DNA of 64,000 nucleotides, from NCBI GenBank assembly GCA_973895155.1, contig OZ316896.1, positions 19,208,754-19,272,753 on the forward strand. The letters run 5' to 3'. Positions 1 to 64,000 of this stretch are shown here, piece by piece (position 1 is the first letter of the stretch; each line of letters begins with the position of its first letter). This stretch comes from Marsupella aquatica (Eukaryota; Plantae; Marchantiophyta). The notes beneath the pieces are model-generated. The model worked only from the letters and a program-made list of their open reading frames with translations, was not told the origin of the DNA and made no database searches. Position numbers and translations under genes: made by a program.

Positions 1-480
1 TCCTGATATGTACCTTCATTGAAAGAGAGAGTGAGCAATTGAACACTCTCACCTAGTACCTCCTCCACGGTGCCACTTGTTGTCTGGATGTACCATGCTG
101 ATTTTTGCAATTTGGAGTCAACTAGCCCCAACTGTTTGGCAAATTGAATTCCAAGTATGACAGGCTGAGCTCCAGTATCTAGCATAACCACCTTAGGAAT
201 GTGACCTTCCACCTGTACCACTGCAGCCCTATTATCAACAATGGCAACACTAGTGGAGACTGAAGTCTTGTCACTAGGAACAATCTTGGGCACATTGTGA
301 GACATTTTGTGCAGGACATTAGTATCCACAACCTTGTCACTGATGAGCACGTTCAAGAGGGACTGAGAATTCCCTGAACACTTAGATATAGGCCTAGCCA
401 TGGAATCAATACTCATCGTAGCACTAGAACTAGAACTAGAACTAGAACTAGGAAGTGACAAATGCATACTATATTCAGCA
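1..480 (-). pseudogene. Retropepsin-like aspartic protease region of the Gypsy polyprotein (runs off window)
   Basis: Manual translation: VDNRAAVVQVEGHIPKVVMLDTGAQPVILGIQFAKQLGLVDSKLQKSAWYIQTTSGTVEEVLGES, with the DTG catalytic motif. Not in the ORF track. Confidence 0.8.
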
Positions 481-1829
481 TGTGACAAAGGGGACGGTGT
501 CGTGATAATTCAATTATTCATGATGAAATCATTACCACTAAGTATATTAGTAAGTATATATAACTTAGATTTATATTTTGTTACGGGGTAACTAAATAAT
601 TTGACTATTATGTATGTGCATGCAAGGTAAGCAACTATGCAAACCACAAGATGCATGTACAAATTGTTTGGATGCATGTGCAAATTGTTTTATTTGCATT
701 CAATAGTCATTTTATGTGCATGCAAGGTGAGCAAATGTGCAAGTCACAAGGTGCATGCACAAATTGTTTTAGATGCATGCAAATTGTTTTAGATGCATGC
801 AAATTGTTTTATTTGCATGCATTAGTTATTTTATGCGCATGCAAGGTGAGCAAATGTGCAAGCCACAAGGTGCATGCATGCACAAATTATTTTAGGTGCA
901 TGCATTAGTTGTTTTACTTGCATGCATTATTTATTTTGATTACAATAGTACTAGCACACATTCCTACGTTGGATGTGTGTCACTTGGCTTTCATCCAAAC
1001 GGTTGGGCGTAATTTATGCCCTCTTGGATTCAATTTAAATAAAGTGGTGAGACGCACTCTCTCCTCATTCCCATATTTTGATCATTTCCGCGTTGAAGCG
1101 ATCTTCTTTTCTTCTCTCATCTTTCTCTTCTATTCTTTGCTTTATGTACATAGTAGTTGGGCATCCTTTGGCCCGGATAGCAAAGAAATGAGTGGTAGAC
1201 TTATAGATGGGACCTTAGGAAACAAGATCTCTTTGGGAACTTAGGGGTGGGGCATCCTTTGGCCCGGATAGCAAAGGAACAAGAGAGTCATTATGAATCC
1301 AGGAGGGAGATATATCCCTAATCTTCCCCTTCGTAACCCATTTTTGGTTAGAGTCCATCTTTAAGACAAGCCATCCATGAGGTAGTATTTAACTCATCAC
1401 TTTGGAGCTCAATTTACAACTGCTGTTATGAGTTCTAATGAGCCAATAGTATACCCAATAGTGTCTTATCGAGAAGAGTGGGAGTGCATTATCTTTGTCC
1501 TTTATTGAAGTCATGGATCTAAATAGGAGTCCAGATGACATTCCTATTTCATTTTCTCCTGGAGATATTATGATTGTATGTCGTAGAAAAATTAGTTTCC
1601 GAGATGTGTTGATCTGCAAGTATGATGAAGTAGGATTTAATAGTATATTAATTTTACCTGAACCTTTCTTAATACCCATCGCCCTTCTTACAAGAGTTAT
1701 CATTTTGGTTTTAGTGTAAAACTTATGGGCATGTAAGGTTAACTTCATAAGAGCCAACATGCTTTTACCAGAAAACACGGTCACCCGGACAACGGTCCAA
1801 TCAAAACCTAATGTTGGACCTTCATAACA
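481..1829. mobile_element. Probable solo LTR inserted between gag spacer and protease
   Basis: Starts TGTGACAAAGG and ends CCTTCATAACA (TG...CA, imperfect terminal inverted repeat). Flanks agca/ggca resemble a 4-bp TSD with one mismatch. AT-rich, with internal tgcatgca/aaattgtttt repeats at ~610-930. Confidence 0.6.
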
Positions 1830-2553
1830 GGCATCATAGTAGTTGATGAGGGATCTGACATAGAGTTCAGTGTTCCCTCCAGCAAGGTAATCACATCTCT
1901 AGCATTCAACTCTAGGTCTTGGCAACTAAACAATGGAGTAGTGAGAAATTGGTGTGTCATGCCTGAAATATGAAACGGAGATGGTACCATGTGATCAGCT
2001 TTTGGTGATGCATCTGGTTGCTGTACATGCCCCCCTACTAAATTCAGATTTGAGGCACCAGTTGGCAAAGAAGCTAAGTCATTCCTGCCTCCCCGTGCCA
2101 ACAAGGTAGCCTCTGAGGTTGGAGTAAGTGGTCAAAACGATTGTGGTATGGTAGCTCTGGCACCCCTGGACTGTGTTATAGGACTAGATCCAAAGGCAAG
2201 GCCATCAGTTTGGACTACCCTCCAATTGGTAGCTGCACGGGTGGCCACACTAGCTTGCTAGTGTGCAAAGTATGAGGGGAAAATGAATTGGAGAATTCAC
2301 TAGTAAGACCAGTTGTGCGAGTGGGACCAACAACGTACTCTCCAACCATGGCATCATAAGGGAGGTTGTAGAAGGACCGTGGCAGCGATGTAGTACTGCT
2401 ACTTGCAAGAGCACCAGCCACAGGTTGAACATGACCTGCTGGCTGTATTGATTTGCCTTGGAGGGATGCCAATTGAGCGCGGACTGCCTCCAACTCGCTG
2501 GTCAATTCTTGCACCTGAGTAGCTTGAGCTTGAAGAACCTTCTTCTGAGCTAT

Positions 2554-3991
2554 CTAGTACTTCTTCTTGACATTCTTGTTGAAACTAGCAGGTTTGTTGG
2601 ATGATGAAGGGGCAGCGACAACACTCCTCTTAGACTGGGCAACCGAAGAAGGGGCGACTGTGGGAGTTGGCTGGTGCCTCAAGTTCTTTCGCTCTGGAAA
2701 CTTGGAGAAACATACAGGTTCCAAATGTCCAGACTTCCCACAAAAGTCACAGTAGAGCTCACCCGGAGGGACATCACATTCATTAGCCTTATGATCTGGA
2801 TTCCCACAGTAATTGCAAGAAGGGACAAGCATAGGTGTAGAATGGGCATGCTTAACTCGTTGGGGTTGCACTATTGACCTACCAGATGCCGGGGTAGGAA
2901 CAAAAGGCCTGGTTCGTGGTCCACGACATGAGTGACTGGCCTGGTAATGAGCATGGGCAAGCTCAAGCTTCTCTGCAATGTTGTACACTTGAAGAAGATT
3001 GTAAGAATCCCCATGTCGTGCAAAGACCTGATGTAGCACCTGCAAATGGAGTGAAGGGTTACTCTCAAGTGCATCAAGATAACGATTTGCAGCCTCTTGG
3101 TCTGTGATACTGTTGGTATCCTCCTTCAACTTGAGCAATCGTTGGTACATCATTTTCAACGTTTCATCATTCTGTTGCATGAATGTAGCAAGTTGCATTA
3201 TCTTCTCTGAGCTCTTCATTGGAAATTCCTGTTCAAGAATTTGAAAGAACTCATCCACTGGATCAAGATACACTGGTGTATCAAGAGTGGGAGAGATGCC
3301 TGTAGTAGCTAGAGCAAGCTCAGCTAGACTCAATACCACGGTAGTGGGTGCTGGCAAAGGTGCACTACTAGATGAAGAAGCGGCAGCAGCAGCATGAGCT
3401 GCAATGGCAGCTTGTAGTGCTGTCTGGTGGGCACCGGCTATGGCAGCAGCGTAAGCAGGATTTGGGGTTTGAGTGACTCCCAATAACCGCCTCGAGTGCT
3501 GTTGGTACACGTCCAATGCCTCATCATGCACATACCTTGCCAATTGTTTGAATGCAAAGGCAGCAGTGTAGTGGCTCAAGTACTTGAGCTCCAACTCATA
3601 CACAACTGTGTAAAATGCTGCTTTGAATTCCCGTAGAGAAATGGTGCCAGGCCGACCACTAAACTTCCCGATTTTGCTGGATGAGCCGCTCGCCTCCATC
3701 CCGTACACTGGTGGAATTGTTGATGTCGACAGCGGAGCTAGGAATGTGCTGGTCGGAGCTGAAAGAGGCGTGTACAAGCCTGATTGTGGTTGAATAGACG
3801 ATTGAGGAACCTGTAGTTGTTGGAATCACCTGATGTGAGCTTCCTGCCCCGACAGATCCATAAGAAGTATTATGGGTGTGTCTCCTTCTAAATGATCTAG
3901 ATGATTTGAGAGGGATAGTCTCTAATGGGCGTGGGTCACTTCGCAGATGGTATGGCCGCCATGGATCCTTGCTAGAGTCACCTGAGCTCAT
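2554..3991 (-). pseudogene. Gypsy gag with two zinc knuckles (frameshift near 3780, in-frame TAG at 2554)
   Basis: ORF 2554..3777: KFSGRPG...LREF capsid-like start, FMQQNDETLKMMYQRL, CNYCGNPDHKANEC and CDFCGKSGHLEPVC (CX2CX4HX4C). The frame continues after the stop into ORF 2215..2514. Confidence 0.85.
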
Positions 3992-4189
3992 GCTGATGTG
4001 ATATGCTCAAAGAGATCAATCAATTTCCTCTAAACCTCAAAATAGAGACCAAATCCCTAAAATCTGCATGAAGGTGTTCCAACTCTTCAACACATATCTC
4101 TCTTGGTAATAGATAACGATATGTGAGATAATCATGAGGATATGAAGCACTCACAGATGCTCCTAATGAGCCCTTACATGCCCCAAGTC

Positions 4190-5090
4190 GTTGACGCAAA
4201 CAGTAGAGATCAAAGTCGGAAATTCGCGAAATTGTCCCAAAATTGCATTTCGGTGAAGTCAAAATGTCGGCGACTATATCTCACTTGATAGAGCTTTGTT
4301 TTCGGAGTTCTTTATATCGATCTTGTATGCCTCGATGAGAGATTTCCAACCATGCTAAAAAACTGCTACTCTCGTCAAACGGTTGAAGAGTTACGACCAG
4401 AATAGATCGCGGATGTTCTCAAAATGGCATTTTGAGAACTGACAATAACTTGAAAGTTTGTGTTCGACCTGTCTCTATACAAGTTGACCTCCCTCTATTC
4501 ATGAACGTCTTTCACCTTCAGTGAACTCTACAATTATCATTCAAATTGATTGATGAAGCAATCACCAGATTGCCACATCGGCGGATGTAATCCCATCAAG
4601 ATAGTTCTTCTTGAGTAATACGTATGTAGCATGTAGAGTGAGTAGTACATAAGAAACCCAGCAGCATGCCATGATGTGTTGGGAGCATCTAAAGAGTCAT
4701 AGCCAATCCTCAAATGTGTGGAGGTGCCATGGAGTGTGCTGCCATAGCCAAGTGCTTGCAATGCTAAAGCTAAGACTCAAGAAGAACTGCAGTGAATGTG
4801 CAATGAGCAATCTAAGTATGTTGGCTCTGGAGTGCTCCTAACAAAGACTATTTGCTTCAAGAACAACCAGGGTTTGCTACAAGAACATTGCCCAAAGTGC
4901 TACTAAGAGGAGAATGCTTGCTTAGAGAACACCAAGCATATCTATTACAGCTTGCATATATGGTCTCTAAATGATGAACCTAAACTACCAAAATATCCTA
5001 GCGGGCATGCACAGGGCATGGTGATGGGCGATGATAACCATGCACTCTCGCACGACATGTTAAAGAAGTTATCATCATTTTCGTTTGACA
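4190..5090 (-). repeat. Putative 5' LTR of the Gypsy element
   Basis: Non-coding sequence upstream of gag. The minus strand begins TGTCAAACG at 5090 and ends ...TTTGCGTCAAC near 4190. No second LTR is in the window to confirm it. Confidence 0.4.
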
Positions 5091-5169
5091 TTTCTTCTTA
5101 GTGTCGCGACTGTCACGGCTCACGACTTGGGCTTGCCCTTCGCCCCCAGGGAGACACTACTCCCCTCAT

Positions 5170-5830
5170 ATACGCCTTTGTGGGAGGTCATTTTGCACCG
5201 ATCACTACAGCCAACACGATTTTGGATGCTGGTTGCTGGTGGCCGACTTTGCATAAGGATGTACATCAATTCATGAAGGAATGTGATCCTTGTCAGAGGA
5301 CAGGAGGGCCAAGAGCATCTACCTGACATCCGTTATACCCGATTATACGGCTGACACCTTTTGAAAAATTTCAAAATTGATTACATCGGGCCATTAAAAC
5401 TGGTAACGTCTCCCAAGAAAAATAAGAAAATTATCTTAGCCACGGATTACCCTATGAAATGGGTAGAGGCCAGGCCGACTACTAAGGATGATGCTATCAC
5501 GACAACCCAATTTTTGTATGAGCAGATATTTACTAGGTATGGGGCACCTCTGGAATTAGTAAGCAACAGAGGAACCATTTTCTTAATAATATCATAGGCC
5601 GACTCAATGAGAGGTACTTAGGATGTCATCAATCACCTACTCCATACCATCCAAAGGCTAATGGATTGATGGAAAGAGCGAATGGCATCATCCAAAAGAT
5701 TCTTAACAAGATTGTCGCATTGCATAAAACAGATTGGGATGACAAATTGTTTACTGCAGTGTTTACTTACAATTTAGCACACAACACGACCACGGTTCAC
5801 AAGCCTTAATTCCTAACATTCGGGCAGGAT
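5170..5830 (+). pseudogene. Gypsy integrase fragment (HHCC zinc domain plus rve core), a different element in opposite orientation
   Basis: GGHFAPITTANTILDAGCWWPTLHKDVHQFMKECDPCQR, then IDYIGPL...ATDYPMKWVEA...IFTRYGAPLELVSNRGT and TPYHPKANG, with stops and frameshifts. Confidence 0.85.
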
Positions 5831-5949
5831 GCCTTGGTACCAATTCCACTGCCAAGTTCTGAGATCCCCTTGTAGATATAAATAAACACAAAGAACAAAA
5901 AGAGTCAACAGAATCTCAAAGGCAGGAGATCCAACAAAGCAGAGAAAAT

Positions 5950-7933
5950 CACAGAGAGCCAAAAAGCCCCTTTCAGAGACCTAACAAAGGCCAAGAAGGT
6001 CCTTGGGGAGACCAAAAAAGCCAAAAAGATGGTAAAGGAAATAAAAACAAAAAGAAAGAGCATTTTACAGGCTGCAGACCCCATCTAGTGGAGAAAACGA
6101 GGGAAAAGCCCATAAAGACCATGGAGTCCAAAAGCAACAATGTCAAAAGACCTACAATACAGTTCCCCTTGCATGCAGCGATAAAGCTAAAAACTCTTTA
6201 GGAACTTCCGTTGTAGAATTGAAGAGCTAAAGACTCTTTAAGAACTTCCGTGGTAGAATTGAAGAGCAACAAAACATGGAATTCCACGCATGCACAAAGA
6301 GGTGTTGTACGATGTAAACAAACATCATACAGTTTTGATAGCCAGTAGACTATTGTCGGGCAAGTCACCAACTGTTTCACCAAGTCACCAAGTTTTTTAA
6401 TTTCTTTTTTGATTTTTGTTGACTTTTATATTCTTAGTGCATTTTTAATACTCCTGAAATCTTGCTCACTTTTATATATATTAGTGCATTTTTAAGACTC
6501 CAAATGGCTTTTTAATACTTCTACCTTTCTCTCAATTTCTCTTCTCATCTTTTTGACTTCATGCTGGACAATAATCCGCACTCAAATCTACAGAGTCTTG
6601 GACCCACTGCAGCTGCAGCTGACAGATTCGGGGCACGAGAGGCCCCTTCCCTGACCTCGAATGCGCATAGAAACGTGTACAAATTTGCTTTTCTCTTCTC
6701 ATCTGCTTGACCGCAGACATTGTGGACCGTAATGCATCCAGCACGACACACTGGATGGTCTATTTGTAACTCTCCCCACCGAATTACAGATCCCACACTC
6801 ACGGACGACATTGGAAATCGAGGGTTTGCTTGCAGTCTTGGACGGAGAGTGTTGGACACCTTCGCACTGGCTACCGAAAGGAACCAGCTCACAGATTTTG
6901 GGCGAGAGGAAGCCTTTCCCTGACCGCGCTAGACTGTTTCCTGTAGTGAGAGATCTACTGGAGACCTGGGTTTATTGTGCATAGACTCCTGCAAAACGCG
7001 TGTGCAGACTTTACGGTTGGAAGAATGCGTCAGTGACTCCGCCATAGCCATTGCAGTGCAGAGCAGAACAAAACAGAGTACAGAAAACAAAGGAGAACGC
7101 CAGAGCAGAGGAGAGCGGTTAAGAGCAAGGCAAAAGAGAAGAGAAAAGAGAAGGCGAGGCGAGGCGAGGCGAGAGATATGGCAACGCAAACAAATGGAGA
7201 CTCGCCAGTCGAGAAGGACAATGCTGAATCAGTAGCGAACGGTGAGAAGGTGGATCCCTCCAAGAAGTTGCGACTCTTATGCCTCCACGGTTTCAGGACC
7301 AGCGGCAACATCATGGCTAAACAGGTTGAGCTCGCCAAGTGGGCTCCGCTCATTGACGACATTGCTGAATTGGTTTTCATGGATGCTCCATGGCCTGCAC
7401 AGGGAAAGTCTGACGTGGAGCACAAATTTGACGGCCCATACTATGAGTGGTATCAACACAGTGCGGGCTACAAAGAGGTCAGTGGCCTGGACGAAGCAAC
7501 ATCGCATTTCTCTGATTACCTCTCGTTGCACGGACCCTTCGATGGTCTCCTGGGCTTTTCGCAGGGAGCCTTTCTGGCAGCTGCTTGGATTGGCTTCAGT
7601 GAGAAGGATTTGGGGCCGAAGGTGCCAAACATTAAGTTCGTGATTGTGGTTGGAGGTGGTCGAGGTCTAGCAAAATACTTCCTCCCTGCCTACGAAGGCA
7701 ACATCAATTGTCCTTCGGTTCATTTCTTGGGTGAGAAGGACTTTACGAGGCCACACGGTGAATCGTTAGTCCAAGCATTCAACGATCCTGTTGTTATCCG
7801 ACATCCATATGGCCATGTTGTTCCCAGACTTGGTCCTAATGAAGGACAGATCTTGAGGGACTTCTTGCTGAAACAACAACAGGCTAAAATTGCATCTTGA
7901 GCTGGCAAGAATGTCCATGAGGACTCCAACATT
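5950..7933 (+). repeat. Arm A of inverted segmental duplication (upstream region plus serine hydrolase gene)
   Basis: Reverse complement of ~31555-33565. Shared blocks include agagagccaaaaag, caaaagcaacaatgtca, cttttatattcttagtgcattttt and ctcaaatctacagagtcttggacc, plus the CDS. Homology resumes at 11031-11108. Confidence 0.9.
7178..7900 (+). CDS. Serine hydrolase, FSH1/OVCA2 (DUF341) alpha/beta hydrolase family, copy 1, intronless
   Basis: 240 aa with LCLHGFRTSG, GPFDGLLGFSQG (nucleophile Ser), GEKD (Asp) and GHVVP (His). Confidence 0.93.
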   Translation: MATQTNGDSPVEKDNAESVANGEKVDPSKKLRLLCLHGFRTSGNIMAKQVELAKWAPLIDDIAELVFMDAPWPAQGKSDVEHKFDGPYYEWYQHSAGYKEVSGLDEATSHFSDYLSLHGPFDGLLGFSQGAFLAAAWIGFSEKDLGPKVPNIKFVIVVGGGRGLAKYFLPAYEGNINCPSVHFLGEKDFTRPHGESLVQAFNDPVVIRHPYGHVVPRLGPNEGQILRDFLLKQQQAKIAS

Positions 7934-8672
7934 CAGAATTTTGCCTGAAGATTATTAGTTACGCAGTAGATTTTCTATTATTAAAAACTAGCTCAATACC
8001 TGTGCGTTGCACAAAAGATGTGGTTAAGAGAAACGATGTTCTGATGTCCAAGAGATCGTTAAGAGAAAATATGTCGTGATGTTATGCCACCAAAGATGTC
8101 ATTAAGAAAAGAGATAGTCACTATGCCAAAGATGTCATTAAGAGAAAAGGTGTTGTGAAGTGTAAAATTGTTCTTCAGCAAAAAAATGTTGTTAGTCATA
8201 TATGTTGTCAAGTCTCCATGGCACAAAAGATGATGTTGCATAAATATGTAGTTGCATTTAAGATGTTGTTAATTTAGTTTGTGTACCCCTATCTGTTTTG
8301 TGTTTGACATATTTAGTGAGATATGTGTTGGAAAATGTGTGATGTCCATGTTATACAATGTGTGATTCTAAAGATGTCTTTTTGCATGATACATTATAGT
8401 GTTCAGTAATGTAAAATTTGCTACTACATGTAAACAACTATGTTATTATTTTCTTCCCACTGAATCACATGGCGTTGAATTTTCGCTTGGATGTCGTGGC
8501 TTGAGTTGGCTCTTGTGTTGTGATTTGGCCAGGCACATTGTCTACCGCCAACTGCAAACCTTGTTACGTGCTTGCCCTCTTCCAATTTTGCCACTGGATG
8601 ACCTAGTTTTTGCTGAGCATGGCTGAAGGGATGACACAAGCGATAGCCGGCGCCCGGCCATCCACTACGTAC

Positions 8673-8840
8673 CTTTCCATTGAGCCACAATCGGCCTGCC
8701 GTGAATGATGGGCTAGCGGCCACCATGGTGGTCGTGAAGAGGTAATCTAAGGTGACGCTGATGCTGAAATTGATGGGGAGAATCAGCTTCTCGTCCCACT
8801 TGCCTCAATACTTGATCACCACAATGTTGTTGGGCGCCCT
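8673..8840 (-). pseudogene. MVD: Captured N-terminal exon fragment of diphosphomevalonate decarboxylase
   Basis: Translates [54 protein letters not shown], matching the MVD signature NIAVIKYWGKRDE.LILP.N.SISVTLD. Followed by a GTACGT splice donor. No start codon and no downstream exons seen. Confidence 0.88.
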
Positions 8841-9299
8841 CTTTTAAACTACTGAATCTTTATTGACAGTCGCGAAAGGTAAGATATTACCGCTCGTGAA
8901 TTAATCCCTCCCAAACAAACAAATTTTAGACTAGCACCGGCACAACTTAGTTCAGTGTTTCATTCTGGATACATTTTCAAGCCTCCCAAGATGATTAGAA
9001 CCACATGAGAATGGAAGTAGACCGTGATGACTATTAAATGCAGGTTTTAACACAACATATCAACAATGCGCCCCGCTGAGAAGCGTATTAACAGGATCGA
9101 AAAGATGCAAGGATTCGATCGATTTAAATTGAAAGACAGAACAAACTTAAAACCGTTTGTATGCAGAAAAAATACGTTACTGGCGTTCCAATTGAAGGAG
9201 TTTGCAAAGTTGTTCTTACCCACACCTCCACATAGGTGGGGCTGCTACCGTCGCCCAAGCTCCCATAGAAGAACGGTCCTTGTAGAAGGTAGGTTGCAA

Positions 9300-9830
9300 T
9301 GTTGATTCCTCTCTATGCTCTATCCTTGGCCTCATTTGATATGTACTTCCTCTCTGTGTTCTGCAGTCCTTGGTCTTGTCTGATGTCGACTGCTCCAATT
9401 GAGAGGGTGCATTCCGTTGTCAATGTGCGTATGGTGAGTGTTTTTCTTTGCTATCCTCTTCTAATGTGCACTTCCACTCTCTCTTCTCTGGCCCTTGGTC
9501 TCGTCTGATAGTTTTTTACTGCTCCAATTGAGAGGGTGAGTTCCGTCATCATTGCGCTTTTGGTGAGCATTTTTCTTTGCTATCCTCTACTCAATTGAAA
9601 GTAATTCTCTGTTGATATGCACTTCCTCTCTCTATTCTCTTTTCTCTTCGATATCCTCTACTCAATTGAAAAGTAATTCCTTTGCTGATGTGCACTTCCC
9701 CTCTCTATTCTCTTGGCCTTTGGTCTCGTGTCATGTCTATGACTGCTCCAATTAAGAGGGTGCATTCCGTTGCCATTGTGATTCTGGTGAGCATTTTTCT
9801 TTGCTATCGTGTGCTCACTTGAAAGCTACC
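9300..9830. repeat. Degenerate tandem repeats (3 main copies plus partials)
   Basis: actgctccaattgagagggtg..ttccgt...ggtgag..tttttctttgctatc at ~9388, ~9518 and ~9742. Confidence 0.75.
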
Positions 9831-12444
9831 TAAATTGATAGTGTAGATTAGGAATATTTCATTGAGAGTGCACTTGTGTATGGTTATTCTCAATGGCGAA
9901 TCAGGGCGGGCCTACTACTAAATGCAGAGTTGGTTACTCAAGGTAACTAAACTATTTTGTGAAATAAAATTACATTATGTTTTATGGCCCATGGCGTCCT
10001 AAATGTTACCAAAAACTTGCAACAAACACGAAAGGAGGAGTGTTTTAAATTTGGAAACCAATACATTCTTGTTTGCAGTGCGGCATGATGACATGGCGCA
10101 CTATGGAGTCTCAAATTTTGGAAGGGACCTCCAATGGGGTCTGTAAGTAAAAGATGTCATTAAGTAAAATATGTGGTTGCTCGAAAGATGTTGTTCCTCA
10201 AAAGAGATAGTTTACTAAAAGATATTGTTCGGCGAAAGATGTCAATGTGTAACAGATGATGTTGTGCTAAAGATGTAGTTGAAAAATATCATGGTGCAAA
10301 CGATATATTTGTTAGAAAGATCTCATTGCGTAAAAACAAATTGTCGAGTGAAAGATATCATGACACAAAGAGAGGCAACAACCACCACCAAGTACAACAA
10401 AATGAGAATGATTTTTTATTGTCTTTGTCATTTATATCTCTTTAAACCTTATTACCCTCCTTGCTCCCCCCATCCCCGCAATTCTTTTTCCTTCTTTTTC
10501 ACTATTTTTCTTGCCTTGTCTTTTTGATTAGATTGTGCACTGTTTTATTGATTATGTAATAGTTGAAATTAAACTCCTCTCATGATGTAGCACTTCCTAT
10601 GCATGGATGATATGACATGGAGCATAGTCTGTATGGCATGGATGGTAGAGGGAGGAGCACATTGTATACACGATTAGCATGGATGGTGGAGGGAGGAGCA
10701 TGGTGTAGCATGGAGGGTAAAAGGTAATACTTTGTACTTTTCTTGCTTGGAGAACCTGTTCACACCAACCATAATTGTTTTCTTCTTAGTCCTTTCTCTT
10801 TTTCCAGTTCCCTTTTCTTTCACTCAAAAAACCTTGTAAAATTTGACTTACGATCGCTTTAAAGAAAGGCACAACCCTTTGTTATAGTTTCTAATGATTT
10901 TGATAAACGGGAGTTCACAGACTTAGCACCCAACAGCAATTATATTGCTAAATTACAGGTAGAGATTGCCTATTTATTGGCTAGGGAAAAACCGAGACAT
11001 AACATAAAACTTGGCAGCTTTTGATAAAGCTTGCAAAATATCTCGCAATAGGTACAACAGTATAGTCTACTACACACCTATATAATTCTTTCATTTAGCA
11101 CATACTCTGGAGGGATTCGGGCGCTGGTCTTTCGATGGCAGAGCTACGGGCCGGTATAACGCTTGAGGATAAGCTAGATAAGATATGTCCGCACTTCAAA
11201 CGGATGCATGCCCTCTATGGAAAGAGGGCAAATGTTTAGGGTATTTGGTTCAATATTATTTGGTTTTGTCCATTAGAGCACGTCTTGGTGCCTGTATGCA
11301 AGGCAGGGGAGTCATAACTTTGTTTAAGTGCAACCTTGGAATACAATGTCCACCATGTATACAAGGTAAAAATGGTTTTGTCCATTTGTAGGCTGCGGTC
11401 ATGAATACAATTTTTGCACTGTGAGTAATGAATATATTGTGTGGCATGTATACCATCCAATCACGGTTTGTGCATTCTTGTCTACTCTGTTCATTTTTGA
11501 AACAGATCATGCAAGTGTACTATCTTCAAAGAGAGCAAAAATCAAGCAACATCGGATATTATTTACTAAATCCAACAACAATACACACCTACATAAGCGT
11601 ATTGATCAGTTCATATTTATTATCGAGAACACATTGGTGACAAAACAGGGCTATAACTTTCCCCAAGTTGTGAACCATGTTTAGGGTTTAGGGAATATGC
11701 TAGGTTTTCTGCCTCCCATTAGCCCGATCCCACCTAGCCACAGCCCCATTAGCTGGAATCTAATGGTCATCCTTAAATTCCAGGGAGATCTAACAGCTAG
11801 AAATAATTCATGAAAATCTGATAAAGAATGTTCCTTGGATCCTTCACTCATGCTGGCTGACATTTGCCACACTGAGCAGAAAGGAAGGATTACGCCACAG
11901 TCGAGCACTCCGCCACCAATCCAGACACTAGGGGAGGGAAAAAAGAATGTGTCCTTGATGATGACTTTAACAAAAGGTCAGTGGCAGTTTCAACTTCTTT
12001 TTGGTCTCCAAGAACTGATCAGGGCCATCCATTGGGGAGAAAGTGCTGATGTTTACTTTACAAAATGTTGGGGTGACACTTTCAACCTAACCTGTTACCT
12101 ATCCTGCATGGAATGGGCCCAATTTTTGCTTACATGGGGCATATTTTTGTCCCAGATTTTAGACCACCTCTCTTGGATGTCTCTTCTTTCGGCCCTTTGG
12201 TCCATTTAAGCCATATGCATTAAAAGGGGACCCACAAGTCCTTCATAGGCTCTTCTTTTGTCATAGCTAGAAAAACTCTAGCCAAAGAACACCCTGATAT
12301 TCAAGTGGGATGGATTCCCAATCTGTCTTTTAGCAAAATAAACTAGCACCATTGGCTTCACTTAGCTTTACAAAATCTTGGGGACCATAAAAGGATTCCA
12401 AAAATGCATTTAGCCTCGTGACACTATAACCCCTCGTGACACTA

Positions 12445-12770
12445 TAATATGTAGTGTGTAAAATGGCCCTCCAGTTTGCCATGTGGTGAAAAAAACACTA
12501 TATGTAGTGCGTCAAATGGCCCTCCAGTTTGCAATGTGGTGAAAAAACACTATATCTAGTGCGTGAAATGGCCCTCCAGTTTGCTGTGTGGGTGAAAAAA
12601 CACTATATGTAGAGTCTGAAATGGCTTTACAAGAAGTGAGTGCAATCCTCCAGTTTGCCGTGTGGTGGAAAAACATTATATGAAGTGCGTGAAATGGCCG
12701 TCCAGTTTGCCGTGTGGTGAAAAACTATATGCAGTGTGTGAAACGGCTTTACAAGAAGTGAGTGCAATGA
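12445..12770. repeat. ~53-bp tandem minisatellite, 5-6 copies
   Basis: Unit actatatgtagtgcgtgaaatggccctccagtttgc.gtgtggtgaaaaaac. Confidence 0.9.
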
Positions 12771-14004
12771 AACTATGAGAGTGCATAGTCGAAGTTCATC
12801 AGTCTACTGCGCGTTTCGAGGTCCAGCTCAATTCGATGGAGGACAACAACAATAATGTCGCCTGGAGTGCTGCGAACTTCCGCCCGCGTTGCTGAAGAGT
12901 CTTAGGTGGACTAGAAGGTCAAAAGATGTCGGAGGCTGGCGGAGCACTGTGGAATCATTTCATCCAGTTTTTGGCTCCACACTTTAGAGTAAAGATCGAG
13001 TCGATGTTGTGCTCGGGGCATCCGCCTTACCTGTCAGGATTCGGCCGGGCTGGCGCAGCATCGAGACTCTCACTGGAGCTGCTGGTCAATTGTTTAAACA
13101 ACTGGGTCCCCCAAGGCCAATCCCGGTCACAGCGAGCTGTGTCCTTTCCTCCGGAGGGGAAGCTTCATAAACAAAGGGTTGACAGGCCCGTCAAGAGGGC
13201 AGAAAGGAGAGACGGATACCTCGCTGCATCTGGAGCTTTCAGTTCGGTGATTTCTGTGGGAGGAGAAGCTTATCATTGGAGAAATAGATTTGAACTGTCC
13301 TTTAGAAGGAGCTTCCGACAATTCTGAGCTGGTTTCATATTCAGAACGGGTAGGATTCACAAGCTCAGACCTCCCATCTTGTGCGATTGGCCTTGATGTA
13401 TCTTTGGATCCTTAGCCTAGTCGCCCCTCTTGTGGGGATGGGGATTAATTTCATTTGTCCTGTGTGTTGACATTGGAATGACCGGTGTATTTGTTGGTTA
13501 TGGATAGGACGAAGACAGGTGACTTGGCAGGCTGAAGAGGAGAGTACAAGCAACCAATTTGTTTCCGCCGTCCAAGCTCAACATCAAGTCCAACGCAAAT
13601 TCTTCGCCATGCGGCCGTCATAGCTCAACAGCTCAGCAACCCCCACTCTCCTCAATCGGGCCGTCTCATTCAAGTTCCTAGTACTACCAGACTGACGTCC
13701 ATTCCCCCATCCAAGCTTAATACCTGACCGCCCTACTGGGCAGAGGGCATTGAATGTGGAGGGAAATTATCATGCGTGTGGCAATTAGGTGCGATGTGGA
13801 ATTTTGTGGCATCCGCTCAGTAGCCAGGTTTTGGAAGCCTTGCTTGATCGACCATGTTATTTCGACTGGGATGATGCACCCTCGATTCATCCTACTAGAG
13901 AGCTGACGAGCAAGTTACAACGAAGGTTGTTTAACAGCTTAGCAGCCAGAGAGGAGGCAAGTCGGAAGTCAGTCTTGATCGCAAGAAAGGAGGAGGGTTG
14001 TGAC

Positions 14005-15561
14005 ATGAGAATGACGAGGAGGCGTTTCATTCTCTGCTTTACCTTGTTAACGCTGCTCATCAATGAGCAGTGCGAGGCATCTGGAGGGATGGGAGATGCC
14101 TTCGATAAAATGGATCCTCGTAAGTTGGCAGTCTGCCATGACAAGCTGGAAGAGTGGAACAATGTTAGCACGGCAGCACCGGAATCGCCTCCTTCGTTAG
14201 CGTCGGGCAATCGCTCAGCAGACTACTATATGAGAGGCAAGTGGAAGCCTATGCGTGGTGATTCCTCTTCTGTTGTAATTCCTTCATTTATCTCCGGCGA
14301 TCATGGGACGTTCCTTTTATACTCACCACGCGTAATGGGACTAGTGGAAGGGAAGGGAGGGCCCAGGATTCAAAATTTCAGTGGCAATTTGTATTTCCAG
14401 AGTAAGCAGAATCAGCTCAGAGGACCTCATGTGGCAGTGGCCGGTGTTTACAACAATGACTTGGGAGAGGCTTGCTTTGTTGGTTGCGTGCAACAACCTG
14501 TCCAACGATATCAAGCCCTAGCACCCACCACGGAAGTAACGCCAAACGGGACCAATTTGCGAAATGCGAATATATATGCTCTTCAGGTCAGCGATGAGGC
14601 TTGTATCGTTCGTGGGCTGTTGACTGCATCACGCGAGAAGGAGGGACGACGGAAAAGTGCCAGCGGAACTCTCTCGAGTCTCAGACTTCCCAATGAGACG
14701 GGATACTTCACAACAATGAGCTTGGATGGCAAAATAGTGTACACGAAGGATCAACGAAATCTTTATAGATGGGACCTTTTCGTGATGTTCACAATCTTTG
14801 CCGTCGAGGCAGTCATACTTATGTGGCAAATATTCCACAGCATAAGGTCTCCGTCGAGCTACTTCGTGTCAATGCTCATGATTCTGGTCCAGATTGTAGC
14901 CATGTGCTTCCTGTACATTTTTATCATCCTCCGCCCTTGGCGGCTGTATACTCTCAGGAGATTCAAGTACCTTCTGTCAGGTGTGCATGTCGCCCCCTGG
15001 CTGGTGCTGACCGTCGTCATCCTACTCAACGTTGTCTTCTTATTGGTGATTTTGAGAAAGAGACTGGTGGCCAAGCGGTTGAATGTGGTGGAGAGGCCAC
15101 AAGAGGTGCTTTTGGCCCTAATCTGCCTTGTCATCTATGCTCTCACTGGTGTGGGGGTATCCGCCCATAACTTTGAGACATATGTGCAGGTGGTGTGGTG
15201 CTGGTTTTTGCTCCCACAGGTCATTGCTAATGTGTTCTGGGACCTAAGGTTGAAGCCTTTGCATTGGGTCTATGTGGTGGGGGTGTCACTCTGCAGAATT
15301 ACTTACATCGGATTTAATGCTGCGAGGCCGACGATTTATGGATTCGACGACTTTAATGATTTCCCTCATGGCTGGTTTTGGGGAATCACGGGCACTGTGT
15401 CGATTTTCGGGTCTTATGCTCTTCTCCAGCAGCGCTATGGCGGCAGGGCATTCCTTCCTCAACGTTGGTTCGGGTATAAACAAATCCCCAGGTCAAAGGG
15501 CGAGGCCAACCACCAGGAGAACAATTTTGACTGGGACGACGACACAATGCTGGAACTTTGA
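14005..15561 (+). CDS. DUF2921-family multipass membrane protein (related to the TM region of FLY/TUL1-type E3 ligases, no RING), single exon, ~518 aa
   Basis: Signal-peptide-like MRMTRRRFILCFTLLTLLINEQCEA at ATG 14005. Luminal GVY...GEACFVGC motif, about 7 hydrophobic helices, FLLPQVIANVFWD..KPL...YVVG and LQQRYGGRAFLP motifs. Confidence 0.8.
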   Translation: MRMTRRRFILCFTLLTLLINEQCEASGGMGDAFDKMDPRKLAVCHDKLEEWNNVSTAAPESPPSLASGNRSADYYMRGKWKPMRGDSSSVVIPSFISGDHGTFLLYSPRVMGLVEGKGGPRIQNFSGNLYFQSKQNQLRGPHVAVAGVYNNDLGEACFVGCVQQPVQRYQALAPTTEVTPNGTNLRNANIYALQVSDEACIVRGLLTASREKEGRRKSASGTLSSLRLPNETGYFTTMSLDGKIVYTKDQRNLYRWDLFVMFTIFAVEAVILMWQIFHSIRSPSSYFVSMLMILVQIVAMCFLYIFIILRPWRLYTLRRFKYLLSGVHVAPWLVLTVVILLNVVFLLVILRKRLVAKRLNVVERPQEVLLALICLVIYALTGVGVSAHNFETYVQVVWCWFLLPQVIANVFWDLRLKPLHWVYVVGVSLCRITYIGFNAARPTIYGFDDFNDFPHGWFWGITGTVSIFGSYALLQQRYGGRAFLPQRWFGYKQIPRSKGEANHQENNFDWDDDTMLEL

Positions 15562-16519
15562 TATTCCTAAATGCCTCTTTTAAATATTTTCCATTCCCTC
15601 TGGTAACTGTCTTAGAATGCCAGTCGGCGAGGCTCATCGTTCAGCTTGTCATCGCTTGGAAGGCTGACAACAGAATCCACAGATTCTGTACATAGTCTCG
15701 GCAATAGAAGGGCTAGATGTCAGCTGTCTGTCAGGTCGTGTTTTGTGGGGCGACGAACAGGCAATTCATTTCCGGTCCAAGCTAGACATATCTGTTCCTT
15801 GTAAGATACAGTTTTGGAGAAGATTTTTCACAGTATACAGTCTAGTTTTGGTGGAGAAAATTCTCAGTCGTCGACAAGTCTCTCCGAACTTTACTTTATG
15901 TTGTAGCTTACGAGCTTCTATATATCGGTAAAAGATGTGATTACAGATGGGCACGATTTCATTAGCCCATTGTTGTACTCCTATAAATACAGTTCTTAAT
16001 GGAATCGGACTGGCACAATTTCTGCACCACTTGGCTTCTGGGTTGGTTTTCTTAAGCTAGCCTCTCCGGGAGGGCTCCCCGTTCACAGCTTGCACAACTA
16101 GCTATGAGCTTTAACCCCAATTCAGTCTTGTCCTTTGATGTCTGTAGGTTTTGGGAGACTACAGATGAGTTGCCAAGTGCATTCAGAGCTCATGACGTCC
16201 TGTCTGCAGAAGAGCTACGTTCAGCCTGGACAATCCTGCCTCTGGAAAATATTGCCCTCGGATTTACAAAGCAAGGTGCGACCTTCAGTGTAGTTATCGT
16301 GTAGCGTGTCATATTATTGTAAAAATTTACATAAGTAGGAGACCACCACTGTAGGAGAAATGCTGGACACCCCTGGAAAACAAGTTGGTCTTCTTGAGGA
16401 ATTTAGAATTTGATGTCATCTGGAGTGAACGCCCAGAAGAAGTCTTCTAGGGCTTTGTTTTCAATACCCAACGTGTCATTGCCTAGATTTTCGCAAAATA
16501 AAGACTCCCAGTCATCAGC

Positions 16520-17460
16520 ACACTTTTTTAGTGTTGCTTGGTGTCCACATTATGTACTGCAGATGTGCTCAGTGGAAATTCTTGAAATGTCCGGCAAACA
16601 GAATATTAGCTCTGTGACTCGTCCAATAATCCTTGTAGTTTTACTTCGTGTCCACATTATGTATAGCAGTATTGCTCGTCAGAAATATTGAAATGTCTAG
16701 CAAGCACAAATTTTGCTCTGTGACTCCTCAAGTTATTCTTTTAGCTTTGTCTGGTGTCCACACTATCTACTGCAGTTTTGCTCATCGGAAATTTCGAAAT
16801 GTCTTGCAAGCAGCTCTGTGACTCGTCAAGTTATCCTTTTAGCTTTGTCTGGTGTCCATACTAGCTTGTCGGAAATTTTGAAATGTCTCGCAAGCAGCAA
16901 GTTTGCTCTGTGACTCCCCAAGTTATCCTTTTAGCTTGGTTTGGTGTCCATATTATCTACTGCAGATTTTCTCAACGGAAATCTTCAAATGTCTCGCAAG
17001 CAGAATTTCGTTCTGTGACTCAAGTTATCCTTCTAGTTTGTGCCTGGTGTCCACAATATCTCCTGCAATTTTGCTCAAGGAAACTTTGAAATATCTAGCA
17101 AACAGAAATTTTGCGCTGTGACTCTAGTGATCGTTTAGTATTGATTGGTGTCCACATCATCTCCTGCAATTTTTGCTGAACGGAAGTTTTGAAATGTCCA
17201 CCAAACTGAAATTTTGAAATGGTCCACCAAACTGAAATTTTAAAATGTGACTCGAGTAATCCTTTTGGTTTTACTTGCTGTCCATACTGTCTACTTCAGT
17301 TTTGCTCAATGGTCATTTTAAACGTCTAGCAAACAGAAATTTTGCTGTGTGACTCGAGTAATAGTTATTTTGCTGTGTGACTCGAGTAATAGTTTTGCTC
17401 AATGTTCATTTTAAATGTCTAGTGGACAAAAAATTTGTTCTCTGACTTGAGTAATTCTTT
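16520..17460. repeat. Degenerate ~100-105-bp tandem satellite, about 9 units
   Basis: ggtgtccac...ttttgctc...gaaatgtct...ctgtgactc recurs near 16541, 16648, 16754, 16852, 16944, 17047, 17148 and 17279. Confidence 0.85.
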
Positions 17461-17462
17461 TA

Positions 17463-18073
17463 CACTATTCATGCCTAATTAGTGTTATGCCAAAATTAAT
17501 GTTAATCACACTAATTTATGTACTTGATCAGAAACAAAAGTAACACTATTTGGTGATTTTCATTTTTTTTTGGTTGGAATTTTTGTTTAAATGTTTTGTT
17601 CAACATATTACATATTACTATAGAGCATTTGGAAGTGAAAACTCTGTAATCATGGAGGGCTAGAGTATCTACTAGGGATTTGAGAGCTCCACAACATTTA
17701 CTCATGCAGGCAATAGTTTTTGGAGGTTTTATTTCACATTCAAGAGTAGAGTGTTAGGAGGTGTGGAGAGCTTTATAGTCATGGAGACTAAAGCAACCAT
17801 TAGGGATCTTTTCTGTCGGCTCACATTGAACTACCGCTCACATTGTGCAAATCAATCAATGTTAACCTGAATGAGAGTGGCAACTGAATACCCTAACACT
17901 GAATGAGAGGCCTGGTTACCAATAACACTTTGAGATCCCGTCATTCTGGCGCCACGCAATACGAGTCGAAAAGTCACGTGAATTAGTGTTTGTAACACTA
18001 TTTGACGAACACAGAATTAGTGTTTACTCAAAATTAGTGTCACACTAATTACAGTGTAATATTGCTTGTAGTC
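17463..18073. mobile_element. Possible non-autonomous CACTA-like remnant
   Basis: CACTA at 17463 and cttgtagtc (one mismatch from TAGTG) at ~18065-18073. aattagtgt/acactaatt motifs cluster near both ends in both orientations. No clear TSD. Confidence 0.3.
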
Positions 18074-18309
18074 AGCATTATCTATTGTAATGTTTTTACA
18101 TCTGCTTCTATTGAAATGGAAATGTTGAAATGGATAGCAAACAGATATTGTTCACTGTAACCTGCTCATGTAATTCATAAATGCCAACTCTGGGCAGAGA
18201 GACAAGCTACGTGAGGTTTCCTGTAATTTCGTCTCGAGAGTTTACAGTTCCTATCCTTGTACCTGACCACACATTTTCCTTCGCTGCTCCTTCTCTGTTC
18301 ATAACCCAT

Positions 18310-18820
18310 TTAACCAATACAATTCCCTGGCAAAGAGGCCCTAAAAATGCCCCAAGCCTGACCGGATAAACATAACATGGTCTAAAACTACCCGTGGCCA
18401 GATCCCAAGATCCCTTCACATGTACACGCACCACCAACAATGAGAAAGGCCATAAGTCTTACCAGCCGGCATAATATGACTATTGAGCTCCACTCCCCCA
18501 CTGCCATCTTGGTGGGTGTCCTGCAAGAGCTGTACAGCTTCAGTTGTGGCTCTTTCCAGCAGATCTGAGTATGCTTGAATGTTGGACGTAAGTCCATGCG
18601 GGTCCCTCGTGTAAAGGCCTCCAAAGACAACTCATTAGAGTTGTCCAAGGTTGGCCTAAGTGTTGCGTAAGTGTGTCGCCCACGTGGCTGGAGGAGAACT
18701 CCTGCAAGAAGGCTGCTCCGTGTACAGGTGCGGCGGCATTTAGGGTTTAACGCGCACCCACGGAAGTTCTCGACGTATTGTTGGGAGTATCCTCCTAGTT
18801 GGTCATATGGTAAGCATCAC
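18310..18820. repeat. Unit A of a diverged dispersed repeat (other copies ~29165-29420 and ~30008-30462)
   Basis: Shared blocks caatgagaaaggccataagt, gactattgag.t.cactcc, ctcctgcaa and agtatcctcct...tgg..aagca.cac. Confidence 0.8.
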
Positions 18821-19811
18821 GTATAGGATTAAGGGCTCTTCCCGTCCCATAATGGGGTATAGGGTCGAGCGTATGTGGAGGCCCCGTGGGTCATCTATTG
18901 CCCAAATATGGTGGTTCATTGTTCAACTATCAGCCATTATTTGTGCATTTTGGCTGTCTCATCGATTGCGCTGCAGTGTCCTTCGGACTTCTCATGTGGC
19001 CACGTCTTCAGTTGTGTGTGCGATGGAATATTGATGCAGAATTGGAGGTTGGCGAGCCGGAAGCATTGGAGGGCTTGGTCACTAGTCTGCATTCAAGCTT
19101 TCCATTGTTGTTGCCGTGATTTCATCTGCACAATGCTGCTGCCATCGATTCCTTAAGCGCCACTATTTTTATTCTGTTGATTTCATTTGCATGACGCTGC
19201 TGCCATCGATTCTTGAATTTCTATTGCCATTGAGTTCCTGCTGTAATTGCCGCGCGCTGCAATGGACTGATGAATGCGCAATTGCAAGTTGGTGAGCTGG
19301 AGGCATTGGAGGGACGGGCTGATGTTGTTCTTTCTAATCATTTGATTTTGTCATTGATTCTTGACACGAATCTTGCTCCCGGTTGCTATCGTCAATTGTT
19401 TGCTCACAACAGGAGGTCTGCAAGCAAGACGTGTTGGAGGGCCGGGTCACATTTTTTGTTGCTAGTTCTGTTCAGCTTTGCTGCTGCCATCGATCATTTT
19501 ATGCATGACATGATTGGCCTTTTTGCTGCCATGATTCATTTAGTGCTCCCGTCACTTCTGCCACCGATTATTTTAGACTGGTATTTTTGCGTGCGATTGC
19601 AGGTTGGCGAGTGTTGGAGAACTGCGCCACATTGTGCATTGTTGATGATCATAGACAAGCCACCGTTTAGCTTAGGAATCGAGTCAATGAAAGGCGCTGC
19701 CATCTCTGATGACACGATGAGTACTTGCTCGACTCAGTCCATGTTTAATGACAGCTGCTAGGCTGAGCTGCAGGAGTTGAATGCAAGCCTAGACAACTTA
19801 CATGTTGATGA

Positions 19812-20144
19812 TGTTGAACATAGACGACATTCGTAACAGCAAATCCAACGCACAATAGTCGACATAGAGAGATACGTGGTTCACCTCCACATGAGGCTAC
19901 GTGCACGGGAACACACAAGAGCTTTACTGCACTCTAGGCCGACCGGCCATACCAAGCATCCACAGCACAAACTCTCCCTATCTCTCAACTAGCTCCGTAA
20001 CAATGAGCCTAAGTTCCACCAGGGTCTGGCATCAGCCCTGGCTATATACACAATAGCACTACCACTAACATTAGCTAAGTCCTAACCCAAGTTAGCCTAA
20101 CTGTAGTTAGCTCATGAGTCACAAGACTAGAGCAATATCTAACA
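19812..20144 (-). repeat. Copia 3' LTR (333 bp)
   Basis: Matches 26184-26736 except about 7 transitions, an 11-bp indel and the MITE. Confidence 0.95.
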
Positions 20145-20351
20145 AACTCCCCATTGACTCTGGTCTTGGGGACTGAACTAAATGCAACCATATGGAATCC
20201 TCAGCGGGAAGTTCTAGACAATCACCAAACCAGGTCTCCCCCTAAAAACCACAAGGGTTAACTAAGGGTTAACTAGAACTAAGCCGTAGCCTAACAGGAA
20301 TACGTAATCCATATACAAATAGTCACACATTGCTAAATAACTCTACTTGCA

Positions 20352-23300
20352 CTACAACTGCAAAACTTGCAAAGTAGCACGGTGTCTTGAGAAACTCTCC
20401 AAAGGAATCACTTTGGTAAAGGCATCAGCGGGATTGAGCTTTCCATCAATCTTGACTAGCTCAAAAGTTTTATCAGACACTGCTTGCCTGATAAAATGGT
20501 ACCTGATATCAATGTGCTTTACCCTGCTATCCATCACCTGGTTAGCAGCCAAGTGAAGAGCACTCTGACTATCACAGTTTAGAGATATTTTGCCATGCTC
20601 TAAACCCATCTCCGCGATCAACTTATCTAACCAAATTGCTTCCTTTGTTGCTTCTGCTGCTGCAACATACTCTGCTTCTGTAGTAGACTGAGATATCACT
20701 TCTGCAAAGTAGATTTCCAATTGATACATCCTCCTCCAAGAGTGTATACAAACCCAGTTGTAGACCTCCTTGTATCCAGACAGCCTCCGTAGTCAGAATC
20801 TACATAGCCAACTAACGTTCTATCTGATCTGTTATCAAATAGTAATCCATAGTCTTGTGTTCTCCTTACATACCTGAGAATCCATTTCACACCTTCCCAA
20901 TGTACCTTCCTTGGATTTGACATGAATCTGCTAACCTTGCCCATCGCTAGGGCCAAGTCAGGCCTATTACAAGTCATCAAATACATCAAACTTCCTACTG
21001 CCTTCTCATAAGGAATCTTAGCCATCAGACCTTTCTCCACAACATCCATAGCAGAGAAAGCCGATGATAACTTGAAATGTGAAGCTAAAGAAATACTCAC
21101 TGGCTTACAGTTGTCCATGTTGAATTGTGCAAGTACTTTCCTCGCATACTGGCCTTGACTCAAGCACAACTGTCCAGTTTTAGAGTTCCCAAAAATCTCC
21201 ATCCCTAAGATCCTCTTGGCCTTACCAAGATACTTCATCCTGAATTCAACACTCAATTTTGCCTTGAGACTGTCAACCTCAGATTGATCTTTAGCCACAA
21301 TTAGCATGTCATCCACATAGATCACCAGAATGATGAAACCAAATACATCATTCTTAACTGATTTTGTATACACACAAGGATCATATACCATCCTTGTAAA
21401 ACCTTGAGCAAACATGAAATCATCAAACCACTTGTTCCACTGTCTGGGAGACTACTTCAATCCATACAAGGACTTGAACAATCTGCAAACTAAGTTCTCT
21501 TGGCCCTTCTTCATAAAGCCTAGTGGCTGTCTCATGAAGATCAACTCTTCCAAGTTGCCATAGAGAAAAGCAGTAACAACATCCATCCGATCCATTACCA
21601 GACCAAAAAATACAACAAGTTGACACAAGATCCGAATTGTGGAATACTTTGCCACCGGTGAAATGACCTCATTGTAGTCCACTCCTTTCTCCTGAGTGAA
21701 CCCCTTGGCAACAAGCCTTGCCTTGTAGATCTTATCTCCACCCTCTGAAGGACTGTCCTTCAACTTGTAAATCCACTTGCTATCCACCACTTGCTGACCT
21801 CTTGGAAGCTCCACCAGCTCCCATGTCTTGTTGTCACTCAAAGATTGCAACTCCCTCTGCATTGCTGCATTCCACTCATGCTTCTATTCTGAAGCACAAG
21901 CCTCACTGTACGAAGAAGACTCTCTTTCTTCCAAGATCAAAGCCATGTCATCATCATCAGGTGCAATGTCAATATCATTTAACTTAGATGAGTCTACCGA
22001 TTGACCATACCTAGTAGGAGCTCTAGTAGAACGACTGAAAGTTCTTTTAGTAGATGACTCAGGCTGATCTGCTGTTGCTGCTGGTTGAATTTGAGGTACC
22101 CCAACAACAATCTGCTCCTCTTGTTCCATCACAGGAACCAGCTCCAACCCCGGAGCTTCTCCATCTCTCCTGTCATGAACAACATCATGACTAATCTCCC
22201 CCTCAACCCGGTCCGGGATGGGAGATTTCCCCTTGTCAGTATGGGAGTCTTGAGAACTCTCCCCCTCCTTTGATGATCTAGACTCATTAAAGGACACATC
22301 TCTACTGATAATTAGCTTACAGGTTACTGGATCCCATAACCTATAACCCTTTACACCTTTATGATAGCCAAGGAAAATGCACTTCTTCGACTTGGACTCC
22401 AGCTTGGATCGAAGCTGGGAAGGTGTAAGCACATAAGCATCACATCCAAAAATCCTTAGATATGAGTAATCTGCTGGACGCCCGTACCTCATTTCAAATG
22501 ACGTCTTGAATCCAATAGAACTGGATGGAGAAAAATTTACCAAATAAGCTGTAGTCTTGACAGCTTCAGCCCAAAACTCATGTGGTAAGTATGATTGACT
22601 CAACATACTCCTCGAGCGGTCCAATAGTGTCCAGTTGATTCTCTCAAAAACACCATTCTACTGAGGAGTATAACTTGTTGTGAGATGGCGGGTAATCCCC
22701 TGATCCTTACAATACGTTCCAAATTCCCCGAAACTGTATTCACCGGCGTTATCAGATCAAAGATATCTCACCTTATTACCAGTCTGATTCTCTACTTGGG
22801 CTTTCCACTCCTTAAAAGTGACAAAAATATCAGACTTATTGTGTAGAAAGTATATCCACACATACTTTGAGTAATCGTCAATGAACGTGACATAGTATAA
22901 TCGTCTAGAATGCGAGGGAGTAGGGGCTGTACCCCACACATCACTATGTACATACTCAAGTACCTCCTTGCTGGTGTGAGTTCCAACTCCGAAGGGTTTC
23001 CTGTGCTGCTTCCCTAGCACACAATGCTCACAAAATTCCAACTTACAAGATTGCAAATTAGAAAGTAATCCTTTTTTCTGAAGAATAGCCAAACCTTTTT
23101 CACTCATGTGGCCCAAATGGAAGTGCCACAGTCGGGCCGTCTCCTCATGAGATAAGGTTACATTGGCTTTATCACAGACTACACTGCCCTCCAAAACGTA
23201 TAGATTGCTATGTCTCTTTCCTTTCAATACAACTTTAGTACCAGTTGAAACCTGAAGGACAGCATTAGCAGAGCTCCACTGATGACCATTTGCTTCTAAA

Positions 23301-24625
23301 ACTCCAAGTAAAATGAGATTTTTCATCATGTTGGGAATATGTCTCACATTCCTCAACGTTCTCACAGCACCATCAAACATCTGAAATCTTACAGATCCAA
23401 GTCCAACAACTTGACATGGGATTCTATTTCCCATCAACACTGACCCGTTGGAAACCGTGTAAGAACTGAAAAAATCTCTCCTAAAGCAAATGTGAAAAAT
23501 ACATGCACTATCTAGAATCCAGTCATCACTACCTGGATTTGACACTAAGTTGAGAGCATAACCTTGGCATCACAATATGTCATCATCATCGAGTAAATCT
23601 ACCTCATGCGAACTCGATGTCGCGTTAGCAGATGCAGTAGGGACCTTTACTCGACAATCCCTTTTCATGTGGCCAGGCTTGCCACAATTCCAACATGCAA
23701 GAGGCTTCCTCTCTTGCGATTTCCCTCTGGATTTAGATCTCCCTCGTGATGTAGATCTAAACCTGTTCTGCCCATGCGTGCACTGCGCTGCTCTCCTATG
23801 ATTCACGTTCAGCGTAGTGCCAGAAGAAGATGTTGTCTGTGATTGATCCAACTTCTTCTGAGCATCATCAGACAATAAAGAGCTCACCACTTCATTATAC
23901 GAAATGGACTTCAGATCTCTGTACAAGAGCACCTATTTCAAGCCCTGATATGACGGCGGTAAGGAGCTTAGCAGAAGCAAGGCCTTATCCTCATCTTCAA
24001 CTCCTTTTCCCAGGTTTGTCAGATCCACCGCTAGACTGTCAAACTCATCCAGATGATCCTGCATCTTGCTCCCTTCCTTGAGCCTGAGGCTCATCAAGAG
24101 AGACTTCTTGTACAGCCGGTCTGACGCATCTTCCCGGTAGTACTTCTCTCTTAGAGCCTTGAACAGTGATGTGCAATCCATATAATTATCCAGTTGCTTA
24201 ATGATGTGCGGCTTGAGATAAAGCATCACTGCATTAACAGCAATCACCTGCTCCTGTCTCCACTGTCTCACAGAAATCTCCTCCTCTCCATCATACTGCT
24301 CTTGCGAAGAAAGCAGATGAGCTAAGCCCATGGCCCGTAGAACACCCTTCACTTGCTTCTCCCAGAGCAAGTAATCAGTACGGCCATCGTACTTCTCCAC
24401 CTCAAACTTCACTCCTCCAAATCTAGCCATCTCCCTCTTCTTCCCAACTACCGACAGCTCTGGTAGTAATACAGCTTCCTCCACTGCACGCCGCACCGGT
24501 GATCGTACCATTGATACAAGTTCCTCCTCAAATGGTAGCAGCTCCTCCTCAGACTCTCTGTCTGATCGTCGCGATCCTGAAGCTCCACCGACGCCAATTC
24601 TTCCCGTATCCTCCGAGTCACTCAT
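20352..24625 (-). pseudogene. Copia gag-pol polyprotein with several in-frame stops and one frameshift near 20700
   Basis: VKFEVEKYDG (gag), CWNCGKPGHMKRDC, WILDSAC (protease), LWHFHLGH...CEHC and YVHSDVWG (integrase), YKARLVAKG and YVDDML (RT), VDSDYGG and STTEAEY...KHIDIRYHFIR (RNase H). Confidence 0.95.
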
Positions 24626-26169
24626 ATAAAACAATCATGAAAAAACATCTTTTTTTTGAAACTTCTCATAAAACTCAAAACTCAATACCGCCGCGTAGCC
24701 CACGAAGCTAGGAGTCCAATACTGAAAGCCAAAATCAAAATTGAAATTTGACGGAAAAGTTATTCAAATTTTGGTCGGGGTGGGTAAAACCTTGGAAAAC
24801 TCCCCCGTTTTGACCACCTCAGAGAATAACCAAAATACCCAGTACAACCCGTCGTCAAAATTGCAATGTGATCAGTGCGCCGCGTTGCCAACTCCAGTGG
24901 CAACATCCTCGCCAAAAAAGAATCAAAAAAGTTACCGTTCGGCAGACAGAATCTTTGTCGAACGGCCGAAAAACAGCTCTCTGTTTTTTGGGAATATTCC
25001 TGCACAGTCCGACAGGTCTCACAGCGGGCCGTTCCCCCTGTCCAAGCGGTTAAAATGGAGGGCGGCAGGTCCAGGCACAAGGAGAACAAGAAGGAGGGAG
25101 AAAAAGTTTAAAAAAAGGCCCTTAAAGGGGGTGTTAAGCCCCTTAAAGCCAAAAATACCAGTATAAAAAAGGCGCAAAGGGGGAGCACGCGGGTCGGGTG
25201 GTACGCCCGGGGGGTACAAGAGCGGTTGTGTACGCAGCCGCGTACGCCGGTGTACAGGGGTAAATGGGGCCTTGCCTGTGCAGGGGGCGTGAGGCGAGAA
25301 TGGGCCGGGAGGGGCTAGCCGGGGTGCGCGCCAGCCAGCGCTGCGGACCCCGCCTGAAAAATGGGGTGCGGGGGGGGGGCGGCGTACAACCTGGTACTTG
25401 AGGCCAGGTTTGAGGTGTGTGTATACACCTCGTATACACACACAAAGGGGCCCAATTTAACCCCTAAAAAGCCAAAAATTACTCCCCCGGGAAAAAAGAA
25501 GAAAAGACTCACCTAATGGCCACCAATTTAAGTGAAGAAAGTGAACGCCGCCGACGGGAAATATTTTTGAATTTCACCGACACAGTCTGTAGCTCCAGTA
25601 GAGAAAAAAAATTCTGCCACATCGCCTTCACTCCGCGTCAAGTGCCAATCCCGGGCTCAAAATGACCGTCTCGCTGTGATCAAACCGTTGAGCCGTAGCA
25701 CTTTGCGTTTCTTCCACCGAGTCGGACGTCACGAGGAGTAACCTGGTTCAGATATGAACAAGCTCCATAGCTTGTGAAAAAACTTGAACGCCTCCTTACT
25801 CGTCACAACGCACTCGGTCACAACTCGACAGCAACTCAGCTACCAAAACAACCAGCTTGCTTCAACCTTCAACTTGAGCTATAATGTGCGATCCCTCCCG
25901 CACCGCACAACTCACACCGTTGAAAAACGCAAACTCAGGTCTCTCCCCCAAAATACCGTCGAACACGAATAAACCCTAAACGACGCAACTTCAATTCCTC
26001 TGCACCACGGATACCGATCAACGAGTTCTAACCACTGTTAGAAAGCCCTCTCACTAACCTATCCGCACAGCCACACACATTCGAGTTTCATGCGACGAAA
26101 CTCCGAATGTACCATCGACAATGAACGCTGGAAACCTGTCACAAAAAAACCTCGTCACCTCCCAAGCAT

Positions 26170-26181
26170 GCTCTGATACCA
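26170..26181 (-). promoter_or_regulatory. Primer binding site, initiator Met tRNA
   Basis: gctctgatacca on the + strand equals TGGTATCAGAGC, 2 nt inside the 5' LTR. Confidence 0.93.
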
Positions 26182-26183
26182 CT

Positions 26184-26736
26184 TGTTGAGCATAGACGAC
26201 ATTCGTAACAGCAAGCCCATGAACCATCCAACGCACAATAGTCGACACAGAGAGATACGTGGTTCACCTCCACATGAGGTTACGTGCACGGGAACACACA
26301 AGAGCTTTACTGCACTCTAGGCCGACCGGCCATACCAAGCATCCACAGCACAAGCTCTCCCTATCTCTCAACTAGCTCCATAACAATGAGCCTAAGTTCC
26401 ACCAGGGTCTGGCATCAGCCCTAGCTATATACACAATAGCACTACCGCTAACATTAGCTAAGTCCCTTGGGCCCTCAGTCTTAACTAATACGTGGAGGAC
26501 GTGCGAATGCTTGAAGGATAGTTTTTATTAATTTTGAACTAATAATTATAATTATTACCGGTAATAAGGAAAATTTTAATAGCAAAATAGAAATAACAAG
26601 GGGTAAACAGGAAAGGGCCTGATCGCAGGGGGTCCACTTCTTTTACATGGAGTGAGGGCCCAGGGGCTAAGTCCTAACCCAAGTTAGCCTAACTGTAGTT
26701 AGCTCATGAGTCACAAGACTAGAGCAATATCTAACA
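26184..26736 (-). repeat. Copia 5' LTR (553 bp, including MITE)
   Basis: tgttgagcatagacg...gcaatatctaaca, adjacent to the PBS. Confidence 0.95.
26465..26665. mobile_element. 201-bp MITE with 13-bp TIRs and 8-bp TSD (hAT-like TSD length)
   Basis: TIRs ccttgggccctca / tgagggcccaggg (1 mismatch). TSD GCTAAGTC at 26457-26464 and 26666-26673. The other LTR has a single GCTAAGTC (empty site). Confidence 0.88.
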
Positions 26737-28811
26737 GATGAGCGTCCTAAGAAGGACCCTATTGTGATCGAAGTGTAGGGTCGAGCACCTGTAGAATTTC
26801 TCGCTGAAGACCCACAGTTTCAGAAGACCCTTTCCGAGGGTGGTTCTAATTCGAGCGCTGCTGTGGATAAATGGGCAGTCAACCGCTTGACTCGATTTCG
26901 AGAGTTCAGAGGATGGGATACGATAGTTGCATTTGAGGACCTCTCTTTGGCTGAATGTGCCTCAATTCTAATCAATTTTTTTGAGCAGATCTGTAGGAAG
27001 GACGACAGCTTGCATCCAACCCAAACATTAATGGGATTATACCGTGCATTCCATCGAGTATTGAGGCACTGACAGGAAGTGCAAATTGTCCAGATAGGGA
27101 AGGACGAGCCCATATTTCATATGCGCGAGAGTCCTTTGTTTAAGCAAGTTGGCATTGCTTGCGTGTTAGCCATGGAACGCTCAAGATCTAATGGTGCTAA
27201 TTTGCCTCGCAAAAAGGTATCTGTCATCTCGTTGGCTGATGAGTCCACCATTTTGTCTCACCCTTGCACAACCACTATTCATCCTCGTGGCCTGCAACGC
27301 CGTGTAGTGTATTTCCTTCTATTTCGATTTGCCATTCGTGGAGGCAACAAGTTACATCGATTGGCAAAGACAGACTTCGAAATTGGCTGCAATGAGAATG
27401 GACCATTTGTAAAATACGATGAGCGTCTATCCAAGAACTACAAAGTTGGTCTCGGTCGGTATCAGGATGAGCATTTTTGTCCTGCTGTAACCAGCTACGA
27501 CACTTCCATGGTTGAAACTATTCAGAGTTTGATTTCTTACTTGCCTGCTGCTGGCATATTTCTTTTTTATCAATGCATTGATAGTCCCCGCACTCATGCA
27601 TGGTACTCGACCCAGCGTGCATCTATGAAGAAGTTGAGTGGCATTCTGAAGGAAATACATAGGGAATGTGGTTTGGTTATAGACGGTGTCACTAACAAAT
27701 CTGGTAGGACCACATCATGTGTTACTCGTATGGCGACTGAAGGCATTCCTGCAGAAGTTGGGATGATAATTACAGGCCATAAGAGCCAAGGTGCCTACTC
27801 TTGATATGATCGCAACATAGAGTCGAAGGTCATAGCGGCCCAGAAATGCGCCAGTGGTTCATCTAGTTTTGAAGCAAACTTTCATAAGGAGACAGAACGC
27901 TTCAAGCAGAAGGTGGTGAATGGAGATGATGACGATGGCTCGCCTAACAAGTTATGGAAGAAGGGAGATGAAGGTACTCTTGTGCTATTTTTGTCATGTT
28001 GATCGGGATGTCGATCTGCAGCCTTTTGAATATCTGCAACCTTACTAATTTGTGTAATTTTTCTGCTGATGCAGATATGGCTCCCGCTGTTGGGTACATC
28101 CCTCCAACAGCAGGTCTAGGAGTGCAAGAGACTCCTGCAATGATCGAGAGCCCTACCACAACTGAGGCGACGACTGCTCTTAATGAGATGGTTCCTATGG
28201 TGATTGAGTTGACTCCCATGATTGAGAGCGAATTATCTTGTGAAGTGAGTGCAGATGGTAAGGTCGACTGGAAGGATGACGGTTGGGTCGACGACTACAA
28301 CTGGGATGAGCATTTTGAGAATTTTCGGCCCAGCTCTGTTGTTGTGAATCCTGTTCAGGCACTTTTTACAAAAGTTCAATCGATCACCAACTGCACTATT
28401 TCAATTTCTATTGGAAAGCTGGGGAACTAATGTCGTAGTTACTTGTAGATTGATTGTAGTAAGCTGGCCTGCATGGCACTCTTGCTCAGTAGTTAGGACG
28501 TGCGTTAGACGAAGATATTAGAGACAGTAGATACTAGTATTGCCTGCACATGGTTTTGTCATACAAACCACATAGTGTTCACGGGAATTGGTCAGATGAC
28601 CCTTATTGATGTAATTTTTTCAATTGTTCTCAATAAAGTTTCACTCTCCACCGCGGGAGTTTTCATTTTTCAAAAAAAGTTATATCAACCATACGTGAAC
28701 CGTATAAAACTAAGGTATAAAATAATGAGATATCTTTCACCCAAAAAGTGCTAACGTGGCAGCAGCCTAAAGCCCCCCAAAACATTACAACCATCCGATG
28801 ACCTTAACGAT

Positions 28812-29250
28812 GTTGGAACACCTACATTTTTCGTTGGATTGGCAACCGGACGGGTACGAAAATATGGATTTCGTAGAGGATTGGCCACCGGACGGGTACG
28901 AAGATATGGATTTCGTAGAGGATTGGCAACCGGACGGGTACGAACATATGGATTTCGTAGAGCTAGTTGAGTAGTAGCCAAGGTTCAGGGACCAAATAAT
29001 GCCAACTCCATGGCAACTAGGCGCTAAAAATTCCCCACGCTTGACCCCATAGATGTAACGAGGTCCTAATAATGAAGATATGGATATCGTAGAGGATTGG
29101 CAACCGGATCGGTACGAAGATATGGATTTCGTAGAGCTCGTTGAGTAGTAGCCAAGGTTCAGGGACCAAATAATGCAACTGCCTGGCAACTATGCGCTAA
29201 AAATTCCCCAAGCTTGACCCCATAGATTTAACGAGGTCCTAAAAATGCCG
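28812..29250. repeat. Unit B expanded: 42-bp tandem repeats x3 plus ~175-bp duplication
   Basis: ggattggcaaccggacgggtacgaagatatggatttcgtaga at 28836, 28878, 28920 and ~29094. Diverged ggatttcgtagag copies at ~29480 and ~30525. Confidence 0.9.
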
Positions 29251-29779
29251 CGGGCTAGATTCATTCACGTGTAAGCGCCCCGAACAACGAGAAAGGCCAG
29301 AGTATGACCACCGCGCATAGTATGACTATTATTGAGCTCCACTCCTGGACTGTCCCTACAGTAGGTGTACTGAAAGAGCTGTCTGGCTTGAGTGGTGTCT
29401 CTTCCCACCGGACAACGTTGGAATACTTACTCTTTTCGTTGGATTGGAACCCGACGGGCAGGCAAGTAATGAAGATAAGGATTTCGTAGAGCTTATTGGA
29501 GACCGGTCTACCGATGTAATGGATGGAAACCGACGGCTGAATAAATTAAAACCCTGGGATTTTGTCCGGAGTTTGGTTTATCCGATAGAGACCGACGGCT
29601 GGATAGATGAAAAAAATGGGATTTCGTGTGGAGCTCTGATGTATTGTATGGAAACCCACGGCTGGATAGGGAAAAAAAAAAGGGGATTTAGGTGGAGCTC
29701 GTTGCAGGGTGGTCTCCCCGTCCTCCGAGGAACGTGTCGCAGAATCGGATGCGCACCTGATGATGGTAACGATGCCTGA

Positions 29780-30013
29780 TTGCCTCGGGCAAATTCAATA
29801 AGGCATAATTCAATAGCTCCAGGTTTTGCCTTATCGAATGAATTGAATGAACGCACCTTGCCTGGGGCAAATTCAATAAGGCATAATTCAATAGCTCCAG
29901 GTTTTGCCTTATCGAATGAATTGAATGAACGCACCTTGCCTGGGGCAAATTCAATAAGGCATAATTCAATAGCTCCAGGTTTTGCCTTATCGAATGAATT
30001 GAATGAACGCACC
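29780..30013. repeat. Three near-identical 78-bp tandem repeats, each with an internal 13-bp inverted repeat
   Basis: Unit ttgcctggggcaa-attcaataaggca-21 nt-tgccttatcgaat-gaattgaatgaacgcacc; period 78. Confidence 0.95.
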
Positions 30014-31482
30014 TCCAGCAATGAGAAAGGCCATAAGTATTACCAGCACGCGTAACGTGACTATTGAGGTGCACTCCTGGAGCGTCATTTCCGTAGGCGT
30101 CCTGAAAAGCTGTGAACAGCTCCAGTGGTGGATCCCTGCCAGCGGCACCCGAGGCTGATCGAGCCCATTTCCGAGATGCAATGCTTGGACGACGTACGCT
30201 CGATGCCGGGATGAGTCGGGACACAGTTTCCTGACGTAGTGTGCACAGCGCACTGTGCGTGATTCACGCATGTTTAGGAGGGGATGAAAAGATCTCCGGA
30301 GTTGTATAGGCTCCTGCAAAGATTGTCCGGGGATGTGCGGGCTTGCCATCTATCTGCCCATCACAAGTGGAGATGCGAAGTCAAGACCCGCACTGAAGTC
30401 GGAAAGTCGCACGATGTCTGATCGGAAGTATCCTCCTCGTGGTACCGTGGCGAAGCACCACCGCGCTGGAACGCCTACACTTTTGGTTGGACTGGAAACC
30501 GACTGCTGGACAGGTATGAAGATTGGGATTTCGTAGAGTTCCATGGAGGCAGCTCTCACCGATGATTTGAAAACTAATCATTACGAATCGGCAACATTTT
30601 GAAAGAGTTTTAAATTGGAAATTTAATTGAATTGTGAGCAATATTGGCAGACTTTTGTATCGATTTCAAAAGGTCTAGGCGAATTAATTGGAGCTAATTC
30701 GTCTTATCGAACAGGAGCAATGGAAGAGTGGGTTCCTCTTCGTAGGACAGTGAGACTGACAGCGAAGAGGCTGAAGAGGCATCTGATGCACACTCAAGTT
30801 AGCAGCTACATGGTAAACAAGTCTTGGCGATATGGCGACCTAGACATCTATTATGTCTTCTTCTGCATACTGTTATGGTGCGATTTTAATGACTTGATCA
30901 TTCCATGTTTGAACAGATAGTGGTAAAACGTTTCCTTCTATCAACACATTTCATGCTTGGGTAGCATTCCCTTCGGTGCTGTGAAGACAATCCAAATTGG
31001 TTTAAAAGCGAATCATGCAAACCAACTTTGAGATTCTTCCCAGTCAACTGCTGTGAGTCATATGCCATATTTGCAACGAGGCGCCAGACGACTAGGATGC
31101 GAGCCTAGCACAAAACTGCTTATACATATGGGCAATATGACAGGGAGCTTGCATGCTAAAGACAGCCTTTGATGGTCGAAGACCAAGAAACAGATGATAG
31201 ATGTAATCTCTGTAGACAATTGATAATGCCGAGAGTACAAAGCATGAACTAGGATACCCCTCGAGTATCAGCACCATCTTGTACTTCCATAATCTTGTCA
31301 GCCAACCGTAGAATTACGATATTGCACTCCCATTTGCACTTTCGGATTCAAAGAGCGCATCACATCTCGGCCACCCCCTCTTCACTACCGTTACTCGACC
31401 AGAACCTTGTTCGTTATTTTTGTCAAGAAAAAATTGGATGCCCTTGACATACTGCGCAGGATAAAAACCAAGGAACCGCCAC

Positions 31483-33565
31483 AGTATGAGCTAAATGCAA
31501 GAATTATATAGGTGTGTAGTAGACTATACTGTTGTACCCGTTGTGAGATAATTTGCAATGTTGGCGCCCTCATGGACATTCTTGCCAGCTCAAGATGCAA
31601 TTTTAGCCTGTTGTTGTTTCAGCAAGAAGTCCCTGAAGATCTGTCCTTCATTGGCACCAAGTCTGGGAATAACATGGCCAGCTGGATGGCTGATAACAAC
31701 AGGATCTTTGAATACTTGGGCTAACGATTCACCGTGTGGCCTCGTTAAGTCCTTCTCACCCAAGAAATGTACCGAAGGACAATTGATGTTGCCTTCGTAG
31801 GCAGGGAGGAAGTATTTTGCTAGACCTCGACCACCTCCAACCACAATCACGAACTTAATGTTTGGCATCTTCAGCCCCAAATCCTTTTCACTGAGGCCAA
31901 TCCAAGCAGCTACCAGATATGCTCCCTGCGAATAGCCGAGGAGACCATCGAAGGGTCCGTGCAACGAGAGGTAATCAGAGAAATGCGATGTTGCTTCGTC
32001 CAGGCCACTGACCTCTGTGTAGTCTGGACTGTCTTGATACCACTCATAGTATGGGCCGTCAAATTTGTGCCTCACGCCAGCCTTTCCCCGCGCAGGCCAT
32101 GGAGCATCCATGAAAACCAATTCAGCAATGTCGTCAATGAGCGGAGCCCACTTGGCGAGCTGAACCTGTTGAGCCATGATGTTGCCGCTGGTCCTGAAAC
32201 CGTGGAGGCATAAGAGTCGCAACTTCTTGGAGGGATCCACCTTCTCACCGTTCGCTACTGATTCAGCATTGTCCTTCTCGACTGGTGAGGTTCCATTTGT
32301 TTGCGTTGCCATCTCTCTCGCCTTGCCTTCTCTTTTCTCTTCTCTTTTGCCTTGCTCTTAACCGCTCTCCTCTGCTCTATTGTTCTCCTTTGTTTTCTGT
32401 GTTCTGTTTTGTTCTGCTCTGCACTGCAATGACTATGGCGGAGTCACTTGCGCATTCTTCCAACCGTAAAGTTTGCACACGCGTTTTGCAGGAGTCTATG
32501 CACAATAAACCCAGGTCTCTAGATCTCTCAAGACAGGAAACAGTCTAGAGCGGTCAGGGAAAGGCTTCCTCTCGCCCAAAATCTATGAGCTGGTTCCTTG
32601 CGGTAGCCAGTGCAAATGTGTCAACACTCTCCGTCAAAGACTGCAAGCAACACCTCCATTTCCAATATCTTCCGTGGCACGGTGTGGGATCTGTAATTCG
32701 GTGGGGAGAGTTTAAATAGACCATCCGCTGTGTGGTGCTGGATGCATTACGGTACACAATGTCTGCAGTCAAGCAGATGAGAAGAGAAAGCAAAAGCAAA
32801 CTTATACTGTAGACGTCTCTGTGCTCATTCGAGATCAGGGACATGCTTTCCTTGCTCTTGCCCAGAATCTATCAGCTGCGGTCGGTCCAAGACTCTGTAG
32901 ATTTGAGTGCGGATTATTGTCCATCATGAAGTCAAAAAGATGAGAAGAGAAATTGAGAGAAAGGTAGAAGTCTTCAAATCAGCTGCGGTCGAGAAGAGAA
33001 ATTGACAGAAAGGTAGAAATCTTAAAATCAGCTGCGGTCGGTCCAAGACTCTGTAGATTTGAGTCCGGATTATTATCCATCATGAACTCATAAAGATGAG
33101 AGGAGAAATTGAGAGAAAGGTAGAAGTCTTAAAAGCCACTTGGAGTCTGAAAATGCACCAAAAATATAGAAGTGAACAATAATCAGAAGTATTAAAAATG
33201 CACTAAGAATATAAAAGTCAACAAAAATAAACAAGAAATTAAAACACAGTTGGTAACTTAGTGACAACAGTCACCTGGCTATCAAAATTTTTGTTGGTTT
33301 ACATCATACAACAACTCTTTGTGCATGCGTGGAATTTCATGTTTTGTTGCTCTTCAATTTTACTGCGGAAGTTCCCAAAGAGCCTTTAGCTTTATCCCAA
33401 AGAGTCTTTAGCTTTATCGCTGCAAGGGGAACTGTAGGTCTTCTGACATTGTTGCTTTTGGACTCCTTTTCTCCACTAGATTGAGCTCCTTTACCATCTT
33501 TTTGGCCTTGATGGTCTCCCGAAGGACCTTTTTGGCCTTTATTATGTCTTTTTGGCTCTCTAAAA
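31483..33565 (-). repeat. Arm B of inverted segmental duplication
   Basis: Reverse complement of 5950-7933 joined to 11031-11108. Has an internal local duplication at ~32870-33130. Confidence 0.9.
31590..32312 (-). CDS. Serine hydrolase, FSH1/OVCA2 family, copy 2, intronless
   Basis: 240 aa, about 89% identical to copy 1 by manual count. GYSQG, GEKD and GHVIP triad intact. Confidence 0.93.
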   Translation of the reverse strand: MATQTNGTSPVEKDNAESVANGEKVDPSKKLRLLCLHGFRTSGNIMAQQVQLAKWAPLIDDIAELVFMDAPWPARGKAGVRHKFDGPYYEWYQDSPDYTEVSGLDEATSHFSDYLSLHGPFDGLLGYSQGAYLVAAWIGLSEKDLGLKMPNIKFVIVVGGGRGLAKYFLPAYEGNINCPSVHFLGEKDLTRPHGESLAQVFKDPVVISHPAGHVIPRLGANEGQIFRDFLLKQQQAKIAS

Positions 33566-33589
33566 GCGTCAATAATATTGTTAACAAAG

Positions 33590-33735
33590 TTAAAAGTGGC
33601 TATATTGTCCTCCCACAACTTCTGGGTGGGACACAAAGGACAAAACGCTCACTGGTTTTGAGGTTCGAACCCGGATGTTATGAGACTGCATGAACCCTTC
33701 CAAGAGTAGCTCTACCCTCAGTCATTGAGAGTTCT
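33590..33735 (-). mobile_element. Possible tRNA-derived SINE head
   Basis: Minus strand has A-box-like TGACTGAGGGTAGAGC, then B-box GGGTTCGAACC about 40 nt later. No cloverleaf or TSD established. Confidence 0.3.
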
Positions 33736-34122
33736 TATGACTTTGCACTGTTATAGATTTTGCAAGCAGTGAACCAGATGGTAGATTCGAAAGAGAAGAA
33801 CGGCCAAGCCTAGAGTACGAAAGAGAATGATCGGGATGAACCGCACATCCAAAGGAGCTAGTCGTAGACCCAACCAGGGTTTTGGCGAATCAGGGTTTTG
33901 ATGAATCATTACGGTTGCTATCTTCTGGTTCACTTCCTCAATGATGGGGTTTATCATACAGTTCTCAAATTCACCTTCTGCATTACTCTTTCCTGGGCTT
34001 TAACTTAACATTTCTTAGTTTCAGGCTAGGAATAACTTCCCGAGTTGAAAACCCTGATAATATTTCTACGCAAGCATCAGAGATTTAGCCATTCGTGATT
34101 TCGTGACCTAAACTTTCTTCAC

Positions 34123-34187
34123 AGATTACATTCATACAGTACTGGCCGTTTTGTTGGGATAGGCCAGTACTGTATGAATGCAGATCT
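34123..34187. ncRNA. Perfect 19-bp hairpin, candidate pre-miRNA or small foldback
   Basis: cattcatacagtactggcc (34129-34147), 14-nt loop, ggccagtactgtatgaatg (34162-34180); agat/atct extends the stem beyond a bulge. The RNA function is inference only. Confidence 0.35.
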
Positions 34188-34779
34188 CACTCTGCTACCG
34201 CTCATTCAACAAGACATCTGCGCTCCTCATCTTATACAAATAATTCAATATCTGCTTTCGTGCCTAGAGAGTCTCTCGTGCAAGAGAAAACAGTCCGCTT
34301 GCTGATCGAGCGCAAACTACAGTTGGAAAACTCCTCATCATGGAACGTATGAGACCAATAGTTGCATCGCCGTAGAATTGGGTAGCAGCCAACCATTCAG
34401 TCTACGCTACGTATTCACGGACGGAAGATCAGAAGGCTGGGAGGAGTTTCTATGCAACGGGAAAGATAGTGTATGATAGTGCGAAGTCCCCAACGAGAAA
34501 GTGTCTCACTCAGGCAAGTGGGTATTCTAAATGTTACAATCCCCTTTCCGATCGATCCCTACAGCCAGATACAATAGTTGATGCAGCGAAAAGCAAATGA
34601 GAGTCGAATGATGGTGCTGTGGGAACGTCGGCCCCTACAGAGGGCAACCGGACAAACGAGGAAAGAGAATGCTCGAACTTTTCCTTACTTTGCGTCTGCA
34701 TCGTCATGGATATCAACTCCAAGCCTTGGCAGTACCTTCCACAAGTGTGGCCTCCTTCCGTTGATCCTCGATGTTATGA

Positions 34780-35990
34780 CCCTCCACCAACTTTGCAGCA
34801 TGCATTGTTTCTCACGGGATCCATGACAGAAAATCCCCATCTGGACAAGAATTGCCTCTCACGGAATAGAATGCGATCCCATCAGAATCGAGAGCAGGAA
34901 ACGATTCGCACAGAACAGAAAGTAATTCCACCGAGAATAAGAATCGCCTCACAGAGCAGAAACCGGACCTCCACCAACTTTGCAGCGTGCATTGTTTCTC
35001 ACCGGATTGCTCTCTATTCCATGACAGACAGTCCCCATCTGGAACAAGAATTGCCTCTCACGGAGTAGAATGTAATCCCATCAGAATCAAGAACAGGAAT
35101 CGACTCTCACAGAGCAAAAAGCGGACCTCCACCAACTTTGCAGCGTGCATTGTTTCTCACTGGAGTGCTCTCTATTCGATGACAGACAGTCCCCATCTGG
35201 AACAAGAATTGCCTCTCACGGAATAGAATGTAATCCCATCAGAAGCAAGAACAGGAATCGACTATCACAAAGCAGAAAGCAGACCTCCACCAACTTTGCA
35301 GCATGCATTGTTTCTCACTGGATCACTCTCTATTCCATGAGAGACAGTCCCCATCTGGAACAAGAAGTGCCTCTCACGGAGTAGAATGTAATCCCATCAG
35401 AATCAAGAAGAGATCGACTCTCACAGAACAGAAAGCAGTCCCACCGAGAACATGAATCGCCTCTCACAGAGCAGAAAGCGGACCTCCATCAACTTTGCAA
35501 CGTGCATTGTTTCTCACCGGATTGCTCTCCATTCCATGAAAGACAGTCCCCATCTGGAACAAGAATTGCCTCTCACGGAGTAGAATGTAATCCCATCAGA
35601 ATCAAGAAAAGATGAACTTTGTTTCTCACCGGATCGCTCTCTATTCCATGAGAGACAGTCCCCATCTGGAGAATGTAATCCCATCAGAATCAAGAAGAGA
35701 TAAAATTTGTTTCTCACAGGATCACTCTCTATTCCATGAGAGACAGTCCCCATCTGGAACAAGAATTGCCTCTCACAGAGTAGAATGTAATCGCATCAGA
35801 ATCAAGAAGAGATGAACTTTGTTTCTCACAGGATCGCTCTCCATTCCATGAGACAGTCCCCATCTGGAACAAGAATTACCTCTCACGGAATAGAATGTAC
35901 TCCTATCAGAATCGAGAATTGATCGACTCTCACAGAACAGAACGCAGTCTCACCGGGAACAAGAATCGCCTCTCACAGAGCAGAAAGCAG
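34780..35990. repeat. ~158-bp tandem satellite with longer and truncated variants
   Basis: ccaccaactttgcagc near 34784, 34971, 35129 and 35287. cagtccccatctggaacaagaattgcctctcac recurs about 8 times. Confidence 0.92.
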
Positions 35991-36479
35991 AATCGAGCAA
36001 AGATTGCGTATCTTGCTTTCGATTCCTCCTTTCTTTCCCAGTGAAGGTGATCAGTTCCCCGTAAGAAATGAACGCCCAAACACAATGAGACAACGCTCGG
36101 CACAAGGAGTACTAATACGATCAAGCTTTGAGCTTAACGAGCACGCTCAGTTCCTTGTTCAGAATACCGTACTCTAGAGCACGGGGCCGCATGCTTAATT
36201 TTTAATTTTTTTTCTAGCGGGAAGAAACTTCTAATCCTGAGCTGGCTCCTCGTCGACACACTCACTGCGCTACGCGTTGCAGTGGAGGACCACCGTTTAC
36301 ATCAGCCAACCGTTTACAGCACACAACCACCTCTTCCAGTCCATGAATCGACACTCCTTGAATGCTTGGCGTCCTCTGTGCACGGAATGATAGCGATCAC
36401 GATTGGGTCGGTGACTTAGATCACCCACAAAACGCGGATGGCCCACCCGTATCCCAAACTTCTGGAAGGTACCCTGTCA

Positions 36480-37090
36480 GCCGTTTTGGGGGGAGAGGTT
36501 TGGGGAGGGAGGGGATTTGGGGAGGGAGGGTGTTGAATTGGGGGTTCATGGAACACCATGGAACACCATCGAACATTGTTGAGTGATACCCTCTCAGCAC
36601 TTTGGGGCGGGAGGCTGGGGGCGGGAAGTTTGGGGAGGGAAGGGGTTTGGGGAGGGAGGGTGTTGGGGATTCATGGAACACTATGGAACATTGCTGAGTG
36701 AGGGCATGATTGTGCAGAGACAGTTTGCTGAATGTGATTGTGTTCTTCATGGATCCAAAGCAGGTGGACCCAATCCTAATACTTTAATTCCTCTGTTTTC
36801 ACACAATGTGCAGGAGAGCCTTCTCAGGCCGTCACTATCCTTTCCCTTTAGTGGAGAGAGGCTTGGGGCAGGAGGGGGTTTGGGGAGGAAGGGTGCTGGG
36901 GGTTAATGGAACACCATGGAACGTTGCTGAGTGAGGGCATGATTGTGCAAAGACAGTTTGCTGAACGTGAGAATGTGATTGTGTTCTTCATTGATCCAAA
37001 GCAGAAGGACCCAATCCTAATACTTTAATTCCTCTGTTTTCACACAATATGCAGGAGAGCCTTCTGGGGCCTTCAATTCACTATCCTTTG
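36480..37090. repeat. G-rich degenerate repeats and ~245-bp direct duplication
   Basis: ttgctgagtgagggcatgattgtgca...ggacccaatcctaatactttaattcctctgttttcacacaat appears twice (~36690, ~36923), with ggggagggagg tracts. Confidence 0.8.
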
Positions 37091-37769
37091 GTTCGAGTTT
37101 CTAGTTAAATCCTGTTTCTAGTTAAATCCCTCCTCATGACCCCTCTTATGTTGATCACTTTGGAGTAAAACTTTGTTTGAAATGGTGGAATCTCAAGCTG
37201 CTTTGAAATATGCTTAAGCTCAGACACCACCTTGGAACTGCCATGCGTTTCAATATGTGGCTGAGTAGAGCTTTTCTTCTTTCAATGTTTGGACTTTGTG
37301 GCCCTTTGCCTTTTTGGCTCTTTGGTTTTCAGGTTTGTCCTTTATTCTTCTCCCTTTATTGGGTTTTTGTTTTTTTGCAATTAAACTATATAACTAATCT
37401 GATCACAGACCCCGATGCGAAGCTCCTTCCAAAATTTCTAGAACCACATTGAGCCACATCATCAGTTTCCGTCACAATAGGAACAATGATATTTTCAACA
37501 AAAAAACAGACACAATTGTTTGTGTTTGATGCAAGGCAAGCAGTTATACCCAATCAATAAAAAGATCAAAAAGTAGAAAAGTAAAATTTAGAACAACAAA
37601 CAATTGAATAAAACAAAGTTGTCATTTTGATGTGTTGTCAGTGATGTATTAATGTTTCTCATCAAAATGTTTGTATTTGTTAATTTTTTGCAAGTTTTTG
37701 AAAAAATTAACCAATAGAAATGTAAATAGTTAGAACACCTTGGGTTCCATAGTGAGAAACAAAATAATC

Positions 37770-38450
37770 AATCTACTTAGTATCTCATGAAATCTGTCAA
37801 TGTTAGATTCATTAGAAAGCTAGAGAAATTTAGAAACTCATGACCTCTTTAGTAATTGATAAAATCTCCCAATATCACTATTGAAAAGCTAAAGAAAATT
37901 AGAAACTCATAATCTTCTTGGTATTGGACAAAATCTATCAAATGAATGTTAGGTTCATTGCAAAGCTATGAAAATTCAAAAACTCATGATCTTCTAAGTA
38001 CTCAACAAAATATGTCAATGTTAGGTCAGGAGAGCTAGAAAAATTCAGAAACTCATAATCTCTTCAGTATTTGACTAAAACTCTCAATGTCACACATTAC
38101 AAATCTATAGACTTTCAACAACTCGTGGTCTATTTAGTACTTGACAAATTTTGACATGAAGTTGTCAATGTGGGACTCAATGTTGGAAAGCTAGAAGAAT
38201 TCACAAACTGAAGATCTTTGTACAACCTAACAAAATCACTAGCTTATGTGGCACTGACTCATTGGAAAGGCAAAGAAATTCAAGAACTTATCTCACACTT
38301 CACTAAATCTTCCAACGTGAGGCTCATATATTGAAAACCTAGAAAATTGATATATTCATGATCTCCTTAGTACTTGACAAAATGGACCAATGTGATACTC
38401 ACTGGAAACCAAAACAAATTAAGAAAATCATGATTTAATTTATGACTCAT
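37770..38450. repeat. Degenerate ~70-bp AT-rich tandem repeat
   Basis: gaaagctaga.aaatt.agaaactcat.atct...agta.ttgacaaaa recurs about 9 times. Confidence 0.75.
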
Positions 38451-39764
38451 TTCTCAATGAATCTTTTGTGCTAAACACTTGAAAGCATTTTAGAAATTCA
38501 GAACTTTGAAAATGAGTCTAACATTAGCAAAATTTGTCATTACTAACAATATTATGGGCCCTTAAACCATTTGGTTTCCATGAGTTTGGAAAATGGGTTG
38601 AGGGCCATTTGGACTAAACTTCCAAGTTACCTACTATGAAGTGTTGAGAGGAATGAAAAAAAGAAAGTGAAGATAGCGCTAGCGCTAGTGTTTGGGTTGG
38701 GTTGTTCATTAAACAACACTTTGGAAACAAGTACAAGATAAAAATTGAATCGCAACATGAAAACTAAGGTCCAACGTTGAAGTTGATCTAGTCAATTAGC
38801 TTCAATGACTCATGAAGGAACAAACAATTAACAAGAAGGTGGAAGCACTATGAGCACTAATATAGAGATCCAAATTTCTTCATCTCCCAAGTTGATCCAT
38901 AATCATAGGTGATCAGGTAATACTCATGCAACAATACACTTCCATAACTTTGATACATCACTTAAAAAAATATTTCCCAGGACTTGTCTCTCATTGAATT
39001 TAAGAATTGCTAGGCAGAGATGGGGTCCACAAATGAATTAGTAAAATTTGCAAAAGCAATATGGGATCACAAGGCCAAGGAACTCAATAGATATCAATGT
39101 TGCCCAGATCATATCCTTTTTGTTGAAGCTCTTCTTAGCCTGAAGATGTCAACCTCCAGTGTACCACCACCAATGCTAAGTTCTCTTTGCCTTTGAATGA
39201 GCACTTTACTGAACCAATGCCAAATTGGATGTCTTCATGTAAGAACAATGAAGGTACAATATGTTGATAGTACATTGACCAGCTGGTTTTGGTGGAATGG
39301 TGCTTCTTCTCCAATTATTTTGAAGCAATTATATATGCTCGAGTGAGTGGGTGGGTCTTGCGTTGACACTTTTGTTTTCTGCCATTTTAGAATGAAGTTG
39401 AATAGAGGATAAGACAAGACACCAGGACCAAAAGCTGCTCAATTTGATTACAATAGGATGCAAACAGGTGTTGGGCTATCTTGTTACTTAAATCTCATTA
39501 AAAAAATTCTCTTTGCATTTGAGATTTGTCATAACATCCCAACTGAAAGCATCTAGATACCATGGAGTGAATTTGAAATGGAATCAACTTGAAAATTTCT
39601 ATTGTCCATGATCACAAAAGATCTATAAGTTCTGAAATGTCTGCGTCAATTAATGTGAAGAACTCAGCTGGTGATCAAGAATCTGTATATCTTTAATATA
39701 TCATCATTCTAAAAGAATTATTAACTTGACTTAAACTTTTTTTTCTTGAAAGCCGAATGGAGAC

Positions 39765-40222
39765 CCATCCAACAGAGGATAGATATTCCATTCTGTTCCG
39801 GCCCATGTGATTTTAAGTAGTGTAGCCACAAGACAATACCCAGGGATATGACAGTACCCAAACCAAGAGGGAGAGAGGGTTGAAGCAAGGTGCTCCAGAG
39901 AATGTGATTTTATGTACCTAGGGTAGCCACAAGGGGACAATACCCAGGGATCCAACAGACCAAGAGGGAGAGAGGGTTGAACAAGAGTGTTCGGGAGCAG
40001 GTGATTTTATGTAGGGGGCAATACCCAGGGTCCCTACAGGGACCCAGACCAAGAGGGAGAGAGGGTTGAACCAGGGTGCTCCGGAGCATAGGATTTTATG
40101 TAGGATAGCCACAAGGGGACAATATCCAAGGATCTGACAGGACCCACACCAAGAGGAAGAGCGGGTTGAACCAAGGCCCCAATGTGGACCAGCCAGGGGC
40201 TGAGGAGAAACCAAATTTCCCA

Positions 40223-40260
<38 letters not shown>
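39765..40260. repeat. ~90-100-bp tandem repeat (4-5 units) followed by (CA)n microsatellite
   Basis: ccaagagggagagagggttgaa near 39863, 39960, 40049 and 40149; (ca)n at ~40224-40260. Confidence 0.85.
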
Positions 40261-40264
<4 letters not shown>

Positions 40265-42283
40265 GGAGACATGGGAATTTAACCTTCTCTTCTAGGCTAG
40301 CTCATCCCCTGGCCTATACCCTACCCACACATACACACAAACACACACCATCCACACTAGTGGAGACATGGGGCCTGATTGAACCTTCTCTTCTAGGCTC
40401 ATCCCCTGCCCATCTGATTTAAATTTTGTTTTTTTTGTCTTAAAAATTTTGACTTAAGCTTCTTGATCACGTGAACCATCAGTAGGGCTTTCCAATTGTT
40501 GTCATTGGTTGCATGTTACATGTACAAGCTGCATTTAGTCCTTCCTATTTCCTACCTTTTCATGAGTTTCAATCCGTAGAGTCACGTTTTTCAGACCTCC
40601 CAATTATCCTATCATGGTTGAGCCGAAAAAACCTTGCCAGCAACATCTTGCGCAATGGGTACTCATTCGGAAGCTATGGCACCACGCTGTAAACATGTTG
40701 ACCTACTAAACAGCGAGGAGGAAAAACATTGTTCCGAACCTTGAAGGGAAGGCATCACTCACTGGTGAGCTTATGTCACCTTTTCAGCAGGCAAGTAGTA
40801 GGTACCAGCATTCGTGCTCTGCTCTGCCTCTGCTCTTCCTAGTTTTGCTCTTTTCTCTTTCGGCCATTCCTATCACAGATATTAGCGAACACATGTACAA
40901 ATCACTTCGACCACTTGGCAGGCACATTTGCTGTGTTTGAATTTTCTGGATGCATTATTAGACCACAAAATCACAGAGGAAAGTGTTATGAGCATTTCAT
41001 AACGCACAGACTAGGCACGCACAGACCAGGCACGCTAAAACTTTCCTATCATAGAATAATCGCTTGACAATGTACTGAGTGCTTAGAACAATCGTTTGAC
41101 AATGTACTCACTGCGGGTGTTCTGACTTAGAATCATCCTGAGGCTGGCGCCCTAGGGACATTATATAAAAGCCAAAACATCCTTTCCACAGGGTGTTACC
41201 GTACTCATAGCCAGTGAGGTTCGTGTAAGAATGGAATACTATAATGAGTCTGCAACGTGAATTCCGAGGTCCCAAGTCAGAGGCATACATATCCGCAAGG
41301 TCATTAAATTGGTTACAATTAGAAAAAACTGGCAAGAGAAGACCGTTGTCTCATGTGTGCCAAATACCATCGATGCCCTGAACAATCTGATCCTCATGCA
41401 GGAAGACACCTGAGAGATGCGACCATTCTTTGAAACACGAAACATAATGACTGGTTTGGAATCAGATATCTCACTCTAGGAACGTTTCACGGCAAGACAT
41501 GTATTAAGACTTAAGAACATGGTTTCCACGGTGGACTTTTTCGCTAGACGTACTGGCCTTTAGATTTTTGCCTTGCTAGCGCAGCCAATATTTGGATCGT
41601 GTGACTACTTCCTCTCTGTACCTTACTTGGCCTTTTGCTTCGATCGATTTCCTAATTTCATTCCCAGAAAGCTGAGCACCGGACTCTTTCCGCCATCCAT
41701 TGGAGATAGACAGCCAGGATTGATATCAGCCCCAGGAGAAGTTACTTTTTGATGTACCCCTCAGGCTCCCAATTGTTTTTGATGCTATTAAGATTTAAGC
41801 TCGGAGATCACCCGAACGAAATTTGTTGACATCTGGCAATTCGATGACATTCGTAAATGGATTTCGGCAGAACTCCTCATTCATTCAACAAACTACAGTA
41901 AACACGCCAAAGGTTCCGAGAGTGTAAATCCAGTGCACCAAATTGAAACAAGCAAGCCCAAAGTCGAAGCTGCCGTTACTATAAAAGAAGTAAGAACAAA
42001 AGGTCAGTATGTAACGCACATGTCCCCAGTCAGAGACGCCGGTCTGAGATCGATATATTCTCTCTACATTATTTACTAAAAGCAGCTACAACTGATGGCG
42101 TTGTATCACTCAGATGTAAAAAGTGGAGTTCGACAATAAAGGTTCGAATGATTGTCATCGGTATACAGTACGTAGATTGCTCGTATGGAATTTTCTAAAG
42201 TATAGATCTGACTATGGATCGTTTTGATTACGGTATCATGCGTATGAATTCTCTGGGGCAGAGAATTATGGTCACATTCACAA

Positions 42284-45200
42284 TCATAGCTTCCGGAGAG
42301 CGAATTCCAGAGTATCTTTCCTCCCCACAACCCCGCTCCTTACTAGCCTCTCGAAATTGGCCCGGTACTCTGCAAAAGTGTACGGGATGTACAGGGAAGG
42401 GTGTGCCTCGTCGACCAGTTCAGGAGGACACTGAACCACTAATTCGCGGGGCGCTCCAAACAGATACACCATCGAAATGCGGTCAGACTTCCTGTTCACC
42501 ACCACTCTGTGGTCAGAGCTCTGGAATCTCCCGTTGCTCAGAACCTGCACATCGTGAAATGCAGTAAACCCATATCTGTGTCAATTCATTTATTTCATCA
42601 TCTACAGTAGTTGGGCGAATCTAGTAGCTGGGCAAATTACATCTTTCCTCCCTTATCTTCTTCTCTGGATTTTCATCCCTCCCCTTTTTGTTTATTGTTG
42701 ACCACGAAGCACACCATCTTAAGTACTTGCCAGCTCTGCTGCCTGCTCGTACTCTTCTCCCATCTCCTTCGCTGTGGTACCATGGACTCTAAAATTTATG
42801 TATTCAATTCTTCGCCACGGTGTGTGAGAAAAGTTTCACAACCCCTACGCCAACTTTGACCAAACAATAGCCAGGTGGAAAGGCTCTAGATGAAATAGGA
42901 TGGGATGGGAAAGTCACGCATTAGACACATCCAGAGTGATGTTGATCCGTAACCATATGACAAATGCGAGACAACGGGGTTCGTGAGACTGACATGACCT
43001 GAGTCTCAAAGCTTCCTTTCGAAGGCCGGGTGCATCACTACATGGATATGTATCGAGATAGCGGGAATGTCAGGTAAGATGTTTAACCGAGTTGACATTT
43101 TATGTTTGAGTTATCAAATGTGTTGGTATCACAAATGTATGTCACGCTTAAGCTTAGATAACGAGACATTGGCCGGATCTAATTACTCACCTGTAATGTG
43201 TCTCCAATGTTGACAACGAGGGCTCCAGGGATTGGAGTGATATCGACGAATCCTTCCCCCTCACGAACTTGCAATCCACCAACCGCATCCTGGTTCAAGA
43301 TCGTCAGAATGCCCGGGTCGGAATGGGCCGGAGTTCCCATGCAGCGTAACGGGTCGCGGCAAAGTGGGTAATGGTGCATTCTCCATGAGCTATAGAACTT
43401 TGCTGGGTCCTGGAATTCCTTCGAGAAAGTGTCAGCCTTCAGGCTCAAGCTCTCGGCCAGCAGCTCCAGCAGCTTCTTCCCCAGACTCTCGACGGACTCG
43501 CAAAACTCGTGGACAACGTTGCTGCCAATGCCGACAACACAAATTGCATTTCTGAGGAACCATGCGTTCTCAGTTACTCTTGCTAACCAATTAATGCTCT
43601 ATTCCGAGAAAAAACTGCAATTCTTCGAGGTACTCTACTCTTGCTAACCAAATAAAGATCTATTCCGAGAAAAACTGCAATTCTTCGAGGTACTCAAGCT
43701 AAGCGCTACATTTCTCGACCACTGAGATACGTATCTCTCATCAGAAATTGCCATTGAAATAATTTTCAGGAAGTCCAGCCACGGATCTCGTCAGCATACA
43801 TTAGACAGTGTTGCGTACGCTGTGTTGTTGTCAGCAAGAACCAGGACCCTTCAACAGTTCCCGTGAACTTTGCATGAGTAGTACTGTCGTTACTTTTCTC
43901 CGGCCGTGGCGCCAGCGCGTACTTACCTCCTCCTGGTGGGAGCCCCTTAGACAGTTAGACTCCCAAGTCCACAGGCAGTTTTCCTGGCCATGCATGGATC
44001 GCCTCGGCGGCTGAAAGAGCAGACGCATTAGATGGTGGTTCCTGGTGTGCTAGACACGGAAAGGTCCCACCCATGGACGATGGAAAGGATGAACAGGGAT
44101 CAGCTACGTGTGCACTAACACAGTCAATCCCCCGTGGCCTCACTGCTGTCGGCCTATACGATAGTAGTAGGTACTGGGACGGACTGTACAGCTCTTGAGC
44201 CCTCAAGAAAAATGGCAGTCCGTAGAAAACGTGAGTCCTCAAGCGACTTCGGTCTTCGTACTCGGTACAAAAACTCTCCGTCTAGCTAGCTTGCTCCCGT
44301 CCAGGTTCCCCTCGTTGGTTTCGTTCTGGAGTGAGATCTATCGATGAATAGTCAAACGGTACATCATAGCTCGTTGGAAAGATTATTTCATAAGCTTTCT
44401 AACAAGCCGAGTTTCGCTTGATTCTGATCAGATGAGAGAACGATATGAGCCCCGCAAGCTGCACAGATCAATGGTTGTGTTTTTCCACCGGTGATCCGAG
44501 TTTGACACGCCCTACTTTCAACGAGACTCATCTCAGGATGTCATTCGCGTTCCGCCAGCAATTTTATGTGCTCTACCTGACATCACAATTGGAAACCCAA
44601 GAAACGAATCCAGAAGCACTATAGCAGTCAGGAAGAAAAGAAAGGGATGTCTCAAGAGGTAAGACGACCTTACGGGAAACATAAATGCTTACTATAAAGA
44701 GCAAAACAGACTCGATCAGTGTTTGCCAAAATAATTGTCGATCAATATTCCCAGGTGCACATGACATTGTGACACACCCACTCACCACTCTGTCAATGCG
44801 TTGAGAATGGTTGGTCGTCACTCTGTAAATGAAGTTTCTGGCCTCCTTTAGTGTATATAGACTGATCGATGAGGACAGCCGATGGAAATATCTAAGAACG
44901 AGGGAAAGAATCCAGTACCAAGCTAGGGACAAGTAGAGTTGAAGGCCCCCCATGATTTTGGCAGTACTCAAAGAAATTGTAGCCCGTTCAGAGAAGATCT
45001 TGCTTGCACGATGTACCACCTCATCTAAAAATGGAAACTAGAAAGAAGGAAGCACCCATACTCATCAGATTGAGTAGTGGCTCTCTTTTGTGCTACATGT
45101 ATGAACAGCTTCCCTAATTAATAATCAAGCAGTCCGCATGCAGGGCCTTGCTCATCTTTAATTAGAATTGTCTGATTAATTTTGTTTCCAGAAGGCTATC

Positions 45201-46003
45201 AACAATTCCTACATCGAGTCTACTCAAGACGAAGCAGCTTACATGACCACAAGGTGATTTACCTAGAGCCCTCTGGTCTCCGAAGCCAACAGTTCAGAAG
45301 TGTCAGGAAAAGTTCACTTCGTGCAAGTAAAGTTCTTTCAGAGACAATTCATTATTGCTCTTGGTGGCGCACAACTGATTTGATCCCAAACTGGGTCGTT
45401 GGTCAAAGTGACATGCAGTCATTGATTGATACTTACATGTTGCAAATTGAGCACTCGGGGACAGAGTTTCCACAGAAGCGGAGAGAGCCCAAAAGCGTAC
45501 CAGAAAGTGGGGTTACCCCCGGGCCAAATTTTCTCAGCCAAAGCCTCGACCTGGGGTGTGGGTCGGTACCACTGAGACAAACACTCGAGCCAGGGAACCT
45601 CTTTTTCTTTGTGGCTAAATCTGCCATTGTAGCCACTCAGTAGATCCAACCGATCTGTCGCACCTTCTTTGACGTCCACGGGCAGCTCGAAGAAATTCCC
45701 GGCTTGTTGAAATGCCTTGTCCAGCTTCTCTTTCGGAATGCCGTGGTTGACGACTTGGAAGAAACCCAATTTGCTGGCAGCGCTTCCGATTTGCTTCACG
45801 ATTTCCTCCCTGGCTGCAGAATCCCCAGTGCTCAATCCCGTCAGATCCACGACGGGAAGTGTAACTCCCGACTTGCCGTCAATGGAGCCGACCTTCGAGC
45901 TTGGATGAACATATCGTTCAGGTACAGGGGAAGTCCAGGAGCGGGAATTGACTGTAATGATGTTTTCAAACTGCCTGGGAACAGCCACTTCTGCTGACGC
46001 CAT
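42284..46003 (-). CDS. 2-oxoglutarate/Fe(II) dioxygenase (DOXC, GA20ox-like); exons 46003-45501, 43521-43191, 42544-42284; 364 aa
   Basis: DIOX_N LPVVDL...GFFQVVNHGI, VPWLEC (cf. LPWKE), HSD...H (SSDHRV) iron triad and RIS 2OG motif. GT-AG junctions join in frame (1095 nt). Confidence 0.92.
43809..44560. mobile_element. LTR-like fragment in dioxygenase intron 1
   Basis: Begins tgttgcg and contains gttggaaag...ctttctaac and cgcgttccgc motifs often seen in plant LTRs. No TSD or clean CA end found. Confidence 0.3.
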
Positions 46004-49000
46004 AATTCCTGCTCATCACACAACATCCCACGCCATGCAATCTCAGTGGCGCTCGATCCCAGCTACCACCTAGCTGATGAGCGTACATTTTATCTCAAAT
46101 ATAGCAAGTACCACCCGGTTGACGAGCAACAAATGGATATATACACATCACTCACCGTGAGAAAGATGCCTCGATAGAATCTAATGCGGCAGGACTGCAC
46201 AGTTATCTGATGAGCACAAATCCTCGCAACTTATGATGAAATACCCCGTAGGCAGACTACGTCACACACTAACCCGCGCTGGAGCAACGCTGTATCAGGA
46301 TGCAATCATGCTCGATGATAAAGCCCAGTCTACAACGGGTTTCCCCAGGGTGTGACCCTCACTCTGGTGCACTGAGAATTGAACGGACTCGGTGTGTATA
46401 TGAGCTTTCTAAACTGGGACTCCTCCAATTTAAATGTGCTCCCCGACATGGTGGAGCCAGCAGCAACAGCGTCCAGTCCTGGACTACAGTAGGCTCGGTT
46501 AGATTAGACTAGACTATGGACTGCACGTACTGGACTCGGTACACAGAGTATTGGACCAATCACAGAAATGGTAGTTAGAGCGTGAAGTCCTTTGTGTGTA
46601 ACGTTTGTACTCAATGAGGAAGAAATGTCGTACCAAGTAGATCTCTTCCACTCGTCGTTACACACACAAACGAACAACCCAATTGAGCGTTTCTCTCCCG
46701 ACAAACAGTACCCTAGGTCGAAGCGATGTCTAAAGCAACTTTTTCGATCTCCCTCGCTGACATGGCGTTTCTTTCTTCGCGTGGAGAAAGGACAAGCCCT
46801 AGAAACTTTAGAGGCTAGATCGGACGTTGCCATCTTCTCCTGAAATGAAAGAGAAAGGACCATAATTTTATAAAAAAAAAGGAACGAACGAACCACAATG
46901 AAAGGAAAGAGGACAAACACGAAACACTAAAAAGAGGCAAATGCAAAGGAGGGGAGGGGAGGAAGAAGAAGGAAAGAAAAGGGAAGAAGAGCTACCGGCT
47001 TCACTACATCGTGTGATGAACTAGTTTTTCATAGCTAAAAGCAAATGTGTCAAGAGCTAATGATCCACATCTAGAGTCTTAACAAAGCTGCGCGCAACCA
47101 TCAAAAGGGATGTCCGCTAAAGTATAAGGCACACAAACACCCATGTATGAGCTACGTCAACCACTGATTCAAGCCAGCTCGATTGGGTAGGTAATGCTCC
47201 TGTCTCCTGTGTCGATGCCCGAAGACTCAGAGAAATCAGCTTTTAATTATGGTTCAAGGGTAGGTTTTATCATCAAAGCCAGCTCGATTGGGTACGTCAT
47301 CAATGAAGGTCGGTAATTCTCCTGTCCCCTATGTGGATGCCCGAAGACTGAGAGAGAGCAGGTTTATGGTTCAAGGGCAGGACTGTTCGATCAATATAGT
47401 CATGTTTCCTGACAAAGAAGCTGAAGGTTAAGGGCACTCAATCGAGTTCTTGCCGTGCGTCAAGCTCCAAAGGTTCGGCAGTTATGTTTCTGTCTTTCAA
47501 ATGGTAGCATACATAATTTATGTATCCTTTTAAATAGAATAAAATAAACAATGTAGATGAGTGTTTACTTAGATTACTCTTTGAATATGTATGTACATAT
47601 TTTCCAAGTTTGACAAAAACACTTCTCAAATTTCTTATGAGATTGAATAATTAACACTTTGTTTTTTTGCCCAAACAAGATGGTCCTACTGCACCAGAGA
47701 GTCTGCTTAGCGTTACCTCGGAAACCTATTCTGCCCTATTGCTTTGGAGTCCTTTGGGGCTCGACACCCCATTTTTCAACCTTTTTTCCAGACTTATGAC
47801 ATACATTATGTCCAGCATAGGCCCTGGTTTCTGTCATCAATGCTTCCTTTAGACATCCAGTATTTGTTTCACTACAAAGGCCTCTGGCATTCACTATTCT
47901 TTGTAGGGGTGAGATTTTAGGCTTCAGGGTCTATAATCAAATTACCTGGGTGACTGCCCTATGTAGTTCATGACAGATCTCTACCAGGATTTTCAATTTG
48001 CTGATAGGACTGGTAGGCTTTTGGGTTTTTGTTCCTAGGATTTTCCCTTCTTGAACCCCCGTTGTTGTTGTTGTTTTTTTCTTTTCTTGAACCCCCGTTA
48101 TTGAGTCTCTCACCTGTAGGATCGTGTCTCGCCACAGGGAACTTTGGTTTTGTTGGCAGTGTGGAATAACTTTTAGAGAATTAGTTGCTCACCAGTCAGC
48201 TACTGTAGTGTCTACATGTGACGACAGATCCTTTCTCACTCTTGGCCATGGATCACCTTGGTAGGTGAGTAATCAAGGGCCAAACACTAGGGAAGCTGTC
48301 CCACCTCAACATTGTACAAGACAATCAAACAGTTCTGCCCCCTCATAATCATCATTTTGTTGCACTTACTCGATTGAAAATGTATTATTACTTTCTGACT
48401 GTTAAAACTGGAAGAGATTAACAGATTTACTCAAATTTAAATGTCAACAAAGTACCAGAAGAAACAGAGAGAGGTCAACAAATGCGTAGACACCAGTGAC
48501 TGCCTACGAACTTTGAATTATGTGCAATCTAAAAAGTCTGCAAGCTAGTAAGGAGACCATCATAGCGGCCTACTCTAAATGCGGTCTAAAGCCTCCAATT
48601 GCGCTGACTGCGAAAATATCTCGAATGCATAACGTCTTATGGACGGAACTAAGGGAAGTCAGAGAGTTGTACGTAGCTATGAAATCTTCGTGACGCACTC
48701 AAAACTGTAGATAATAGCTGTTACGTAGGGAGTGAGTGACAAGAAACTCAGCAATTAAGTCAAACTAGGGCTTTCAAGTCTAGGAGAACTTTGTTGAACC
48801 TGCTTGAGTTATGATCGTTTGCTGAAACGCGGGCAAGGTCGGAAGTCATATGTGAGGCTGGGAAAAATATTAGTTCGGTCTCGCTTAATCGAGGTTCAGA
48901 GCCCTTACAGCCAAACTTAACACTGGTACGATCTTCTGTTCTAAGTGAAGCATATAATCCCACTGAAGTTGTCACAAGAACAAGCTGCAGTAAACAGGAG

Positions 49001-50640
49001 TCGACGATGTCTACTCTTGTGTCCGTGATTTTCGGGGCATCTGCAACCCGAACTAATTCAGTGCAAGTGAATCTGCAACTAGAGTGACCAGTCTTTCTTT
49101 GAGATGCACCAACTAGCCTGGCAGAAGTCATCCTTTCACCCTTTGCCTCAACATCTACAAGTAGGATGTTGAGGGACACTGGTGGTTTATTACAAACTGT
49201 TTAGGGGAGACGGGGACCCTCATGACACTCTCCAATATAGTACTGTAACAAACAATAGCGAGAACAGTAGTCTTGACACAAGGTGTCTACTTCTACGACA
49301 GTTGTGCCAATGATTTAAATCTGCATCGAGGGTTTGTCGCGCCTATCATATCCGCGGAACATGTTTCTTAAATCCCTAGCTTCTTTACTTCTCTATTTGT
49401 ATTTTGTGGTACATTGTGTAGTGCTTGAATGCAAAGTACAAGCAGGATTATTTGGGGCCTTATGCAGTCTTTCTTCTACTCATCTCTTAGTCGAAACCTG
49501 GGTAGAAAGTGTAAGAGGTCTGTCTTCAAGTGTAAACAATATAACAAAAAGAATCGAGCCCCCATTTTTAGTGCATTACAGCCCATAATTACCTGGTAAC
49601 AAGGTTTTACTATAATAATGCAAAACCATTTCTTATGGAACCTAATTGTTGATGACCCTGTTGGGCATGCACATAATTTGTGACACGGTCGAAACTTTTC
49701 CAACCGTAGACCAGGTTGGCCCGGTTCAAAGACGTTTTCCAAAAAAGATTTGGCTAATAGTCAAAGACTAACTTGATGATTCAGACTCAGGCTGTAGAAG
49801 TACAGCATAACGGATACGACATTCTGAGGCTCAAACGTTGATAGAAGCTCCGGTAACGAATTGCAATTTGCATACGCCTCAGATGCTTTGGCAGATTTGC
49901 ACAAGGAGGAAGCTATGGCCAATGTTTGGCATAAACTGTGGACATACATTCAAATTTCTTGGGACCGATTGAATCAAAAGATGCACTAGCTGTTGAAAAT
50001 AAGGGGCATGAGGAAAAGTCATGGAAAAGATTCCAGACGGTATGTGTTGCATGGAGACTGGAATTGTCATCAGATGTTCGGCTACGAGTATGTGATTGGC
50101 GGATTCTGGACGGGAGAAGCAAGGACTGGGAGGTCAGTCAGGCACTACAGCCAGTAGTTGAATTGTGCTTTGGCCCGTGTGAACTGGAACTGGAAAATGT
50201 TGTGTGTCAGGCTTGGAGAGAGACTGGGCAAGGGTTAACTCTCGTTGCCATTTGCCCCCTTGAGGGTGTGTCTTGGCGTGGTGGAACACCGCATGGTGGA
50301 ACACCAGTCAACCTCCGTTGGGACTCGGCTTTCAATAAAGTCTCTCTTATCAGTACAAGGCTTGGTTGCGAGCTTGGTTCTCAATAATGTCTCAATTTCC
50401 TTCTTTTTTAATGTTTTGCTTATTGCTATCAGCACCAGCAACTATCTTTAGATGCCACCGGCCATAAGTTTTTCTAGGCGAGTTTCGACCTCAATCTTAT
50501 CTGGAAAATGCTCAGGTGACCCAATGCAAAGACAAAAACTGAGAATTTCCCCAAAAGTTCGGCAAATCCTCACCTAGCTAAGAGGGCTAGTCGCCAGACA
50601 AACAATTTTTCTTAAATCTAACTCACTCCTTCCCAAAATG

Positions 50641-51015
50641 AGGAAACACAAATGGCTGGCACAGGCATTGCGGGGACAATTAGAGCTACATCCATGTTGC
50701 AATCAGCACATACTTGAAATGTCCTGTTTGTCAGGTTCCCTGTACACTCCTCTACTCATTGTGAAAGGAAACACAAATGGCTGGCACAGGCATTGCGGGG
50801 ACAATTAGAGCTACATCCATGTTGCAATCAGCACATACTTGAAATGTCCTGTTTGTCAGGTTCCCTGTACACTCCTCTACTCATTGTGAAAGGAAACACA
50901 AATGGCTGGCACAGGCATTGCGGGGACAATTAGAGCTACATCCATGTTGCAATCAGCACATACTTGAAATGTCCTGTTTGTCAGGTTCCCTGTACACTCC
51001 TCTACTCATTGTGAA
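50641..51015. repeat. Three identical 125-bp tandem repeats downstream of the CMO stop
   Basis: aggaaacacaaatggctggc...ctcattgtgaa at 50641, 50766 and 50891. Confidence 0.95.
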
Positions 51016-51135
51016 GGAGTCATTCAAGTATCAAAGAGAAAATATTTTTTAAGCTCATCTTGTGTGGTTTATCGAGTCAGAGATTACGTCTCAATATTGC
51101 TTGACGCAAATCCTATAGATTCATCCACTACAAGT

Positions 51136-54100
51136 TCAACCATCACCAGACAGGTCGTCATGCAGCAGTGTATGAAAGTGATGCATCGCATGCTCAACAT
51201 TTGGTGCATAGCGTCCAACATCATAAGAAGGAGATCCAAGACCCTCCTGGACGGCTGCACACAAGGCAATGTCCTCTCGCTGCTTGTAGAGCCCGCAAAA
51301 ATCCAGAGACAGTCAACATGTTATACTGGGAAGTGTGACAGAGAAATTACTTGAAGCCATTTCTGCCTAAGATATTGAACCAAAATTTACTAGTGCATTC
51401 ATAACATGTAGAAAAAGTAGGCATACAGTTTGGCCAAACGACTGGAAGCTGCAAAAATTCCAAAAATTGTCCAATGGGAAATCACGCCAGAAATTCCAGT
51501 TACCATGCACAGTCTCACAAAATGCATATCAAAGGACGAAGAATACCTGGATAATGTCACTGCTGTCTAAACTTTCCTTGATGAAGGATTCATCGTGCTG
51601 CACAAAGAATTCAAGCAACTGTGAACAAAGTTGAACCAGCTTGCATTTACAGCTGTTGGAATAGTTTAAGGATTACCCCAGATCAAAGGATTCGGGGTTT
51701 TGAGAAGTCGGCACCCTAAACTGAAGTAAAGTAACAGAACTAACTGCGCCGTAGTACACTAGGATATTGATCAGAAAGTAGGCGAGAAGGGAAAATCTGG
51801 GTACATACTGGATATGAAGACTCCAGAAAATAGTCAAAGATAACACGGCATTGGGTTGCCGTGATGGGTAGCACCAGATTTGTGTCCATCCATGGTCCAT
51901 ATCTGTTTGTGACAGAATGCATGGGTCATTTTCCAGAGACACCGATTCGACCAAGGCACGACATTGGGCAATTTCCATACTTGACCTACCAATTGACAAT
52001 AAATGTTTGCTGCTCAGAACCTTCTCTTTCCCCATGCATACTAATTTGGACCTTTTTGGCGCATTTACTTCTGGATGAGGGTCACCACAAAGAGCGATCT
52101 CAGAGCAGGCTATTCACCGGCAGTTCCTACTGAACTCTTCGACACTTGAGAACCACAGATCGAAAATCGAAAGACAACGTCCGGAAATTCTTGCCCGGGA
52201 AAGGTGATTGACCTGTTTATAATGAAATTGGGGTACACAAAAGCATACGTAGCCGAATCCCCAACCCTCTCAGAATCTGTGTTGGTTTTTGAAGCTTGAC
52301 AGCTTTGAATGCTTACTTTCTCAGACAGCTGTAAATATGTCAAAATTCGTGTCAAACCTTCCTCTCACATTCAGCTAGCACAACGATCACTTCGCCAATC
52401 GCATAGAAAATTCTATGAAGAGAAAGAGTTTTGTAGTCCGCAGCCATGAGTTTTGGCAACCCATACATATTACTTTCCACAAACTGAAAATCATTCTTGC
52501 CGGTCTATTGGCCACCTATAATTGTTTTTCATAAATTCAAGAACCTCCATAGACCTGACCAGTGCGACAGTGCATGGAAAAGAATACCGTCGTGCAGTAT
52601 GACTTAAGATTAAGGTCTGACGCAAGCGACGGATGTGCATATGCTACGTGATAGCCACCATCCAAATAGTTGTCACAAAAAACCTGCAAGAATAAAGACA
52701 TTTTCAGAACTAAAGTAAAATCAATAGCTTTACTGAATACGATGAAGGTTTGACCCGATGTCCCAAACCTAGCGCGGTTTTCTACTAACCTTCCAGTTGC
52801 AATTCAGTGTATACGAGCGTGTTGTAATGTATCGTAGAGAGGAGTCAATCTTTGCATGAGTTAGCGCTTTAGCAGCACTTCCTAGCCATTCTTTTTCAAC
52901 ACGGCACGTTTTGGCAATATTTCCACGCTCTTCTTTCGCCTCCGTTCTGCTGTTGGTGTTTTCGCTTAACGAACTGATAAGCACAAATGGACCCCATGTG
53001 CTTGCGCGTAACGGAGAAAGGCCATTTCTCTACAACACACACAGATGTCATGTTCACTTCGTCATTCTAAAATCCTTCGGTCTAGTGTACAGAGTGCTGA
53101 GTTTCTTGTCAATTTCCCTGAGTTATCCGTGACATGACTTACCTGAGCTGAAAAGTTTTTAATGCCCCCCAAGCGTAATGCCTTCAGAAGCTTTCCATCT
53201 AAACCATAAGTCCATCCCTGTCACAAAGCCTAGACATCAGAAATTTCCATTGGTTATCTCTGCCTGGCTCACCCGAACACAAAGCATCTTGCAGCAGTAT
53301 GCAAACGACCCTACGAAACAGGGGATTCTAATTATTTTTAATGCTGAACCGGTGAGCCAACATGTCATTTACCTTCCACTACAAAGGAGGCGCCTCCTCA
53401 GCCAAGCTCTTCATTGGAACAGGTTTCAAATGAAGCAAAACTTACGAAATTGAAAAGAGGTGTGATAGGACAGTAGCTGATTACATGATATGGGCAAACA
53501 AAGGAGGAAGTGCAACCAGAGCCTGTGGCAACGGCTGCAGCATGATGACGACAGACATTGTGAAAGGCACGCACAATTCCCTGTTCATCCATGCAAACAA
53601 CATACCGCACCCTCCCCAACCTGCCTCCGTGATCACATGATCAATGCAACTGAGAATCCTTTCCAAAATCCTAAATGTAAGTGCTCCCCCTCCCTCTCCT
53701 ATTCCTCAAAATGTAAAGGATAGGTGCGGTCCGTGCCAATCGCTACCAGATAATTGATGTGATGCGTAGGGTCTCGGACATGTGCCAAGCTTCAAGGTAA
53801 GATCAAGCCCAGCTCGTCTGTTCACGCAACCTGATTAATAATCCGAAAAACTTCACACGCAAAAGTGCCAACGAACTGACATATTCTTACTTGCCGGTGA
53901 AGAAGTCTCCAGGAGATTGTAACTGCTCAACACGTCCTGTAATTGAGATCAAGCAATATCATATAGGTGCAGATAAAATACTAACACTGCTCAACTAAGA
54001 GCTTTGTGTAAGATATACAAAGAGGACCTACACCTAGCAGTTTAACTATTAAAGCAATCATCAAAGAAGCAAAAATTATTCTGTTAATAACGGACACAAC

Positions 54101-54654
54101 ACTTCCACTCCATTCGCAATTTCCAGTGGATTCCGGTGTCTCCAACGCTTTGCGGAGCCTCAGAATCTTTTGTGCATCTCACTCAATGCTTGAAAACAGA
54201 GAAGACTAAGCTCATAAAAACAATGCTCTGCCTCGAAAAGCTTGTTGGGCTTCCAGATTTAGCTTCAATTTTCTGAAGAAAAGTGCTCACCCACAGCCAG
54301 CCATTGTCTTTCAAAGATTTTCTCAAGCTCAAGGTTGAGGATGTCCGGGTTTGTGTACCAAGAGCTTGGAGGAGTCACTGCTTCCTCAACTGGCACCCCT
54401 CTTTTGAAAGCACGTATCTCCGACTGGACCCAATTCTCCCCATTCCCGCTCAGCCCTGTCATCAACTGCCTCGGAAACCCAGTGCCAAGAGCATCTGAAT
54501 GGGTCCGCCCTGGGCCAATCTTTCTACACAGGACTCCATTTCCAAATTGTCGCAATTGACTCGGGAGAACGTCATCGACGCGATGACTCGTTGGAGATAG
54601 CAGAGCGCCCAAACACTGCCTGACTGCTCCACCTCCTCCTCCTGCTCTCATCAT
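51136..54654 (-). CDS. CMO: Choline monooxygenase (Rieske non-heme iron oxygenase), about 10 exons, with N-terminal transit-peptide-like extension
   Basis: EEAVTPPSSWYT, FHNVCRHHA...FVCPYH (Rieske), CNWKVFCDNYLDGGYHVAYAH (mononuclear Fe), YAFVYPNFIINRYGPWMDTNLVLP, and VEHAMHHFHTLLH; TGA at 51136-51138. Confidence 0.93.
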
Positions 54655-55074
54655 CGTCTACTCTTCTGAAGTTGTCTAATGAGTCTGTCGATCAATACCT
54701 CGTGAGAGCAACTGCTCGAGCTGTGAATTGCGAATTGTCGGGAGCTGTGAATTGTCGAGGATTCGTCGAGTTACTTGTGTGGAGAGTTGCTCTTGGGTCT
54801 CAATCCTCAAAATTTGTAAAGTTAGTTCTTTACAATAAAAAGTCGAGTTACTTATGTGGAGAGTACCAAATTCATAGTCCATCTACATTACACCGCGTTG
54901 ATTTTTATCGGGTTCAGTAATGATTCACTGTTGCACGAACTCATAGAGGTATTTATATATTGCAAAGTGAAGGTGCTCGTTATCATTTGCCTCTTATACA
55001 ATCTTTCACTTCAAGTCGCCCTCAATTTATTCCATTGGGATGCAAATAAATACATCAGATAATTTGTGTCACTC

Positions 55075-55510
55075 GCCCAATTACCCCTTCCTTGAAAGTA
55101 TATAGATATGAAGAAAAACAATCTTGTATAATAAAATTTCTATGCTATTTGAGTTAATCTTTGCCCCATCCTCATTTTTCAGTTTTGACTTTGTTTGTAA
55201 TCAATATCATTTTTGTCCATCCTCATTTAAAGTGTTTTTTTTAGACTCATGATCACTTTTGTCTGTATTATGGGTTAATAACGATTATGGGTTAGCCCGA
55301 TTACCCGTTCCTTGAACATAAACACATATGAAGAAAAAATAATCTTGTACAATAATATTTCTATGCTATTTAGTTAATCTTTGTCCCATCCGTGTTTTTT
55401 GTCCACCCCCATTGCAGTTTTGTCTTTATTTGAAGTTAATATCATTTTTGTCCATCCTCATTTAAGTGTTTTTTGATTGAGATTCATGATCACTTTTGTC
55501 TATACTGGGG
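55075..55510. repeat. ~215-bp tandem duplication upstream of CMO
   Basis: ttacccc/gttccttgaa...atatgaagaaaaa...tttctatgctattt...aatatcatttttgtccatcctcatttaa...catgatcacttttgtct appears twice. Confidence 0.85.
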
Positions 55511-57905
55511 TTACGGTCTAGAGGCTTCACTCTAGACAGTAGGCCCTTAAGAGTAGACTTCGTTTGCGCTTTTATAGTAAAATTAGCAATGTTTCATTTC
55601 TTTTCGTCTCCCATTCCCATCCTACTTTTCCTTTTTCTTTCCCTTCCCTTTAATTTTATTGGTTTGATGGAGTTCATTGGAAAGTTTTGGGAAATCCATT
55701 TTTCTCAAAGTTTACAGTGAATAGGTCCCGAAGCTAGGCAGCACCATCTTAGGCCAAACCTACTTGAGACGACAAAATGATGGCTGAAAACCTCTTTTGA
55801 TGCAACTTAGGATGGTGATGCACCCTACTAGCCGGGCTAGTAGCACAGAAACAGCACCATGAAAATTCCAAAAGAATAGTTGACAAACTTAAAGCATAGT
55901 CAGTTCAATGTGCAAACCATCATCATTAATCATCAACATCTAATCTTGCCCATTGATCTCCTAAAAACTATTATTTCCCAAATTTTTTTAAACTTTTGGA
56001 GTAATGTGTACATTGGAACATCTGTTTTATCAAGAGGCTTAGAATGTTCTTCAAATTTAGATCACAAAATTCTTTTGGGTTTGACAAGCACTCTTCAATA
56101 TTTTGTCAGTCAGGTCCAAAATGTCAATAATTATTTCTTTATTTATATTTACAATTTTACTGGTTTGCTTTCAGAAACTTGCAGAAATTTTATGATCTAT
56201 CACTTAAAAGATGTCCAATCTATAATTTTGTATGCCCCATTGTTTGTTCTTTTAAATTTTATTTTTCAAATTCCAATCTATTTACAGTTACCAGGTTTGA
56301 TTGTTTGTCCTTGAATTGCTTCAAACATGTTTATTTATTGTTAAAAATATCATTGTTCTTGTTTGTGACCAAATGTGTGGTGTTTGTTTATTGTTGACAA
56401 CATCATAGTTACTCTTTGTGACCAAATGTGCTGATGTGGGTACAAACGTTGCCTTGGATTTTAGAATCTTGAACTTCCCCATGGGGTAAGTAATCACAAA
56501 TACAACCCCTAGCCAGGCTGGGGATGGGCTGCTGAATGGGAACATTGAGAGTTATAAATTCACCAAATCTATCCAAGGCTTTGGGTCAATACACCACTCC
56601 AGGTGGGCCCAACACCTCAAACTTGTCACCTTAATTAACATGACAAGCAGCAATTGCCACCTAACCAACTCCCCAACTGCATGTCGCTTTGCCAGTTTTG
56701 AACCTTGGACAGTTGGACTGGCACTTTGGCAGTACATCCAAAGTGTACCGCTCCTGGAACAATACACTTCTGCACGGCACTCTTTGCAACAATGGAGGTA
56801 CTGGGAGGAGGGGGTGAATGGAAATACGCTGAAAAAAATAGGCTGAAGTCAGACAGGCAAGAAAGAAAGAGGGGAAAGTTGGGTGAATGGGAAGGACTAT
56901 TGAAAGAAAAAATATTGGCTACGGTAGTGGGGATCAGAGGTGGAAGTGGAGCAGAGGAAAAGAAACACACCACTGGAGCCTAAACAAAAACACTACAAAA
57001 CTAGGGAAAGAGAGCAAAGGACTTGGCCTGCTGGCACTTTCACGCATGAAATGATCGAGTTCGCAAATTTCTTCATGCTTTTTCTCGTTGTATTGTTTAG
57101 TGCATTTTAGAATTTATGATTTACTCTAGCTTTGAGTGAGATGAAGACATGAACAACTGTAGGTCTTTGTCTCGGGGCTCAAGCTCCGGATGATTTGGCA
57201 TATAATCCTGTCTTCCTTAGTGACAGCAGGCTTTGAGATACCCAGCTCTGTTTTGTGTCACTATGCAACGAGCATGGCAAGGATACTTAATTGGTGTGCC
57301 ATCATATACACCAACCACATGCTGATCAAAAATCATTCGTAGCACGAGTAGTTAGCCTGTAACGGAATTAACAGGAGCAGAACAAGATTGCAAATGACAC
57401 ATAGAATCCCTCAGATACGTACATTAAAATCGGTCTAAGCATTGCCATAAAACTCTGCCGAGTGCAAAGTGAATTTGTTTATATTATTTCCAAAGAAATA
57501 TTATCAAAATTTAGCAGCTCCTTCTACATGACATGTAGTGTACCCAAGTATAATGAAAAGGGTACTCAAATATTCTTAGGAAGCTGCTCTCTGTGGAATG
57601 GCAGACATCATGCTATGAATATAATTGTTGGCCAACCTATACTTTTTAACTCCAAATAATCAAAGAACTGACCTAACTATGAAGCTGCCAATGTTGCAAA
57701 TCTCACGAGACCAAAAGGAGCCTCGAGGAAAAGCTGGCCAGTTCGTGGAGGGAGGTGGAAGAGGCACCCAATGTTTGCTGTATGTACTTTGAATCAATTA
57801 GGGAAAGAATGAACAAATCGTTGGTTGGAGACATTCCAGCGAAGCTGAGTGAAGCTATGAGCAATAACCACACTTTCTCAGTCTACTGAATTAGACAGTA
57901 TGTTG

Positions 57906-60900
57906 CTAGTTGAGCCACTGAGTACAACTAGTTGCTCCACATAAGCAAAGTACCTTCTTTTCTTCGGGCGCAAACCGATAGTTGTACCTGTGCAAAGCAA
58001 AAAGGAAACGAAAGACGGTTCATCAGATTATATTGCCAGAAACACAGTAGATAATTGAGAACATCCAAGCAAGCTCAGCTGTTTGACGAAGATTTTTCTC
58101 TTAGGGCGCCTACAATCCTGAGCAAACTACGTCACTGGCAAGGTGTCCAGTCTTCAACAAAAATATTTATCTTGGAGCGCTTTAAAATTCACGTCTTGTA
58201 AGAGTGAGTTCTCACGTCAGCTCTTCACCGGCTGCGACATGCGTTCTGGCAATAAGCATGATATGATGAGTCTCCTTCCCGTCCTCTTTAGTGACCTCCC
58301 ATATCTTAGCAAAGCAATTAGGAGCACACTGCAACAAAAACAAAGAGTCAAACTTTCTCAACTGACAAAAATGAATCAACGAAATGGCATATCGACAATT
58401 TCTTTGCAATTCATTAGCATATGGAGGCCAGGTACGGGTCATGAGTTCAAAATGACTTACGGAGTGATTGATTAGGCGTCCGATGTTACCCTTCTCCGTA
58501 GCATCAATCACCAAATCATCATCGTCACTCACTTTGAAGAGCTGTGTCAAGAGAATCAGCAACGAAGGCATACGGTTTATTCCAATTCACCCGAATTCAA
58601 TCACCTTTGGTGACAAAGGCTTGAAATGATCCCATCGTCAAGTGCACTATTTCACAACAAATTGAAATGCACCCTCGGTCGTCTTCCCCTTCACTAACAT
58701 TCTTCACTTCCTAACAAACCTGGGTTTAGATATCGCTGCCCGGGGTGGCAAGAAAATTGACCACCTGCAGAAATTCATGGACAGTCGGGACTTACATAGC
58801 AATCCTTTCCTTGTACATTGTACCGCTTCTCCCGCAAGTCCGCTATAATTCTTCTGACTCTTTCTCCGCGGTATTCCAGCACCTGCGAGAAAACAGAGTC
58901 AATTCGACACCCAAAAACAGTTCATCATTTTGACACCTACCTTCTAATCAGGGTAACGTTGAGAACAATCGCTTAGTTTTTTGAGAAAATCGCAACATAC
59001 CGTGCCCACCATAGGAGCCTTCAGTGTTCTAGGAATCATTGCCATGTTTAAACTGAATCAAAATCGTCCACGTACTTCCATGAAGAAAATGACGAAGGGC
59101 ATATGTTCGCAATCTTGAAAACCCATGTACAGTAGACTCTTTTGGACAGAGCTAAGAACATGCCTTGCGATGGTCCTTTCAAGGACTGAGGTAGATAAGT
59201 ATAAAACGCTAAACTCTAACCAGAACATGCTGATATTTGTAGGCACAAATTAGACGTACCGGCTCTCCCTCACTAATAGCACGACGGGCAAATAGGCCCC
59301 ATCCGTGAATTCCTGACTTCCCAAATGTCACCCGTGTTTTTTCAGTTCGCTGCACACGTTGGCAAGTAACACATGACTTAATAAGATGCATGCTTGGCGC
59401 AACTAATTCAACAAATGCCTCTCTAATATTTTGCAGGAGTGGAAGAGGGAGAAAGTGCAAAGAGAATAGGACTTCCGCGGGATCGTCAATTTATCATTGG
59501 GTTCACCAGTCAGCTTCGTCATACGCTGTAATATGTCATTTGCAAGAGCGACAAAGACTGGATCACTTGCGCTACAACCTCAGGGAATCCCGAAGACAGT
59601 GTTAAATAAACTACTTCTCGCAGAGGCTTGTGCCCCGGGATTACCCATAAAAAATATTATCAGCCCTCTGACGGCAAATAAAGGGTTTCAAGATTCGACA
59701 ATGAACCGAGATCTGATTTTATGGTTGTTCACTATCTACAATAAAAACAGTCCGTTGAATGATGGATTCTGTTCGTAAAAAGTCAAGTCAGTGGAGAAAA
59801 ACTGATCTTCACAAACCTGAAGAAAAGTAACTCGTTGTTCCATCATTGCCCCTGGATCCAGCTCCTCAAATTCCTGCACGCAGTGAATCTCTTCAGAAAA
59901 TTTTCATGGTAACTTTTGGTTTCAGTTGGGCCTTAATGTGCAATTTGAACGTACAGAGCCTTGTGCGATTCCCATTGAGGATCGAAAGACAGACCTGATA
60001 CTGCTCCACGACCATTAAAGGAAACAGATTATGTGATTCTCTGAGAAAGTAAATTTGTTTCTTGCACCGGAACAAACAAGAATCGCACAGGAATTTGATC
60101 AGGAACAAATTGAATGAAAATGCCAACTACATTTCGAATTGAACAATGCTGACCCAGGTCGATCAAATAGCTAAAGTCCATGAGAACTGTTGCTCACCCT
60201 GAGAGAGCTCACGTGCTCCGGTAAATTCCAGCTACACCCTGACACTCGATAAGGAATTCCCTTTCCCCTTCTTTCCTGCAGAAATCAGCAGTGTTAGCTT
60301 GAGTCTCGGTTCATAAACACATCGCATCTAACCAATGCGATCTTGACAAAAGATTCAGGAGTACTTTCTGATTGGACAAGCTTGCCTTGTACTTCGATGC
60401 CCTGTCCTGAGGACAGTATGGTCGGCATCGTGCAGCTGTGGTATCGTCACCAACGTTAGCACTCTCAACAGTAGCATCCACACTGCAAGAGGCAGCGTTT
60501 GTAGCTACCAAGCTAACCAAACTCTCCGGAACTCGTGAGTTCGGTTGATTTCTCGTTTCAGCAAGCTTCCCTTCAGACGACTTCAGAACAATAAACATAT
60601 CCGGATTGGGATCTCTGTACATACGTTTAGATGATAAGAAAACCACAATCAATACGTATTAGACATGCCTGCAACCCTATCAACAGAATACATAGATATG
60701 TCAAGTTACTCCCAACCATACGTAATAATTTCGTCCATTACATTCAATTTCCCACAGATGCCACAGGACATTCTGAATATCAAATTAACTTCGATAACTA
60801 CGACTTTCAGACTGTGTCTGGGAAAAAACGCAGCAAAGACGATCTGCACCTGTGCTTAGCACAATATGTGATCATCCGGGTCATTGGCACTCCGCTCTTG

Positions 60901-63900
60901 TTGTTCACACTTTGGATCTGTCCATGAAAAAATGAGACGTCATTTGTGGGCAACACCCAAATCTTCAAACAGAACTTAAATTTAGTTTAAAACGCACTTA
61001 GACACAGACAAGGACACACAGATAAAACTCACCACAAGTTTAAAAAAATTCCCTAGGGCCAACTGCAGCTAGAAGAATGGCATGGACAATATGGTTAGAG
61101 ACAATGAACTGAAATTATCATGGATGGGTACCTCCATATGATATCCGGCTTTGAAAGCACACATAGTGTGGTACGGTGTTCTGCATTTTGCACAATGTGC
61201 ACACGCTCCGTGGACCTGCTTGCATAGTGTACACACCTGTCCCCATAAAGGCCGAACATCAGGCTTCACATAAAAAGTAAAAGTAACGCAGTGTCATCAG
61301 ATTATTTGCAACATGAACGAGCGATTGTTATGCCCACCCGTGCACGTCTGGACACCTTCTTCTATGGGTCCACCAAAATACTGATTGGAACAGACAAGGA
61401 CTCCATCGGTTCAACTGATGAAGGACACTATCGGGACTCATGTAGATAAGCGATTTATCAGGAGCAAAGCCCATTGAATTGGCAAGAACTTTAAATGGAA
61501 GATACAACTGCAGCTCGCTTTGGCCCAGACAATCGTCACTAATTCTAGAAAATTGAGGAGCTCACCTCGCTGAAACGAGCGAGGGGAATACTGGTCACCC
61601 CATCTGCTGGCTCCATGACAGTCGCATCTGTGAATGTCACTTCTGGCATGAACCAGGCACAAGTGACATGTATCCACAGATTCTCGGTAGTTGTTGGCTT
61701 AAGTGCACCGCCTGGATATACGGCAGTCAAGAGTGCTCAACAATTGAGATAATTTATATACATCACAGCAAGCGAATTAAAGCGCAATCACAACACATTC
61801 AACGAATTTAAGTAAGCCAGGACCCAAGTGATCATAAGACCAGGCCATATACAGAGACTCGGAAGTGTAGAAATCGGTAATCAGAGAACGTTGACAGCAC
61901 CAATGGTAAGCCACGTACATTATACACCACATGCTCTGATCCCAACTAGATGTCGAATGAAATGACAGACAATCTCTGGAGCTACTCACCCTTCACAGGG
62001 CACAGACAGCATTGTCGCTCTGTCTCAGGTGTTTCGCAGGCTCGGCAAACCCATGAGCTAGGTGTGATATTTGCAGCCCTGACTCCATAGCACTCCTCGT
62101 GTACAGCAACTTGGCACCTGAAGTTTAAGACCAACAACGTCTCTTCGATCCAATCAAAACTCATGAAGACAAACAACTGAGTCTTTAGATGGACTAGACG
62201 TAGAGCAGACTGCATACACATGGTATATTCTATTGCCTACCGTAGGGGCTACCTCCATCAGCCCCGCATCTAATTCATGCATCAAATCAGGCACTGAGCG
62301 TCACCCTTAGACCCAACACATGGGAAATGATCCAACAGCGTCTTCACTCTTGACACCTATGCTCCATACAAACCATGGTGGAGGCACCAAACGGAGCCAA
62401 CGCTCCATCATAGAGCAAAATTCGGCAATAGCAATTGAAAGTTGAGAGACTTTTCCCGTGTAGCGTTAGTATTGTACCTGATGCAAATTATCATCTTATT
62501 ATAGTCGTAATCCTCAACCCATCGACAGATCCCGCATCTCTCGGAAGTCCAAGTTGTAACGACAGGTTCATAGGGAACTGTACACGAAGGGTACTGTGAG
62601 CAATTGCACGAGAAATGGCATTCTGTTGACACTCAGACACAAGAATTCTACGATCAGCACCACGTCGCAGATGATTGAACTGTGAATAATACCTTCCAAG
62701 CACGCTGCGAGTTCTTCGTGGCGCAGCTTTGGAGGGACCCAGACCTCAGGTCCATTGTAAGCAAGGGCCAAAGCACCACCATTCCGCATAAATTGAAGCT
62801 GCAACTAACATTCGATGAATCAGGATTCTCAATTTAGACATGTAGATTCGTGCGTTTGTTCCACTGTCAATAAAACCAATCCGCACTCCCTCTTGTGTTC
62901 TTTAGACAATATGAAGAGACCTTCAAGAGACCTTTCAGAAGCCATAAAGTACCAGACTGTTGCTAAAGAAAGGAACAAACCCAAGAAAGGAGAGTCCTCT
63001 GCATATGCGTCACTTTTATACTCTCTTTCCACTTCTTTTTCCGACAGCCGGTATGCTTCTCCCATTCTGACGGTCTCATCGGCTTTTTCTTTTCCCCGCA
63101 CGCCTCACATTTGCAAACAATCCTGCCATCAGATTCTCCAAGGACGTGAGGACGTGAACTAGCTTAATCTCTATACACAACAACTTCTCGCAATGTCGGG
63201 CAAGCTCACGCGCGAACATTATACAACGACTTATAATAGGAAATTTCACAGTTTCTTCCAACATTTCCTGGACACTAACCCACCGACTCTCACGTTGAAA
63301 TGAAGAACGTCTCAGAACATCGAATATTCCCAATGAAGTATTAAGAGCTACACGATACAGAAAAAATTAAAATTGAGTATAAGCAAGACAGAATACTGAC
63401 TCATGAATTTTGGGATGATAGTTTCCGAGCATGCCGGAGCAGATAACTTCAAGCGAATCAGGAATAGCAAATTGAGTAACTTGAACAGGAGTTCTGCAAG
63501 TTTTCATATAAACAGATCACAACTGTCAGGAAATGAACAAATACTACATAACAAGCATAATCATTTCAAGCCACGCAGTAGCCCACATGTACGCCACATA
63601 ATTGGCTTCCCTCTAGACGCTGAAAAACATTCACGGAACCCGATCCATTCCAACAGTACAAATACATGTATCACCGTACGGTTAGTCTACAAGAGACTTC
63701 AGGTGCTACTAAGCTTTATTCTCGGTGAATAAGGAGACCCCTCTCTGATACTGCTTGAACGGACAACTCGAGAATGCAAGTCTTTGTTCGGGAATTCGAG
63801 GAGTCCAATATCAACACGTAAGTGATCTTAACTCTCTCAGATGTAATAAAGCTTAGGAAGATTATGCAGTTAATCGCCATGGTCCTATTAAATTCAGCGA

Positions 63901-64000
63901 TTCAGGCTCTTAAACATTCACGCCTTCAAAGTTCTTAGAGACTCTGATCTCTTTGAAATCTCGATGTACAAACCTCTCCTTCGGTTTAGGCACCTCCAAC
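57906..64000 (-). CDS. ATX3/4/5-like: ATX3/4/5-type trithorax histone H3K4 methyltransferase (PHD, ePHD, SET, post-SET), multi-exon, 5' part beyond window
   Basis: [31 protein letters not shown]...[20 protein letters not shown]...[71 protein letters not shown]; stop at 57906. Exons above ~62600 were not resolved. Confidence 0.92.

Follow-up and report, generated by a model that had tools for sequence, protein, structure and literature searches.

The window analyzed here is a stretch of 64,000 nt from Marsupella aquatica (OZ316896.1), and all coordinates are positions within it. It carries a host element of 3,058 bp, which spans 18822-28809 with a Copia retrotransposon inside it and has the triplet ACG at each end. 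The features of the locus, where YR stands for tyrosine recombinase, are as follows.

18819-18821, plus strand: ACG, left copy of a 3-bp direct repeat (target or element core)
18820-18890, plus strand: terminal 70 bp common to copies of a more abundant class, which diverges after 18890
18822-19811, plus strand: left arm, 990 nt, with the terminus TATAGG..., the 5' region and the start of the YR open reading frame
19645-19811, plus strand: YR exon 1, part preceding the Copia, with a stop (TAG) at 19759 and the likely start ATG at 19645
19807-19811, plus strand: GATGA, left copy of the Copia target-site duplication
19812-26736, minus strand: Copia LTR retrotransposon, splitting YR exon 1
26465-26665, no strand assigned: 201-bp MITE inside the Copia 5' LTR, with a 13-bp TIR (12/13 match) and an 8-bp duplication
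26737-26741, plus strand: GATGA, right copy of the Copia target-site duplication
26742-27973, plus strand: YR exon 1, main part, with the core-binding and catalytic domains and stops at 26776, 27070 and 27802
27974-28074, plus strand: intron, 101 nt, phase-1 GT-AG, inferred from sequence and exon-2 homology
28075-28430, plus strand: exon 2, with an acidic linker, a C-terminal N-C-x-I motif and the stop TAA
28431-28806, plus strand: 3' region, AATAAA at 28632-28637, last letters ...GACCTTA (sequence and depth)
28807-28809, plus strand: ACG, right copy of the 3-bp direct repeat
30385-30538, plus strand: empty paralogous site, aligned without gaps across the junction of the joined flanks

Both GATGA copies lie directly outside the TG...CA LTRs of the Copia, whose minus-strand domains comprise gag, protease, GAG-pre-integrase, integrase and RVT_2. 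Its LTRs (19812-20143 and 26184-26736) differ by seven transitions over 332 columns, an 11-bp indel and the one MITE, which, by the rule of 8-bp duplications, we take to be hAT-like. The nesting suggests an order of events in which the element would have entered a local degenerate repeat, the Copia would then have inserted into exon 1 of the element, and the MITE into the Copia LTR.

The initial annotation had proposed that removal of the Copia and one GATGA joins a recombinase gene in frame, and our recomputation returned the same product: with the single intron also removed, 1,713 nt encode 570 aa with four internal stops from ATG 19687. The in-frame ATG at 19645 (584 aa) is, judging from the sequence, the more likely start, because the motif F-S-L-G just downstream of it recurs at the N-terminus of the relatives. 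Over 411 codons, the YR frame has three stops, whereas the other five frames have 12-32, and the stops are TAG or TGA within CAG/CGA-type contexts, the pattern expected of methyl-cytosine decay. Alignment recovered all six of the catalytic motif residues in the order first described: Arg 27337, Lys 27433, Lys 27697 and Arg 27706 (K-x-x-R), His 27778 and Tyr 27805. An extra codon near 27713 in the window copy is absent from some other contigs. The C-terminal motifs of exon 2 recur in three relatives (E 6e-10 to 6e-7, 342 fetched proteins); a GULLO2 match on exon 2 (E 0.009) was taken as chance. The YR open reading frame is the only one in the 3,058 bp of the element: all RT matches fall within the Copia, and no RT or DDE domain was found between the element ends, nor in those plant relatives that were scanned.

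We placed the ends of the element at 18819/18822 and 28809, within 2 nt of the limits originally annotated. As that annotation held, no long TIR was found at these ends, nor was a long direct repeat; it had missed two short features, a direct repeat of 3 bp (ACG) and a weak inverted symmetry of 9 bp. The repeat is shorter than the 4-6 bp published for Cryptons. In the loose-end consensus lines of other copies, the left-end triplet reads ACG, ATG or ATA, and the right end of a sister subfamily reads GACCTTAAACG in contigs, with ACG there too; the constancy of ACG rests on consensus lines of 3-8 contigs with an agreement of 0.5-0.7. Alignment to the empty paralogous site scored 88 for the joined flanks, compared with 34 for the left flank only and 60 for the right flank only, while shuffled controls reached a mean of 16.6 and a maximum of 28 (500 shuffles). 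The eight best junction pairs between the element flanks and the empty paralog share one register. This single site fits a fixed ACG core or a 3-bp target duplication alike.

Other copies of the family were read from contigs of four public runs from two studies, in which summed depth does not equal copy number. At the left end, summed contig depth was 20-150 in the flank but 600-3357 at 18820-18859 in all four runs, and loose ends at 18819-18822 had a low agreement of 0.48-0.6, meaning that their flanks varied. The loose-end lines cover the left end; for the right end of the window subfamily, the support from the runs is the fall in depth after 28806 (282 to 33, 899 to 7, 2477 to 233 and 1077 to 62). 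Loose ends were also present behind 18890 in each of the four runs, with depth down to 72-363 at 18900-18939, and the class of copies sharing only the terminal 70 bp probably consists of non-autonomous or sister elements. A Copia-free copy is represented by a contig (X4) that runs from left-arm sequence straight into 26737. At three of the four stops (19759, 27070 and 27802), other contigs have C, which leaves the codons open; the fourth, 26776, lies outside the contig rows examined for this purpose. Two contigs (X2) carry a right-end-like motif before 18828, a weak hint of a circle; no actual circle or excision product and no intact family member were observed. In all four runs, the family is interspersed and multi-copy, with shared sharp ends and varied flanks.

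Profile searches assign the enzyme to a class. The window copy matched DUF3504 at E 0.013 and 16 bits (cut-off 29.7); six of eight close relatives matched DUF3504 and three of eight Phage_integrase (E up to 1), and Riccia P0116 exceeded the DUF3504 cut-off at 31.7 bits. An hhalign comparison with DUF3504-bearing animal-type proteins gave 100% and E 3.5e-50 over 337 columns, and the nearest atlas clusters were DUF3504/Phage_integrase (0.98). The fold was predicted for an intact relative, P0005, rather than for the window copy (mean pLDDT 62). Foldseek matched this prediction to Tre/Cre (E 5e-8), and its comparison with Cre gave a VIA Z of 18.3 with an rmsd of 3.5 A over 294 residues, and with QRICH1 a Z of 13.1. 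No match was returned when solved structures were searched by sequence with the close-relative alignment. The profiles support a DUF3504-type recombinase linked to the animal DUF3504/CryptonA recombinases, and the predicted model of the intact relative shows a Cre-like fold. Replacement of the H-x-x-R His by Lys, as in type IB topoisomerases and protelomerases, may be compatible with activity.

Relatives from Calypogeia, Riccia, Marchantia, Ceratodon, Selaginella, Diphasiastrum and Adiantum form one long branch. For the tree, 73 of the 342 fetched proteins were picked for core coverage or name, and short fragments were excluded. In this quick, unrooted tree, built without Repbase references, one long branch (SH-aLRT 100) separates plant from animal-side rows. 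All 21 named plant sequences (liverworts, moss, lycophytes and ferns) grouped on a single branch, which held none of the 12 named animal sequences; the group test is partly circular, as the labels of unnamed rows were taken from the tree itself. The Lys of K-x-x-R is present in the window copy and in 20/31 plant rows, while all 42 animal-side rows have His; K-x-x-x-G(G) follows the catalytic Lys in 39/42 animal-side rows versus 1/31 plant rows. All six catalytic positions are retained in 12/31 plant-branch rows. These data show a separate land-plant branch with K-x-x-R. Identity to the query ranges from 31 to 62% across this branch, from liverworts to ferns, and the age of the lineage in land plants is likely above 400 million years. 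Ceratodon has four full open reading frames of 970-975 aa, 98-99.8% identical and located on four different large contigs, each with the complete catalytic motif set and no RT. Fungal names were absent from the 30 clusters looked up and from the 10 organism-named rows, and two metagenome locus scans yielded no confirmed relatives. We found no paper describing a land-plant Crypton lineage in the literature, Repbase lying outside this search, so the branch is seemingly undescribed, consistent with what the initial annotation had suspected.

We conclude, with a probability of roughly 0.85, that the window holds a defunct copy, interrupted by the Copia, of a 3,058-bp multi-copy element, that the one gene of this element encodes a tyrosine recombinase of the DUF3504 type, and that the element likely moved, in the manner of Crypton-type DNA transposons, via a short ACG core. 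The earlier proposal of a Crypton-class, YR-only DNA transposon in a land plant thus gains support from the DUF3504-type profile and fold matches, from the lack of RT between the ends and from the multi-copy nature of the family. By analogy with Goodwin's model and with the Chlamydomonas CryptonF, we infer both mobility and mechanism. In our model, the recombinase would bind both ends, which together make a near-palindrome around the core (CCT..ACGT..AGG). A crossover between the two ACG copies would release an excised circle, which would integrate at another ACG-like site and leave one ACG on each side. Short derivatives may be mobilized in trans.

The 3-bp direct repeat and the weak 9-bp inverted symmetry would also suit a cut-and-paste (DDE) element, itself non-autonomous, that duplicates a 3-bp target and has the YR gene as cargo, as would the abundant, MITE-like short derivatives with the same first 70 bp. 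We consider this highly improbable: the triplet reads ACG, ATG or ATA over independent flanks, and ACG recurs at the right end of the sister subfamily; there is no DDE gene, whereas the YR fills the element and its catalytic set is kept in liverwort, moss and fern copies; and non-autonomous derivatives are known for Cryptons (PMC3212892). It is extremely improbable that the element arose from a DIRS/Ngaro-type YR retroelement by deletion of its RT. The atlas also gives 0.97 for an ALOG/Phage-integrase cluster, the N-terminal domain resembles ALOG (Z 5.5), and plant ALOG genes reportedly derive from DIRS1-type elements (PMC3537659). However, RT, ITR and split direct repeat are all absent within the ends, the sequence is DUF3504-type, a type not matched by DIRS or Ngaro YRs (PMC3212892), and the full-length moss open reading frames lack RT, so that this reading is already largely refuted. 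A pseudogene of a domesticated host gene would account for the intron and for the domesticated-looking relatives in Marchantia and lycophytes, but we give it next to no weight: it is refuted by the sharp ends, the many different flanks, the empty paralogous site and the divergent copies of all four runs, unless the contigs derive from other organisms in the runs.

The initial annotation had also suggested acquisition from symbiotic fungi. Glomeromycota, which inhabit bryophyte thalli, contain ~1,800 DUF3504 CryptonA copies, the Glomhoppers (PMC13465315), yet a recent arrival from these arbuscular mycorrhizal fungi is not supported and very unlikely, given the single plant branch from liverworts to ferns at 31-62% identity and the lack of fungal names among clusters and named rows. 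Moreover, in the available part of the Glomhopper supplement, most of 26 Glomeromycota rows, judged by eye, have the animal-type K-x-x-x-G(G) found in 1/31 plant rows, in a comparison where the tree holds no identified fungal sequence. In the same part, whose rows end before H-x-x-R, plant taxon names and short motifs gave no matches. Early land plants may have gained the lineage by an ancient transfer, the tree being unrooted and holding no identified fungal row.

Cryptons have been published from fungi, animals, stramenopiles and one green alga. Like the CryptonA of animals (PMC3212892), the plant element has a single DUF3504-type YR, lacks a C-terminal GCR1_C and has non-autonomous derivatives; the C-terminal N-C-x-I/F motif occurs in 10/42 animal-side and 5/31 plant rows. 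The plant family differs in its separate long branch, its K-x-x-R (20/31) and its land-plant hosts, and in a defined 3-bp direct repeat, where no terminal repeats are reported for animal Cryptons. We file the element as CryptonA-related, and not as CryptonA proper, because Lys replaces the His of the R-H-R-Y tetrad (H-x-x-R). Glomhoppers share the DUF3504 YR with its catalytic residues, the introns and the nested repeat regions (PMC13465315), but no ends could be defined for them, the motif that follows their catalytic Lys is of the animal type, and they are reported to nest inside animal CryptonA. Motif and host range speak against placing our element in the Glomhopper subclade, with no identified Glomhopper in the tree. 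The Chlamydomonas CryptonF-1_cRei (PMC9977147) is likewise a green-lineage Crypton with a short terminal motif (CACCG, matching the target CAYCG) and clean excision, but it is not DUF3504-type, has a 5-bp core and is of demonstrated activity. Replitrons (PMC10288648) have a similar host range of liverworts, mosses, lycophytes and ferns, with none detected in seed plants, but use an unrelated enzyme, an HUH endonuclease. The domesticated KCTD1, KIAA1958, ZMYM2-4 and QRICH1 belong to the same fold family (QRICH1, Z 13.1), and the plant branch has parallel-looking derivatives; the window copy, in contrast, is a multi-copy, mobile-type element and not a host gene.

The plant branch includes derivatives lacking catalytic residues. 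A Marchantia gene on it, Mp5g04240, is probably a domesticate, as is a lycophyte PAXX-YR fusion, in which a Pfam search of the N-terminal domain found no named domain. Tentatively, and at slightly less than even odds, we propose that seed-free land plants have their own DUF3504-type transposon superfamily, more than 400 million years old, which integrates site-specifically at a 3-bp ACG core, is still mobile in the moss Ceratodon and was domesticated at least twice, once as a fusion of a disabled recombinase with PAXX, a DNA end-joining factor, in lycophytes.

For the DUF3504-type Cryptons of animals and Glomeromycota no terminal repeats have been found, and therefore their movement could not be tested so far. 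Although the window locus itself is a dead copy, its base-exact ends, putative fixed core and empty site would provide a substrate for DUF3504-type Crypton recombination, and the near-identical intact reading frames of Ceratodon, a model moss, a candidate enzyme. The probable plant domesticates parallel KCTD1, ZMYM and QRICH1 in animals, and the PAXX-recombinase fusion, if true, would connect a DNA-binding fold of transposon origin with end-joining in plants.

The gene anatomy proposed in the initial annotation is present in the sequence: a Copia element lies between two copies of GATGA, and when it is taken out together with a single intron, a tyrosine-recombinase (YR) frame of 1,713 nt (570 aa) runs from the ATG at 19687, broken by four stops. 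The parts are as follows.

19812-20143 and 26184-26736, minus strand: LTRs of the Copia element, which matches gag, protease, GAG-pre-integrase, integrase and RVT_2
27974-28074, plus strand: GT-AG intron of the YR gene
19759, 26776, 27070 and 27802, plus strand: stops in the YR ORF
26465-26665: 201-bp MITE in the Copia 5' LTR, with a 13-bp TIR and an 8-bp duplication

Nesting is four levels deep: local repeat, Crypton, Copia and MITE. The Copia LTR pair differs by 7 transitions over 332 columns, a divergence that would take roughly one million years if the rate is assumed to be 1e-8 per site per year. The YR frame contains 3 stops in 411 codons, compared with 12-32 in the other five frames. 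We prefer the in-frame ATG at 19645 as the start (giving 584 aa), because the F-S-L-G motif that follows it is also present close to the N-terminus in relatives. The last stop (27802) immediately precedes the catalytic Tyr, which aligns with a Tyr in 42/42 rows on the animal side of the YR tree.

The element is flanked by a degenerate local repeat, a paralog of which (30385-30538) aligned over the joined flanks without a gap at the junction. The joined flanks scored 88 against it, one flank alone 34 and 60, and 500 shuffles at most 28; the 8 best junction pairs fell in a single register. This empty-site alignment therefore defines a 3,058-bp element with ACG at either side. Contigs from four public sequencing runs (two studies, two organism labels, one of them perhaps the source of the window) were consistent with these ends. 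Summed contig depth, which is not a copy number, rose at 18820 from 20-150 to 600-3357 in all four runs. Loose ends occurred at 18819, 18821 and 18822; their consensus agreement was only 0.48-0.6, as expected from many different flanks, and the consensus lines nevertheless terminate in ACG, ATG or ATA. At the right end, depth dropped after 28806 in the four runs (282 to 33, 899 to 7, 2477 to 233 and 1077 to 62). This drop is the contig evidence for the right end of the element's own subfamily; a sister subfamily terminates in GACCTTAAACG. Every run has a contig identical over the left junction (18620-18848), so the insertion is common to both organism labels. In run X2, two contigs have a motif resembling the right end immediately ahead of the left end (18828); this may reflect a junction, either tandem or circular, or else a mixed consensus.

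Other copies were found in the same runs. A contig of run X4 joins the left arm directly to 26737, showing that Copia-free copies exist, and other contigs have C at three of the stop positions (27070, 27802 and 19759). A deletion form (27126/27134 to 28328) was found in three of the four runs, and a commoner class of copies shares only 18820-18890 with the element. The rest of the window contains the following features.

7037-7900 (plus) and 31590-32357 (minus): two FSH1 serine hydrolase genes, inverted relative to each other, on either side of the whole region, 94% alike over 779 nt, with similarity extending upstream
13789-15561, plus strand: unbroken frame of 590 codons with DUF2921 transmembrane E3-ligase-type domains
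2554-3825, minus strand: gag-like frame of 423 codons whose zinc-knuckle match is weak (E 0.012), probably left by a further retroelement
43179-46012, minus strand: plant-type 2-oxoglutarate dioxygenase exons (DIOX_N, 2OG-FeII_Oxy)
16500-17460: tandem array of degenerate units of about 100 nt
29780-30014: tandem array, 78 nt x3, 99%
34800-35990: tandem array, units of 158-200 nt
50641-51015: tandem array, 125 nt x3, 100%

The DUF3504 profile, to which the initial annotation had pointed, matched the window copy weakly (16 bits, below the cut-off of 29.7). It was found in six of eight close relatives, and Phage_integrase in three of them at E up to 1; close relatives are 52-62% identical and include two Calypogeia fissa proteins. 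In a profile-profile comparison with 17 remoter relatives (16 animal-type and one from Riccia), the match was 100% (E 3.5e-50, 337 columns), and the closest atlas clusters were mollusc and cnidarian DUF3504/Phage_integrase proteins (0.98). A structure model of P0005, an intact relative (core pLDDT mostly 80-93, mean 62), matched Tre/Cre at E 5e-8, Cre with Z 18.3 (rmsd 3.5 Å, 294 residues) and QRICH1 with Z 13.1. The H-x-x-R position holds Lys in 20/31 plant-side rows and His in 42/42 rows of the other side, and all six catalytic residues are retained in 12 of the 31 plant-side rows. Lys can replace His in type IB topoisomerases and protelomerases, and may do so here.

Ends, copies and a DUF3504/Cre-type enzyme thus agree with the Crypton-class reading first made from sequence alone, and we put the probability that the element is a dead member of a transposon family with a YR as its only enzyme at roughly 85%. 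Joined together, its two ends form a near-palindrome around ACGT, as expected of a YR site. Our model suggests that crossover between both ACG copies would release a circle, which would then cross over with another ACG-like site and be inserted with one ACG per side. We consider this route reasonably likely by analogy: it follows Goodwin's model as given in PMC3212892 and PMC13465315, with the behaviour of Chlamydomonas CryptonF-1_cRei (PMC9977147) as a second template. In contrast to the element here, with ACG at either end, terminal repeats were not found in animal Cryptons by Kojima and Jurka (PMC3212892). Likewise, the ends of the fungal Glomhoppers could not be defined (PMC13465315). Comparison with fungal sequences covered part of the supplement rows of that paper, and further rows may bear on it.

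A full HMMER scan with an E-value limit of 0.001 returned 489 proteins, 150 of which were listed. Among 30 clusters looked up, 18 belonged to named plants (genera Calypogeia, Riccia, Marchantia, Ceratodon, Selaginella, Diphasiastrum and Adiantum), two to animals, and ten had no organism; no fungal, algal or seed-plant name occurred. In a quick tree of 73 rows picked from 342 (unrooted, without bootstrap or an identified fungal row), one side held all 21 named plants, the window copy and 9 unnamed rows, and the other all 12 named animals and 30 unnamed rows, with a long branch between them (SH-aLRT 100). P0018, an Adiantum protein, has PPR repeats ahead of the YR; it is likely an annotation chimera, since two near-identical paralogs lack the repeats. 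A literature search, mostly by title and opening of the abstract, with few subscription journals and without Repbase, turned up no published account of a Crypton or DUF3504 lineage from land plants; the UniRef name "DUF3504 domain-containing" is already on Ceratodon and Marchantia proteins.

Four full-length Ceratodon purpureus ORFs of 970-975 aa (P0011, P0161, P0162 and P0163) are 98-99.8% identical and carry the full motif set, with every catalytic residue. They lie on four contigs of differing length, with locus tags giving different chromosome numbers. They probably spread recently, and they are candidates for an active element. Marchantia polymorpha MPTK1_5g04240 (P0029) and M. paleacea Mapa_012797 (P0223) are identical at 571/603 positions (95%) and have lost the T-G-H His, the second of the catalytic His residues, as well as the K-x-x-R context; they probably represent a domesticated YR-derived gene, the second domestication. 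The other candidate comprises a truncated YR fused to a PAXX-like head and a coiled coil in P0045 and P0056 (Selaginella), P0037 (Diphasiastrum) and P0216 (a Logan protein); catalytic Arg, K-x-x-R, His and Tyr are all missing from the YR part. The N-terminal domain matches Arabidopsis PAXX in sequence (8P26, E 7.8e-13) and fold (E 5e-8), and the fusion is a probable ancient domestication tied to end-joining. Selaginella and Diphasiastrum fusion proteins are identical at 341/674 positions, and the divergence of the two lineages is placed at about 400 million years ago (10.1101/2023.07.24.548637), so the shared fusion provides a date for the plant branch. The family is related to CryptonA but has a catalytic variant of its own, its ends are defined, and its range among land plants is old.
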